Part shown: in pieces, positions 1 through 64,000 of the stretch
How the letters are laid out: every line of letters starts with the position of its first letter
How positions within the stretch are numbered: position 1 is the first letter of the stretch
Assembly: GCA_964187785.1 (NCBI GenBank)
Contig: OZ076409.1
Coordinates: 44,456,001-44,520,000 of the forward strand
DNA length: 64,000 nucleotides
Direction: 5' to 3'
From: Amphiscolops sp. MND2022
Lineage: Eukaryota
Notes under the pieces: generated by a model
What the model saw: only the letters and a program-made list of their open reading frames with translations
Told to the model about the DNA's origin: nothing
Databases searched by the model: none
Made by a program: the position numbers and the translations under genes

Positions 1-3000
1 TCCAAATCACTTTATCGACGTGACTCCCCTCACAGATATAGATCACGCTCATACTCTAGAGATAATAGTTTTACAAGATAGACATCCTCTTTTAGACCAC
101 CTTCCAGACCAAGAGATTCTAGGTATTCTAGGTCTTGCTTAAACTCAAATACAAGAAATTAACTTAATACAATCCAATCACAAACTCAAAATGATCCATT
201 TAATTTCGAAGTACAAATGTATCACCCAACTGAAATGGCAAAAGTTGTAACACCTACAAGCTGGTTTTACTCTTTATACAGACATACCCCATTAAATTAA
301 ACTCAACGCAATTTTCGATCAAGATTAGAAGATTCATTGCTTTTGGATAGCAGTTCTACCATTTCTGTATTAAACTACCCCACCTATGTTACTATTGCAA
401 AATTTTTTATAATAAACAAACTAATACACTCAACTCTTCGAAAACTTTAACTGTTGCAAATTAGACAGAAGTTCCTATTTTACACTATGTTACCATAACC
501 TTAAATACAACAATAGAAGACGATTCTCGTCAATTTATCATACCTTTTGCAGTTGCTGACATAAAATGTATAACATTCTTGATACACCTTTCTTTGAAGA
601 ATTTATTCAAAAAATAAACATCCAACAGTTTACTTTACAATTCAAACACCAATCTCCTGTACGCGCAACCTTTACAAAATTTACATCACTCTTATCCAAA
701 GACTACCCATATTTCTCATATATATACAGAATGAGTTCTAAAACACAAAAACGTCTGAAACCTAACTCTTCCAAGATTGCGCGTTTTCCTATAAAACATT
801 ACAATAACCTCCATTTTACGACTACACCACAAAATCAATTCTTTCCAACAGTTCCACACACTTTTTTCTTCACTAAATTTCGTACAACACTCAACTTTTT
901 CGAAGTTTTCAGAGATGATAAACCAGACACTTGTGCGACAATCATACAAAACTCTAGAAATCATGTTGCAACACTCTTTACAGGACATATTGGATACAAA
1001 GAAGTTCCAATCACAAACGAAAAACCCAAATGTTATCAAGTAAATGGTAATAACACCCTGATACATAACGTTACTCATACATACCATCCTGATATTACAG
1101 AACTCATTCCACAACAAACTACTCATTGCATGATAATCATGAGTCTGTTTCTTCTCATCACTTTTCGCTACACCAAGTCCATATGACAAGGTCTGATAGA
1201 CCACATGTAACCTCATCCCTCTATAATGTACAACCCACTTCCAATACTTCCGAACCTCGTGTTTTCCCTTCATTACCATACACTACCGAAAATCTCAAAT
1301 TCATAAAAAAATTCGATTTCCAATTCTCCGACCTGACACTGAAAATATTACTCTATGTAGTCTTTTACTCAAATATAAAACTTGATATGCTACACATGAA
1401 AATGATGTTGGAGAAATAACAACCCCATTTCGTATTAGACTGAATACTAACGCTCAACTTATTACACAACGTCCTTTTAAAGTCCCAACTGATTATCGCG
1501 ACAAGTTATATACCCTTCTTAAAGAACTTGAAAAGTATAACATTATGAAACAAATTGGTTCCTCTCCACAAGACAAACCAGTTAATGGCACAATATATGT
1601 GAATTCTCTCATTATAATGCAAAAAGGAGATTCCATCAAATGCGTGTTAGACGCTCGACACCTTCACTCCAATACAGAACAATTTAATGAATCTTGGCCT
1701 ATTGATTCTTTTGCTCCCTAATTGGCACGCGCAAACAAAAAATACAATAGTGCAAAAGATCTCATGTATGCTTATGCACACACTCATCTGGACGACAGAA
1801 CCATAAAACTAACCAGTTTTTTGCTCTGGTGATAAAATCTTTGCTTTTATATCAAGCTTTTATTGCCTTAAAGGACTTCCAAATTTCTTTACAAAACAAA
1901 TATGAAACTTCTTTGAAACTCTTATAGAAAAAAGTTTTGCTCTTGTTTATATAGATGACAATTTACCCCTATCAAAATCCGAGGAAATATGTTTCAAATT
2001 ATTGAACAAGTTATCTTATACTCGCTCCTGAAAAATCTTTTTTCAAGCTTCTTAAAGTTATATTTCTTGGACATGAAATTGGTTACAATACAATTAAACC
2101 CATACATTCTAAAATTACAGCTGTTCACAAAATTCCTTCCCCCACTGGAAAAATCGCTTTATTGAGTTTCATTGGCGCACTCAATTTCTTCACCAAATTT
2201 ATTGAAAAACTTCACATAAATCTTAAACCATTCGATGATCTTCTATATGAAAACACTCCATGCAATTGGATCGAGAATATGAACGTCTTCTTCAAACATT
2301 GAAATCCTCTCTTACTTCTGACACAGAACTTACCATTTCTAATAAGAAACATCCATTTTCTATTACAGTAGACGCTTCGCTTATTGGTTTAGGAGCTGTC
2401 CTTTTCCAACTCAATTGAGACAATAAAATGAAAGTAATATCTTACAACTCTCGTATATTAAATCCACAAGAACAGAAACTATCCGCACTTGACAGCGAAC
2501 TCCTTGGTATAGTACATGCTCTTCAAATTTTCGAATTCCTCATTATTGGATCCCCACGTGTGATACACATTTTCACTGATCATAAACCACTCTTACTTTG
2601 TTTTACAAAAAATAGAAGTCTTAGTCCACGATTTTACAGAGCTCAAATGCAATTAACAAAATTCTGTAAACCTAAAATAATTTACACTCCTGGCAAACGT
2701 TTTTTGTTGTCGATATGTTAAGTCCCTCCTTTACCAAACTGAATTACAAATCAATCCATTGAAACACAAACAACTTCCTCCTGAAATTAACTTTGTAATA
2801 TTACAACATAGTACACTCCAAACCGTACATTACTTAGTTAAACTTGAAGTATTACCACATCAAGAACTTGACTCTCTCCCCATTTTTGCCGATTATGGTA
2901 CAGACCAATTTTCTATACGCATAAATGACAAAAGCAGTGATATTGTTTTTAAACCTTTGCTTCTTTTTCTTTTATATCTGTTACTCCTTTCGAATCCAAA

Positions 3001-3230
3001 TTCAAAACACCAAAAAACCTAACAAAATTTTTCATAAAGAGTCTCTTTTACTCAATGACACTGATATTACAAGCGATGGTGAAGAACATATATTTTCTAG
3101 AAATCCCAAAACAGATTCCATTTTTTCTAATGACAAAACTTTACATGAAACATTCTCCATCATAACCAAACCAAAACCCATTACAATACCCAAATCTTTT
3201 TCTGCAATAGGTGTAAAAACAAATTCTCAG
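1..3230 (+). mobile_element. Degenerate Ty3/Gypsy LTR retrotransposon pol fragment (protease, dUTPase-like spacer, RT, RNase H; integrase absent)
   Basis: Protease-like LLDSSSTISV near 340. RT motifs 'LDARHLH' (~1647) and 'VYIDD' (~1945), plus 'FLGHEI'. RNase H motifs 'TVDASLIGLGAVLFQ' (~2363), 'ELLGIVHAL' and 'IFTDHKPL' in ORF 2428-2721. Many stops and frameshifts. PR-RT-RH order; no LTR visible. Confidence 0.9.
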
Positions 3231-3231
3231 A

Positions 3232-3832
3232 TTCTCAACCTTCTCTACATTGTAGTTTTTAATGGATTACGAGTATTCGCATTTCCGATCAAATGGCAGC
3301 AAAAAAATGAGCCCACATTTTCTCACAGGCAGGAAAAGACATCTCTGTACTTTTTGTCAAAAATTGTTTGCTGGTCATTTCAGAGATAACTTCTTCTGCT
3401 TTTACTTTTTGATGCATGCTAACAAATTCGCGGCTCTGCGAGTGAAAAACTGACATGGTGTTGGACAGCATCCGTGATAGACTTGAAGACATTCTTCGGC
3501 GATATTCCAACATGTTTTCCTAACTTCTTCAGTAAAGTGACATATTCGGTCGCTTTTTTCTCGAAGAACGAATAATGCGAAACCGACTTGTCGAAAAATG
3601 GACCCCAAAATACAAGGACTGTCGATGGAGTCTACATCGTTCGCATTGAAGAAGAAGACTTTTTCCTGCTCAGTCGGGGATTGACTGCTTGATGATACAT
3701 GGTCAGTTCATAACCGAAAATAGGTCCGTGTTTCTTCACGCACGGGGAGAGATCTTGGAGGTGTTCGAAATTTTCCACCGCAGTTTCACCGCCTATGTGT
3801 ACTTTTGACATCTTGCAGTAATAGTTATTCAA
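3232..3832 (-). pseudogene. Possible decayed DNA-transposase (hAT-like C-terminal) remnant
   Basis: Broken minus-strand frames '...SFPACEKMWAHFF/LLPF....CEYS*S' loosely resemble the hAT 'FP...L.LP...CER.FS' dimerisation motif. Weak. Confidence 0.25.
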
Positions 3833-3887
3833 GGCTTTTAGCAGTTATGGACTAAGACACTTTTTTCAACAAATTTTTTACAAATGT

Positions 3888-4205
3888 TAACAAGCCGGGA
3901 ACGGCCCAAGTCGAGCTCAAAAATAGCAGAAGGACTTCAAAGTGTCAAGTATTCACTTCTACAGTACCCGCGTGAGGAAAAAATGAAAGAAATTTCCGAA
4001 TTTTTTTTGAATTTTTTCCGAAGTTTTTTTGGTCTCCGGTAAGTGGCATAGTGCAGAAAAATGTAAAAGAGGGCCCTTTGGGAGTTTTGAACATCCAGTC
4101 TTTTGCAAAATCGAAACAAAATGAACGGGACGCTTTGGAGACAAACAGAATGCGAAAACAAAGTCTCACAAAGCTGAAAAAACCTGCACAAAAAATTTTT
4201 GGTTT
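3888..4205 (-). mobile_element. HINE/DINE-like non-autonomous element, family 1 (partial)
   Basis: Carries the family 3' end in reverse (aacaagccgggaacggcccaagtcg) and the internal body shared with copies at 32617, 37973 and 43753. Confidence 0.6.
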
Positions 4206-4332
4206 TTGTGTTTGTACTGTGATTGCGCTCTGTGTACTGTGAAGTTCGTATTCTTCAAAGACTTGATATCAGTATTTTGTTTTTTTTTTATTGTGATAAA
4301 ACTACCCGCGCTCGACATGATTGTGAGAAAAT

Positions 4333-4414
4333 AGCCATTACAGGACTCGAACTTGCATCCCAAGACGGATCTAGCTAGCAGTCAAGCGGCCTAACCATTA
4401 GACCAATTGGCTTC
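4333..4414 (-). repeat. tRNA-derived SINE head
   Basis: Minus strand shows a Pol III A box (TGGTCTAATGG) and B box (GTTCGAGTC) but no complete cloverleaf. Similar heads occur near 18390-18470 (-), 22062-22132 (+) and 39156-39230 (+). Confidence 0.55.
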
Positions 4415-4702
4415 ATCTGACCAATCATTCGACTTATCAGTAACAACGCAGTATCTTGTCAATATTTTGCTTGCAACTTTAGAACCGTTTAGCTAAAGCA
4501 CTTGTTTTTATTTGGTCATGAAACTTTTGACAGATGTTTCGATCGCGTAGGATATCCAGGTATTTCACGTATTTCGTACAGAAGATTTCGTTCCCCAGTT
4601 CAGCATATTCGGCATATTTCTGCATATATGAAACTATATATACGGGGTACTGAACTATATGAATTGTTCCTTTCATCAGGGTAACATACAATAGCAGGCG
4701 AG

Positions 4703-5008
4703 ACTAGAAGGTCCCCCTTTCCCATTTTTTCTGCACTTTGAGATTTTTTCCAGAAAGTTTTTTTATTCTCCGAAAAGTCCACCCTTTAGTGTTTTTGATA
4801 TTTTGCAACAGAGTGGAGGTTAAAAGATTTGGAATGTTCACTGGTTTTAGCGTGCCAAGGGCCCCCGCTAGCTTGCCCACTGTGCGCCAGTTCGTTTCCA
4901 TTTTTGGGTTTTTCGGGTACTGTAGAGGAAAATACTTGACGCTTTGGAATCCTTGTACTATTTTGAGCCTTAGATATGGCGCCGACTTATGCGGTTTCCG
5001 GCTTGTTT
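4703..5008 (+). mobile_element. HINE/DINE-like element, family 1 (3' part)
   Basis: Ends with the family terminus ttgagccttagatatggcgccgactt...ccggcttgtt. Confidence 0.6.
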
Positions 5009-6696
5009 CGAGTTATTCTTTATTCTTCCTAAATTATTGAATAGTCATGATTACGTTTTTGATTCCATTGGAAGCGTCTGAAGGTAAGTCTCCAGGTTTT
5101 CGTTACTGAAACTCCATCCTAGAAAGTTAGTGTAGCAGTCCAGTTATCCGTACGCTGTCAAACACCTCCAGTACGATACAATAAAGAGAGCGTACGGAAA
5201 CTTCAACTTTCCTTCCGATTTCCAGCTCGAGCCAAGAATGGTATAGCGAACAAACTGTACTGTCCTTCTTTAAAAGTCTCTATGAAATCAACAATAATAT
5301 GGAATTAACAAGATCTACGTTAAAACTCTTTTGAACGCATTTCGAGAATAGAGATATGAAATTAACAAGATCAACGTTAAAACTCTATTGAACGCGGACC
5401 CCCTAGCCGAAAACTTGATATCCAAAATTAATGATGTTTGTGACACCCCGTCAAATATTGCCTTGTGGTACTTACTGCTCTATGCTAAGATAATTTTTGA
5501 AATACACCCTGAAAATTATAAGTACTCACACTCGACGTACAGTTAGACAAGTTTTCTTTTTTACTGTGATTCTGTAATCAAATCTTGTGAAGGGACCCAG
5601 CAAAGAGATCCTGATTCTCCAGCTTTATTTTCGGATTCAATTCAGGATCTGATTGACAGTTTGGAGCCGAAAATAAACTTATGGTACCTTGACGATGGAA
5701 ATTCAAGTGATGATTACAGAACCGTTTTGAAAGATCTCAAAAAAAAGTTGAACCGGAAAAAACAACGGGACTCAAATTTAAACCCAAAAAATGCGAATTT
5801 TTTCCTCGATGACATCACTGAAAAACGACGATCGACAATTTTAGCATCTTTCCAAAAATTTTGCCCCGAGATCGAAAAACCAAAGAAAGATGAACTTATC
5901 ATTCTTGGTTCACCGCTCAGCCCGAAATCATTAGCAGACTTATTGGAAAAGAACATTTTTGAAGTAGAAAAAAATATTGGAATTATTGAAAAACTAGATG
6001 CGCACCATGGTTCTTTTATGTTGAAAAATTGCTTCAGTCTGCCAAAGTTGTTGTACTTCCTGAGAACCAGTACATGTTTTAATCATCCAGTTTTCTCGGA
6101 AAAATATGACAAAACCGTACGCGAAGTGTTTTCCAAAGTGTGTAACGTGAACTTCGACAAAATTTCGAGTATTCAGCTGGCTCTGCCCGCTGAGATGGGT
6201 GGTCTTGGTGTTTCATCCGCATCTTCATTAGCACTTCCCGCCTTTCTGGCCTCAACTTTTGGTGCGAGTGATTTTCCCCCGACGATTTTCTCGGGAACCT
6301 TCGAAGATGTTTCGTTTACAAAAGCGCTTGAGAAATGGTTGAGTTTGACGAATGAACAGGAAAGTCTTCTCGATGGAACTCAGGAAAATTGGACACAACC
6401 TGTCTTCGTCAAAACCGCCCAAGATTTGATTTCTAGAATGGATGACAAACGTTCGAAAGTTTTTACCGGTCATCAAGGCATGTTCGAGTCTCAATAGCTG
6501 AACGTCGTTCCTTGCAAGAATCTAGGCCTGAAACTTGATTACTATCAGCCTCGGATTTCAATTGGTTTGCTTTTCGGAGCCAAAATCTGTGTTGCGCTTA
6601 CGTGCCACTGTGGTAAACGAGTTGAACGGGACGGTTTACACGGTCTTTCTTGCACCAAGAGTGCTAGTCGCTTCCACGTCGTGCTACTCTCAATTC

Positions 6697-7003
6697 GGTA
6701 TATGCCCAGTTTGCCGAAACCCAGTTTGCGGATACCCAATTCGCCGAATCCGAGGGACAGTTTGCCGAATTTTTTTTGGCAAACTGGGCAAGGTAGGGAC
6801 AGTTTGCCGAATTCGGCAAACTGTGTTTCGGCAAACAGTCCCATATTCAGGGGTATATGCCCAGTTTGCCGAAACCCAGTTTGCCAAAACCCAATTTGCC
6901 GAATCCGAGGGACAGTTTGCCAATTTTTTTTCGGCAAACTGGGCAAGGTAGAAACAATTTGCCGATTTCGGTAAACTGGGTTTCGGCAAACTGTCCCATA
7001 TTC
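6697..7003. mobile_element. Foldback MITE (tandem dimer of a ~150-bp palindromic unit)
   Basis: Exact TSD ctcaattc at 6689-6696 and 7004-7011. Arms are built from cagtttgccgaa / ttcggcaaactg repeats. The CRE-like sequence resumes after the insertion. Confidence 0.85.
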
Positions 7004-9643
7004 CTCAATTCTTTCATAAAGCAGACGTTGGGATCTCTCTACTTGCCTTCAGTGCTCAAACCGCACGTACTGTACCGAACTGATGGCAAACGTTCAGACG
7101 GTGTTACCATGACTCCTTGGGAAAAAGGTAAACAGCTGGTAAGGGATGTCACCGTTGTGGATGCTCTTGCACCCAGCCGTTTGAATCAAGGCTTTTTATG
7201 CAACCCAAGAACCACCGCCACCGAAGCTGAAGCGCGTAAACTGCAGAAGTAATGCGAATAAATAGACAAAGGATACATTTTTCAACTGCTGGCTTCGGAA
7301 GTACATGATTCTTTAGGCGAGAGCAGTGAAATTTCATCACGCGTCTCTGTAAAATGCTCTGTCGTTCGCACGAGGATCAACGAACTGGCAGCATTTTGAA
7401 GGGGGACAAGACGTTTCGGCGACACTATGGCGGCGGATGTTTCGGCGGTAAAGTGTCGCCGAAACGTCTCTTAAAAGGTGGTAGGAAACCTGTCGCCGCA
7501 ACGTCTTTTCATAGGATGGCCGGTCTCAAAATTGATGCAGTGATTATTAATTGAATTGAATATTAGAATGACACAAATGAAATGGAAAGCAATACAAATA
7601 CTATTGTTTACAGGTCACAGCAGCTGCTAGAAAAAGTACAATTTAGTTCACTGTCTGGCATGTACCTGTCAAGTCTGCTATCTATTTTGACCTCAATCGT
7701 TTTATCGGCTGTAGGTCAGACGGTCAGCTGGTCGGCTTTCAGCCATCTAGACCTCGGTAGTCGCATCCAGCTATCTTAGAAACATCCTCTAAACCGTCTT
7801 CCGGCTGGTCGTCTTTGTCAGTGCACATTTCTCTGGTAAGGAAGTAGAAGCGATCTTGCAGTTGTGCCTCCCTAGTTTCGTCAGCTTGTTTGAAATGTAC
7901 AGCTTGTGGCTCAACGTCGAATCATCTTGTTCTGCTTTGAATGCAACGCCCAGGAACCACGCAAGAGGGCCATTGTCACCGATTGTGAACTGTTTGCCCA
8001 CCTCTGCTCCAAACCATCGTCCAAAGTTCTCATCGGATGAACCGTAGACGATAACGTCAACCCACACCAGTGCTCAGCAATGATGGTCGCCCCTCTTTTG
8101 TGTCCAAAGACACTTGTCGTGCTGCAAAGAGTGAAACCCCAGCTGCTCCGGTCGATGCGATAGAGTACGTCTCGTGGTAGTCTAAGCCAGGTGTCTGTGT
8201 GAAGCCCCGCGCCACAAAATGTGCTTTGTACTTTGTCACTTTGCCGTTCTCGTTGACTTCACTGCAAAGTGCCACTTTCCAGTGATCGGCTGTCGCTCCG
8301 TTGGCCGTGAAACCAGAGACCACACCTCGTTCGTCATCAAATAATCGTACTCTCGCTGCATCGCTGCTTTACAGTTAGGGTCAGCGAGAGCCTCGACTGC
8401 GGATCCAGGGACCGTCGATGCCACCAATGCCTCGCTGTGTAGTGCCAGGTTCTCGAGCTCGTCCCCCATCACGATGTCATCGAGTCGTCGAGGCAGTCTG
8501 ATATTCCTCCGCTGTCGCCCTGGTTCGCTTCTCTGCAGCTGTGTGTTGTCGTCCTCGTCATCCAAGTGTCCATTGTTGGGAATTGTTTCGTCGGCTACTT
8601 CTACATCTTCAACATCTGGTGATTAACCCTTCACGTCGTGTAGACCATTGTCATAATGGATGGTCGTCTCCCCGCATCTATCGTGAGTCATGTCTGTGGC
8701 GACAGATGTAACGCCTCCTGGGAAGCAGTCCATATTAAACGTCACGTTCCTTGATGTTCACATCTTGCTCGGCTTTCGCTCAAGAGTTCCATCTTCTGTG
8801 CACACAATGAAACACTTGCTGCTGCTCGAGTAGCCCAGAAAGTTCCCGTCTGGGCCTTGCTGTCACGTTTCTTCCTGTTCTCGGTGAGCACAAACGCTCG
8901 ACATCCAGAAAGTTGCATCTCACTCAGGTTTGGCATCTCACCAAAGAACATTTCATACGGCGTACTGTTGCGCTTAGAGTGAAAACATCGGTTTTTGACA
9001 TAGAAAGATGTAGCCAAAGCATAAGGCCAAAGTTGCTTAGGCAGACCCGCTGTCTCGAGCATGCGCCTCGCCATTTCTGTGACAGTGCCCCACATGCGCT
9101 TAATTTTGCCATTTTCCTGTGGAGTGTAGGACAATGTTGCTGTGTCCCAGTGCCCTGTGCCACTGCACCATTGTTTTGCTTTGGGCTGCATGGCTGCCCA
9201 ACCAGGGTGAACAACCCTTGCCCCTCCACATCTATGTGCAATGCCTGGGAGACGTTCCAAAGGGAGCGCTCATGGTCTAAGGTTACACACAAAACGAAGA
9301 ACACGAAGAGTGTTTAGGTCATCACTGGTACAAACCAAAGGAAGGAGAGTCCCGTCTTGTGTCCTGATGTTGGCTTCCTTCCCGAAGCTTACCATTGCAC
9401 CCTGCTCGGCTAGCTTCTTCACTGAACTCAGGTTGCGAGTGTAGGTGGGTACCCAGAAGGCCTGCTTCAGCTCGAGCTCACACATCCTGCCCTTGCTGTC
9501 CAGCACCCCACATTGTGCTGTGCCTCTACCTTCCACTCGAGTTCGACTCCCGTTGGCATTACCCACATCAGTGTTGAATACATCTTCGATTTCCATGAAG
9601 AGAGCCCTGTCCTTCAGCATGAACCCGTTGCAACCCGAGTCCA

Positions 9644-10537
9644 CTAATAGCTCGAGTCCTTCTTCCTCTGAAGCCCATTCAAAGCTTCGGAAGCTGAAGA
9701 AGCATTGCTTCTCTGGACCCCTGCTGGTGCCACTGGACTGCCCCTTCTTGCTCTTGCAATCCCTTGCAAGATGCCCCTTCGCATTGCACTTGAAGCACGC
9801 CCTATTTCCTTTGACCTGCAGTCCCTCGCCATGTGTTCCTCCTTTTGGCACTTGAAGCACGTGATCTTCCTGCTGCTGTTTCCCCCCCTTGAGTGGAATG
9901 CATTTGAAGCCACGTCAGTGCCAGGCTGTGCTCTCGTGTAGGTAAAGTTGATGAGGTCCTGCTTACTCTTTTTGTAGCCATTTCGTGGTCCGAAGTTGAG
10001 AACCGTCGCGATGCTCTCGAAAGTTGGAGGAAGGCACTTCAACACTATCGCGCTGAACATCGCATTGGAAGTCATCTCGCCTGCTTCTTGAAGGTCCAGC
10101 CGTATTCCCTCAGCCCTGGTGAGGTAGTCAGTCACCTTCTCCCCTGGTGCCATCTTCAATCCAGCCAGCTGAGTAAGCAACGTCTGGATGCGGGGCCTCT
10201 CGGTGCTGCGGTACTTCCCCACAATGGCTTTCCAGGCTTCCACACCGTCTGGCTTGTGAAGGCGGATGAAGTTGATTGAAGCTTTGTCCAAGCACTGAGA
10301 AAGTTCGCACCAGACAATGAAGCGCTGCTTGTTCCGCTCGTCCTCTGCTTTGACCCTGGTAGTTTCGTCTCCCCTCGTCTCGTCTTCTCTGTAGGCAGGC
10401 ACAATCAGCTTGTCCTCGAGGAACTTCTCCACGTTGAGTATGTGCATCCTCGACTCGAACTGCTCAGTGAACACCGTAAAATGCTCGTCTTTGCCTGAGA
10501 AGGAGAGCTTCTCCATTTTCGAGTGGGTGGCTGTCAT
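9644..10537 (-). CDS. Copia gag (frameshifted near the zinc knuckles)
   Basis: 297-aa ORF with UBN2/copia-gag-like helices and CFKCQKEEHMARDC. The second knuckle and the protease are in ORF 9270-9860. Confidence 0.8.
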   Translation of the reverse strand: MTATHSKMEKLSFSGKDEHFTVFTEQFESRMHILNVEKFLEDKLIVPAYREDETRGDETTRVKAEDERNKQRFIVWCELSQCLDKASINFIRLHKPDGVEAWKAIVGKYRSTERPRIQTLLTQLAGLKMAPGEKVTDYLTRAEGIRLDLQEAGEMTSNAMFSAIVLKCLPPTFESIATVLNFGPRNGYKKSKQDLINFTYTRAQPGTDVASNAFHSRGGNSSRKITCFKCQKEEHMARDCRSKEIGRASSAMRRGILQGIARARRGSPVAPAGVQRSNASSASEALNGLQRKKDSSY

Positions 10538-10620
10538 CTCGGCTGCTGACTGCTTGGCTCCATGTCAACTGGCTAGGCTGTGATCGTCGAGGTGGAGTTG
10601 GTCGTCGTTGTATGTCATTT

Positions 10621-11122
10621 GGAGTATACGCCTTTGATCTAATTGCATGAATCTAATGGAAATAGATCCAACTGTTAGGTCTAACTTTCAGATCTAATTT
10701 TATTTAAAATACTTAGGTCTAACCCCTTTATGATCTAATATGTGTTCTGAAAGCGAAAATATAATGTGGGGCATATGCGATGTATGCACGCTCGCCCTCA
10801 CCGTCGCGAAGGCCAGCGCCCACTACGATCGCTTCGCGAACTCCGTTCCCGCTAGGTCTTTGCTCCTGTTCGACCTTGCTTAGCAAGATGGAAATATAAG
10901 CGGCCCCAAGGGGCCGCGGGGCACTAGAGGAAATGGGGACATATCCGAGGCACGTTTTATACTTTATATCACTTTTCAGTTTTAGATCCTAATTGACTTT
11001 TTTTCTCAAGTTAGGTCAAATTAGAAGAGATTTTCAGACCTGATTATTTAGATCAATTTATTTAGATCTCAGTTTTGCCCCCTGTCTTAGATCTATTTCA
11101 ATAGACCTGATTCCACGTAGCC
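10621..11122. mobile_element. Foldback MITE (gatctaa/ttagatc arms) inserted in the Copia 5' UTR
   Basis: TSD tgtcattt (10613-10620) / tgtcaatt (11123-11130); GG...CC ends. The GC-rich core at 10745-10965 also occurs inverted at 11470-11690. Confidence 0.7.
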
Positions 11123-11950
11123 TGTCAATTATGGTCTGGGCCCATAGCCTCTCAAAATTGAAGCAGTGATTATCAATTGAATTGAATATTGGAATGACAC
11201 AATGAAATCCAAAGCGATAAAAATACTATTGTTTACAGGTCACAGCAGGTGCCAGAAAAAGTACAATTTAGTTCACTGTCTGGCAGATACCTGTCAAGTC
11301 TGCTATCTGTTTTGACCTCAATTGTTTCATCGGCTGTAGGTCAGCAGGTCAGCTGGTCTGCTTTCAGCCATCTAGACCTGATAGGCGGAAACATATATAT
11401 GAAGATTACAACATAAATTATCGGGGGACTTGGTTTTGTATACATCATAAAGAAGATCTCAATTAAAAAGCATAAAATGCTCCTCGGATATGTCCCCATT
11501 TCCTCTAGTTTCCCGCGGCCCCTTGGGGCCGCTTATGTTCCCATCTTGCTAAACGAGGTCGAACAGGAGCAAAGACCTAGCGGGAACGGAGATTGCGAAG
11601 CGATCGTAGTGGGAGCTGGTCTTTGCGACGGTGAGGGCGAGCGTGCATACACAGCACATGCCCCACATTATAATATTTTCGCTTCCAGAACGAACGTTTT
11701 TAGCTTTTTAGACGACGTTTCGGCAACGAAGACGTTTCGGCGACACTTATCATCGAAAAGTCCGCCGCCATATTGTCGCCGAAACGTCCGTTGCCATAGT
11801 GTCGCCGAAACGTTCGCCGCCATTTTGTCGCCGAAACGTCTGTCACCGAAACGTTCAGAATCCTTCTGAAGCAACGGATTTCAATGGCTCTTCAGATCGG
11901 CAATGCAGCCTGTGTTCTAGTAACTGTGAGCAAAAGAGATGCGTTCGAAG

Positions 11951-12299
11951 TGGTGGGCGGTAATAGGTCGAAGGAACGGGATCGAAAATCAGAGTTAGTC
12001 CTCAGGTCGATATACCAAATTTTTGAATGGGATCGAAACAACTCGGTTCGAAGTTTTTATAACGTAGTCAGATATGTTCACATACCCCTAGTGCCCTGAA
12101 TGCAGGAGCGAAGCGAAGCGGAGCGACGTGCCATATGGCCATGCCTCAATATTGCTACTTGGCGAAGGGAGCGAAGCGACCGAGCCATGCAACAAATACG
12201 ATAAAATTCGACCGCATTCCACTCGATCCCTGCAATTCGATCAAAAGGTTCGACCTCTGTCCTTCCGACCAGAATAATTCGACCTATTTACAGCCTCCC
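11951..12299. mobile_element. Foldback MITE (ggtcgaa/ttcgacc arms)
   Basis: Exact 9-bp TSD cgttcgaag at 11942-11950 and 12300-12308; imperfect TIRs. The core at 12072-12190 is shared with 13695-13770 and 63115-63240. Confidence 0.85.
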
Positions 12300-12578
12300 C
12301 GTTCGAAGAAATTTTTAAAATACAGCCTATTTTTTATAACATTTATATCATTGCAGCTTAAAATGACTTTTCTACCGGTCGACATGGATAGTGGCTGGTA
12401 TGAGTAGGTTGTTGGTTGTTTCTTTTTGTTAGTGGTCTACTGGGATAGTGGCGAGGCATGTAAATCCACTAGGTGACTAGGTGAGCTAGGTACTGGGTAA
12501 CTAGGTAAAATTTGACTAGTTGACTGGGTAATTTATTTTTAAAAACTGGGTAAATCTTGTTATTTTTAAGAGTGCAAA

Positions 12579-13499
12579 ATGGCAGATGTCAGGAAACGAA
12601 GTGACGTTGAAAACAATGACAATTCCAACCAGCCAGAGTTCCAGGAGTATGTACCAAGCGACAATACAGATTCTGATGAATCGTATCGAGCCCCACCAGC
12701 GAACACTTCGCCAAAGAGAGATCTCCTTGGAAGGGTGACAGTACAACCTTTTTGGAATACATCCGTTCAAGAAGTCACCCAGTGCCCGTACAACATCAAT
12801 GGGGACACAATCTTAATGTTGGACAAACTAATTAGGACATATGATCAATGTCGATGGGGAAAGCAGTCGGCAACGACAATGAAAAAATTAAAAATCATTT
12901 TCTGGAAATACATTTTACCAAAATTCGGTAGCCTGTTCTGTTCCAATTTATCGTGCTCCTATCGAACAGAATTCAATTGGATTAACACGTCGATGCTTGG
13001 GCGAAAATTTTACTGTCGCGAGTGTTAGAAAAAGGTGGAGACCAAAAAATGCAATGCCAGACGATATGTTGGAAAGACCGCTAACAATATCATAATTGCT
13101 TATTACGGCGAGCACGATTGCGATCCAAGCAATGTGAAGCCCAAAAAAGCCCTTTCTCAAAACGACCACGACTATTTGTCGACTCAGTTTGCTGACAATT
13201 CGCAATTGACACCCGCCGTTGCTCTTTCAAAGTTAATCGGTCGAACAGTGCTGTCAGAAGACTTCGGTGCTGCTGTCGCTCAAGCAGAATCAGTGGAAAG
13301 AGCAAACATCAGGCGCATAAAATCCCAATCACGCACTCATAGTACTCTAAACAATGTAAGAGAACTGAAAGTAAAACTGGATTTCGAGGACAACTGTTTG
13401 ATTCACTATATAGCTGATGGCAGCGTTGTGACAAGCTCCACGCTGCGTGTTCAATTGAAAATATGCCAGCCCGACAGTTTGGTTTCTGGATGTTTTTAG
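12579..13499 (+). pseudogene. MULE transposase N-terminal region with a GCM/WRKY-like Zn-binding domain
   Basis: ORFs 12579-13028 and 13035-13499 are in the same frame, separated by one TAG. Pattern 'RWG...GSLFCSNLSC...CREC...CNARR...YYGEHDC'. Truncated by a HINE insertion at ~13494; no DDE core seen. Confidence 0.65.
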
Positions 13500-14047
13500 T
13501 CGGCGCATTTTAGTAGAAAATGTGCCCGACTATTACAGTGGGTAGTTTTTTTTAGACACGAAAGGTCCACTTTTTTGTTCATTTGTTCAACAACCTCAAA
13601 CTTCAACAACTTCAAACCTCAACAACTCCAACCTCAGAAGCGCGTCCAAAACGAAAAGAAAAAACAAAACAGACGTCCACAACCTCGAAAACAGGCGTGG
13701 CCATATGGCACGTCGCTCCGCTTCGCTTCGCTCCTGTATTTAGGTAACTAGTGGTATGTGAACATATTTGACGGGACATTTGGGCGACATTATTGTCGCC
13801 GAAATGGGCTGAAATTTCTGTCGTCCAAATGGCTGGTGACGAAATGTCCCTGCCCCGACCTTAAATGCCCAATACTTGATGAGAATAATTGATATAATCT
13901 TTAAAAGTGCTATATTGTAACACTTTATTTATATGAATGCATAAAGTTCAGCTTAATTCAATAATTTTTGCTGTAGCGACCTGTACATTCAATTTATAAG
14001 GTTGTTGTACAATCACTAAATGATTACAGGACAGAACAACTGCCACA

Positions 14048-14752
14048 CTAAAAAACGTAGTTCAGCGTGTGGCTTCTAAATTCGTCACGCGTGTTGAGGT
14101 TGGGCTTCTTTCTACGAATGAGTACAGCTTCAAGTGCCAATAGGGTTTTGGGATGCTGTTCGGTTGCCAGTATTCGCACGTCTTCCAAGCTCAAATTCAA
14201 TCCACAATTGGAGAAGTGTTGGCCCACTGGCGTGCTTTTGTTCTTGTGTTCACGTATTCGGACGTCTAAATGTCGGATGGTTTGTCCAACATAGGTTCCA
14301 CAGCAAGCAGAACAACTTATTTCGTATACAAGATGACTCCGAATAGGTTTAGGAACAATTGCTTTCAGGCTGGGCAAGTTCGACATCAATTTCGTTGTGG
14401 TAAAGTAGACATTGAGTGATGCCAATGGTTCTAGGGTCTTCTTCAGATTCTTGGCAAAGGTAATGGATGACGGCCCATTGTACATTAACTTTAAACCGAT
14501 GTTCAAATCAGCCTTCGGACGATTCGGCTTCACAGGAAGACCACTCTTCACCGGTGCCAAAATGTTGTCCAAGGTGTGACTGGTAATTTTTTCAATAAAA
14601 CCGGTGGGATATTGATTGTCACGTAAAATCTTCTGTGCTTTCTTCAGTCCATCGTGAAATCTAGACCACGAAGAGCATGTATTGAAAATGCGATGTACGA
14701 AACCTGATACGATGCCAGACTTGAAAATGTTTTTCAATTTATAAGGTTCCAA
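14048..14752 (-). mobile_element. Penelope-like element 3' fragment (RT C-terminus plus GIY-YIG endonuclease)
   Basis: 234-aa open frame with 'LRDNQYP', 'LVYEISCSACCGTYVGQTIRHLDVRIREH' and 'LEAVLIRRKKPNLN', the typical PLE GIY-YIG layout. Confidence 0.9.
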
Positions 14753-15110
14753 GTTTCGTCTAAAACCAGATCTAGTTTTCGTCTAAAACCATAGTTTTAA
14801 TCTATGTCATCGTTAATTGTCTCAATTTACAGTTTTCTGACTATTAGTTTTGCTAATTGTTTCAAAATTTAATTTACCTAGTCGATTTTCCTGAAAAACC
14901 TAGTAAATTTTCCACCCAGTAACGATTTATTAATTAAATTACACCCAGTTAATTTTTACCTAGTCAACTAGTTGATTTCTCACACTCGATAGTGGCTGGG
15001 GTTCCCTACTTTCGTTGCAGACCACGGGTGTGTGTCTTCTCCCCCAACATGATGATACACGTGGAGCTTGATTGATGACGAAGATCCATGATATCTGATA
15101 GAGGAAAAAA

Positions 15111-15594
15111 GAACGCGTTTCGAGAATAAACTCATCATCAACTGAAAAATAAATAAAATAAAACATGGAATTTAAAAATTTAAAACCAATTTGAAAATAT
15201 CAGTAAAAGAGGGGAATGTTACCAAAAATGTGTGCTATGGAATGTGTTAGACAGTGTTGGCCCTGTAACAAAATTACACGACTACAACGAAGCTCGCGTG
15301 GTTGACAAGTGCCGAGATATCCAAAAATTGCCCACACTCGAGGCCCTATATATAAACTAGAAGCGCTCGGGGCTTAATCAAAGAGAGGAATACCGTCAGC
15401 GCCTACTCACGATCAAGTTGTAGTCTTGTAATACTGTTACATTGCCAACACTGTCTTACACATTCCATCGCACACATATATTTTTGGTAACATTCCCCCC
15501 TTTTTACTGGTATTTTTGAATGGGTAAAATTCTATTTGTTTTATTTCATATATTTTCCAGTTGCTGATGATGAGTTTATTCTCCAAACGCGTTC
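15111..15594. repeat. ~190-bp inverted repeat with hammerhead-ribozyme-like termini (PLE pseudo-LTR-like)
   Basis: 15111-15300 is an imperfect reverse complement of 15405-15594. CTGATGA-tgagtttattctc-(c/g)AAACGCGTTC core at 15564-15594 (+) and 15144-15111 (-). A related tail is duplicated at 5297-5397. Confidence 0.6.
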
Positions 15595-16118
15595 AATAGA
15601 GTTTTAACATTGATCTTGTTAGTTTCATATGTACTGTGTCCCTTCTCGAAATCCTTCCGGATGACTTTCGATCAAATCCTTCCGACACCCTGTACATCTC
15701 GAAACCTTATATCAACAATATTTTTCCTTCTTACTTTCTCACAGGAGAATTGAAATGTGACAGTGTCAAAATGTAGCCGAAAACTAAGTACAACGTCAAA
15801 TTTGCTCCTATTAAAACCGAATGCATTACGAAGTGCAATATAGCAACCACAACTTCGGTTTTTAGTCTAGGCGAACTGCTGAGATGTCGGAGCTGTAGTG
15901 TAATGATCAGCATGTTGTCACGTCGAAAACTTATTTTGTTGGAAAAATTTTCAAAATTTTGCAACGCTGTAGTCGTGTGATTTCGATTTCGAGCTTTAAA
16001 AAGCATGGAGAAGTTTGTCAATATAAACAAATGAAATACAAATGTAAAGTGAGCGAAACAAAAGTTAGCAAAATAGCTCGATGTTTTTCGGACAAGCTTC
16101 GCTGTTTTTCAGTTGTGA

Positions 16119-19100
16119 ATGAGCTTCATGAGGGCATCACAGTTGCTCTCGAGAACTTTCAGGCTGGTTAGTAACTATCTCTTAATATTGGTTACTCTTA
16201 GATTTTTCCTCATCTGCATTACTTGCTTCAGTGTTCTCGAAGACAATGTGCCAGTTTATCTGCCTTAATTAGACATGATACACGTCCCTGTCGACAATCT
16301 CAGCCTTTGACAAAGTTTTGCGGGCAAGTGAAGCTTATGTGTTCCAAAGCTGAACCTCGAGGTACGGTTTACATTCTTCCGGCTAAACGATTTTTTTTCT
16401 AATAAAAGAATATCTTTCGACTTTCGTAATAGACCTGAACCGTAATGTTCAATTTCGGTATCGGTTTGTTATGCGTTCTCACATTTTTCTTCTGTATTAT
16501 GTATCTTCGAGATAATCGGCCTTAGGCAGTTTCAATTTTGTAGAGGCTGAAATAATTGATGAATCAGTGGACGATAATCCATCCAGAATGGTGAATGACC
16601 AGCGGACAATAATTACGGACAACGAAACATTTCATGGCGAAAGCGAGCACAAGTCCTTTGTTGCTGAAACTCAACGACTGCTTCAAATAGTTGCGCAATC
16701 TCTTTACTCCGACAATGAAGTGAGATTTAGTATTTAACTACAGTAAACCCTCGATTATCCGCCACCATCGGTCCAGCGCGAATTATGGCGGATAAGTGAG
16801 AGTGCCGGTTAATCAAGGGAGCTTAGACACGGGTGGTATAGCAAAATGTCCCCGTAGATTTGTGGCGGTTGACCAAAGGTGGCGGATAATCGAGTGGCGG
16901 TTAATCGAGGGTTTACTGTACTTAATTGTTGAATATCGGCTGAATATTATGCACTCGTTTCTTAACCACCAATGTGATTCGGGCGTTATACGCGGATGTT
17001 AATTTGTTACTACTTTTACAGGTTTTCGTACGTGAATTGGTTTCGAATGCATGTGATGCTTTGGAGAAGCAAAGAATTTTTTCACTGACTCAAAGATCTG
17101 ACAGACAGTTTGCTCCCCTGGAAATACACATTAAGACAGATGACGTCAGAGGACAACTGATCATTCAAGACACAGGCATTGGAATGACTCGGGATGAGGT
17201 TGTCGACAATATTGGAACAATTGCTAAATCGGGTTCTAAAGAGTTCGTGGAAAAAATGGAAAAGAAGGCTGTGAATGTCGCGAAGGATGCTATTATTGGT
17301 CAATTTGGAGTTGGTTTTTACTCCGCATTCATGGTCGCGAAGAAAGTTGAAGTTTTCACCAAGTCCAACACGGTGTGTAAATGATTCATTAATGCTATTT
17401 GTTGTTTTTCCTCGATTTGAAAACAAATCTTAGTTGTTAATCATCCATCTTGTGAATGAACTTTTAGATATTGGCAAGTATGAAACCCTTGCCGAACCCA
17501 GTTAGAAAATTTGAGCAATTATCTTGCCGACTCAAAGCATCCGTATAGATCTCTTAGGTTCGGGAAAGATGAGAGATTAATGACTTCTGCACTTGATATT
17601 GGTTTTCATTCAAAGTTGGTTTTTCACACAGCATTCGGGTTTTAAGATTGCTTCAAATGTTCCATTGTAGATTTTTCAAATATGATCGTTCGGAACAGAT
17701 GTGGAAACATAATTCATGTTATGACGTTATGTTTCCGTTGAGACAAAATGTTTTAGTATCCTGATGAACAAGGAAGCTATTGGTTATCTGAAGGAAAAGA
17801 TTCTTTCATCCTTAGAGATGCTTCCAATGTGCAGCCTGGAACGAAACTTGTTCTTACTCTGAAAGAAGAATGTATGAAATTTGCACAGGAGACAGTAGTG
17901 AAAGACATTCTCTCCAAGTTCGCTTCCTTTTTTGACAAGCCTATATTTTTGAATGGTTCTAAATTGCAGTCCAGTGATCCTATATGGGTGAAACCTCAGC
18001 CAACGGAAGAGGAGCTGATTGGGTTTTACCAAACAATTGTCAATTCTAGCTCGGAGCCTCGATTTACTTTGCAGTACAAGACAGACGTTCCTCTCAATAT
18101 GCGATGTATCCTTTTTGTTCCAGGTAAGTTTTTTGAGATGAAAATACTTCGAATGCCTTTCAGGACATTTTTGTTGTCGGCATAACTGCATTCATCAGAA
18201 ATTGATAATGATCAGTTTCAAATTATACTTTTGTTTTTGCTTTTTGTTAATTAAGTACATTGTTTTCGATTATGATGATAGAAAAATACCAATGTTATTG
18301 CACATGACGAAGTCAATGTGCATTGCAGTCCAGCTAAGAAAGTTTTTTTTCCACAATAGCCAACTTCATAATAAGCGCCTTTTAGAGAAAAGCCAAAACC
18401 CCAGAGAGATTCGAACCTGCAGCCTCCCGATTGCGCGGCATAAGTGTTAACCACTGTGCCATAAGGACGTTATTGAATAAAGTTGAACTGTTGAATATAT
18501 ACGCATGCGATTAAAATAATATATATACGCATATTAAAATAATCGTTGTCTTCGTCATGTGTTGCGAAGCACCGCTTCGCCTCTGTGTTTGAAATATCTG
18601 TCTTTCAGGAGAATCTTACAACATGTTTTCTGCTTTGACTCCTAAAGATAGTGGCGCTGACGTGTCTCTTTATTCAAGGAAAGTATTAATCCTGAAGCGA
18701 GTGGATGCCAAAATTTTACCTGATTGGGCCAGATTCCTCAAGGGAGTTGTTGACAGCGAAGATATTCCTTTAAACCTTAGTCGTGAAATCTTACAGAACT
18801 CAGACTTGCTCTTCAAAATGAAGCGCACTTTGTCTGCCAGAATTATCAAGTTTTTGCTTGAAAAATACAAGAGGAATAAAGAAGCATATGCTTATTTCTA
18901 CAAAGATTACGGGGATTTCATTAGAGAAGGGGTTTTGAGTTTGATGGGCGACAAAGTAGAGCAAGAAGAGCTCATGAAGTTGATGTTATTCCAAAGCAGC
19001 AAACTGCCACCCAACGAGTTTTGCAATATTGAAAGGTTCGTGGCAGTATCCATAATAAAATTTTTGTATGGTTTTAATACGTGGTTTGTCAGCGCTTTCT

Positions 19101-21251
19101 GTAAGTAATACCCTACTATAGCATTCGACTCTTTGTTTCAGTGGTGGAGGGTTCTCATCCAGCATAGGACGAAAAATTTCCCATGTCATTTTTATTTAAC
19201 CACCATATGAATTTTTCGATTTTTTCTTTTTCAGTCTAGGAAAAGCTTTGGACGATCCAAAAGTCTCCTTATGACATTCTCTTACTTTGCATAATTTTCG
19301 ATTTTTTGCTTACAAATTTGCGTTTTTTGTTTTCACTTAATGAAAAGGTTTTGTCAGTAACTTTCCTCGAACATATTTAAAAGGCTTTGTTATTTACGAG
19401 CCTTAAGCAGAATTAAACATAATGAACAGCTTTGAGCCGATCATTGCTGGATCATTTGATCACAAATATGGTTTTGTTGCTTGCTGAAAGGAAATCCGAA
19501 AGGGCGCTGGCTTAAAAAACGACCATCTATTTATTCGGCGTTCGCTTGGACAAAATTGATCAATAACCGGGTTTTTGTTTAGCTACGTGGAAAGAATGAA
19601 GCCGGGCCAACGTGAAATTTATTACCTTTGCGCGCCCAGCCGTGAGTTAGCTGAAACATCGCCATACATGGAGACTATTTCTGCGTCCGAAAAAGACTAC
19701 GAAGTGTTGTATGCTCTAAGGCCTTTTGATGACATCACTCTCAGCCAAAGTTTCGAGTTCAAGGGCAACCGCATAATAAGCGTGGAAAGTGCAAAGTTCG
19801 CTAAAGCTGATTCTAAATCGAAGCAAGATTCTGGTAAGAGAAACTTGGAATTGCTTTTGAACCCCATATGACAACCATTTAATTTATTCCTCAAGCTGCC
19901 TCAAGAATTTATTTATTCCTCAAGAATAAATTCCTCAAGCTGCCGACGACATTTCAATTCTCGTGCGAGTGGTAATTATACATTCGTACGCTGACGTCAT
20001 TGAGATGAAGCGAGCGAATGTTCGTAATTATGCTTTCGTGCGCCGATTTATTGAGATGAAGCGAATGAGTGTCAATTATACCTTCGCGGAGAGCTTCGTC
20101 TGCATTCAAATACGAATGCGAAATTTCGTCTACGCTTAGTAGTCATATTTGCTTTAGTCCGAGATTTAAAGGCGGTATAAACTGGTACAGTGATTATTTG
20201 CGCGCTAAATAAGGAATAAAGAGGAGTGTATTGGTATTCCAGATATGATTCTATTATTAATGAGAATAATTTATAATTAAGTTTAAAGCAGAAATGATAG
20301 TGTGCTCCGGAGGGGCCTATTTTTAATAACGGGCATTTATTGAAACCCGTTTCTAAACTTGATATCCACCTTAAAATCTACGTGTATTCACCCCATAGAA
20401 TCTTGAAAATTGATTCAATGTTTGGAGTACCGTGGAAGCCGCTTATATGGGACGCCTCGGGTATCCTTGTCTACTATATCCGTTGTCTCATATCAGTAGT
20501 ACAATTGACCGGGCCAGGGGACCGAAATATGCGTGCCAATTAAGCGTTGTCTCTTATACGCGTGTTCCATTTAAGCGGCTTACACTATTACTTACAATCT
20601 AACAAATTTAAATGAATATTCTTGATGTGAAAAAGGCCTATGATAAATTAAAATTCGACGATGTACATCATCTGTTTCTCAATTACTTGTACTGTTTTAT
20701 TCGCCACAGCAAAAAGTGAACAAAAATCAAATTTCTTCCTTTAGTTAAACTGAATAATCAATTTCATGACAAAAATTGCTACCTCTTCTGACATGAATAC
20801 AAGCGTTATGATAAATGAAGTTTTCGTTACTGTTTTAGAATCTTCCGATCAGCAAGACGAAGAAAAATCATCGGCCGAACTCGTGTCTCATTTCCAACAA
20901 GTATTATCTGGTTTAGTGCACGAGGTGAAAGTATCCAATGTCGACTTCAAAGCCCCCGCCATCATTCGCAATTTCGACATGAGCATGTCAAGACATATGC
21001 TTCTCACGGCGCTCTCTGATAAAACGGAAGAAGAGAAGCTGAAATTTTTGCATGCTGAGTTGGAGTTGAATCCTTTTCACCCAGTCGTGAAGAAAGTGAT
21101 TGAGCTGAAAGAAAGTGACGCAGAATTGAGTAAAATTCTGGCGAGACAGATTTTGGACAATTCTTTGGTCGCAGCTGGTCTTACCACTGATTCCAGACTG
21201 TTAATGAAACGTTTAGACTCCTTGTTGACTAAAGTTGCTGAAAAATTGTAA
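16119..21251 (+). CDS. TRAP1: Heat shock protein 75 kDa, mitochondrial (TRAP1, HSP90 family), 8 exons, ~730 aa
   Basis: Phase-consistent GT-AG exons: 16119-16166, 16202-16361, 16544-16719, 17022-17372, 17757-18123, 18609-19035, 19583-19833, 20839-21251. Motifs [73 protein letters not shown]. Arg/Ser-rich presequence; no charged linker and no MEEVD/KDEL tail. Confidence 0.95.
16741..16918. mobile_element. Tc1/mariner-pogo type MITE in TRAP1 intron 3
   Basis: TA|cagtaaaccctcgatta...taatcgagggtttactg|TA: TIRs with a TA TSD. Confidence 0.9.
19925..20319 (+). repeat. Dispersed ~400-bp repeat ending in a GC hairpin (gccccggaggggc), possibly Helitron/Helentron-derived
   Basis: Similar copies at ~28650-29070 and ~35855-36282; partial copies at ~27100-27260 and ~31105-31331. 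Confidence 0.65.
20430..20587. mobile_element. pogo/Tigger-like MITE in TRAP1 intron 7
   Basis: Imperfect TIRs gtggaagccgcttatatgg / ccatttaagcggcttacac; TA at the left boundary. Confidence 0.65.
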
Positions 21252-22587
21252 CCTGTTTTTTGAAAGATATCCATTTATTTGGCTACAAATTGAATTTGCT
21301 CTGTTTAGACCCTTTTTCGTTTCCTAGGTCGCCGAGCCTGCCGTTTATCTATAGGCGTTGAGTGCATAGAATTGAATCCAATTAAATCCAGGCCGATAAA
21401 TTGTTGGTATTTTTGAACTTCTACGAGTTTGTGGTGGACGTGATCATCTCTCAATTTTGTCACCCCTTTGTCTTGAAACGCTGGAAACTCACTTTTTTTC
21501 AGTAGCAGCATGGCGCTGCCTGCTCTTCAGCTAGCTCGCATTGTTAACTCTGATAGCAAGTATCAAAATATATATAAACAAGATTTTTTTCGGAACCTAT
21601 TTCGGAAGAAAGTGTCATGGTAGAACATGAGAGTAGAGTCGAACGTAAAAAGAATTTTCTCTGGCGCTTCTCGCTATAACCTGTGTGTTTTAGCATAATT
21701 CACCAGAAAAATTGTGAGTGATTTTTATTCACAACTAAAATGACATTATAATTATACTTATCAGAATTAACCTCTTTTTCTAAAATGCATTTCCCAGAAA
21801 ATATTTTGCATTAAAATTTTCTGACAACCAAACTCTCCATTCCTTCTGTAGTGAATATTGACCGAAATGTTCACTATTATCATTCTTAGTTCAGAGATCA
21901 GTTCCAAAAAATTGAAATTAAATTACGCTCTAGTTTTCAACATTCAAGTGAAAAGGTCTACTCCTTTCTAGTCGACTTTTCGGAAGAAAACAGACAGTAG
22001 CAGTTTTTTAACGACCACTCGATTTTACAGATTCCATAAATCCTCTGTAGTGTTCGTCATTTGCCGCTTGGTCTAGTGCTTAACGTGCATGGCTGAGGTG
22101 CAGGACTTTTGTGGACTCAATTCTGCGGTGGTTATTTTTCGTTTGGAAAGGTGAACTAGATCAAAGGGTCCCCACTTGTGTTTTTCGGCGCTATGTAACT
22201 TCTCTCGAAAAAAACGTTTCATTTCACCAATAGACCTTTGTGTTTTTTGATGGTTTTAGCAAGAAAAAGCGTTTCGTGAGCTCAAAGTGTCCCCTTTGGG
22301 TTTTTCAGCGCTGTAACACTTCAAAAAAAAGTTTTCAGTTGAGGAAAATGTCTTTCAAGTCTCAACGGTGCCTCCGGGTATTTTTCGGTACTGTGAGATT
22401 GATGAGTTTTCCCAATAATAGTTCTCGAGCATACCTAAAAGACTTGGTTCTTATAAAGGCTTAAGCGGGGCGCCGAGTTTGGCCATTCCTGGCTTATTCA
22501 ATTAACAAAACCTTTTTAGTTTAAGCTACTATACGAAAGTATGTTTCCATCTGAAACCATATTCAGGAAAAGATGATATAACTTGCA

Positions 22588-25500
22588 ATGTCAGAATTGG
22601 AGAATCAAGAAAAGTTGGTTATGGCTGAAACTATTGAAGTAATCGACGAGTCAGTTTCTGAAAATATCACGGAGGAAAACCTGAATGACGAAAATGTCGT
22701 AGGTGAGTTGAATTGTACTCGTATTGGTTTCTTCACAATGGCAAAAGACATGGGCGTCCGGTATAATTCTAGTTATTGAATGAAAACTTTTTGCCGTTGA
22801 TGAAAAATGGGTCGAGTTTATCAAGATCATTCGAATATGTTGCTTGATTCAATTTTGTTGGATTAGAATTTTTATGCTTCAGAAAATGCACCAACGCCAC
22901 CTACACTTGAATTTTCTGAGCAGAGGAATGAACCTTCTGAAACAATGGAAGCCAATAACGAGTCAACTTACCATCTACCGGTGAAGTCACCTGGAATTGC
23001 CAGTAACGAAATGGCCGGAGAATCAGGTATTATCGAAGTTAGTATTACTCCAGTGCAATTAATCTCTACTAAACGCAAAATGACCTGAAGGCAATTTTGT
23101 ACAGATGCCAAATGCTGATGATAATCGCGGTGATGAAGAAGTTGATGACAACGAGCTTGTCGATGACGTAAATGAAGACGATGACGAGTTACAGGAATTA
23201 GGTGATGCAACAAACGAAGGAGTTCAGCAGAAGATATCCTCATTTCCGTTAGCTAAGATAAAGAAGATAATGAAATCTGACCCTGAAACACATCTCATAT
23301 CGAAAGAAGCCATTTTGCTTACAGCCAAAGCTACTGTTAGTTTCAACCTCGGTAGTTCATAGTCATTATGAATGCTACATGAGCGAGTCGGTCAATTTTT
23401 TGAGTTTATAGGAGTTATTTGTACGTGAGTTTGCATCGTTCTCATTTGAAGCTTTGAAGGATACCAAACGAAAGACAGTGAGCAAAAAGGAGTTTGGTTA
23501 GTAGGTTGATTATTAACCTATTTTTTTTCTAATTTTGGTCATTCGAGGATAAAAACCAGCGTGAGTCGGCGCGCCCCGCTCATTACTGAAAAAAGCAAAG
23601 CATTTCAAAATTTCGTACGGTCTGTTTTTGAGAAATTCCGATAAGTCTGACAGTGCCCGAAGTATTCACAAGGGGGCATTTGGTGTTATGCAGTTTTTCA
23701 AAGTCCAGGTACAACCGGGAACGGCATAAGTCGGCGCCATATTTTAAGGCTCAAAAATAGCACAAGGACTTCAAAGTGTCAAGTACTCTTTTACAGCACC
23801 CGAAAAACCCAAAAGTTGGGCCGAATTGGCGCGCTAAAAGGGGGGCTCTTTGGGATTTCTCATTTCTGTCGCAAAACATCAACAAAATTGGAGGGGGGAC
23901 CCTTTGAAGTCATTAAAATATTTTCAAAAAAAGCCCCTTAATGCCGAAAAAATGCAAGGGTGGTTCAGTTCGCTAGGCCAATTTGTTCGATTTGACACCA
24001 TAAAATTTCGTAGAACTTTTAAGAACTATTTTGGTCAGTTCGTGTGGATTGAAAAAAGCCACTAGTATAGTCGTGTTTCACTTCATGAAGCGCCGATTAA
24101 AAAAAATGTAAAATATTCATTTATTTTGTGTGCTTTGTGCGCTCTTCGAATCTTAGGCGTAAAATCCTAAAAGTGAACCATTCAGTGTGCGCTCTGTCAT
24201 TTGACACAGTTTCCTCTTTGAGTCGGGAACTTTTTTAAACAAAAAGCGCTGCCTCAAATAACCTAGTTTAGTCACTACAAAGTTCTCGTGTCAGTTCCTG
24301 AACATCGCTATCTAGTGTAAAACGTCTGAGTCAACGTAGGCGAATCAAAATTTGTCAGCCTAAGTAAAATAAGCTTAGTCGTGGCTGAAGTTTACATGTA
24401 TCTTTTTCTTCCTAAGGAATCCTTTGCTTTGTTGACTATAATTTTCACAGAATGCCTTGCATTCCCTTCCCTTGTAGTAACAAGCCGGAACCGGTCCAAG
24501 TCGGCGCCATATCTATGGCTCAAAAATGGCAAACGTGTCAAAGTATTCTCTTCTAGGGCACCCGAAAAATTTTTTGAAATAAGTCTCGCAATGCCGAAAA
24601 ATTGAAAGGGGGACCCTTGAGTCTTGTCCGGTATTGTATGTTACGCGGGAAACCTTTTTGGTTCAGTTCCTTGGGCCAACAGGTACAATTTGTCGTCTTC
24701 TTAAAATTTCGTAGAACTATTTTGGTCACTTCAGGTGTATCGAAAAGAAACACTGACGAAAAGCCATTACTATAGTCGATTCTTTTCTTAAGAAAAGCGC
24801 CGACTAAAAATGCCGTTTTATACTACCAATGAAACGCTTTTGCAGCTCAAACCTGTGATATTAATAACAAACACCTGTTTCAATATTTAGAGCCTCGATA
24901 GCTAAAATTCCATTTTAAGCGTATTTTCAGTCTGCGCATTCAGTAATGAAATGTGGTTTGACAGCTAAAGATAATTCAGCTATCGCCACCGCTAATTATC
25001 AGAAGCGTTAGATAGCTGTAGTTAAATTTTAATTTGAACAGCTAGAATTTTCATTTCTTTTAGTTTCTTGAACATTTTTAACACGATATACAAGAAGAGA
25101 AGCGGTCATAGGTCAAGGTCAAAACATAGAGACCCTCTTTGATTGTGTTGTCTAGAATTCTTAAAAAGAGAAGAGAAGTTAGTTTCCCTATTATCGCGGG
25201 GTGGACGCCGAATAAGCAGTTCTGCTTTTCTAAGTCGGCGTCCTTTCGGATACTATCTCCCCATACCGAGCTATGGTGCCATATTTGCAGCCATGTGGTC
25301 AAGCATGTGGTGGGCTTGAAGCTGTGGTTTCAAAGTGACTTGCTCAAGGTCACAAAGGTCTGACTGCTCACCGTTGCTCTTTTTATTTTGTTTTTCTCCG
25401 CTGCATGCGTTATTTTGTGTCACTGACCATACCACTAAGCTAGGGATGAAGGACTTGCTTAAGGACCAACAATGGTGAGTTGAGAGAGATTCGAACTTGA

Positions 25501-28282
25501 TACCGGGTCACTTCAGGAGCGTTTTTTGTTTACTTACTGAATTCAGCAAAGCACATTTTTCACCAACGAAAGAAACGATTTCGCAAAATATATAGTAGTG
25601 TATCGGAAGTTTACGCACGCCTAGTAATTCATAGATTTTTCGAATTTTTATCTCTAAAAACACAATTTTGTACAAATCCATGGCCCGGTGTTTGTTTCTC
25701 AAGCATTTCACGACCCAGGCCTTCATCGTGGGTACCGTATTTTAATAACTTTGAGTTCAATGTGTTGTTACTTTGCATTTTCACATTCCTAAGTTTGATC
25801 ATGGTCTAATTTCTCTCATATTTTCTATTGATTTTGTCTAAGAAAACAATACAGATACGTCTTTTGTTTTACAAATGCCAAAACAGTCAGGCAACATTTT
25901 TCAAAATTGACTTTTTTCCTACAGACACTCGAAAACCTAGGAGTATCATTTGACAGTATATTTCATCAAATTTCTAGTCGTGTGCAATAATTTCCCAAGC
26001 AATCTAGGTTCGAAATATCTTCCAGTCGCTGTCATAATAAAACGAGGGCAGATACGCTGAATCTGACAGTTGTCTGACGGAGCCGATCAGCAGCGGAAAA
26101 TTCAATACAAACCTTCGGACGAATTGAATATCTGGTAACTTCAAAGATAAAAGTAAAATTAGGTGCCATTTTGATTGTATGTTTTTCATGGTTCCATGAC
26201 GTTTCATCCTATACACTTTCAACCTATGCAATTTCAACCGTTGCCATTTCAACCGCTCACAATTTCAACCTATTGCATTTCCTCAATTTCGACCTAAACT
26301 AATTTTGGCTATTTAGTCTTAATTCGGGTTAGCTATTATTTCAGTACAATAATTACTAATGAATCAACCAGCCTTAATTAATGGTAATTATTGATGAAGA
26401 AGCCAAAACGTATCAAAACTGGCGTAAAAATTAGCACATTTGAATTTAGAAATGTATTAAAGTTAAAACCACCAAAATAATTATGTAACTTATTAGGATC
26501 CATTAGCCAAAATTAGTTTAGGTCGAAATTGCGGCGGTTGAATGCAATAGGTTGAATTTGTGAGCGGCTGAAATGGCAACGGTTGAAATTGCATAGGATG
26601 AAATATCCTGAAGCCGTTTTTCATTGACTAAAATTGGGGTTCATGAAGAGCATCGCAAATGACCAATGAATTTCGAAGCACTCAATAACCATAATTTGGT
26701 TGTTTCAACCTGACTCATCTATTTAAAAGTTTTGTGACACTGACGTTCAAACATTGCGGCTCGTGTTTACTGCTTTGATCGAAAAGAAAATGCGAGTGAA
26801 CTTGCGGTAGCCTATGTAGTTAGTGATAGCTTGAACTTTCAGTAGCGATCAAATCACTGGAACGAGCATGCATTACTGACTAGTTTTGTTACAGACCGCA
26901 CAAGTGTATCTGAAACGTGAATTCTTGCACTTCTCGCAAAAAAAAAATCAAAATAGTTAAAGAATTTTTATTTTGCGGTAGAAGGAATAATGTAGAAACC
27001 GGACCGGCAAGTTTTTTTTCAGCTGAGTGTTCGCTCTCCGAGTACCTTCTGAAAAATATTCAGATATTTGGTTCGACAGAAATTTAGGTAATACTTATAT
27101 TTTCTTTAGTTCGAGAAGAATTAAAGGCCGTGTAAACTGGTAGTGATTAATGGTGCGCTATATAATGATAAACGGGAGTGTATAGTTATTCCAGATATGC
27201 TTCTATTATTGAACATGAAAGCCTAAAAGCAGAAATGATACTGTGCCCCGCAAGGTCCTATATATTTTACTGTCCACTTGAACGAGAAAGCTGTACGAAG
27301 CGAAAGAGCCCTTAAGTGTTTTTTGACAATGTGCATTCAAAAAATTAACACCAAAGGGCCCCGCTTTGGCTATTTTTGGCTGTAAAATTTTCATGAAAAC
27401 AGCTTTTCCAGGTGAACCAATGCTGTGTATTTCTGATTAATTATTAAGTTGTATCTTAAATTCTCAAAAAACATAACTTTTTGAGCCGGCAATTTTTGGC
27501 TAGTATTCATGATTCGGCAAGTTCATCGGTTTGGTTTCTTGAAAAAGCCCTAAAACTTTTTGCGGCACTGTGAGAAGGATAATTTTTTCTAAGAAGATTT
27601 CTTGACACTTTGAAGTACTTTTGCTTTTTGAGTCTTAAACTGGACGCCAAAGTATGCCGTTCCCGGCTTGTTTTTCCATGTATACCTCCCCACTTAGTTC
27701 GAGTGTCTTTGCTTTGGCGTCGTATTAACGCATACTTTATCGTGATTAGCCTTAAATCGTGGACATTTTCATCAGGTTTGAATTTTTGGTTGTTTAGATG
27801 CAGTGCTCGAACTGGTGGAACCATATTGTTTCCTAGATGGTAAGTTGTTCATGTTTTTGGTCAACTATCTCTCGCAATATGCATGAATTCTTACTTCCCA
27901 CTTGTGACATCTCCCATTCCAAATGTATTCACCAATACTTTTGAACTTTTAAATATCTCGCTTTAAAGTGATGATAATTTTTTTCATTTTTCAAAACATA
28001 AATTCGGAAGTTTGTCTACTCATTCTCAAACACTGCTGTATTGCACAGTTGTTTGCACACACTGATTTAACACGAAAATAATTCGTCATGAGGTACGGTT
28101 TAAACACCTGTTCACGGTACATATTGATTGATGTCTTATCGAATGTTTCAGGAGTTTTCTACGAGAACGATGCCGAAGAAGGAAATGACGAGGCTCTACC
28201 GGATGGTGTAGAAACAGTGTCAGAAAATAAAGAACCACCTGCGTCTAAAAATGTAGAGAGTATTGTTGATGTTGAACTGTGA
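22588..28282 (+). CDS. POLE4: DNA polymerase epsilon subunit 4-like histone-fold protein (POLE4/CHRAC1 family), 6 exons, ~252 aa
   Basis: Phase-consistent exons: 22588-22702, 22883-23037, 23105-23335, 23412-23496, 27798-27839, 28152-28282. Spliced core FPLAKIKKIMKSDPETHLISKEAILLTAKATELFVREFASFSFEALKDTKRKTVSKKEFDAVLELVEPYCFLDG. KxDP, KRKT and FLDG favour POLE4 over CHRAC1. Confidence 0.8.
23710..24104 (-). mobile_element. HINE/DINE-like element, family 1
   Basis: Both termini present: agtcggcgc sub-TIR next to the hairpin, and gcgccgattaaaa. Confidence 0.7.
24479..24810 (-). mobile_element. HINE/DINE-like element, family 1
   Basis: aacaagccggaaccggtccaagtcggcgcc ... gcgccgactaaaaa; no TSD. 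Confidence 0.75.
25170..25510 (-). repeat. SINE fragments with a CORE-like motif
   Basis: Minus strand has a B box GTTCGAATC (~25490) and TGTGACCTTGAGCAAGTCACTT (25354-25333), resembling the CORE/MIR motif. The body 25190-25305 recurs at 43135-43232. Confidence 0.5.
26190..26615. mobile_element. Foldback MITE (ttcaacc/ggttgaa arms), MULE-like
   Basis: Exact 9-bp TSD gtttttcat (26181-26189 / 26616-26624); GG...CC ends; ~120-bp imperfect TIRs. Confidence 0.9.
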
Positions 28283-30115
28283 CTTTTCCCCGTGAGGGTT
28301 TTCTGGCATTTTTGACTGTTTTGTTGTTTGTATTTTGTTTCTTGATTCAGTTTTGAAGATTTATATAAACTTTTTACAACGAAGGAAAATAGTTCGTTAC
28401 ATTTTCACCTACTAGGTATCTTTATTAGAAACTAGGAGAAAAACATGAAGTTTTAACTCGGGAGTTGTCATAAAAACTGGAAGTGTCGAAGTGTACATGC
28501 TTTATAGAGCTCTATACATATAGCAACAAAGTACATTAGGAGTTCATCGTTAGTGATGTGAACTTATTTTTTCTGCTTTAGCAGGAATATTATTGAAACC
28601 TCAAAATGTCTACTTTTTTCAGTACAATTCTTGGCACGATACTGAATAATTCAGATATTTTGTTCGGCAGTGACTATAAGCGTACGAATTAAATTTCTTA
28701 AGCTGCCGACAACAATTAGATTCTCGTGCGATGGAACGAGCGAGTGGTAATAATGCATTCGTACTCCGAATTCATCGAGATGAAGCTAGCGATTGTTCGT
28801 AATTATGCATTCGTACGCCGAGTTATTGAGATGAAGCGAACGAGTGTTAATTATTCGTTCGCTGAGAGCTTCACCTGCATTCAAATGCGATACTTCGTCT
28901 ACGCTTAGTAGTTATATTTGCTTTAGTCTGAGATTTAAAGGCTGTATAAACTGGTAGTGATTAATTGTGCGTTTAATAATGATTAAACAGGAGTGTATTG
29001 GTATTCCAGATATGATTCTATTATTAATGAAAGATTAAAGCAGAAATAATAATGTGCCCCGGAGGGGCCTAAGTTTGTGAATATTGTAGGACTTTGCTCG
29101 CCTGTTTCCACACAACCTGGAAAGTTTTCCAGACAACCAAGCGCGGTGCCATTTATTCAGCTGATTTGAAGTACTTATCCTCAGGGTAACTTGTGAGATG
29201 CATTTTATCAATAGAAATGAGATTTTTAAACTAGTATAATAGCTTGTTGCGATCTTTTTAATTACAGTTGAAGTAGCCGATGCAAAAAGTCATGACGTAC
29301 TTTTTTCATTCGAGTGAAAATTCTACTATTCACTCTAACAAACGTTTAGTTCAAAATAAGGATGCTTCGATTAGAGCCTGCTCAGTTTTCATTTTTTGTA
29401 CAGTTGTTCGGAGAGATTTGTCTGGAAATGAAAAATTTACAGACAGAAATTTGAAATAAGCGTTATTTCCAAACAATCGAAGAAACGATAGGTATTTTTT
29501 TGATATTGATCCGAAATTTTCTGTTGAAGTATAACTAAACTCCAGAGCTGCTTTCTCCTTTGGCTCAAATGAGTGATGTCATCTATGTATCTATTCATGC
29601 GATCCAATTTGCCATGAAAGTTTTTAATGAAGTTCAATTTGTTTGCTTTTTTGCATAAAGAGTAACCAATAGAGAACTTTGCATGCAATTGAATGCAATT
29701 TCCTAAAATGAAACTAATCGGGGCATCTTGAACTCTTTTAGAAGTATTCAATTTGTTATGCATTGCTTCTCAAATCTTATTGGTTTATGTTGCCTCGATC
29801 ACCACTAAACTTGAATATATCAAGATTTCTCGGCTATTCTTGGGTCCTTTTCGAAAATACGTTGAAAACTTCCTCTTCCCTGAATGACATTCTAATTTTT
29901 GTTTCCAGAATTACTACGAAATAGTAGAAAAGCAATTAATGAGAATTTCAAATTATATCTATGAAGACGGATTTCAGATTTAAGTTTCTGAAAACGGCCT
30001 CCATTATAGAGGAGGTACTATAGTACAATAGTTTGGTACTGGGGATAGTACCGGAAAAGGCACTGAGAAATGAGTTGCTGTTAGGCATCAACGCGGCGAA
30101 GTTGGGGATTTTACT

Positions 30116-30960
30116 TTTTTTAGGAGTCGGAAAAAATTTTCGACTACTTATGCAATCGTGCTGTTTTTTTTTCTCCCGACCTTTTCATGAAAATTTCAAA
30201 TTTCTCAAAAACTGTCCATACGATTTTCACGAAATTTTGCACAGTCATTCTACACCCAAAGGGGCCCCTGCGTGTGCAGAGGCATCAAAATCGTATGGCC
30301 TGGATGTGAGAAACATAGCCAAAATTAGCCCAAAAGTGGCCAAAAAACAGCCATTTTTCGACTTTTTTTGATTTTCTCAAAAACTGTCCATACGATTCAA
30401 ACGAAATTTTCTACAGTTATTCTACACCATATTAGAGTCCTATATGTGCAATGGCATCAAAATCGTATGGCTGGGATGTGAGAAACATAGCCAAAAATGG
30501 CCAAAAACAGCCATTTTTCGACTTTTTTCGATTTTCTCAAAAACTGTCCATACGATTCGAATGAAATTTTCTACAGTTATTCTACACCATATTAGAGTCC
30601 TATATGTGCAGTGGCATCGAAATCGTATGGCTGGGATGTGAGAAACATAGCCAAAATTAGCCCAAAAATGGCCAAAAAACAGTCATTTTTCGATTTTTTT
30701 CGATTTTCTCAAAAACTGTCCATACGATTCGAACGAAATTTTCTACAGTCATTCTACACCATATTATGGTCCTTTATGTGCAATTTCATTAAATTCGTAT
30801 GGCTGAGATGTGAGAAACATAGCCAAATTTAGCCCCAAAATGGCCAAAAAACAGTCATTTTTCGATTTTTTCACAAACTGTTCATACGATTCGAACGAAA
30901 GCGAGTCAGAAGGAAAAAGACTTAAGCCGACTCCTTTACCGCATATGCGGCTCTGGTTTT
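30116..30960 (+). mobile_element. HINE/DINE-like element, family 2, with an internal ~160-175-bp tandem array
   Basis: 5' tttttaggagtcgg..cgactact; 3' ccgactcct plus hairpin ccgcatatgcgg; about 4 tandem units. Inverted full copy at 41679-42456; fragments at ~34043 and 35205-35850. Confidence 0.8.
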
Positions 30961-31689
30961 CTAAGAAACAGGTAACAATTTTAATCATTAGAAATTGAAG
31001 TTTTTTGAAAATACTGCATAACGTTAGATTGCGTTAAATTGAATGTTTCTTTTCCAGATTTACATCGACCCGCTTCGTCGCCATCTCGTAGTAGCCAGAA
31101 AGCTCTTTCATTGAGATCGAGCGAGCGAATACGCAGAGAGCTTCACCTATATCAAAATGAGACTGCGAAACGTCATATAGGCTGAGTAACTATTTTTGTT
31201 CAGTTTATCGCTTGAGAAAAATTAAAGGCTGTGTAATCTGGTACAGTGAATAAGTGCGCTCTATGTAATGAAATTGAGTTGATTGTTATTGTAGCCGAAA
31301 GCCAGAAAATTACTGTGCCCCGCAAGGGCCAACTTATAGCACATTTGAATACAAGAAATTTGAGGTCAAAATTGACCATTTGGCACCGTGGTATTATTCG
31401 GCTATAAGAGTTCTAAACACTGCTTTTTTGCGTGATTTGGAAAGTTGATGTTTTGCCAACTTCGACCGCCTTAGATATTAACAGATTAACAGTAAGGTGC
31501 ATTTGATGAATGAATATTTGCATTCGTATCCGTTGCCCTGCTCGGGCTTAAAAATTACAGAGTTGGAATTTTACGGCGAACGTAGTTGGTAATTTGTCCA
31601 CAGAACTTGGATAAATATAATTTGGAGGTTCAATTCAAAGTTCAATAACTCATTTAGTTTAGAGATTTGGGTACTTATGAAACTCTTCG

Positions 31690-33380
31690 GTCAATTATTT
31701 TTCTAGCTCTGACTTTAGGCTCTCACAAACGAGAAATAAATGATACGTTTCAGTTATTCCTAAATTTTTTGTATTGTATGCGCATTCGCAGAAGCACATC
31801 GGAAACTACTCAATTCGTTTCGGTATGGTTGTCTCAAGTTGATAAGGTGCCTTTCTATGCCGTACTTGGATTGGTACAAAAAGTATGTTTTACAAACAGT
31901 GTTCTCTTTCCAGGACGTTCACCAAAATTGAATAGTAGCGTCGCTCATTTGTGCTTTCAAAAATTTCATGAGTGTGGTTCCAATATCTCTGCTGTATATT
32001 CAAATACTGCTGGTATATCACACGCTAATAAAATTTTCTTTTTTTTTTCGTCAAGCCTAATGCCAATGTTTCCAGTTGATTTAATGTAGTTATAGTTGGA
32101 GAAAATTGGAAAACTTTTTGGTGACGAAGTTAGTCTTTTCGTGAATCCAATCTTTCTATGCCAAACTACATATTGGATATCCGATTTTCCCAGTTGCCCA
32201 TATGCCGTCGGGCTATGCTTTCGTTTGCGAACCTGCAAAATTTTGAGAAAGTTTCAACGGAAAAATTCCGTGTCATCGAGATTTTCGTATCCCTAGACTT
32301 CGCATCCATAAATGAGTATATGTATAAACAACGAGTCGAACAAGTGCAGTTCAAATACCACAGATAGGTTACGGTCCGCTGTTTGACATGTAATTTTGAA
32401 AAGCTTTTGTAGCTTTGGCCTGATTGATCTTTATTGCCAGTTGGATTCACTGTTGAAATAGGTTTTCAGAACAAGGTGCATTCCAGCAGATTCGCTGGTT
32501 AAACGATGGGATTTGACACGTGATAGTTTCTACCATTTTGATAGTTCTTCTTACCAGGAATTATCGTTCATCTTTTAGGGCATTGCCCAACGCATTGTCT
32601 AATACGCCTAACAATTGAAGCCGGGAACGGCCCAAGTCGGCTCCATGTCTAAGGCTCAATAAGAGTCGAAAACCCCTTTTTCTACAACTGCAGACAACAA
32701 AAGCTGTCAAAAAATTAAAAATTGAGGAAAAAATTTTTCCGAATTTTTTTCGAAATTTTTTTGAAGTCTCCGGTAAGTCGCATAGTGCCGAAAAATGTAA
32801 AAGGGGGGACCCTTTGGGATTTTTTGAACATCCATTCTGTTGCAAAATATCAAAAAATTGATGGGGGACCCTTTGGAGCAATAAAAAAATTTCGGAAAAA
32901 AGAGAAATTTGAACAGTCTCACAGTGACGAAAAAGGGGAGTTTCATAGTGTCAAAAAAAGTGGAAAGGCGACCCTTCTGCTTTGGAATGGCTTTTGCGTT
33001 GAAAATGAAGTACTAAGCACATATGGTAAAAGTGCATATGGCACAAAGAGTGGACCGATCGCATTGAACTGACGAAAAAAAACTAGCCACTGTAAAAGTC
33101 GGTTTTTTCTTCGAAAACCTTCATATCTTGCTTCCATGATCTTATTCGACAGAAACATTACCTTGTTCCCTGTAAGTCGATAGCATGCTGATCATAAAGC
33201 TTTGTTGACTTGAAGGGGATTGTTTCCTGTGTCTTTTTCGAAGCTGAAGGCCCTGAAATGCTTCGTCAAAATTGGCGACTTCTGGTGATGCGTTCGTATA
33301 CGCTAAATAGGTGGACTCGGTTCGTTCTTCCGTCGCTTTCAATATTTTTGAAGTCATTCTGTCCTCTTTTCCTCTCAAAA
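31690..33380 (-). mobile_element. Decayed LINE (non-LTR) RT C-terminal fragment, split by a HINE at 32617-33115
   Basis: Broken frames give 'LFDSLFIHILIYGCEV*G', 'AYGQLGK' and 'RNELSSFRC', typical of LINE ORF2 C-terminal regions. Confidence 0.7.
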
Positions 33381-33451
33381 GGAATTTTTATAAAGATTTT
33401 TGCCTGTTTGAAAACGTTTGTTTTTACATATTGTTTTAAAACATGTTTTTA

Positions 33452-33979
33452 TTATTTCTGAGATAGAACAGACGTTACAGAAGTTTGTAATGATCGGGCA
33501 GTTTTCCGCAGTGAAGTGAGGCCCTTAAGTTCTCTGCTTACGCGATTGACAAATTGGTCGGTAACGACTGGTGCATCCCTGATCCGAATAATAACCTGCC
33601 TGTCAGTAATTGTCCCGTGGTCTCTGAGCTTTTCTCTTAGTCGGTACACTGTTCTGCGATCAACTTCTTTACCGAAGCGACGTCGAAACTCGTTCTCTGT
33701 AGGCTTAACGCTTCCAGTCTTGTAAAAACTTTCTAACAGAAAGACGTTTTCTGCATGAGAAAGCATTGTGCAAAGTGGTGTTTTATCACGGCGGTTTTTG
33801 AATCGGAAGTAAAATTCTTTCACATGTTGTGAAACGAGGTAACGTTAGTAATCGTTTCATGTTAACACAAACGCTCTTCTATTATCTTAGCTCGACACAT
33901 GCAAAAGTTCGTATTCCTAGCTCCACGTCAAGGGAAGTTATTGCAATTCAAAAGTGTGACAACTAAAAAAAACACTTTG
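33452..33979 (-). mobile_element. Tc1/mariner-superfamily transposon 5' end with an N-terminal HTH (DUF4817-like)
   Basis: TA|CAAAGTG terminus at 33981-33973. ORF 'MLSHAENVFLLESFYKTGS...EFRRRFG...RRTVYRLREKLRDHGTITD...TSLRKTARSL'; catalytic domain missing. Confidence 0.8.
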
Positions 33980-34120
33980 TAGAAACCTGAATTATGCAAC
34001 TTTTTTAGTCAACTTTTGTTAGCGATCCCAGTACCTACTGAATCAGAGCCGCATGTGCGGTAAAGGAGTCGGAAACGGATTAAAATATTCAAAAATTATG
34101 TACTATGACGTTTGGTGTGA

Positions 34121-35650
34121 TTTTTTAGTCGGCGCTTCATGGAGTGAAACGCGACTATTGTAGTGACTCTTTTTTAGTAGGCGCCTTTTCCCTCAAGGCA
34201 AAAAACCCGACTATTACAGTGGGTAGTTTTTTTTTGTTTTTCAGCTGACAATCTCACTCTGAATGGTCCACATTTTTTTACAATCTTTTGTTCATTTGTT
34301 CAACTGATTTTCTGAGAAGCAGGAGATCGCGGGTTCGATTCTTGCACTAAGCCAAAAAATTTTTTATGCTTCCAAAAGTAGAGGCGAGACCAAAGGTCTC
34401 CACTTTGGTTTTTTTCGGCACTATGCGACTTTTTTTCGAAAAATTTCGAATTCTGTCAAAGGGTACCCCTTGCATTTTTTGGAAGTTTTCGGTTTGTAGA
34501 AACGTTGAAAGAGCCTGAATGGCCTCTTTTGAGTTTTTCAGCATTGTACGACTTTTTTAAAAAAAATTTTGGTTTTTTTTCCGAAAATACTTTTTTTGAA
34601 AAAAAATTCCAATTGTTTCCAATAATTGTTCATTGAATATTTTTGAGCCTTAGATATGGCGCCGACTTGGGACGTTCCCGTCTTGTTTTTCTATCCACAC
34701 GAACTGACCAAAATAGTTCTTAAAAGTTCTACCAAATATTTTTGCACAAAATTGCACTATTTGGCCTAGCGAACTGAACCAAAAAGGTTTTTCCTGTTTT
34801 TCCGCGTAACATACCATACCAACGAGACCAAAGGGTCCCCCCTTTCGATTTTTTTCGGCACTGCCAGACTTTTCGGATTTTTCCCCAAAGGCCCCCCTTC
34901 AATTTCTTTGATTTTACAATAGATTGGGTGTTTAAAAATCCCAAAGGATCCCATCTTTGTTTTTCGGCATTGTGAGACTTTTTTCGAAATTTTTTTCTCC
35001 AAAGGGTCCCCCCTTCAACTGCGACAAAAACGTTGACAATTTCGGAAGTGTCCCCCTTTTAGCGCGCCAGAGGCTCGGGCTAGCGCGCCTCGGTCCATTT
35101 TTTTGGTTTTTCGATTTTCGAGTACTGTATATTGACTCTTGGAAGTCCTTTTGCTATTTTTGAGCCTTAGATATGGCGCCGACTTGGGCCGGTCCCGGCT
35201 TCTTTACTTTAGGCTGTGTTTCTCACATCCCAGTCATACGATGTTATGTCATTGCACATATAGGACTCTAATATGGTGTAGAATGACTGTAGAAAATTCC
35301 GTTCGAATCGTATGGACAGTTTATAAAATCAAAAAATTCCAAAAATGGGCATTTCTTGGTCATTTTTAGTCGGCGCATTTTCCTTTTAAGGAAAAATGTC
35401 CGACTATAGCAGTGACCTTTTTTCTTCAGACCACAGACCTCACACTGATCGGTGCACTTTTTACAGAAACTACTAAAACTACTAAAGCCAAGTCCGACCT
35501 GTGCAAAACTTAGTCCAAAGGGTTTTTAATTTTTCGGCACTGTGCGACATTTTCCGAAAGAAAAAATTTCGAAAATTCCAAATTTTCAAAAAAATGTTTT
35601 GCGTTTCTTGGGCCTTAGATATAGCGCCGACTTTAGACGTTCTCGTCTTG
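34121..35650 (+). mobile_element. Cluster of nested/tandem HINE-like family 1 elements
   Basis: 5' ends tttttagtcggcgc at ~34121 and ~35363; 3' ends gccttagatat(g/a)gcgccgactt at ~34650, ~35165 and ~35615. Confidence 0.7.
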
Positions 35651-37277
35651 GACTATTTTTGGCTATTTTTCTCAGATCCCAGTCATTCGAATTTGCTACC
35701 ATTGTGCACGCAGCACTTTTGGGTGTATAATGATTGTGCAAAATTTTATGGAAATCGAATGGACACGTATTGAGAAATTTTAAATTTTCACTGAAAGGTC
35801 GGTAGAAAAACGTCACGATTGCATAAGTCGCAAATTTTTTTCAGACTTCTAAAGATTCAGATATACTATTCGGCAGTAAGTATAAGCATGAGATTTGAAT
35901 TTCTCAAGCTGCCAACCACAATTCGTTTCTCGTGCGATGAAACGAGTGGTAATTATGCATTGGTACGCCGAATTCATTGAGTTGAAGCGAACTAGTGTTC
36001 GTAATGAAGCTTTCGTACGTCGCATTCATCGAGATGAAGCGAATGAGTGTGATTTATTCGTTCGCCGAGAGATTCGACTGCATTCAAATCGGAATGCGAA
36101 ACCGCGTATACGCTTAGTAGTTTTTTCTTTAGCCCGAGAAGTATTAAAGGCGGTGTACACATACAGTGAACAATTGTGGGCTATATAATGATTAAACAGG
36201 AGTGTATAGTTATTCCAGATTTGCTTCTAATCTTGAACACGAAGCCTAAAAACAGAAATAATACTATGCCCCCAGGGGCCTATATTAAAACTGACAACCC
36301 TGGTTATTTCTCAAATTAACTTACGAATTAACAACCCTGATATCGTGAAGTTCGAAACTACTTGTGGAATCGAAGTTTGTAGATAAAGATTCATTCAAGT
36401 ATCTCGCAAGTTCGCATTCTTTTGCATAAAAACGAAAGTTGAGTGAAAGAAAAAATGATCAGTTTTCAATTTTACTCATTATCAACTAAAAAGCAATTGA
36501 ATCATTCAAGTTGTAGTGTTTGTTCAAAATTATATTGATTTGGAGTGATACAAAAAAGACCCGTGAATCAATTTAATGAATCATCAGCCAGAGCAGACCG
36601 CCGGCTGTCAGAAGAAATCTGGAACACTGTTTTGTGAAAGAGGTTACACTGAGGAGGTTTTTCTTTGTTCTTGCCAAACCCCTGATTATTGTATTCAACT
36701 TTAATCAAAATTGGCTGCAACTCAATCAAGTCTCGTTTTGCAACGAAAGAAGCATGCTCGTTTTTGAGGGAGATTCGTCGACAAAATCATCTGAGTTTGT
36801 ACGCAGCTTGGAGCATCATGGCACCGCTTGAGTTCAAATCATTGGGAGTCAAAATGTACTGGAAATTACCTTGCCCATCCTGAAACAACATTGTTGACGA
36901 AAGCATTAAGGTTGCAATTTTTTTCAAAATTGAATATCTATTACATGAAATGTAATTTTATCCAATATGTTAGCACATCCTTGCAGGGCAAAGAAGTTGA
37001 TATTTTTATCATCTCTTGGACCGTTTTTGCGTTGTTGGGGTTTCATCATGTAACTTATTCGAACGTAATAACTAGACCATCAGCTCACCAGTTCAAAAAT
37101 CAATTTGAAAGCCCTGATTGCCGTCTTTCGAACGCGCTATAAATAGTTTGTGGGAGTCAAATAGGTTAGAAGATATTGGGGTTTGAAGTTTAAACACCAG
37201 AATTTTGGATGGTTTCGGAAATTTCCTCGTCCATTTAGGGTTAATAGGACACTGTGGTAAAATTTCTTGTCTCGCTA

Positions 37278-37826
37278 CCCTAGTTGAGACTGCAGGAACT
37301 TTTTACATGCTGCAGGCCTGCATGCAGGGTAATTGTTTATAAAACCTAGAAAATTCAGGGTCATTCAGGTGGTAAATCTTGTAGAATTACACTGCATTTT
37401 CCACAACTGCAATTAAATTTGAAAATAGATACAACATCATCACCGACACGACCTTATTCTATATACAATTTGCTTTCTCAACTACTCATCTGATGTGATC
37501 ACCGCGTCTCAAATAGGACGCTAAACATGACGGTATATTGCAGTTCATTAGGTGACTGAAGTAATTTTGCATTAAAATGGCTGTTAAACTGAGAGCAATT
37601 TATTTGCTTTTAAAATTAGAACTGCTTCTTATTGAAACCTGCAAAACTTCAAGGCGTAAAATTGCCGCCAAAACTTTGATGAATCTTTCAAGCAGCTTGA
37701 TAAAAGTCGAATACAACAGGTAAATATTTTCTCATTAAAGTTTCCGTAAGAGTTTTAGAAAATCATAATAAAAGTTGCTGGCAACATTAAAGTACATGCA
37801 AAAAGTTCAAGAAGTTTCAACAAGGG
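37278..37826. mobile_element. CCC...GGG MITE with 2-bp TSD (EnSpm/CMC-like), copy 1
   Basis: TA|ccctagttga...tcaacaaggg|TA, 549 bp; homologous to 45239-45789. Confidence 0.75.
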
Positions 37827-37972
37827 TACCCTTTGGTGTAGATGAAACACGGCAGGATTCTCATAAAATTGTTTTTGTTGGATGTTGAGATGCAGTTGCT
37901 TGTCGCCTGGTGTCCACGAAATATCTGGTATACTCACGTATTTTCATTTTAATGCCTTTGCTTGTCTGCCTA

Positions 37973-38402
37973 TTTTTAGTCGGCGCTTTTTCGTGTTCAT
38001 TTTTTTCGATACACCTTAAGTGGCCAAAATAGTTCTACCAAAAGTTCTACAAAATTTTAAATTGCCACTATTGGCCCAGGGAACTGAACAAAAAAGGTTT
38101 CCCGCGTAACATACAATACCGGACGAGACCAAAGGGTTCCCTTTCAGTTTTTTCGGCATTGCGAGACTTTTTTTAGGAAATTTTTTTTCTTCAAAGGGTC
38201 CCCCCTTCAATTTATTGGAGTTTTGCGACAGAATGGATGTTGAAAAATCCCAAATGGTCCCCCTTTCAATTTTTTCGGCATTGTGAGACCTTTTTCAAAA
38301 AAGTTTCGGATGCTGTAGAAGAGAATACTTTGCCACTTTGAAGTCCTTTGGCTATTTTTGAGCCTTAGATATGGCGCCGACTCGGGCCGGTCCAGGCTTG
38401 TT
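37973..38402 (+). mobile_element. HINE/DINE-like element, family 1 (complete)
   Basis: tttttagtcggcgc ... gcgccgactcgggccggtccaggcttgtt. Confidence 0.75.
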
Positions 38403-41400
38403 AAATTAGGAATCGACATATTTTGACTACCTTTCCAAAAATTTTTAAAAATTCATATGAATGATCTTTCCAAGCATAATATTGAATGCATTCTTGTAAA
38501 TTGAAATATGGACAACTTTTTTATAATATCACTTTTCACACTGCTGCAACTTTACATGACTGCTGTCAAGGTATGAATGCTTTAGTACGTTCATGAAACC
38601 CAAAATAGTTTAAAGAGTGAGTATCTCTTACCATGGTGGCTCGAACCCACAAAGCAAATTGCTCGTCGCAATGGATTCTACTGGACAATTGTTCGTAAAG
38701 AAATTGTTGCTTCCGATCCCTCTCCAGGCTTTTTATTTTAAACTCAGGTCTGTGAGGAAACCAGTAATACTCCGTCCTTTTAAGGTTGCTTTCACTGTCC
38801 AAAACTGAAAAACAAGAGCAATAGAGGTTGCACGAAAAATACTATCCCTCAACCAAAAAACTGTTTAGCTAGACTTTTAACACCTACCGTTAGCTTGTAG
38901 AAATGATTTTAGCTTCACCATCTAGAAAAATCTCTTCCTACATCAAGTGATGGTGAATCAAATGCGACTAAACTTCAAAGAGGTCCCCTTCATCTACTCA
39001 TCAAGTGTCTGTGGGTGCTCCTAATTTTAAAGTTAGGACATCAACGAATGCGTTGAATATTTTTAGTTGGCAGTTTTAGATAAGACTAAAGTCAATATCA
39101 CTTTTTTCTTCAAGACAGACACAAATGCGATGAAAACGAATGCGACGATCAATATGCCAGTTGGTCTAGTGGTTAGAGCGTTAACTTCCGTAGTTTGAGC
39201 ACAAGGCTAGACTGTCGCAAAGCTTTGATTTTCGTCAAAAATTTTTTCACTTCAATGACAGTAGCATGAAACCAAATATGGCCTAGGCCAAATGTCACAG
39301 GGCCAAAAAACAAAGAGCTCTTTGGTGAAATTAAAAAATCAAATTCGAAAAGCTTTTCGAATTTGATTTTTAAATTTCAACAAAGCTTTTTGTTTTTTGA
39401 CACTGTGAAATATGAGAATGTAAATGTAAACTGAATGTTGTTTCAGAGAATGTATACCAGATGCAAGAATCTTAGCCTCTGATGTTTGACTGAGCATCCC
39501 GCTCGTAAAATTCTGTTTTTGTCTACAGGGGCAGGCACGTTCAAAAAACTTCGATCTTATCCGGATCTGTATCAATCACTAATATGGAACAATTCTGAAG
39601 ACATCAAGTCACTGTGAGACTTGCTTTGGCATCGAAAAGCTTAGCCAGTTAACTTGGTCCACTAATGCTCGCTCACGTGGATGGTTGGATCAGAGAATAC
39701 GTTAACGGTTGTTAGGACCCTCAGGTTTAAAATACGGGGCACCATAAACTCCGACTGATATTTTGACGGAGTAAGACCAAAAAACATCTTCATCAAATAA
39801 TGAAGTGATGAAGTGAATCTGCTCGTAGCATGAATAACTTCTACTTCGACAATGCAAACATGTTGGTCAATTTCCAGTCGGCGAAAAACGAAGCACACAT
39901 CAAGAAAGTTGACTTCTCTTCCAAACACATCACTCCACATCTCTTCAAGGATTGTGAATCAACAGCGTCATGCCGACACCCCGGATTTGACATCATACAC
40001 TTCCTCATCAAGACTACGAACCCGCACCTCCACAGGTATCAGCACAATGCGCTCACCTCTGTCACTGATTCTATCTTGTCAAGTGAATTACGAACAGTTG
40101 TCAACTACGCCCGTTTGTATTCGAGGGTTTGATGACCAGTGAATTTGGTTTTTATTTTCCGCCCATATTTCATATGGGAAAGGAAAATATTTAAATCAAA
40201 CGGTTTTTTTTTTACAAAATTTGCCAAGAATTATTGTTTACGTAATATGAAGAAGTACATTCACAGAATTCAACTGACATAAATTTAGTTCCATGCGATT
40301 TCTATTTGTAAAGATTTTTGGACTTAAAACGATTTTGTTGCTCAAATGAGTTGGGGCGGAAAATATCCCGCTTGTCCGCGGGCGTCTTGTTTCAAAAAAC
40401 GAGCTTATCACTTGTTGCACTTTGCACTGATCCCCTAACGCTTATAAGCGGCGCTTTTTGGTGAAAAATTTGGCTCAGCAAAGTTAATTTTCCAACAAAT
40501 GAAATATTATTGATTTTTTTTTCATCTGTTACGCCTTTTTGTCAACCAAATAGGAAAGAAAGGGAATAAGCACAAGGCTTAAGTTCTCACCATTCAAAAA
40601 GCGCATATTTAAGTTGTTGCTTTCGCTGTCGGCATTTATGATATTGCGTCGCTTTTGCGCTTTCACTTAGCGACCTAACCTAATCCACTATTTATGACAC
40701 ATTTCACTGATTCTGCCGCACAAAAACTCGTTCCTAACATTGAACACCGCTAAAAATTCACGAATATTTTGGGTTCTTTCGCATCTCCACAACTCAGGAG
40801 AGAACTGTAAGAGAGAACAGCGACAAAACTACATCCTAGAAAATCTGCCGCATTTAAATAGCCCTATTAGCATTACTCATCAAAAAATATCTTTACTCCT
40901 TGGAAAACTCAACTTCAACGCTCCTGAAGCCATCAACGCTCTTTTGGGATGGATAGTCGCTGAACGAACTTCACCCTTATCCACCGACTAAAAGATGCAA
41001 TAGATGCAAATAAGAGTTGTCAGCACGTTCCTAATTGAAAACTTGGAGTAACGACACCATAGTAGTACTTTCTGAAGAACGCAGCTTCTCAAGAAAACAA
41101 AAAAGCCTTGAAGATACTTGAAACGGCAATAAAGTTTGTAAAAGTATTTTCGAGATTAGACGTCGTTTAAAAAAAGCGGTTAAACTACTTAATATTTGGA
41201 GAAAAGTCGAGCAACAACGCAGTGACCAGATTTTGAAAAATTGGCCATTTTTTACAATAAATCTGAATTGGAAAAATTAGGGGGTTGATTGCCAGCCGCA
41301 CACGTTTCCAATTCCACCAATCAGCAGTCTCCTAACAGCACCTCACCTTCCCTCCAACCTGATAGGACCCGTCATGAGCTTTTGAAAAGTTGTAGATGCA

Positions 41401-41678
41401 AGTTTGCCGACATAAAAGCAGGTGAGACTCCGAAGAATAACTTTCCCTGTATTTCCTATGAGAGAAAAATATCGAACAAACAACCTACCTATAAACTTAT
41501 TCACCTTTTTGAAGCAAATAAGTCGGGGTGTATCTTGTTATGTATTTCTGAAATACACCATCGATCACGGTCAGAGGGAAATCATCAAAGAGAGCAGCTA
41601 CATATACAAAATTTTCATCAGCTCCGACTCGATGCACTACGAACAAAGTGCAGCACCAGATTTTCAAGGACGCATCTC

Positions 41679-42456
41679 AAACCAGAGCCGCATATGCGGT
41701 AAAGGAGTCGGCTTAGGTCTTTTTCCTTCTGACTCGCTCCAATCCCAGTAATACAAATTTATTGAAATTGCACACATAGACCATACTATGGTGTAGAAAA
41801 TGACTGTAGAAATTTTCGTTCGAATCGTAGGACAGTTTTTGCAAAAATACAAAAAAGACGAAAAATGGCTGTTTTTTGGCCATTTTTGGGTTAATTTTGG
41901 CTATGTTTCTCACATCCCAGCAATACGAATTTGATTAAATTACACACAAAGGACCATTGTATAGTGTAGAAGGACTGTACAAAATTTCGTTCGAATCGTA
42001 TGGATATTTTTTGCGAAAATCAAAAAAAGTCGAAAACGGCTGTTTTTTGGCCATTTTTGGGTTAATTTTGGCTATGTTTCTCACATCCCAGCCATACGAA
42101 TTTAATGAAATTGCAGAGAAAGGACCATAATATGGTGTAGAATGACTGTAAAAAATTTCGTTCGAATCGTACGGACAGTTTTTGAGAAAATCGAAAAAAA
42201 AATTGAAAAATGACTGTTTTTTGGCCATTTTTGGGCTAATTTTGGCTATGTTTCTCATATCCCAGCCATACGATTTTGATGCCTTTGCACACGCAGGGGC
42301 CCCTTTGGGTGTAGAATGACTGTGCAAAATTTCGTGAAAATCGAATGGACAGTTTTTGAGAAATTTGAAATTTTCATGAAAAGGTTGGGAGAAGAAAAAC
42401 AAAAAAAAACAACACGATTGCATAAGTAGTCGAAAATTTTTTCCGACTCCTAAAAA
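41679..42456 (-). mobile_element. HINE/DINE-like element, family 2, with tandem array
   Basis: Reverse-complement copy of 30116-30960 with both termini. Confidence 0.8.
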
Positions 42457-43752
42457 TCAAACAACTTGGCCGACCTCCGCTTCATTCAGCATCAACCAGC
42501 AAGACTCGAACAAAACTAGGGAAGTGAATTAATTTTTTTAAATTGGACTGTGTTGGTTCTCTATAGGGCAGTTGCTAAAAGAGCTATATAATGCTCATCG
42601 ACTATCCCAACAATGATATTCTGATAAGTTTAATTTGAAACTTGCTTTTCTTTTATCATTCAATATGTAACTTTTCTTTCCAATTACAGAGCTTTTGTGG
42701 AGCCATGTCAGATGGAAAAGGAGCAAAGCTGCAAGTTAATGTAGCAAGTTAATGTAGACTTGGACCAACTAACGACAACCCAGTCGACGACAGAATCTGA
42801 GAGTACAAAACTTCAGGAAAAAATTTCAAGTAGCATATGGATTCCAGGAACAACTTTTTTATTACCTAAACAAGCCTGAACTACCGAAGACAAATATCTC
42901 AAACTTTGCAAATGAAGAACATGCAACGTTTGTGGCAACAAGTTCTTCAACCGACAACAAAACACGCGAGCCGTACAAATCAGCAGATAGAACTGACGAC
43001 TTTCATACTGTTACTTGTTTGTAATTTTTGGACGAAATATGACATGGAAAAGGTTCTTGAATTCCCACATATCATGAAAGCACTCTCTCGGCTGATGTCA
43101 ACTTCATAATGGTGCCCGATTAAAAATAAGAAAATTTCCCCATTACCGCCTGGTGGATGCCAAATCCTTTTTCGGATACTATCTCTACCCGTAGCAAGCT
43201 GTGATACCATATTTGCAGCCAAATGGTCAAGAATCTGTTTCATTCGAGCAGCGCTAACACTAATTTTAACGCTCAGTTTTTGTCCTGAAATAGCAGCCAA
43301 CTAAACTCGCACAGCACTTTTACAAGGACAACTTGAAGATGCCGATGTAATTTTGAATCCATTCAGAATGTGGTAATCGCATTTGGTTGCTTCATCCTAC
43401 GTGGCATCAGGTGAAGTGGGCTTTCAAAACCTTCATTGAAAGATCAGGAGTCGTGAAATAATAATTCAATTTATCAGACGGCATAAATTACAGACAATAT
43501 TTTAAATTAACTAAAACGGGTACTGCATAGCTCGTTCTTTCATTTTTGAATGTTTTGGAACTTCTAGCCCATGAAATCTCTCGAAAATTGAACAGAAAAT
43601 GTATTGAAAACGATCAAAACTTTCTTCCATTATTTAACAGTTTTAACATTTTAATCCACGAAGTCTATCGAAAATTGACAAAAAATGAATAAAAATGGTG
43701 AAAATAGGATTTTTTGCCTTTTCGGTGTCAATCCGAGACATAATTCATTTGT

Positions 43753-44465
43753 AACAGGCCGGGACCGGCCCAAGTTGGCGCCATATCCAAGGCTCAAAAA
43801 TAGCGAAAGGACTTCCAAGAGTCAATTTACAGTACTCGAAAATCGAAAAAGCAAAAAAATGGACCGAGTGGCGCGCCGGGCCCGCTAGCGCGAGAACCTG
43901 GCGCGCTAAAAGGGGGACACTTCCGAAATTTTCAACATTTTTGTCGCAGTTGAAGGGTGGACCCTATGGAGAAAAACAAATTTCCGAAAAAAGCCTCACA
44001 ATGCTGAAAAACTGTAAGAGGGGACCCTTTGGCATTTTTAAACACCCAATCTGTTGTAAAATATCAAAGAAATTGAAGGGGGAAAAATTTTTGTTTTCGG
44101 GGAAAAAAATCTCGCATTGCCGAAAAAACTGAAAAGGGGGACCCTTTGGGATTTTCCAACATCAATTCTGACGCAAAACAGCAAAAAAAATTGAAGGAGG
44201 GATCCTTTGGGGATTTTTTTTCCGGAAAAAAATCTCGCAGTGCCGAAAAAAATTGAAAGGGGGAGCCTTTGGTCTCACCCGGTATAGTATGTTACGCGGG
44301 AAAACAGGAAAAACCTTTTTGGTTCAGTTCGCTTGGCCAAATGGTGCATTTTGGTGCAATAATATTTTGTAGAACTTTTAAGAACTATTTTGGTCAGTTC
44401 GTGTGGATAGAAAAAAAGAGTCACTATAATAGTCGCCTTTCACTCCATGAAGCGCCGACTAAAAA
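43753..44465 (-). mobile_element. HINE/DINE-like element, family 1 (complete, with ~100-bp internal repeats)
   Basis: aacaggccgggaccggcccaagttggcgcc ... gcgccgactaaaaa; internal gaaaggggggaccctttggg repeats. Confidence 0.75.
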
Positions 44466-45238
44466 CAGCATTTATCTCTTCACTAACCCTACTGGACAAC
44501 AACGTCTTTCCCTGTTGACTCTTTTCAACATCCGATCCGACACAATTGCATGAAAATTTTGAAAATTAGAAAATTTTGAATTTCTCCGGAAAGGACAACT
44601 ATAGAACGAATTTTTGCTTTGTTGAACCTTTTCAGCAGTCTAATCCACGAAGTTTCTCGAAAACTTGACACAAACTGTAAAAAAAGGACAAAAATCAGGA
44701 AATTTTGGTTGTCATTTTTGGGGTCATTTTGAGTCTTTCATATTTTTAAAAACTCATGTAGTAACAAAAGACTACCGAACAACGAATTCTTGCCTCGTTG
44801 AACGTTTTCAACATTGTAATCCACGAAGTCTATCAAAATTACGACAAAAATTTCAGAAACGTTAAAAATCGGCGAAATTTTGGAATTCTTGGTATTTTCG
44901 GGGTTAGTTTGGGTCATTATGGGGTCATTTGCGTCATTCCCAAAAACATCTTAAAATTTCTACATCTACATATCGCACGAAGTTATATTTATGTGAGTTG
45001 AATCCTGTGGTTGACACTTTCTTTTTGAATAAATATTTGGAACTTGGCAAATTTTGTTAAAAAACCGTTGGATTCAAATACTTTCCTTTCCCATATGGAT
45101 GAAAATGGGCAGAAAATAACGATCTTACAATGCAGCACCTGAACTGTTGATATGAAATGTTTATAGATAATGGTTTTTTGTCGTTCTGTAAACAAACCGT
45201 CCAATGCTATAATCTATTAAGATCGGCTCACAAGCTGT

Positions 45239-45789
45239 CCCTAGTTGAAGTTGCCGCGAAGTTTTACAGGCACCTTCAAAAAATGCCGGCTAATTTTTTT
45301 TAAAACATGGAAAATTCAGGGACCATGCATGAAAACATTTTGTAGGATTACTATGCAGCTTTCACTATTTGAGTTAAAATTGAAAACATTTCCACTTCTT
45401 CACCACCGCGATCACTTTGTTTTCACGCGTAAGTTTCTCAAACAACTACCTTATGTAAACACCACTAGTCAAATAGCACACTGAATATCACGCTACTTTG
45501 AAACTTATAATTTGACTGAAAACTAATTTAATTGAAACCGCGGTAAAATTGATGACAGGGTCTTAGCTGCTTTCAAAATTAGAACGGCGTCTTCATGAAA
45601 CCTGCAAAACTTCGCGGCTCGGAATTGCCGCCAAATTTAGGATGCATCTTATAGGCAGCTTGATAAATTTAAGTTGCATCAGTGAAGTTATAATGCATGG
45701 ACGTTTCCTTGAGAATTTTATAAAATCATGAAAAATTAGCATGGTAGCTTACAAAAACTTGTAAAAAGTTCAAGCAGTTCCAACCAGGG
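45239..45789. mobile_element. CCC...GGG MITE with 2-bp TSD (EnSpm/CMC-like), copy 2
   Basis: GT|ccctagttga...ccaaccaggg|GT, 551 bp. Confidence 0.75.
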
Positions 45790-48410
45790 GTTGACATGAT
45801 TGGCTTTCAATTAAGTTTCATCGATTATGTCATTTACCGATTAGATTATTTTGACTCGTTCTACGTTTTCTTTTTGCTGTTAATTTTACTCTCAGTGTGT
45901 GCTAAAGTCAAGTTTCTTTTTATTTGTATTCAAAATGAAATCACTAAAACCTTCAGATTTTGTTTTTTTTTAACAAGATTCAACGTGACGTTTTAAATAG
46001 ACTTCAAAAGCTCGATTTTGTTGATACTTGTATTCTTTTTCTGTTTTATAGTAGTTCTGTTGAGGATTTGGTTTCAGTTTTTAAAAATTCTGCACATTTG
46101 ATCTTTCATTTTTTCACAAGTCCACCTTTGTAGTTTTGGATTGAGTCGTTAGTTTCGAGTCGTTAGTTTCAATTTTCTGTAGGTTCTGTTGTTTTTTTTT
46201 TTTACTATTAAAACCCTTTGTAACAGCTTCAACGTGTTTAGGTTTTCGTATTTGACTTTCAAATAACCGTGACTTGAATTTTAGACTGGAATTTGCAGGA
46301 GGATTCAAGATCCTAGAGAGAGGCTACTGCGTTGTAGAACGTGATTGAACAAGTATGCAAGAAGCGTTGTAGTATGGCTTCTTCATTTCCTTGCGTTACT
46401 CAAAAGAGCAAACCATATTTAGTTTTGGATAGCTCTCATTGAGTTTTGTTTCCTAATTAGGCTTTAGTTAAACAAACAGGTTTTCGGATTACTCACATTT
46501 CGGTTTTTAATAGTGGAGCACAATTTTCAAACGAAAGCTTTCAAATTCTTTCGTCATTCCGTTTCTTTCGATAACTTTTTGATTCGATAAATACGATAAT
46601 AGTATTTCCTCGAAAATCAGAGAAATAGTATAAAAGGTGTCATTTTCACAAGGTAGTTTTTTGGTTTCAAAATAAGTTACTTTTTTAGTTTCAGAAACAT
46701 AGTAGCTCTGAGCATATGAAGGGTGTGAACAATCTCTGAGGATAACAACTGTTACACGAGGAAAGGATTTAAGATGAACATTCTAGAGTCCAAAATAACA
46801 ATAATTAAGAGCTTGAAATAAGAACTGTTGAAAACTTTTGGAAATCTGCAAAACCAGCTGAGTCGTTTTGTTCAAAAGATTGAGAATTAAAAATTTTCAA
46901 AGTAAAAGGTGTTTGGATGAACCTTTAAGTTCGGAACGTTCGTAAATGTATTTAATCCAAGTTTTGGAACACTCACCAATGAAAGGAACTTCCAGACCAA
47001 CTACGGTTAAATTCTCCATCATTTTGTCAGCCTCACTTGCTTGTTTAGAGCTTGAGGCCGTCAAACTACTTTTAGGGCTCTCAGGAGTGTCACCAAAGGC
47101 ATGTCTTGTTTTGGAACTATCGCCAACATCGTCCAGACGAGCCGGAGTGCTGCACTGTCTTTTGGATTTGTTGCGGATGTTGAAGGTTACCGGCGTCAAG
47201 AGATCTGTGTTGAAACAACCATGTTAAAAATCATGTATATTAAAATATATATTTAAATTTTAGAATAATATATCAAACCGCGCAAAACTTTACCTTTTTT
47301 GACAAAAAAACTTGAGTAAACTCGAATTTGAAGTGAAACTGTTGTGCAGTAAACTCGAATTTGAAGTGAAACTGTTGTGCAGTAAATTGAAATCATCTGA
47401 CATCTGAGTTTTTTCAAAAATTAGTTTCAATCAATCGTCGTGATTGATTCACCTCCCCTCCCCCCTTTTGTTGCAAGGAGCTAAACATATGTACATTAAG
47501 CATTATTTCATGACATGCCTGTGTTCGAGTAGTCGAAGGGTAATTCGTCATTGGCTGTGTTTCTAATAGGAGTGCCACTGCTCCACTCGCTGTCCATAGA
47601 TCCATAGCGGCCTCTCCTGAAACACAGCAGGGATGCAAACTCCAGGAGAGGATACACTGAAATGTAGTCCTGTTCGATTAACCATTGAAGCACTCACGCT
47701 GAGGAGATAAATCATAATATGTAAGAATCGGAAACTATGTTATCATCGGATAACACAAATGGGTTAACACAAAGGGGTTAACACAAATTGGTATTTAAAA
47801 ATTCAGGGGATTTCGCTTACATGCCTTTGAACGTGTTGCTAGAGGGAACGGTAGGAATGAAGAAACAGGCGTGGTGATGAATGGGTGAATTCGACTGATT
47901 ATTAACAACAGAACAAACTATATGGCAGGATATTTGAGTTTACTGGGTTCAACACAAAACTAATGCCACTTCTGTGTTTGCAAATATGGATGATATGGTT
48001 TTTTGATCTATTGGTCCAACAGAAAAGGCAACAAGCAATTCTAACGGTGAGATACCTAATCATTCATTGTAAACTTAGGTGTAACATTTTCTTTTAAAGT
48101 AACTGTTTTACACACATATTCTTGGGGTATTTTTCTAAAACATTTTTTTGTGACCGCCTCGTGATAGTTCCGGAGTACTACCTTTTACGAAAATCATCTT
48201 TTTCTTTGTTGCAAGTTGTACCGCAATTCTTCAGAGGGCAAACCTTTTCATAAAATATTGTCACATTCAACGATAAGTTTGAAATATAAAAAATCTTTCT
48301 ATGTGCGCCATTCTTCTCGAATTTCAACTGCTTCACTTTACCTTCAATTTGATGGCAAAACCGACTGCGTCGCAAATCCAACTGCGTGACAAAATCAAGT
48401 TGATTGTATT

Positions 48411-50771
48411 TGTTACGACTATTTACCGGTGTTGTTTTAGAGCTAGTCGCAGTGTGAACTTTGACGGGTGTGGACGTCCTCGTTATGGAGACGTTCTCTG
48501 GTTCAGAATCAGAGTCTCGAACATCTGAGCGGACAGTTTGTTTTTTGTTCAAAGGTGCTATTAGTTTAAGCATTTCCTTTTGGTTTTTTGCAAGTATTTT
48601 AGTTAAATCAGACATGATGTCTTACCTTAGAGATGTTTTTATCTCAACTAGACTCTCAGGCTCTACTCTAGGGACTTTGCTAGAACTAGCTACGAGGTTT
48701 TCCGACGGAGAGTTCTCGGCTAAAGAAACTTCTAAATCTCCAGAAACTAATTCAGCTACAGCGTTCCTCTTCTGACTTCTAGTTGTCATTTTGGATTGAA
48801 AATTCAAGGTCTTCGGCAAAATTGAATTCTTCGAATATTCGAAGAAATATTGATTTTCTGTTTTGAAAAGAACAGTTTGAACAGCAAAATATCACAAAGA
48901 CTAACTGACTTTACATGTAAATTCTACATATTTATACCCTTTCAGCATCATTTGTTTCTCACCTAAAATTTCCTAGGTATCGCAAAAATCGGGTTTGTTC
49001 AGCAAGAAAAGCTTATAATTCAAGTTATTTCAGCCCGGCATCAAAAAAATCAGGTATCATAATTCCTAGTTGCGCCGCTATTCCGTAATATTTGTTGAAA
49101 TCATTTTTGTTCAGGCAATTCCATTTCCTGTTTGAGTCTTGAAAATGCGGCAAAATAAAAGTCTAGCTGAAATTTTCATCGACGAATGCACGCTGGCGTG
49201 AACAATTAGTCACTTCCCAAACTAGGAAATTAATGTTCGAAGCAAAAGTATGACACTCAAAAATATTAAGGGAACTGAAACGGAATAAAGAAATTCGGAA
49301 ATGGCAAATATTTAAATGCTAGAAAAGAACAAACGATGCCAATACGGTATCAACACATGAGTGTTTGTTATGATAGCAACAGTGGTATATTGTGGCAACA
49401 GTGGTACAAGTTAACAAAGGAACGTAAACAGTTATAACGGAAACATTCCGCTGGTATAATATATCATTTGTCACTGACAAACTCATGGATAGCACAAAAT
49501 ATCAGCCAATAGCTAACTAGAAAATAGTAGAAAATGGTGCAAGCACCAAACAACGACTGTTTAGAAATAGTAGAAATGGTGGAAAAGCGTCAACAGTAAA
49601 TCATGATTACGGTAGTTACACAAATTTGGAAGATCACGATAGTATATTTTAGATATGAGTTGCCCTTACGTTGCATATTCGTTCTCAAAAATGAACGTTG
49701 TGTAGTAAGGAAAACCCTTCAACTAGAAAAACTTTGCTAAATAATTTGATTACAACGTAAGTTAACCGTGTTCTTCCCTTGACCTGTTTTCATGTTAATA
49801 CTTCAATTTGCCTTACAGTACAGTTCATTTTGTATGAAAATTTATCCTAAAACATTATCTAAATGCGTCGAATCGAAAAAGGATGATCAATGTTAAATGT
49901 TCATTCAATTTAGTGCTTTATAGTCATGATTTCTCATATTGCTCCGTAAGTGCTACGTACGTATTAAGATCAGCTATAGCTGAACAGCGGAATACAATTT
50001 TACAATCCGCTCCGTAGATGTTCCGTACGTATTAAGATTAGGTATAGCTAGGCAGCGGCGATAGCAGGCGGAGCGAGAACGGAGAGCGTAGGTGAATTCA
50101 TTCTTCTTTTCTCAGTCAATTGGCGTTGCTAGGGGCAACCAAGCATGGCTTTACCGACTTGAGCTCAAATAATTTAGCTGAGGAGCAACGCTATTGGTCC
50201 GTAAAAACAGAAATACTGGTTGCTAGTTTTGTCGAGTGACGCTGTCATAACGTTGTAAACCTTTGCTTAAAACTACTTGACTGTGGTATTAAGTGGATAT
50301 TTGACAACTATTTTAATACTGGAATCCAATTCCACTATACTTTTGTATGTTCTTTCATTTAGATTGTATGAACTCCGTTAGGCTCTCGGGGTTAAATATT
50401 TTTCTCAATGTTTTCATTTTAGTGTGGAGCAGAAAGAAATGATCTCATTTTAGAAAATGATTTTGTTTTAGTATTTAGATTTGTATGGAAACTTCAGAAG
50501 TCTTAACCGGAAATGAAAAGTGGCGTTGTACGTGAAAACTTTTGACCGGAAACTTTAGTTAGTTTAGAATCATTTCTGAAAATATTCCGTAACGCTTACG
50601 TTGGATTCTGTGTACGGAAAATTATCTGCGATTATTTAGCTGTGCTGTAAGTAAAATTTGATTAGTTTAGCAAAGGTTAAAAGTGTTTACTGTGTCCTTG
50701 TCCGCATCCTCTGCCGAATCCCGGTATGCCAGAGCAGCAAGTGAAATTACGACCGAGAGCGGGTCGTGACA
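48411..50771 (-). repeat. 3' LTR (2361 bp)
   Basis: 48411-49545 matches 62325-64000 apart from a MITE (9 mismatches in the first 190 bp). Inverted TG...CA termini; a PPT directly precedes 50771. The upper boundary is inferred from the terminus and PPT only. Confidence 0.8.
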
Positions 50772-51416
50772 GGGCCCCTCTCCTGGCTAAATAAGTTGGT
50801 AGTCCGTGACCGTGCGGGATTTCTTTTGTCACTATCACTGAGGGTCGGCTGACATAGTTCCTTATCTGGTGGGGGCTACGTCCTCTCCCCGCCGTCATGT
50901 ATGCAATTTTATTTTCGTCCTCTTCTAGCTCCCGAATCATTTTTTCGAAATGTTCCTGAGCTGCGGGGGAACACAATTCTTCGTGGTACTCTTGCGGAGT
51001 CTTTTTCCTTGGCTCATTTAAGTCGTTAAGAGGGCTGCGTTTCTTATTCCCCGACGTGCAAGCGTTAAGTTTTGTGAATTTATCAGAGCCGTTGGCATTG
51101 CGGGTGACTCAAGTTCCTCGTAGTAGTCGTCGGAATCAGATTCCACGTTGCTTCTTGGTTCGCGGATGATGAGAGGCAGATTAAAGGTCACTTTCGTGTT
51201 CTTTTTCTTCTTGGGGGTCAACTTTGCTCTTTTCGGGGAGCATACGAATTCGTCTGTAGACTCTAGCTCTGCGTCGCTGCCTCGGTAGACTTCTGTGGAT
51301 GAGTCGCTGATATTCAGCGTTCTAATTAGGTTCAACGGCAGCGTTTTTATGGGAGTGCTAGTCCTTGTGTTCTCTTCGTCAGAGGAGATGTCGATTACTA
51401 GAGCGTATCCGTCCAT
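50677..51416 (-). pseudogene. Gypsy accessory sense ORF (~245 aa after one frameshift) overlapping the PPT and U3
   Basis: ORFs 51416-51018 and 50976-50677; 'LVIDISSDEE' and 'PKRAKLTPKKKK'; low-complexity acidic/basic composition. Confidence 0.55.
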
Positions 51417-52901
51417 CTTTCGTTTAATGACTGCGAGTTTTGTTGAAAGATAAAATAAGATTTTGATTTTCTTGTTGTAAGCTGGTCAAGCTGAGGTTTT
51501 GAACGACAAATAACCGTTCCACTTTCTCTCCTGTTTATGTTTTCTTCGAATTCTATTGGTCTGTTTTCCCGCTTTCGTTCCGGTCCGTCCTGAGCTTTTA
51601 ATGCGACGAACTTACGACTCTTCTGTGATTGGTCAATTAATTGATCTAAGGAAAAAATTCTGTTCTAGTTTTGTTTCCCTTCAGCTTCATCGTAATGATG
51701 TCATTAGTTTCTTTCGAAAGGAATACAGCTACTAAGCGTAATATCCGAAATGGCTTTTAGAAGATTTCTTCAAAGCTTCTTGGTGAACTAGTAATTCACC
51801 TGTAGGGTTTTTGGAAACGTTTTGTTCCGTCAGTGCCATAATGGTCTCTTATTGGAGTTGAAGAAATGGATAATTTGTTTTTCCTAAGTAAGATGAAAAC
51901 GATGCTAAAGCTTTGCATTGTTCTTTTTCCGGGATAGTCTCGTTGGTATACTTTTCTTCGTCTTCTTTACTGTCCTTTTCCTTTTTAGATTTCACTGAAG
52001 ATATTTGCTACTGATCTTGATGGATGATGAAGAGGTTGTTCCGCCTACTGTCACAGCTACTGGTTTCGTCGGTGGGAACGAAACTAATTTCTGCTTCTCC
52101 GATGATGACATGGTTTATACGGAGGAAGAAAATATTGAAGATGCTTCAGGTTGGTAAAATCTTTCTGACTTTTATAGGCAATAGGACTATTGTTATTTTG
52201 GTGATCAGCCTTTTATAGTCTTGACCGTAACTCTGACGCGTCTGAATCCAGATCTTGATTTTCAGTACCTCAACCTGGCACTTCCACTGCTGTTACTTCC
52301 GTAGCTGCAACGGTAACTAATACTTCTGGAACTGTAACGGGAACTAGTACTTCTGGGGCTGTTGTGTTGTCTTCAGTTCCACTATTCTTGCCTCTAATTC
52401 TTCTTGTTTCGTTAACGCTGCGTTGATTTCTGTGTTGTCTGTGCCTGAAGTTCCACTGGCTGCAATCCCTCTTCAGACCGAGACAGAATCGACAACTTTC
52501 GATACTGCTGAAGATGCTGATAGTGAGTCTCAAGAAGGTGAGACTGATCCCCCGGCAACAAAAAATCCGGTTGGTATTCTGTCAATTGCCCCATTGTTGT
52601 TCATGGTAGAGTAAAAAAGGGCGTGCATGGATATGTTTTTTGTAGTTCTAGATCTAAGGGGTAGTGTGACCCGGAAGGTTGCCGTTAATTTTGCAACGCC
52701 GACAAAACGTGCACGGAAAACTGTTCCGGCACCTCCACCTCCTCTTCCCCCTTTGACACATTGTCTGAGTGGTTGGCAAAGTTAATTGAATTGCACTTTA
52801 TTTCTGTTGTCTTTCCGTGGATCTGCGGGGTAGGGTGATGATTATACCACGAGTGTTTTTTTTGCTCTTTGGTTAATTTTATTGTTCTTGTGTAGGTCAG
52901 G

Positions 52902-55900
52902 ATGATGAACAGCTCTACACTACCGGGGAGGTGACGTGGAGTCCCCAAATTGTGATGCAGTGGGACCGACAGCTTGCGGAGGAGATGAAAGAGAGGACCT
53001 CACTGGCAATTCAGAGCTGTTAGTATCAGTTGTTGATGTCTTACCGCAGGGTTTGCTTTCCTTGATTTACGTCGTTGGGCGTACCGTGCTCCTTCCGCAA
53101 TTTAACTGTATTTCCTTTCCCTAACACTGTGTATGTGTGTTGTAGAATTTCAAGAACTCAACGAGAAGGTGGAGCAGCGTCTGGCTAAGCGCCCAGTGAA
53201 AAAGTATAGCAGTCGCAATGAGCTACATCGTAGTATGTTGGACCGCCATCCTGCTTTCGCCGACTTTGTGACTGGGGCCAAGGACGGGAAAGGAACGCAT
53301 TTCCACTGTCGTGTCTGTGATCATGATGTGGTCATGAAAGCACATGGTTCCGGCGAGTTTAGTCGACATTTCCGGTCTGACGCACATTGGTTTAAGGACG
53401 TCACCTGCCGCGTTCATATGGGCCTGCAAGTTCTGAACAGATTGATGGAACCTATGGAGTTATCAGACAGTCAACTTGCTAATTGTAGGTCACGGCCTTT
53501 TGTGGACTTGAGCGGGGAGTACCTGTTTCCAGAAGATCTTTTGCCGAAGCATTCTAGGGCGGGGACAAAGGTGCACTTTATGACGTTGGTGTCCTGTTTT
53601 TCTTCGGAACGGTGGTGACTTCGATTCCCTGCGCCGTCTGTGGGGACATTTATCTGCGACTTTGTGTGGCCAGGAGCCTGGATTTCCTCTACGATGGAGT
53701 TGTTCAGAGACTGTTGTAAGTCGGGTATTTTCTGCTTATTCTTCGTTTTTTTGTCTTTGAGGGGGTGGGAGAAAAAGAAAAATAATAATTGAATAGATGG
53801 TGGGCGCTGTGGTTGTCTGTTTCTTTTGATGTTCTTCTGTGTTTGTGTTTTTTAGTCCTTCCTATGCCAGGGGTTAGCGCCGCGTGTCCTTCGGCTCATG
53901 GTCAATGATGTCAATTCCCTCAAGGAGTACGGGATACAATCCGAGAAAGTGGGCAATGAGGAACGATGTTATGTTCATTGTTGGGAAGGGACGAGTCTCA
54001 AGAAGATCTGTGTCAGCAGTCAGACTTTGGATCAGAAAGTGCCAGATGCCGAACTTGTTCCGTTAGTCCAAGTGGTAACCTGTTTCGAGGGAGAGCAGTT
54101 GCCTGTGTGAGTTCTTGGCGCGAGTCCGTCCCTTATTCGTGTGCTGGATGATAATCGAGCTGATGGTCGTAGATTTATGATGTGGCAGTTGTTTAGCGAG
54201 GAGGTGTTCCTTCAGTGTTTTCGGCAGTCTCATCAGGACGTATTTGGAATGTTGAAGGTGACGACGGCCCTCGAATACGTAATTCATTGTCTGAAAGGGT
54301 CTCTTTACGAGGACTGGGCCGAAGATAAGCATCTTTTGCGTACATGTATCCGGAAGGGTTCTGTTGTATTCAGTGAACTTCGGAATGTCCTGAGCGATGT
54401 AATTGAACTTTGGCCATCGATTCGTCCATACGTCCGTTATACGGGCCATCCGCATTTTAAGAGCACTGTTGATTGGGTAAGCACCTTCTTTTTACGTATT
54501 GTTTTCGCTTGGGGTTGGGTTTCGGGTTTCTTCTGGGTACGGTAGTTATTCCTCATTATTGTATCGTGTGATTGTTGTATGGTAGTTGTATTGTTTAGCT
54601 GAGAGGCACCGACTTTGAACTAATTCCCGATAATTTGATCGTTTTATCGGTTTGGTTTCCTGCGGCTGCCTCTTGACACTCGTAAGTATAATCCTTTCTG
54701 TTATGTGTCCGTGATTTTGACTGACGACTGTGTTTGATTGATTGGAAATTCTATCAGTTGGGAATTTGTCCTCTTTTGGTTTGCTTGGTTTTGTTTATAT
54801 TCTTCTTTCCTTTTCTTTGGCTGTATTTTCATGTTTCGTTTTAGACTACATCAACTTCGAAAATGTTCGACAATGCCGTACGGATTACGCTTTCCATGGC
54901 TATGGTGAGGTGTGTAACTTCATCTATTGTTTTTTGATGAGGACCCGCAAGTTATCCGATTTACCGGGCATCCATGAATGGGAGAGTTATATGGATGTTT
55001 CAAAACTTTCTTCTTTTGGTGTCATTGCTGTGGAGGACTTTCTAATGGACTGCGATTTCGGACGTGAGTTGTCTGCCATTAAGACGAGTGAAATGCGGGA
55101 GTTTCGCGTTAAATGTCGGGAGTGCCTCGATCGATTTGTGTTCTTGGTTCTCGAAAATATGACTGTAACTTCTGGCATTTCGCGAGGGCTGTACAGTTTT
55201 TGTCCTGACATCATGCTGGAGGGCGATGATCAGCATGTGTTTGAAGTATTTGATTCACTTTGTGAGCTGTTTGGAACATGCAACGTATTGTCCTCAGATG
55301 ATTTGAAGGCCGCCGCTGTCGAGTACAAAAGGTATGTCGTGGAGAAACGGAGGCATCACAAAGATTCTACTTATGCTGCGAATGAGATCCGTGATGTGGT
55401 GCAGTTTCTATTGCGGGATTTTAGCTTCCAGTCCCGTACGCATGTGTTCCGATTGTTCAAGATTTGTTGCCTCATTGTTGGAACACGGGATAGCAATCCT
55501 CCTGTAGTGACTATTGATCTAAGAGGCAGTGCACTTGACCAGGCAATGGTTCAGGATTGTATTCTAATTGTGCAATCTCACGTCCTTGGCCCGAGTTTTA
55601 GTCCTCAAATATTCTTTTCTGGATCTTTGCTCCTTGCTGTTCAAAATGCTATTACAAATTCAGGAGGGTTCGTTGTTGGTGCTGGAGTTGATATATGGGA
55701 AGGCCTCCGGCTCAGTGATGTATCTGCTTTCGTTGGCCGTTATAAATCCTTGTAAAGGAGTTATTTGGCAGAGCGGCGCAAGAGTTGTCAGACCTATTTT
55801 ATAGAGTGCAAACCGGAGTGCTCGCGACAGTCAAATTTCCAGTGCGGCTGAGACAGGGAGTAGTACAAGTTCCGTAGTCAGTTCGAAGAAGTCGAAAGTG

Positions 55901-56113
55901 TCTAATCCCAAATCAATATCGACGAGGGATGTGTACGTTGCTGTTTCGTCCAGTAAGAGTATGGGCATGTCGTGTGGATCATCTAAGAAGGACGGCGTAG
56001 GAAGTACGAAATCCGCTGTAGGAGTTGATTGTTTGTCAGATGGAGGAACACAAGACCCTTCTAAAAAGAAAAAAAAACCCGCCCAGGGAGAAGGATCCCA
56101 GTGTCGCCCATAG
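52902..56113 (+). pseudogene. Antisense spliced cargo gene: BED-like C2H2 finger plus hAT-transposase-like body lacking catalytic motifs
   Basis: GT-AG exons ~52896-53050, 53146-53715, 53856-54476, 54599-54681, 54845-56113. Motifs 'FHCRVCDHDV...GEFSRHFRSDAH', 'GLAPRVLRLMVNDVNSLKEYGIQSE', 'LWPSIRPY', 'FRLFKICCLI'. Several stops and frameshifts. Confidence 0.7.
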
Positions 56114-56311
56114 ATTGAAGAAAGGTGCCAATAATTAGACTGTGGCTTCTGACTCTTTGATGTTATATTAATTTTATACTTATGGTTTGATGATTTGTTG
56201 TATTTTCTTTTTCTTGGGATATCGTCAGTATGTGTAGTGTTTTGTAGTTTAGAATGTTCCAAAATTTGACGTAGCCACTCCGGTTCGGTTTGGTATACTA
56301 ATCATTTTTAT

Positions 56312-59300
56312 CTAGGCCTGAGTTGAACGTAGATCGTCCGTAGTAACTGAGTCGAGCATTCTGAAGTCAGGATTTACGTTAGGTCGTGGATTAGGTCGTA
56401 AGTTATATCTTCCCACTTTTCTAGGATTATATCCAACAACAATAGGCGGCAGTTCAGGAGTTTTGGGGGGGCTTTGTATCGGCGGTGGGGTCAGAATATA
56501 TGGCTTATCGCTGACATCTAGGTTGAATGACGTAACGTTGTCGGAGGATGTTTTATCCCCTTCAGTAATTTCATTTGTGGCTGTTTGAACCACGTCATTT
56601 TCCGTTGTAGTTTCGCTTGTGGCTGTTTTAACCACGTCATTTTCCGCAGTAAATTCGTCGTTTTCTGTTGTGTCTGTGATTTCTGTAACTGTAGCTTCTT
56701 CGAGGACGTTTTCCGTGGTATTTCCGAACAGAACTTCTCCGAATTTGATTTCCCAAGCTTGCGCCTACCAATCATTGTGGGTTGTTTTAACCTCTGGATC
56801 TTCCCTTCTGACTGTTACGTCAGGTACTCGCTGATTGGGCGCATATAGCCTTAGGCGAATTCTAAGGAGGGTTTGAGTATACCGAGTTCCTGGGCGACGT
56901 ACGACGTAGTTGTTGTTCGAGAGTACTTTGACAACTATGTAGGGACCAGTCCAAATGCTATCTTTGAGAGCGAATTTCATCGATTGGTTGTCTGCCTTCG
57001 GATTAAGAACGTAGCAGTAGTCGTTGACTTTGAGCGGCGTAGCCGTTGCTTTCTTGTCATAGTACTGTTTGTATTTGAGGTAAGACTGCATTAGATTCTC
57101 ATTGGCGGCTTGGTGTATTTCGGCTGTTTGTTTCTGTAGTTGATCCGTTTTTTCTTCGTTGTTATCTTTTTCCCAGTCAGGTTTCAATCCGAGTTTTATG
57201 TCCAGAATGTTGTACGGAATGCGTCCGTGAAATACTGTTGTAGGTTCGCAGCCTAGGTTTTCATGGTAGCTCGTATTATAGGTCATGACTGCAATCTGGA
57301 GGTATTTGTGCCACATGGAACGTCGTTCTCCCGTAGATATTTTTGTGAAGTCTTCATTGAGGCATGTGTTCGTTCTAGTATATCGATCGTTTGGGCATGT
57401 TTCGTTGATGCGTGGCTTATCCCTATGTCAAGCGTTTGAGCTATTTGGTTGACGACCTCCGATCTGAACTGTGATCCTTTATCCGTTAGTATGACGGTTG
57501 GTAGGTAGCAATGCCTTGTCATGACATCAATTATACTTCGTGCCACTGTTTTTGCTGTCATTTCCTGAGTCGGGTATGCGAAAAGGTAGCGAGGGAAGAC
57601 GTCCATCATCGTTATGATGTGTTGGTATCCCTTTGAGGAAGGTAGATTCGGTAAGATGTCCACTTCTAGGCAGTCTTCTGGTCCCATTGTGAATTCAGTG
57701 TTGCTTAGCATTTTGGGACGTATCTGTCTCGTGTCAATTCTTTTGTTGGCAATGCAATCTGGACAACTGGTTACCCAAGCTCTGATTTTGCGTGCAAGAC
57801 CCGGGAAGTAGTATTTCGTTCTGCATTCCTGAATCATTTTGGTAATTCCTGGGTGTTTGATTGTTTTTCCATGCATGGTGGACAAGAGTTCTGGGACTAG
57901 GTGTTTTGGGATTATCATTTGGTTGTGTGTAACTGATCCGTCTTCTCCGTAGTATTTCCGCATTAAAACTCCATCTTTCATTATGATTCTTTCTTGGTGA
58001 CGTAATAGGTTTCGTCCTCTTGGTTCAGTTTTGAGAAGATGTTTGTCATATTCTTCGTGTGAGATCCGTTGTTTCAGTGCTTTATGGAGAGGATATGCAT
58101 CTTGCTCATTTCTGATTCGTGCATTTTCCTTGATTGCGCCGAACGAGTAGACTGCGGAGCTGTGAGGTATCTTGATGACTTCAGTTACTTTCGTTGATAG
58201 GTCCTTTTCGTGTTCGTCGGTAGCACGTTGCTTGCTGAGTGCTTTCCTTGCGAATATTTCTTGTTCGGATTCTTCTTCTTCATCTGGTAGGAAGAAAAGT
58301 TGTTCGTCATCCGCTACATCTGATGACTGTAGATTGACCTCAATTGGTGACGTTAATATGTCGTCTCGTAGTTTAAGTTGTACCATCTCTTTTCTTGGTG
58401 TGAGTTCAAGTCTTGAGAGAAAGTCGGCTGCTGTGTTCTGGGAGCCCGCAACGTGCATGATCCGGAATTCGAACTGAAGTACGTAGTCGCAGGCATTCCA
58501 CAGTGCGGGTGGTGTTGTTTTCGTCTGAATGAATCTGGTTACTGAGCGGTTGTTTGTCAAGATCAGTGTCGGAATTGTTGTCTCCCATAGTATGTGGCTG
58601 TACTCAAGAAAGGCGTGGTAGATTGCCTGGAATTTCTTGCAGTAGATAGACATTTTCAGTTGTGCAGGTGAGAAAACTCGTGATCCGGACGCTACTGGTG
58701 CGAAATGTTTCCGTTTGGAGAGTAGTTTGCGTTCATCAATCTCTTCAATCATGAGGGCGTAACCAGATGCACGGAAGCTTGCATCCGTCATTAGAACGTA
58801 CTGTTTTCCTGATAAGGGCTGTCTGAGTGCATGCAAGTCCACAGGCTTCCGCTAAGCTAGCGTTGATTTCTTTAAAGTTATCAACGAGTTTCTCTGAGAT
58901 TCTGATTTTGGAGTCTGCTTTTAGAAGTTCATACATACCAATGAGTTTTTCTGACAATCGCGGTATGTAATTGCGATAGTAGTTGACAAAACCAATATAT
59001 TTTTGAACCTGCCTTTAGGACTTCGAGAAGCGGACTTTGGAGAGGAATATTTTGACCTTTTGATCTTGCGGAGCTACTCCGTCAGGGGTGATGTTTCGTC
59101 CAAGAAATTCGATTTGGGTTACTCCAAAATGACATTTTTTGATGGATAGTTTTAATCCTGCCTCTATAATACACTTGAAGACTGCCCTGATATTCTTTAT
59201 GAGCTGTTCCGTTGTACTTGCGGCAATTCCAATGTCACCTACATATTGTGCACATTGGTCCGTTTTGATGACTGAATCCAGATACTTACGCACAAAGCGC

Positions 59301-60600
59301 GAAAAGGCTGATATAGCTCTGCTTAGTCCTTGTGCCAGGCGACGGTAGTCGAACGTCCTACTTGCAAAATTGAAAGCAAGTAATTCTACTGACCTTTGGT
59401 CTGCCATTTGGAGGCAGTGGTATGCCAGGGAGCGGTCGAGCTTGCAGAACAGTTTCTTCCCCGCAAGGTGTTGTGCCGCGTCTGAGAGGGTGCTGACAGG
59501 GTGGTTGTTGTTGATGTAGTCATCGGCAATGAGTGCGTTGATTTTGCGCTGATCCACCAATAGTCTCAGCTTGCCGTTGGGTTTACGTTGTGCAAATATG
59601 GGACTGGCATATTTGAAGAAGGGAAGTGTCGTGATGATTCCGTATCTGTGCATGAGGGCTAGTTCCACTGTCAGATCTTCTTTGAGGTTGATGGGGACGG
59701 GTAGGTTTTGTGTGTAGACTGGTTTGTCGTCCTATGGGGTTGGGCTGACTTGGGTGTTCTGGAGTTGGGAACCAGATTTTCTCTTCTTTATCTTCGGGCC
59801 GTGCTACTTACATTAATGCATTAATATACATGACCACATCGTCGTGTTCGGTAAGGAGGTTCAGGGCGGCTATGTCGACTGGACGGATCATTTTCGTTTC
59901 CTCGGGTTTCAGAATTTGTAGCTCGGCTATTTTCGTGTCAGTTGCTATTGTGTATGGGAAATCCGTGGTGTTGGCGATTTTAATTGGTACCTTTTTATCT
60001 CTGGCTGTGGTGATTGCTGGGGCTACTATTATTTTCGCGCATTCATCAAATTCAAATTGCGGTAAGGGTTGTATTGTACCAGTCATTGGATGTTCGGTAC
60101 TTACGGGGATAGATGCGTAGATGATTCGGTTAGAGTGCGCAAGAATTGTGTGCTGGGCTTCGGTCTTTTTTGTGATTGGGTTTGGGATTGCACTTTTGCC
60201 TTTCATCGATGAGTGTCATCGTGATTTGGATCTTGGGGAAGTCAATGGTTCCTTGTGCAGTGTCGAGGATTGCGGCATGCTTCCGTAGAAATGCTAATCC
60301 GAATATAGGGAATGATGTTTGATTCATGATTATGAATGTTTCTTCGAAGGTGTAGTCCCCGATTTTAAAACGTAAGGTGTACGTGGCGAGTGGTTGTTCT
60401 AATTCAGCGTTAGCGTACTGTACTTTGAAAGGGGGTGAAGGTGCTTTAATAACAATACATTGACTAGCGTTCTGTCGGAGTTTTTCGACGTCCCTTTCGC
60501 TAATAGCGTTAACGTAGGCACCTGAGTCGACTAAGGCGTCGATTTTGACAGTGTTGATTTCGACTGGTAGAAAAAGCTATCATTTTTTCTTCTTGAGGGC
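56312..60600 (-). pseudogene. Gypsy pol (protease, dUTPase-like region, RT, RNase H, integrase), frameshifted
   Basis: Protease LVDSGA (~60530); RT 'YASPIFAQRKPNGKLRLLVD..YVGDI' (59015-59668); RNase H 'MTDAS' (58842-57283 ORF); integrase H-H-C-C, 'VDI', 'TDKG', 'LER'; GPY motif 'WTGPY'. Confidence 0.92.
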
Positions 60601-61259
60601 AATGGCGGACATTTACGGAATGTAGTCGTCATTTTTGTCATGCTGGATGAATTCTTTGATGGCGTCTAAATCTTCAGGCAGTTTTGAAGGGCATTCCGTG
60701 ATTTGTCCGTCGTCGTTTGCCATTGCTCTGGCGGGCACGGTTTTTGGGGGTGTTACTGTAGGATCAGTGTTCTCTCGTTGTTCTCTTTCTTGATGTGCCC
60801 ATATTGTTTTATCCTCAATGCAGATGATGTTCTCTGCATCTATCGGTGTGGACGTAATGGTGACGGGCGCTGTGGGAGATGGTGTTGTCCTTTTCAGGAT
60901 CGGTGACGGTGGAAATGGTTAGTTTGTAATCTCAGTGGACTGGGCTTGAGGTTTTGAAACTTGGATTTTGAAAGATAGTTTATTTGTGTCATAGATGGTT
61001 GGTTCATCCCAGGGGTCACATCTATAGTCTCTGTCATATATGTAACTTCGTTCCGTTTTTGATTCTGGCAGTGGTCTTTTGAGTGTCGCATAGTTATCGG
61101 GTGACTCCGTTATCCATTGGGGTAGTGGTGTTGGATCTTCGGGGTGTTTGGCGTTATGTCTAAGTATCATGCCTACGTTCCAGCGCTGTTGCAAGTCCTG
61201 TGTTGATTCTTCATTGCATTCTGTCATAAGCTATTCTTCGTATCTATTTGGGGGGTCTT

Positions 61260-62703
61260 CTATTGTGTACGCCCTCGCGTCAACTTTTTCCCCAAATCGT
61301 AGGCGCGGCGACTTTTGTTTTTTGGCTGAGAGGACGTAGTGGGTACGGGTTGTTTGTTGATCTTGTTGGTTGGGATGGTGAATTCTCGTTTCTTTTTGCG
61401 GGGGTCGTTTGCCGCATTGGCTCCGTCCCAGCAATTTTCTGTTTTATGCTTTTTTTCCGCAAGTGTCACATTTGGGTTTTGGTGCCTCAGTCTGTTTGGG
61501 TTCAGTGTTGCTTGTTTTTGTTGCATAGTACCTGTCTTTGCGGAGGCGACGACATTGTGCCTTGTAGTGGCTATATTTGCCACAGTGAAAACAGTTGCCT
61601 CGTTGTGATTGTTCTTTCTTGTCTTCCATCACTACGGCGTCCACTTAAGAGGGACTAGGGTTGTTTCGTCGGGCGCACCTAGTCCGTTTAGTCGCATCTC
61701 GCGTTCAAGATGCAGCACTATATCGTTGTATGGCTTATCTTCTAGGTAGGCTCTATTGAGGGTCTTTTTGACGTGGTCCGGCATTTTAGCGTAAATGGCC
61801 TTGTCAATGAATTTTTGTGCCTCTGAGCCAAACACTTCTTTTGCGGTTTTTTGCAGAATGTCAAGAAATTCATGAAGTTTCTGCTTAGTTTCTGCTTAGT
61901 TTCTTGCTTTGGCTGCAGATTGGAAGTCGCCAAAACGACGTTTGAAAGCCGTTATGACTTCTTCTAAATCATCTTCTTTGGTATCTTCAAGATTGCAGTA
62001 CGCTTGTAGCGTGTTTCCTCGTAGCAGTGAGTGGAATCAATTTTTTTTCTGGACTTCCGTGAGATTGGGGTATATTTTAATATTGTTTCGGAATAGGTCC
62101 TCAAAAAGTTCAAAACTTTTCGGACTTACCATCGAAGACTGGAAGCGAAGCGGTGAGTGCTTTCGGCATCGGAAGTTGATTGGTAGATGGGAATGTCTGC
62201 GGTTGTGGCGCGAACAGTATCTTCGATGTAGAAGGACGGTCTCTAGTTGGTTCGCTAGGCGCTCGTTGTTGTTTTGGCCTCTTTGTGGGTTGATTGGTGG
62301 AGTCATTGAGGACTCCTGTCACCATGTTACGACAGTTTACCGGTGTTGTTTTCGAGCTAGTCGCAGTGTGAACTTTGACGGGTGTGGACGTCCTCGTTAT
62401 GGAGATGTTCTCTGGTTCAGAATCAGAGTCTTGAACATCTGAGCGGACAGTTTGTTTTTTATTCAAAGATGCTATTAGTTTAAGCATTTCTTTTTGGTTT
62501 TCTGCAAGTATTTTAGTTAAATCAGACATGATTTCTTTCCTTAGAAATGTTTTTATCTCAACTAGACTCTCAGGCTCTACTCTAGGGACTTTGCTAGAAC
62601 TAGCTACGAGGTTTTCCGACGGAGAGTTCTCGGCTAAAGAAACTTCTAAATCTTCAGGAACTAATTCAGCTACAGCTTTCCTCTTCTGACTTCTAGTTGT
62701 CAT
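61260..62703 (-). pseudogene. Gypsy gag with CCHC knuckles, starting inside the 5' LTR
   Basis: MTTRSQKRKA at 62703; 'LPVFDGKSEKFELFEDLF'; CFHCGKYSHYKAQC and CDTCGK.H...C; frameshifts. Confidence 0.85.
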
Positions 62704-64000
62704 TTTGGATTGAAAACTCAAGGTCTTCGGCAAAATCGAATTCTTTGAAGAAATATTGATTTTCTGTTTTGAAAAGAACAGTTTGAACTGCAAAATATCA
62801 CAAAGACTAACTGATTTTACATGTAAATTCTACATATTTATACCCTTTCAGCATCATTTGTTCGGATCACGTAAATAACTTCTAAATAAATAAGTTCTAA
62901 AATTATATTAGTAAATAACTTCTAAATAAATAAGTTCTAAAATTATATTAGTAAATAACTTCTAAAATGCATTTGCGTCTGGTAACTTCTGAAATCATTC
63001 TAGTAAAGATTGCTATTCATTCTTCCGAAAAAAAATTAACCGTTCCATTATTCCGAAAATAAACTTACCGTTCTATTATTCCGAAAACTGTTATTTGAAA
63101 AGATAAGCATATTTGTTGTATGGCTCGGTCGCTTCGCTCCCTTCGCCAAGTAGCAACATTGAGGCATGGCCATATGGCACGTCGCTCCGCTTCGCTTCGC
63201 TCCTGCATTTAGGGCACTAGGGGTATGTGAACATAGCTAACGACGTTATAGAAATAATTACGTCAAAATAGCTGTTTGGAAGTTATTTACTAGATGCCAT
63301 TGCAATTTAGAAGTTATTTACTAAAATAATTTTAGAACTTATTTATTTAGAAGTTGTTTACTATATTAATTAGAAGTTATTTATTTAGAAGTTATTTACT
63401 TCCCCCATTTGTTCCTCACCTAAAAATTCCTAGGTATCACAAAAATCGGGTTTGTTCAGCAAGAAAAGCTTATAATTCAAATTATTTCAGCCCGGCATCA
63501 TAAAATCAGGTATCATAAATCCTAGTTGCGCCGCTATTCCGTAATATTTGTTGAAATCATTTTTGTTCAGGCAATTCCATTTCCTGTTTGAGTCTTAAAA
63601 TTGCGGCAAAATAAAAGTCTAGCTGAAATTTTCAATGACGAATGCACGCTGGCGTGAACAATTAGTTACTTCCCAAACTAGAAAATTAATGTTCGAAGCA
63701 AAAGTATGACACTCAAAAATATTAACGGAACTGAAACGAAATAAAGAAATTCGGAAATGGCAAATATTTAAATGCTAGAAAAGAACAAACGATGCCAATG
63801 CGGTATCAACACATGAGTGTTTGTTATGATAGCAACTGTGGTATATTGTGGCAACAGTGGTACAAATTAACAAAGGAACGTAAACAGTTATAACGGAAAC
63901 ATTCCGCTGGTATAATATAACATTTGTCACTGACAAATTCATGGATAGCACAAAATATCAGCCAATAGCTAACTAGAAAATAGAAGAAAATGGTGCAAGC
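62325..64000 (-). repeat. 5' LTR (partial)
   Basis: Direct repeat of 48411-49545; adjacent to the PBS. Confidence 0.88.
62864..63405. mobile_element. Foldback MITE (taacttctaaa arms) inserted in the 5' LTR
   Basis: 9-bp TSD catttgttc (62855-62863 / 63406-63414); empty site in the other LTR at ~48949-48957; GG...CC ends. Confidence 0.93.

Follow-up and report, generated by a model that had tools for sequence, protein, structure and literature searches.

A predicted spliced antisense gene with a hAT transposase-like fold in a Ty3/Gypsy-type retrotransposon clade of Amphiscolops

In plants, the LTR retrotransposons Retand, Grande and RIRE2 of the Tat lineage have a long region of 2.9–6.6 kb between pol and the 3′ LTR, and this region holds an antisense gene that is conserved (PMC11963269, PMC7264820). 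In the accessible parts of these two reviews, the products of the plant antisense ORFs (aORFs) are proposed to be nuclear DNA-binding regulators, an own promoter is shown for gene23 of Grande, and the aORFs are described as having no similarity to other transposable elements. The locus analysed here, in which a similar region of ~5.5 kb also holds an antisense gene, lies in a stretch of 64,000 nt (the window) from Amphiscolops sp. MND2022 (assembly GCA_964187785.1, contig OZ076409.1, positions 44,456,001–44,520,000 of the forward strand).

The window contains a copy, now decayed, of a ~16-kb Ty3/Gypsy-type LTR retrotransposon, which lies on the minus strand and has 2.4-kb LTRs and a tRNA-Leu primer binding site. 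The 3′ LTR (48411..50771; 2361 bp) and the 5′ LTR (62325..64000, continuing to window-equivalent position 65234) both have TG...CA ends and are 94–96.5% identical, the latter carrying a 530-bp insertion at 62876–63405. The 13-nt primer binding site (62312..62324) is complementary to the host tRNA-Leu(CAA) at its 3′ end, with CCA added. The gag gene (61260..62703), broken in the window copy, has its start codon ~380 nt within the LTR, and gag also starts in the LTR in a sister family (family B, the family of the window element being family A). The pol gene (56312..61335), in the order PR-RT-RH-IN, contains several stops and frameshifts as well as a ~245-bp deletion at 59751. An earlier note on this DNA had placed the end of pol at 56312 and the beginnings of the polypurine tract (PPT) and the 3′ LTR at 50784 and 50771. 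These positions were confirmed: the pol stop was seen at 56312–56314, the LTR starts at 50771, and the PPT occupies 50775..50784 on the minus strand, the same motif being found ahead of the 3′ LTR in other copies. Its remark that cargo and pol of the window copy bear a similarly sparse load of stops and frameshifts also holds. Of the 5′ LTR start and the target site duplication (TSD) that it had proposed to look for, the start was found (65234) but the TSD is unreadable in the window copy, because a second PPT and ~250 bp of internal sequence precede the 5′ LTR.

Whole copies of the element are 15.6–16.8 kb long and the internal part of the window copy measures 11.6 kb. The suggestion of a "giant" Gypsy lineage was therefore dropped, as giant LTR elements are defined by an internal region over 20 kb in the accessible text of PMC6431247 and the internal part here is below 12 kb. 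Among solved structures, the reverse transcriptases nearest to that of the element are those of foamy virus and Ty3. The gag of family B, however, matches DUF1759 (1.6e-8), a domain common in Bel/Pao elements, besides Retrotrans_gag.

The 5.5-kb stretch from integrase to PPT is a constant component of the element, as was seen from both search directions. Homologues of the antisense exons E and G described below were present in 36 of the 38 loci picked by integrase, none of which ran from integrase straight to the PPT, and the integrase adjoined the cargo in all 30 loci picked by cargo. No stand-alone cargo without pol was seen among the 33 loci viewed from the cargo side, all of them top-scoring candidates. 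TSDs of 5 bp flank 11 of 13 measurable copies and both family-B loci, and their sequences vary between insertions. The longest inverted match in the interval is 12 bp (E 1.5), so that the cargo is without terminal inverted repeats (TIRs) of its own and shows no boundaries at which a hAT-type 8-bp TSD would be expected. A hydropathy scan gave maxima over 19 residues of 0.54 for the sense ORF and 0.89–1.15 for the antisense exons, in agreement with the previously noticed lack of an env layout. The two-way co-occurrence, the differing TSDs and the pol-like purifying selection on the cargo uphold the proposal that the element and its accessory genes retrotranspose as a unit. The clade is well represented in the genome, first-look searches giving 2567 candidates for integrase and 12120 for the family-B protein, figures that are not copy numbers. 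The host genome also has a TRAP1 gene.

The cargo comprises two genes arranged head to head and diverging, an antisense gene on the plus strand and a sense ORF, named ORF S, on the minus strand. The earlier note was thus right about the presence of an antisense gene and of sense coding, but not about their makeup: seven phase-compatible predicted exons of ~1,040 codons were seen instead of five, and one conserved sense ORF instead of two or three. The acidic exon A (52020..52149) provides the start codon, with ATG in 23 of 24 copies and a pN/pS of 0.38 against 0.80–1.26 in other frames; a 121-aa frame overlapping it was rejected as a coding frame (dN/dS ~1–1.8). The low-complexity exon B (52266..52569), the least well supported of the seven, is free of stops in 21 of 24 copies (pN/pS 0.60) and broken in the window copy; a rival frame over it has a pN/pS of 0.57, yet it has stops. 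Exon C (52896..53018) is without stop in 22 of 24 copies, with a pN/pS of 0.28. Exon D (53146..53715; frameshifted in the window copy) encodes a BED-like C2H2 zinc finger and a helical region, while exon E (53856..54476; one premature stop) encodes RNase H-like strands and the start of an insertion domain. The small exon F (54599..54681), frameshifted in the window copy, keeps its phase in 21 of 24 copies and has a pN/pS of 0.13. The remaining hAT-like fold and a Ser-rich, basic tail are encoded by exon G (54845..56138), which has a premature stop near 55755 in the window copy.

All 12 splice dinucleotides are kept in 21–24 of 24 copies, compared with 35 of 101 GT/AG dinucleotides in intron interiors, a count that is partly circular since the sites were first chosen by conserved dinucleotides. 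When aligned to the single-frame homologue of the sister family, the predicted exons follow directly on one another: exons D–G abut on the family-B profile, with the end of D at position 210 and the start of E at 211, and the E, F and G junctions meet, by extrapolation, within ~2 profile positions. The search for exon G homologues among longer proteins found none, and no relative was found in the JGI metagenomes.

A highly conserved non-coding block (52150..52290) lies in and just past the intron between exons A and B. Its median identity is 84–90% across 29 copies whose exons are ~55–65% identical, and it contains a palindromic 8-mer found in 29 of 38 loci and in both family-B loci. An internal TATA box in this block was rejected, being missing in 39 of 60 copies, and no RNA structure was detected in it (z −0.34). 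Between the divergent genes lies a conserved non-coding spacer (51420..52019) with CCAAT- and CRE-like words and with conserved blocks lacking codon periodicity, features that make it a candidate bidirectional internal promoter. ORF S (50677..51419; ~250–290 aa, Ser/Pro-rich), which is frameshifted in the window copy, crosses the PPT and extends 95 nt into U3. It was found in 36 of 38 integrase-picked loci, with ATG in 54 of 60, and its product is predicted, without an alignment, to be mostly disordered (pLDDT 49). In other copies ORF S has 0.13–0.45 stops per 100 aa versus 0.6–5.0 in six other sense frames, three of which had just one aligned integrase-picked locus; these six were rejected as genes, as their open frame is not conserved. 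A spliced 5′ exon for ORF S was likewise rejected (acceptor kept in 1 of 60). The ORF S products of families A and B showed no similarity to each other.

The earlier note had suggested measuring dN/dS on the cargo ORFs, and the values obtained, about 0.1–0.2, are pol-like. In bins with dS > 0.1, the median dN/dS was 0.07–0.15 for exon D, 0.10–0.14 for exon E, 0.13–0.20 for exon G and 0.15–0.21 for ORF S, against 0.10–0.16 for pol. The sequence comparisons thus show the cargo genes to be under purifying selection comparable to that on pol.

For the fold prediction, a family-B homologue (P0174), 24–29% identical to the exons of the window element, was modelled with a pLDDT of 75. The best structural match of the model is Hermes (Z 13.1, rmsd 5.2, 401 aligned residues), the next match having a Z of 6.6. 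The top ten Foldseek matches are all Hermes (E 5e-5 to 1.4e-3), and the top viral match is a hAT-domain protein (E 1.4e-5). As in Hermes (PDB 8edg, 4d1q), a helical insertion domain interrupts the RNase H-like core of the model. The zinc ligands (CxxC, HxxxxxH) are kept in both families, the four being conserved in 55–60 of 61 loci. The modelling makes it very probable that the antisense protein has a hAT DNA transposase fold with an N-terminal BED-like zinc finger. Pfam gave neither a hAT nor a BED match to the gene product, and a profile comparison with five hAT frames of this genome aligned the finger only (probability 0.1). The Atlas search gave leads, and leads only, to ZBED5/FAM200/DUF4371/DUF659 clusters (0.81–0.84). 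A scan of this genome for DUF4371 found none, though its control matched nowhere either. Its RabGAP-TBC hit with exon G alone (0.91) was rejected, since it was absent from the full-length fold search list and recognition was low.

According to the accessible text of PMC4763223, Kat1 and Hermes require both a CxxH motif and an acidic triad. With the catalytic register taken from secondary structure and motif spacing rather than from superposition, none of the 28 family-B rows is acidic at the position of the first aspartate; at that of the second, acids occur in one of 63 loci of family A and in two of 28 rows of family B. At the end of strand 1, 54 of 65 family-A loci have an acid. Near the third site, an acidic residue occurs in 56 of 66 family-A loci and 23 of 23 family-B rows, apparently two positions apart. 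The CxxH after strand 5 was looked for in the 28 family-B rows, where no conserved C or H was found at P0174 positions 322–330. Because the triad and CxxH appear not to be conserved, the antisense protein is probably unable to cut DNA, although the acids that persist leave some chance of residual chemistry.

Family B, the RT of which is 73% identical, has the same cargo layout, with the core exons fused into a single frame. How similar a copy is to the window copy in integrase does not predict how similar it is in exon E (rho 0.05), and the Mantel rho is 0.21–0.33 for the antisense gene versus integrase and 0.76–0.78 among exons. At least seven exon E alleles (<80% identity) accompany integrases that are almost the same, and their distribution cuts across the ORF S types. 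These comparisons indicate that the antisense gene, ORF S and pol have been swapped between subfamilies as separate modules. On the tree, the intron state changes once when P0184, P0188 and P0208, in which the sequence plainly continues, are taken as intron-less; rule-based labels, which treat these three as intron-bearing, would give three changes.

The best overall explanation, to which we give about even credence, is that an anciently captured and disarmed hAT transposase has been kept in a Gypsy clade as an accessory gene. On this view, a hAT element landed in reverse orientation in the 3′ part of an ancestral Gypsy; its ends and its catalytic ability would then have disappeared and the remainder been retained. 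Because the gene is antisense, its introns would be unseen by the spliceosome on genomic RNA and would survive reverse transcription. Transcription of the gene may start in the spacer that separates it from ORF S, and the gene product may enter the nucleus via the basic tail and use the zinc finger and the transposase scaffold to bind the DNA of the element that encodes it. The acidic N-terminus would then promote or protect transcription of the element by trans-activation or anti-silencing. The case for such a putative DNA-binding regulator of the element itself falls just short of even. In its full form the hypothesis is more tentative: the LTR clade may have domesticated a catalytically dead, spliced antisense hAT protein as a sequence-specific DNA-binding regulator or anti-silencing factor with swappable alleles, and one branch may have lost the core introns via recombination with its own spliced antisense mRNA in plus-strand synthesis.

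The disarmed transposase could instead serve integration or RNA handling, either tethering the cDNA–integrase complex to chromatin or exporting unspliced genomic RNA as CERV does. Selection on the antisense gene matches that on pol in strength, holding DNA ends is a property of transposase scaffolds, and CERV of Cer1 is described in the accessible text of PMC10309623 as a spliced accessory protein required in genomic RNA export. However, the shuffling of the antisense gene against integrase is awkward for a tight integrase partner, and the TSD sequences are varied, so we regard this role as rather unlikely. The diversity of exon E alleles on near-identical integrases, together with the many hAT elements of this genome (2215 first-look candidates, 150 scored), would suit a slightly less likely role in counter-defence or interference, in which swappable alleles act as a decoy or dominant-negative against host silencing or competing hAT transposons; for plant elements, it has been suggested that captured domains serve against silencing (PMC5418596, accessible part). 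Against this speak a dN/dS far below 1 in every bin with dS > 0.1 and a sequence unlike the five resident hAT frames.

That the whole fold is retained across 401 residues, with conserved acids close to the first site (family A) and to the third (families A and B), could also mean that the protein is still a working nuclease or transposase whose active site has been rearranged, and that it supplies the element with a second means of cutting DNA. We consider this improbable, as the second-aspartate position and the CxxH required in Kat1 and Hermes are not conserved, family B is without the first acid, and the element has ordinary TG...CA ends and 5-bp TSDs. Finally, the hAT fold of the product and the commonness of nested insertions might suggest that a nested hAT transposon, or a neutral passenger, was simply amplified along with the Gypsy. 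This reading is largely refuted and very improbable: the cargo is without TIRs, none of the 33 cargo-side loci (top-scoring candidates) lacks pol, purifying selection extends over saturated synonymous divergence, and the cargo position is identical in two families whose RTs are 73% identical.

In the accessible literature that was searched, no LTR element with a hAT-derived gene was described. Here an antisense ORF between pol and the 3′ LTR, of a kind for which the two plant reviews see no resemblance to other transposable elements, appears to have a traceable origin in a class II transposase. If captured as proposed, the gene was domesticated inside another mobile element and not in the host genome. 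Function can be tested directly through the retained zinc finger and the conserved non-coding block, and the existence of forms with and without introns makes the clade a natural case for studying how a gene that is reverse-transcribed from the opposite strand loses introns.

Domesticated hAT proteins, such as DAYSLEEPER and the ZBED/ZNF862-type proteins, and Hermes share with the predicted cargo product the BED-like finger and an RNase H-like core that is interrupted by a helical insertion domain. Unlike hAT transposases, the cargo is kept by a retrotransposon rather than by the host or between TIRs, and it has apparently lost the triad and the CxxH. Plant aORFs, as far as the accessible accounts go, carry TRP28 (PF04195), to which the window element has no Pfam match; it further differs from them in its predicted hAT fold, six predicted introns, divergent sense partner over the PPT and U3, and module swapping. 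Extra coding beyond gag-pol and shared or swapped modules are also known in animal LTR elements, namely rotifer Vesta/Juno ORF3 (PMC5408684), Cer1 CERV, Oikopleura Tor env (PMC4402516) and planarian Burro, the internal region of which reaches 25 kb (PMC6431247). In the accessible text of these sources, however, the additions are env-like, enzymes or polyproteins, and a transposase-derived antisense gene is not among them. The plant mobile domain, found in Gypsy elements, MULEs and host genes, is likewise exchanged among mobile elements and hosts, with an anti-silencing role suggested; as described in the accessible part of PMC5418596 it is not a transposase, whereas here the predicted transposase scaffold is itself the cargo.

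Both sides of the cargo, the ~5.5-kb stretch between integrase and PPT, were searched in the 1.07-Gb eukaryotic genome. For the cargo side, a 1-kb cargo probe gave 43 matches from 40 scored of 300 candidates, and 30 loci were fetched around them; five of the remaining matches lay inside these loci, seven were left unfetched and one was the window itself. The integrase adjoined the cargo in all 30 loci, and a 3' LTR followed it in 27 of the 29 loci of sufficient length. Both ends and the PPT were located by script in 13 of these 29, with a perfect 5-bp TSD in 11 of the 13. LTR pairs are 87% to 99% identical among copies and the insertions are therefore spread over a long time. Copies with measurable ends are 15.6–16.8 kb long, so the proposed "giant" element was rejected by the definition in the available part of PMC6431247.

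For the integrase side, 40 of 2567 candidates were scored and 38 new loci fetched. Most of them showed little cargo at the DNA level. At the protein level, 36 of the 38 loci had exons E and G of the antisense gene as well as the sense gene ORF S, and 35 had exon D, with order and strand unchanged. The distance from pol to PPT was 5.1–5.7 kb in 26 of 29 measurable loci; the other three, which are rearranged, measured 3.7, 4.2 and 6.3 kb. No short form, running straight from integrase to PPT, was seen among the 29. The cargo thus sits between integrase and PPT at independent insertions, as the earlier note had expected, in both samples, which hold top-scoring matches and are not a census.

In the window, the minus-strand element comprises a 2361-bp 3' LTR bounded by TG...CA (50771–48411), a PPT (50784–50775) and pol, which ends at 56312 and has PR, RT, RH and IN in the Gypsy order. 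The PBS (62324–62312, minus strand) has 13-nt complementarity to an intron-bearing tRNA-Leu(CAA), carried by the genome in arrays. Genes resembling tRNA-Leu(CAA), spaced ~296 bp apart, form a long tandem array at G000:C8:35587800–35643637 in the genome's contigs, and the pattern has 884 matches genome-wide. Both here and in the sister family B, gag begins within the LTR; in the window it starts ~380 nt inside, and its first ~125 codons are present in both LTRs (62703–62325 and 48789–48411, minus strand). Within the LTR, 49920–50060 (minus strand) holds short direct repeats that have a palindromic core and are conserved, as multiple matches, in other copies.

Extending the window placed the 5' LTR start at window-equivalent 65234, past the window edge, but the TSD of this copy is unreadable because the LTR is preceded by another PPT with ~250 bp of 3' internal sequence and, beyond these, by unrelated DNA (L011:1235–1482, a fetched locus just past the window). 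Judged by its sequence, this stretch is what remains of a tandem or recombined element. The two LTRs of the window copy are 94–96.5% identical. The copy is decayed, with stops and frameshifts along its length, a 245-bp gap in pol relative to every other copy compared and a 530-bp insertion in the 5' LTR (62876–63405). The insertion is MITE-like, with inverted arms at 62901–62985 and 63287–63371, and one piece matches 12054–12198 of the window.

The cargo consists of two divergent genes with a conserved non-coding spacer between them. Aligning 24 copies gave the antisense gene, described earlier as five exons, seven predicted exons (A–G). Each of its 12 splice dinucleotides is retained by 21–24 of these copies, against 35 of 101 GT/AG in intron interiors; the sites were first picked among conserved ones, and independent support comes from phase and collinearity. 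Each exon has a phase compatible with the next; all six phases are intact in 6 of the 24 copies, while the others have scattered indels, or the alignment slips where exon D begins. The six introns persist in a retroelement because the gene lies antisense. In the predicted frame, pN/pS is 0.13–0.38 for exons A, C, D, E, F and G (other frames, 0.80–2.6); exon B is weak (0.60). The dN/dS check gave 0.07–0.21 for D, E, G and S where dS exceeds 0.1, similar to 0.10–0.16 for pol, each pair being formed with one shared reference copy and 7–33 saturated loci per part being left out. In one copy (L030, G000:C1365) the exon G region is repeated several times in tandem, in units of ~870 bp.

Of the two or three sense ORFs claimed, one (ORF S) is conserved, but the six other sense frames checked are not. 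ORF S starts at 51419, overlaps the PPT and U3, and is predicted to be mostly disordered. It has no membrane segment, and an env-bearing element was rejected.

Identity to the window is uncorrelated between integrase and exon E (rho 0.05) versus rho 0.87 between exons E and G (59 loci), a contrast inflated by the choice of the two samples on those very parts. Among 32 integrase-picked loci, exon E falls into seven types that cut across the types of ORF S. As these comparisons read, the modules of the element are shuffled. Within the region, DNA conservation is highest in a non-coding stretch (52150–52290) between the two modules. A palindromic 8-mer, a candidate binding site, occurs once in the window (52235) and recurs at the corresponding position in each of the two family-B loci (L109:5094; L111:5100).

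A search with exon D gave 244 relatives, including an 890-aa protein read in one frame, and then 28 such single-frame proteins. The family-B homologue P0174 is encoded in the same genome at 100%. Two loci of its type hold whole elements, with LTRs of 2.05 kb (99.8–99.9% identical), 5-bp TSDs, the same PBS as the window's element and an RT 73% identical to its RT. Here too the homologue is antisense between integrase and PPT; the sense ORF extends into the LTR and is unrelated to ORF S of family A, the window's family. Exons E and G are 24% and 29% identical to P0174, and exons D–G abut end to end along its profile; exon F has an E of only 0.33, yet falls in the gap left for it. At the sequence level, the single-frame sister family proves the antisense reading frame. 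In a 61-row exon-D-region tree with a midpoint root only, the uninterrupted forms make one branch (99/90), nested among forms entering intron-like sequence at the same residue, a pattern that holds after correcting the labels of three rows. The pattern points to one event of intron loss in the sister family. As a speculation, spliced antisense mRNA, of minus-strand polarity, may have been the template in plus-strand synthesis. Another relative, P0146, reaches at best 31–35% identity with the sequences scored in this genome, which argues that the gene family probably reaches other organisms.

Pfam and PDB sequence searches with the antisense protein gave no match. The P0174 model (pLDDT 75) matched Hermes over 401 residues at Z 13.1 and rmsd 5.2 (next chain, Z 6.6), and all top ten Foldseek matches were Hermes. 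The only strong match among viral structures was a hAT-domain protein. A language-model search placed hAT-derived families at 0.81–0.84, under three other clusters, as leads only. Zinc ligands are kept in families A and B. The Hermes catalytic residues D180, D248 and E572 were mapped by strand order and motif spacing relative to the Hermes motifs; at the positions so inferred, the second is almost never acidic and the first is non-acidic in family B, where CxxH is also absent. Family A still has acidic residues near the first site, and both families have them near the third. According to the available part of PMC4763223, Kat1 and Hermes need CxxH and the triad. The protein is therefore read, on an inferred triad register, as probably disarmed; that it retains residual nuclease activity is unlikely.

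A nested hAT is very unlikely as a class for the cargo, in which no TIRs were found and which always accompanied pol in the top-scoring loci examined from the cargo side. The best fit, held tentatively, is that a hAT element was captured by the retrotransposon, lost its TIRs and catalysis and retained its DNA-binding parts, and that the resulting protein would be a putative nuclear regulator of the element itself. We consider it unlikely that the protein instead aids integration or RNA export, and slightly less likely that it is a counter-defence factor.

Elsewhere in the window, the host TRAP1 gene (mitochondrial Hsp90; several exons) lies at 16944–21251 (plus strand). The minus-strand interval 7576–11379 is a decayed element of Copia type, with short direct repeats at 7576–7754 and 11201–11379. 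A GIY-YIG frame (14048–14782, minus strand) is probably a Penelope-like element remnant. Mutually inverted arrays of ~170-bp units, ~11 kb apart, occupy 30165–30900 and 41799–42399. There are also a Cys/His-rich pair of repeat-like frames with no Pfam match (12570–13499, plus strand), a repeat-like frame with a DUF4817 helix-turn-helix (33452–33844, minus strand) and a retroelement-like stretch (5547–7252, plus strand).

The literature searched yielded no LTR element with an accessory gene derived from a hAT; TE databases lay outside that search, so an unpublished annotation may exist. PMC8220671, in its available part, only repeats the plant reviews on antisense ORFs. As far as the available parts of PMC11963269 and PMC7264820 describe them, the antisense ORFs of the plant Retand and Grande elements differ in their TRP28 domain, absent from the window's element, which otherwise resembles these plant elements in layout and, putatively, in working.

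What the first reader, a model, noticed from the sequence alone, without database searches (positions are those of the whole stretch)
52896..56113. Intron-containing antisense gene inside the LTR element that looks like a catalytically dead hAT transposase
Seen: four GT-AG introns on the strand opposite to gag-pol; an N-terminal Cx2C...Hx5H finger; motif spacing that follows hAT transposases (LAP...YGIQSE where FS...DE is expected, W..I..Y, F.N..Q). The C-terminal ER.FS motif is absent and the protein ends in a Ser/Lys-rich tail with KKKKK. Established: antisense introns survive reverse transcription because they are not spliced from the genomic RNA. Inference: a retrotransposon has captured a DNA-transposon protein and retained it as a nuclear DNA-binding accessory factor (transcription, anti-silencing or integration targeting).
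Basis: partly seen in the sequence, partly recalled or inferred. Interest (0 to 1): 0.88.

Follow-up and report, generated by a model that had tools for sequence, protein, structure and literature searches.

The report
Retrotransposon carries intron-rich antisense transposase-like gene
A large, recently active group of retrovirus-like jumping genes carries an extra eight-exon gene on its opposite strand that is kept intact by selection and looks like a DNA-transposon enzyme that has lost its cutting residues, which suggests one kind of mobile element has taken over a protein of another kind as a helper.

Summary
The gene has 8 coding exons and 7 GT-AG introns (1,078 aa in an unbroken copy). 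The window copy is broken.

The gene is part of a 15-kb Ty3/Gypsy element. It lay antisense beside pol in 35 of 35 testable loci, shows dN/dS near 0.1, and follows the integrase tree at deep splits. Lineages with about 20% identity share intron positions. The genome gives over 6,000 first-look candidates, and homologues occur in other assemblies. No flanking inverted repeats were found.

A hAT origin is plausible but not proven. Exon 6 folds as an RNase H-like core, and Hermes ranks 2, 5 and 9 in Foldseek (E 0.015-0.04, not significant). A whole-length profile alignment is borderline (P 0.015-0.11). The confidently modelled last exon matches no solved structure. On the inferred register, two of three catalytic acids are gone.

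No RNA could be tested. Best reading: a dead DDE-transposase derivative acting as a nuclear accessory factor.

The parts
48411..50771 (-). 3' LTR of a Ty3/Gypsy element (about 2.36 kb, TG...CA ends)
50772..50784 (-). Polypurine tract next to the 3' LTR
   Evidence: sequence; same position in other copies
50677..51416 (-). Second extra ORF, sense to gag-pol, about 225-285 aa in other copies, broken here
52020..52149 (+). Coding exon 1 of the antisense gene (a conserved acceptor before 51989 implies a 5' UTR intron)
52266..52537 (+). Exon 2 (low complexity)
   Evidence: AG 19 of 19, GT 16 of 19
52652..52780 (+). Exon 3 (basic KRARK patch, proline run)
   Evidence: AG 17 of 19, GT 17 of 19
52896..53018 (+). 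Exon 4 (ends at 53018, not 53050)
53146..53715 (+). Exon 5: C-x2-C...H-x5-H zinc finger and helical region
53856..54476 (+). Exon 6: predicted RNase H-like core followed by helices
54599..54681 (+). Exon 7
   Evidence: AG 18 of 19, GT 19 of 19; contiguous with exon 8 in two lineages that lack the last intron
54845..56138 (+). Exon 8: all-helical domain and S/K-rich tail
56312..62705 (-). gag-PR-RT-RNase H-integrase, broken in this copy; the gag ATG (approximate position, by homology) lies inside the 5' LTR
   Evidence: Pfam hits
62313..62324 (-). Primer-binding site directly after the 5' LTR
62325..64000 (-). 5' LTR, interrupted by an insertion at 62863-63405, running about 1.2 kb past the window end; 95-96% identical to the 3' LTR

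Best explanation
An ancestor of this Ty3/Gypsy lineage took up a DDE DNA-transposase gene, most likely of the hAT superfamily, in antisense between pol and the 3' LTR. The genomic RNA is the other strand, so the introns are not spliced from it and are copied at each reverse transcription (established logic). The gene is read from its own antisense, spliced mRNA (inferred). The protein lost catalysis but kept a zinc finger, an RNase H-like scaffold, a large helical domain and basic patches. It most likely works in the nucleus, in trans, as a chromatin or DNA-binding helper that keeps elements transcribed against host silencing. SHOWN: integral, multi-copy, purifying selection, deep co-divergence with integrase, conserved intron positions. 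MODELLED: RNase H-like core. INFERRED: transposase origin (about 0.75), hAT specifically (about 0.6), loss of catalysis, anti-silencing or transcription role (about 0.45).
Confidence: 0.5

Rival explanations
1. Same integral antisense gene, but derived from another DDE superfamily with a helical insertion (Mutator/IS256, P element, Kolobok or similar) rather than hAT.
Against: Foldseek ranks Hermes above ISCth4. The ordered blocks in exon 8 fall on hAT motifs. The finger lies N-terminal to the core, as in hATs (recalled). No profile of these other families was tested.
Confidence: 0.15
2. The dead transposase is an integration or particle factor: it binds the LTR ends or the pre-integration complex and steers nuclear entry or target choice.
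For: Transposases bind ends and oligomerise (established). Basic patches at both ends. Kept under selection in every lineage sampled.
Against: Two subfamilies with LTRs 95-97% identical and RT dS 0.21 carry genes only 68% identical (dS about 2), so the gene does not track LTR sequence. It changes far faster than RT.
Confidence: 0.17
3. The gene is not transposase-derived: it is a captured host gene or a new fold whose RNase H-like part is generic, acting as a regulator.
Against: All 35 testable homologues in this genome lie in elements. The order finger, RNase H-like core, long helical part and the borderline collinear alignment fit a transposase.
Confidence: 0.13
4. An ordinary nested hAT transposon or a decayed passenger.
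For: The window copy itself is broken.
Against: Same place and orientation in 35 of 35 loci across lineages with about 20% gene identity. No flanking inverted repeats in 3 of 3 regions scanned. dN/dS near 0.1. Triad incomplete.
Confidence: 0.03

Closest known systems
Plant Ty3/Gypsy antisense accessory ORFs (Grande gene23, RIRE2, Retand TRP28; PMC7264820, PMC11963269)
   Same: Antisense, between pol and the 3' LTR, family-wide. GENE23 is nuclear and has its own promoter.
   Different: Those are described as ORFs. 'Intron' has 0 occurrences in PMC11963269, and PMC7264820 calls for looking for spliced antisense transcripts and says the origin is unknown. Here there are 7 coding introns, 1,078 aa and no TRP28 or PMD hit.
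HTLV-1 HBZ and HTLV-2/3/4 APH (PMC10186651)
   Same: Spliced antisense transcript of a retroelement that encodes a nuclear regulator.
   Different: HBZ is a 31-kDa bZIP protein of a retrovirus, expressed from the 3' LTR. Here the protein is large, multi-exon and has an RNase H-like fold.
hAT transposases (Hermes; ZMYM1/THAP12-type) and domesticated ZBED/ZNF862 proteins
   Same: N-terminal C2H2-type finger, RNase H-like core, long helical region, similar motif order.
   Different: No significant match. DDE incomplete, CxxH, RW and ERxFS absent. No TIRs. It sits in a retrotransposon rather than in the host genome.
Plant mobile domain shared by Gypsy and MULE elements (PMC5418596); extra ORF3s of bdelloid LTR elements (PMC5408684)
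   Same: Accessory domains shared between element classes or captured by LTR elements; an anti-silencing role has been proposed for PMD.
   Different: PMD, DEDDy and GDSL are not described there as transposase cores, and no intron-bearing antisense gene appears in the passages seen.

Membership tests
Ty3/Gypsy LTR retrotransposon (host element) | Direct LTRs with TG...CA ends, PBS and PPT | tested here: met
Ty3/Gypsy LTR retrotransposon (host element) | Domain order PR-RT-RNase H-integrase | tested here: met
   Pfam PF13975, PF00078, PF17917, PF17921, PF00665 in that order
Ty3/Gypsy LTR retrotransposon (host element) | Short target-site duplication | tested here: met
   5 bp exact in 10 of 15 and 6 of 8 copies; not readable for the window copy
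hAT transposon (autonomous or nested) | Terminal inverted repeats with 8-bp duplication around the gene | tested here: not met
   no flanking inverted pair in 3 of 3 regions at seed 9, length 12
hAT transposon (autonomous or nested) | DDE triad, CxxH, RW and ERxFS motifs | tested here: not met
   On an inferred register: first position acidic in 11 of 14, second in 2 of 14, third in 8% of 105; the other motifs are absent
hAT transposase-derived protein | N-terminal BED/TTF-type zinc finger | tested here: inconclusive
   C-x2-C...H-x5-H conserved; no BED hit, only weak generic C2H2 hits at E 0.003-0.01
hAT transposase-derived protein | RNase H-like core | tested here: inconclusive
hAT transposase-derived protein | Helical insertion domain and C-terminal region like Hermes | tested here: inconclusive
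   Hermes not listed for the exon 8 model; exon folded alone, no positive control run
hAT transposase-derived protein | Significant profile similarity (PF05699, PF14291, family alignments) | tested here: inconclusive
   no Pfam hit; borderline whole-length alignment, P 0.015-0.11; ZNF862-type hATs were not available as a comparator
Plant antisense aORFs (Retand/Grande type) | Antisense, between pol and 3' LTR, family-wide | tested here: met
Plant antisense aORFs (Retand/Grande type) | TRP28 or PMD domain | tested here: not met
   no such Pfam hit
Expressed spliced antisense gene | Spliced antisense RNA | not testable with these tools
   no run was listed

The most novel reading that the evidence does not exclude
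An old, still expanding lineage of LTR retrotransposons has domesticated a DNA transposase. It carries the gene as an intron-rich antisense gene with the catalytic site dismantled, and exchanges it as a fast-evolving module in an arms race with host silencing. This would be a class II enzyme turned into an accessory factor of a class I element, present in thousands of copies and in more than one species.
Probability: 0.45. Interest if true: 0.9.

Novelty: new variant of a known kind. Interest (0 to 1): 0.77.

Why it matters
The origin and role of antisense accessory genes in LTR retrotransposons is an open question (PMC7264820). This family gives an unusually testable case, with thousands of copies, young insertions, measurable selection, and intron gain and loss inside a retroelement. 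It also shows that a seven-intron gene can ride through reverse transcription over long evolutionary time. If the transposase origin holds, it is domestication of one transposon class by another. The family has no Pfam model (1,183 clusters at 50% identity; 10 of 10 looked up carry no name), so such genes may be missed or taken for host genes in annotation.

Tried and rejected
This is no evidence either way.

Word-indexed searches among longer proteins with the last exon of two lineages found nothing. Pfam found nothing useful. PDB sequence searches with three profiles found nothing under E 0.3.

ESM Atlas: exon 8 gave RabGAP-TBC at 0.90 with low recognition, rejected as weak and unsupported by the fold searches. 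The lineage-2 exon 6 gave only leads at 0.85 or below, including RNase H at 0.83.

A search for C17orf113-type fingers in the genome, meant to get a ZNF862-like comparator, found none, and its control did not ring. Multi-copy short hAT exons checked as possible less-decayed LTR-borne hATs were not in LTR elements (4 of 4). One of those stretches led by chance to the second lineage. The metagenome scan with exon 5 found nothing, nor did a phage search with RT.

Earlier findings: none held for this genome.

Full report
THE ELEMENT. The region lies in a Ty3/Gypsy LTR retrotransposon on the minus strand. The 3' LTR is 48411-50771. The 5' LTR starts at 62325, is interrupted at 62863-63405, and runs about 1.2 kb past the window. 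The two LTRs are 95-96% identical. A PBS follows the 5' LTR directly and a PPT precedes the 3' LTR. Pfam gives protease, RT, RNase H and integrase in Gypsy order. The window copy has stops and frameshifts in gag-pol and in the antisense gene. The host was not identified; the genome is 1.07 Gb.

GENE STRUCTURE. I aligned the window with 18 other copies. The gene has eight coding exons: 52020-52149, 52266-52537, 52652-52780, 52896-53018, 53146-53715, 53856-54476, 54599-54681 and 54845 to about 56138. GT or AG is kept in 16-19 of 19 rows at each of the 14 sites; rows with deletions or a different 5' part may inflate a few counts. In one unbroken copy the exons add to 3,237 nt with matching phases and no stop inside any exon, giving 1,078 aa. 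Exons are more conserved than introns, for example 86% against 78% and 76% against 64% relative to one young copy, and indels concentrate in introns.

INDEPENDENT SUPPORT FOR THE INTRONS. A second lineage, 17-25% identical in protein, has introns at the same exon 5/6 and 7/8 positions. GT follows the last codon of exon 5 in 3 of 4 loci, and there is one extra intron in exon 6. Two other lineages lack the last intron and read straight through in the predicted register (L160, L161). A metagenome contig with no DNA similarity to any locus held here shows the same exon 7 donor and one further intron. No RNA test was possible.

INTEGRAL AND SELECTED. The gene lay antisense between pol and the 3' LTR side in 19 of 19 copies of the first set, 8 of 8 from four further subfamilies (one lacks RT and integrase), 4 of 4 testable loci of lineage 2 (a fifth was too short) and 4 of 4 further loci. 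That is 35 of 35 testable loci, all chosen through the gene. In the other direction, 53 of the 150 best RT hits had a listed gene hit within 8 kb, all 53 antisense and downstream. This is a lower bound, since I entered only 105 of 250 positions from capped lists. Exact 5-bp target duplications were seen in 10 of 15 two-LTR copies and 6 of 8 copies; LTR identities reach 99.95%. First-look candidates number 6,204-7,277, against 26,388 for RT; these are not copy numbers. dN/dS between subfamilies is 0.06-0.20 in 13 of 15 pairs (2 saturated) and 0.10 in the only unsaturated pair; RT gives 0.013-0.074. No inverted repeats flank the gene in 3 of 3 regions.

HISTORY. Over 14 elements, the deepest split is fully supported in both the last-exon and the integrase tree. 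The group of seven close subfamilies is recovered in both (95/96 and 82/84), and pairwise identities correlate at rho 0.84. At shallow depth the gene moves between backbones. One subfamily groups differently in the two trees with strong support. Two subfamilies with 95-97% identical LTRs and RT dS 0.21 carry genes only 68% identical. A profile of the last exon finds 1,183 clusters at E 0.001 or better. Ten of 10 looked up are unnamed ENA predictions, and one has no match above 29% among the 100 candidates scored in this genome. The family therefore probably extends to other organisms; whether those homologues sit in LTR elements was not testable.

SEQUENCE TESTS. HMMs do not separate 126 hAT proteins from reversed or shuffled ones. 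hhalign gives E 0.11 in the expected register against 0.16 for the reversed profile, and nothing for the whole length. My own profile alignment over exons 5-8 scored 81.9 against 64.6 +/- 5.0 for 25 block shuffles. Without constraint it placed strand 1 and four C-terminal hAT landmarks in order, but not the middle motifs. Over six settings P was 0.015-0.11, and no single exon was significant. The Ac-type comparator (11 rows) gave no signal. By eye, the spacing also fits the second D, CxxH and RW positions of the comparator pattern; this is inference. On that register the first acid is kept as E in 11 of 14 rows, the second is acidic in 2 of 14, the third in 8% of 105, and CxxH, RW and ERxFS are absent. 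I put transposase origin at about 0.75 and hAT at about 0.6. It is not a member of the hAT transposons, as TIRs and the triad are missing.

MECHANISM. Antisense introns escape splicing of the genomic RNA and so survive reverse transcription (established logic). The gene needs its own antisense transcript; the conserved acceptor before 51989 implies a start further towards the 3' LTR. A finger, basic patches and a dead transposase scaffold point to a nuclear nucleic-acid or chromatin binder (inference). Faster change than RT and swapping under near-identical LTRs favour a trans-acting, host-facing role such as anti-silencing over a role matched to LTR ends. This is the least certain step.

COMPARISON WITH PRINT. 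Antisense ORFs between pol and the 3' LTR are known in plant Gypsy elements. Their origin is called unknown, and spliced antisense transcripts are named as something to look for (PMC7264820; main text read, parts 1-2 of 3). Retand elements carry TRP28, with no mention of introns (PMC11963269; passages). HTLV HBZ and APH are spliced antisense nuclear regulators (PMC10186651; passages). PMD is shared by Gypsy and MULE elements (PMC5418596; passages), and bdelloid LTR elements capture DEDDy and GDSL ORFs (PMC5408684; passages). Passages of PMC6431247 and PMC9911081 hold nothing on such a gene. Seven searches (listings only, apart from the papers named) showed no report of a multi-intron antisense transposase-like gene in an LTR element. 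The library lacks most subscription papers and Repbase, and no supplements were read; repeat libraries in supplements could hold this family.

VERDICT. The finding is real, widespread and selected, and the architecture is unusual. It is a new variant of antisense accessory genes in LTR retrotransposons. The hAT origin is likely but unproven, and the function is inferred. Interest 0.77.

Noticed in passing
window 51416-50677 (-); L046, L102, L104, L110, L112, L114: A second extra ORF, sense to gag-pol and ending at the PPT (225-285 aa, low complexity). LVIDISSDE is present near its start in 6 of 6 subfamilies, which resembles a SUMO-interacting motif (recalled). No Pfam hit.
   Followed up: partly
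window about 62705 (-); L047:6169: The gag ATG lies about 380 nt inside the 5' LTR, and the frame reads through the LTR end and the PBS. Many copies have a single open gag-pol frame of about 1,775 aa.
   Followed up: partly
window 62863-63405: Insertion in the 5' LTR with 85-nt inverted arms (62901-62985 and 63287-63371) and a 145-nt piece also found inverted at 12054-12198.
   Followed up: no
L031:2233-2482 (just past the window end): The 5' LTR is bordered by about 250 bp of PPT and sense-ORF sequence, which looks like a tandem or recombined junction, so no target duplication is readable.
   Followed up: partly
window 59751: About 245 bp are missing in pol relative to most other copies.
   Followed up: no
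L108/L110, L161, L046 against L112: The antisense gene is exchanged between RT, integrase and LTR backbones as a module.
   Followed up: partly
L160, L161, L154-L156, L162: Intron gain and loss inside the retroelement gene: last intron absent in two lineages, extra introns in two others.
   Followed up: partly
window 30165-30900 and 41800-42400: Arrays of 160-174-nt repeats in inverted orientation about 11 kb apart, with related dispersed repeats.
   Followed up: no
window 5547-10564: A more GC-rich stretch with several overlapping frames of 150-316 aa, not examined.
   Followed up: no
L136-L143: The genome also holds ordinary hAT transposases with long open frames (419-697 aa), of Ac type and ZMYM/THAP12 type.
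   Followed up: partly
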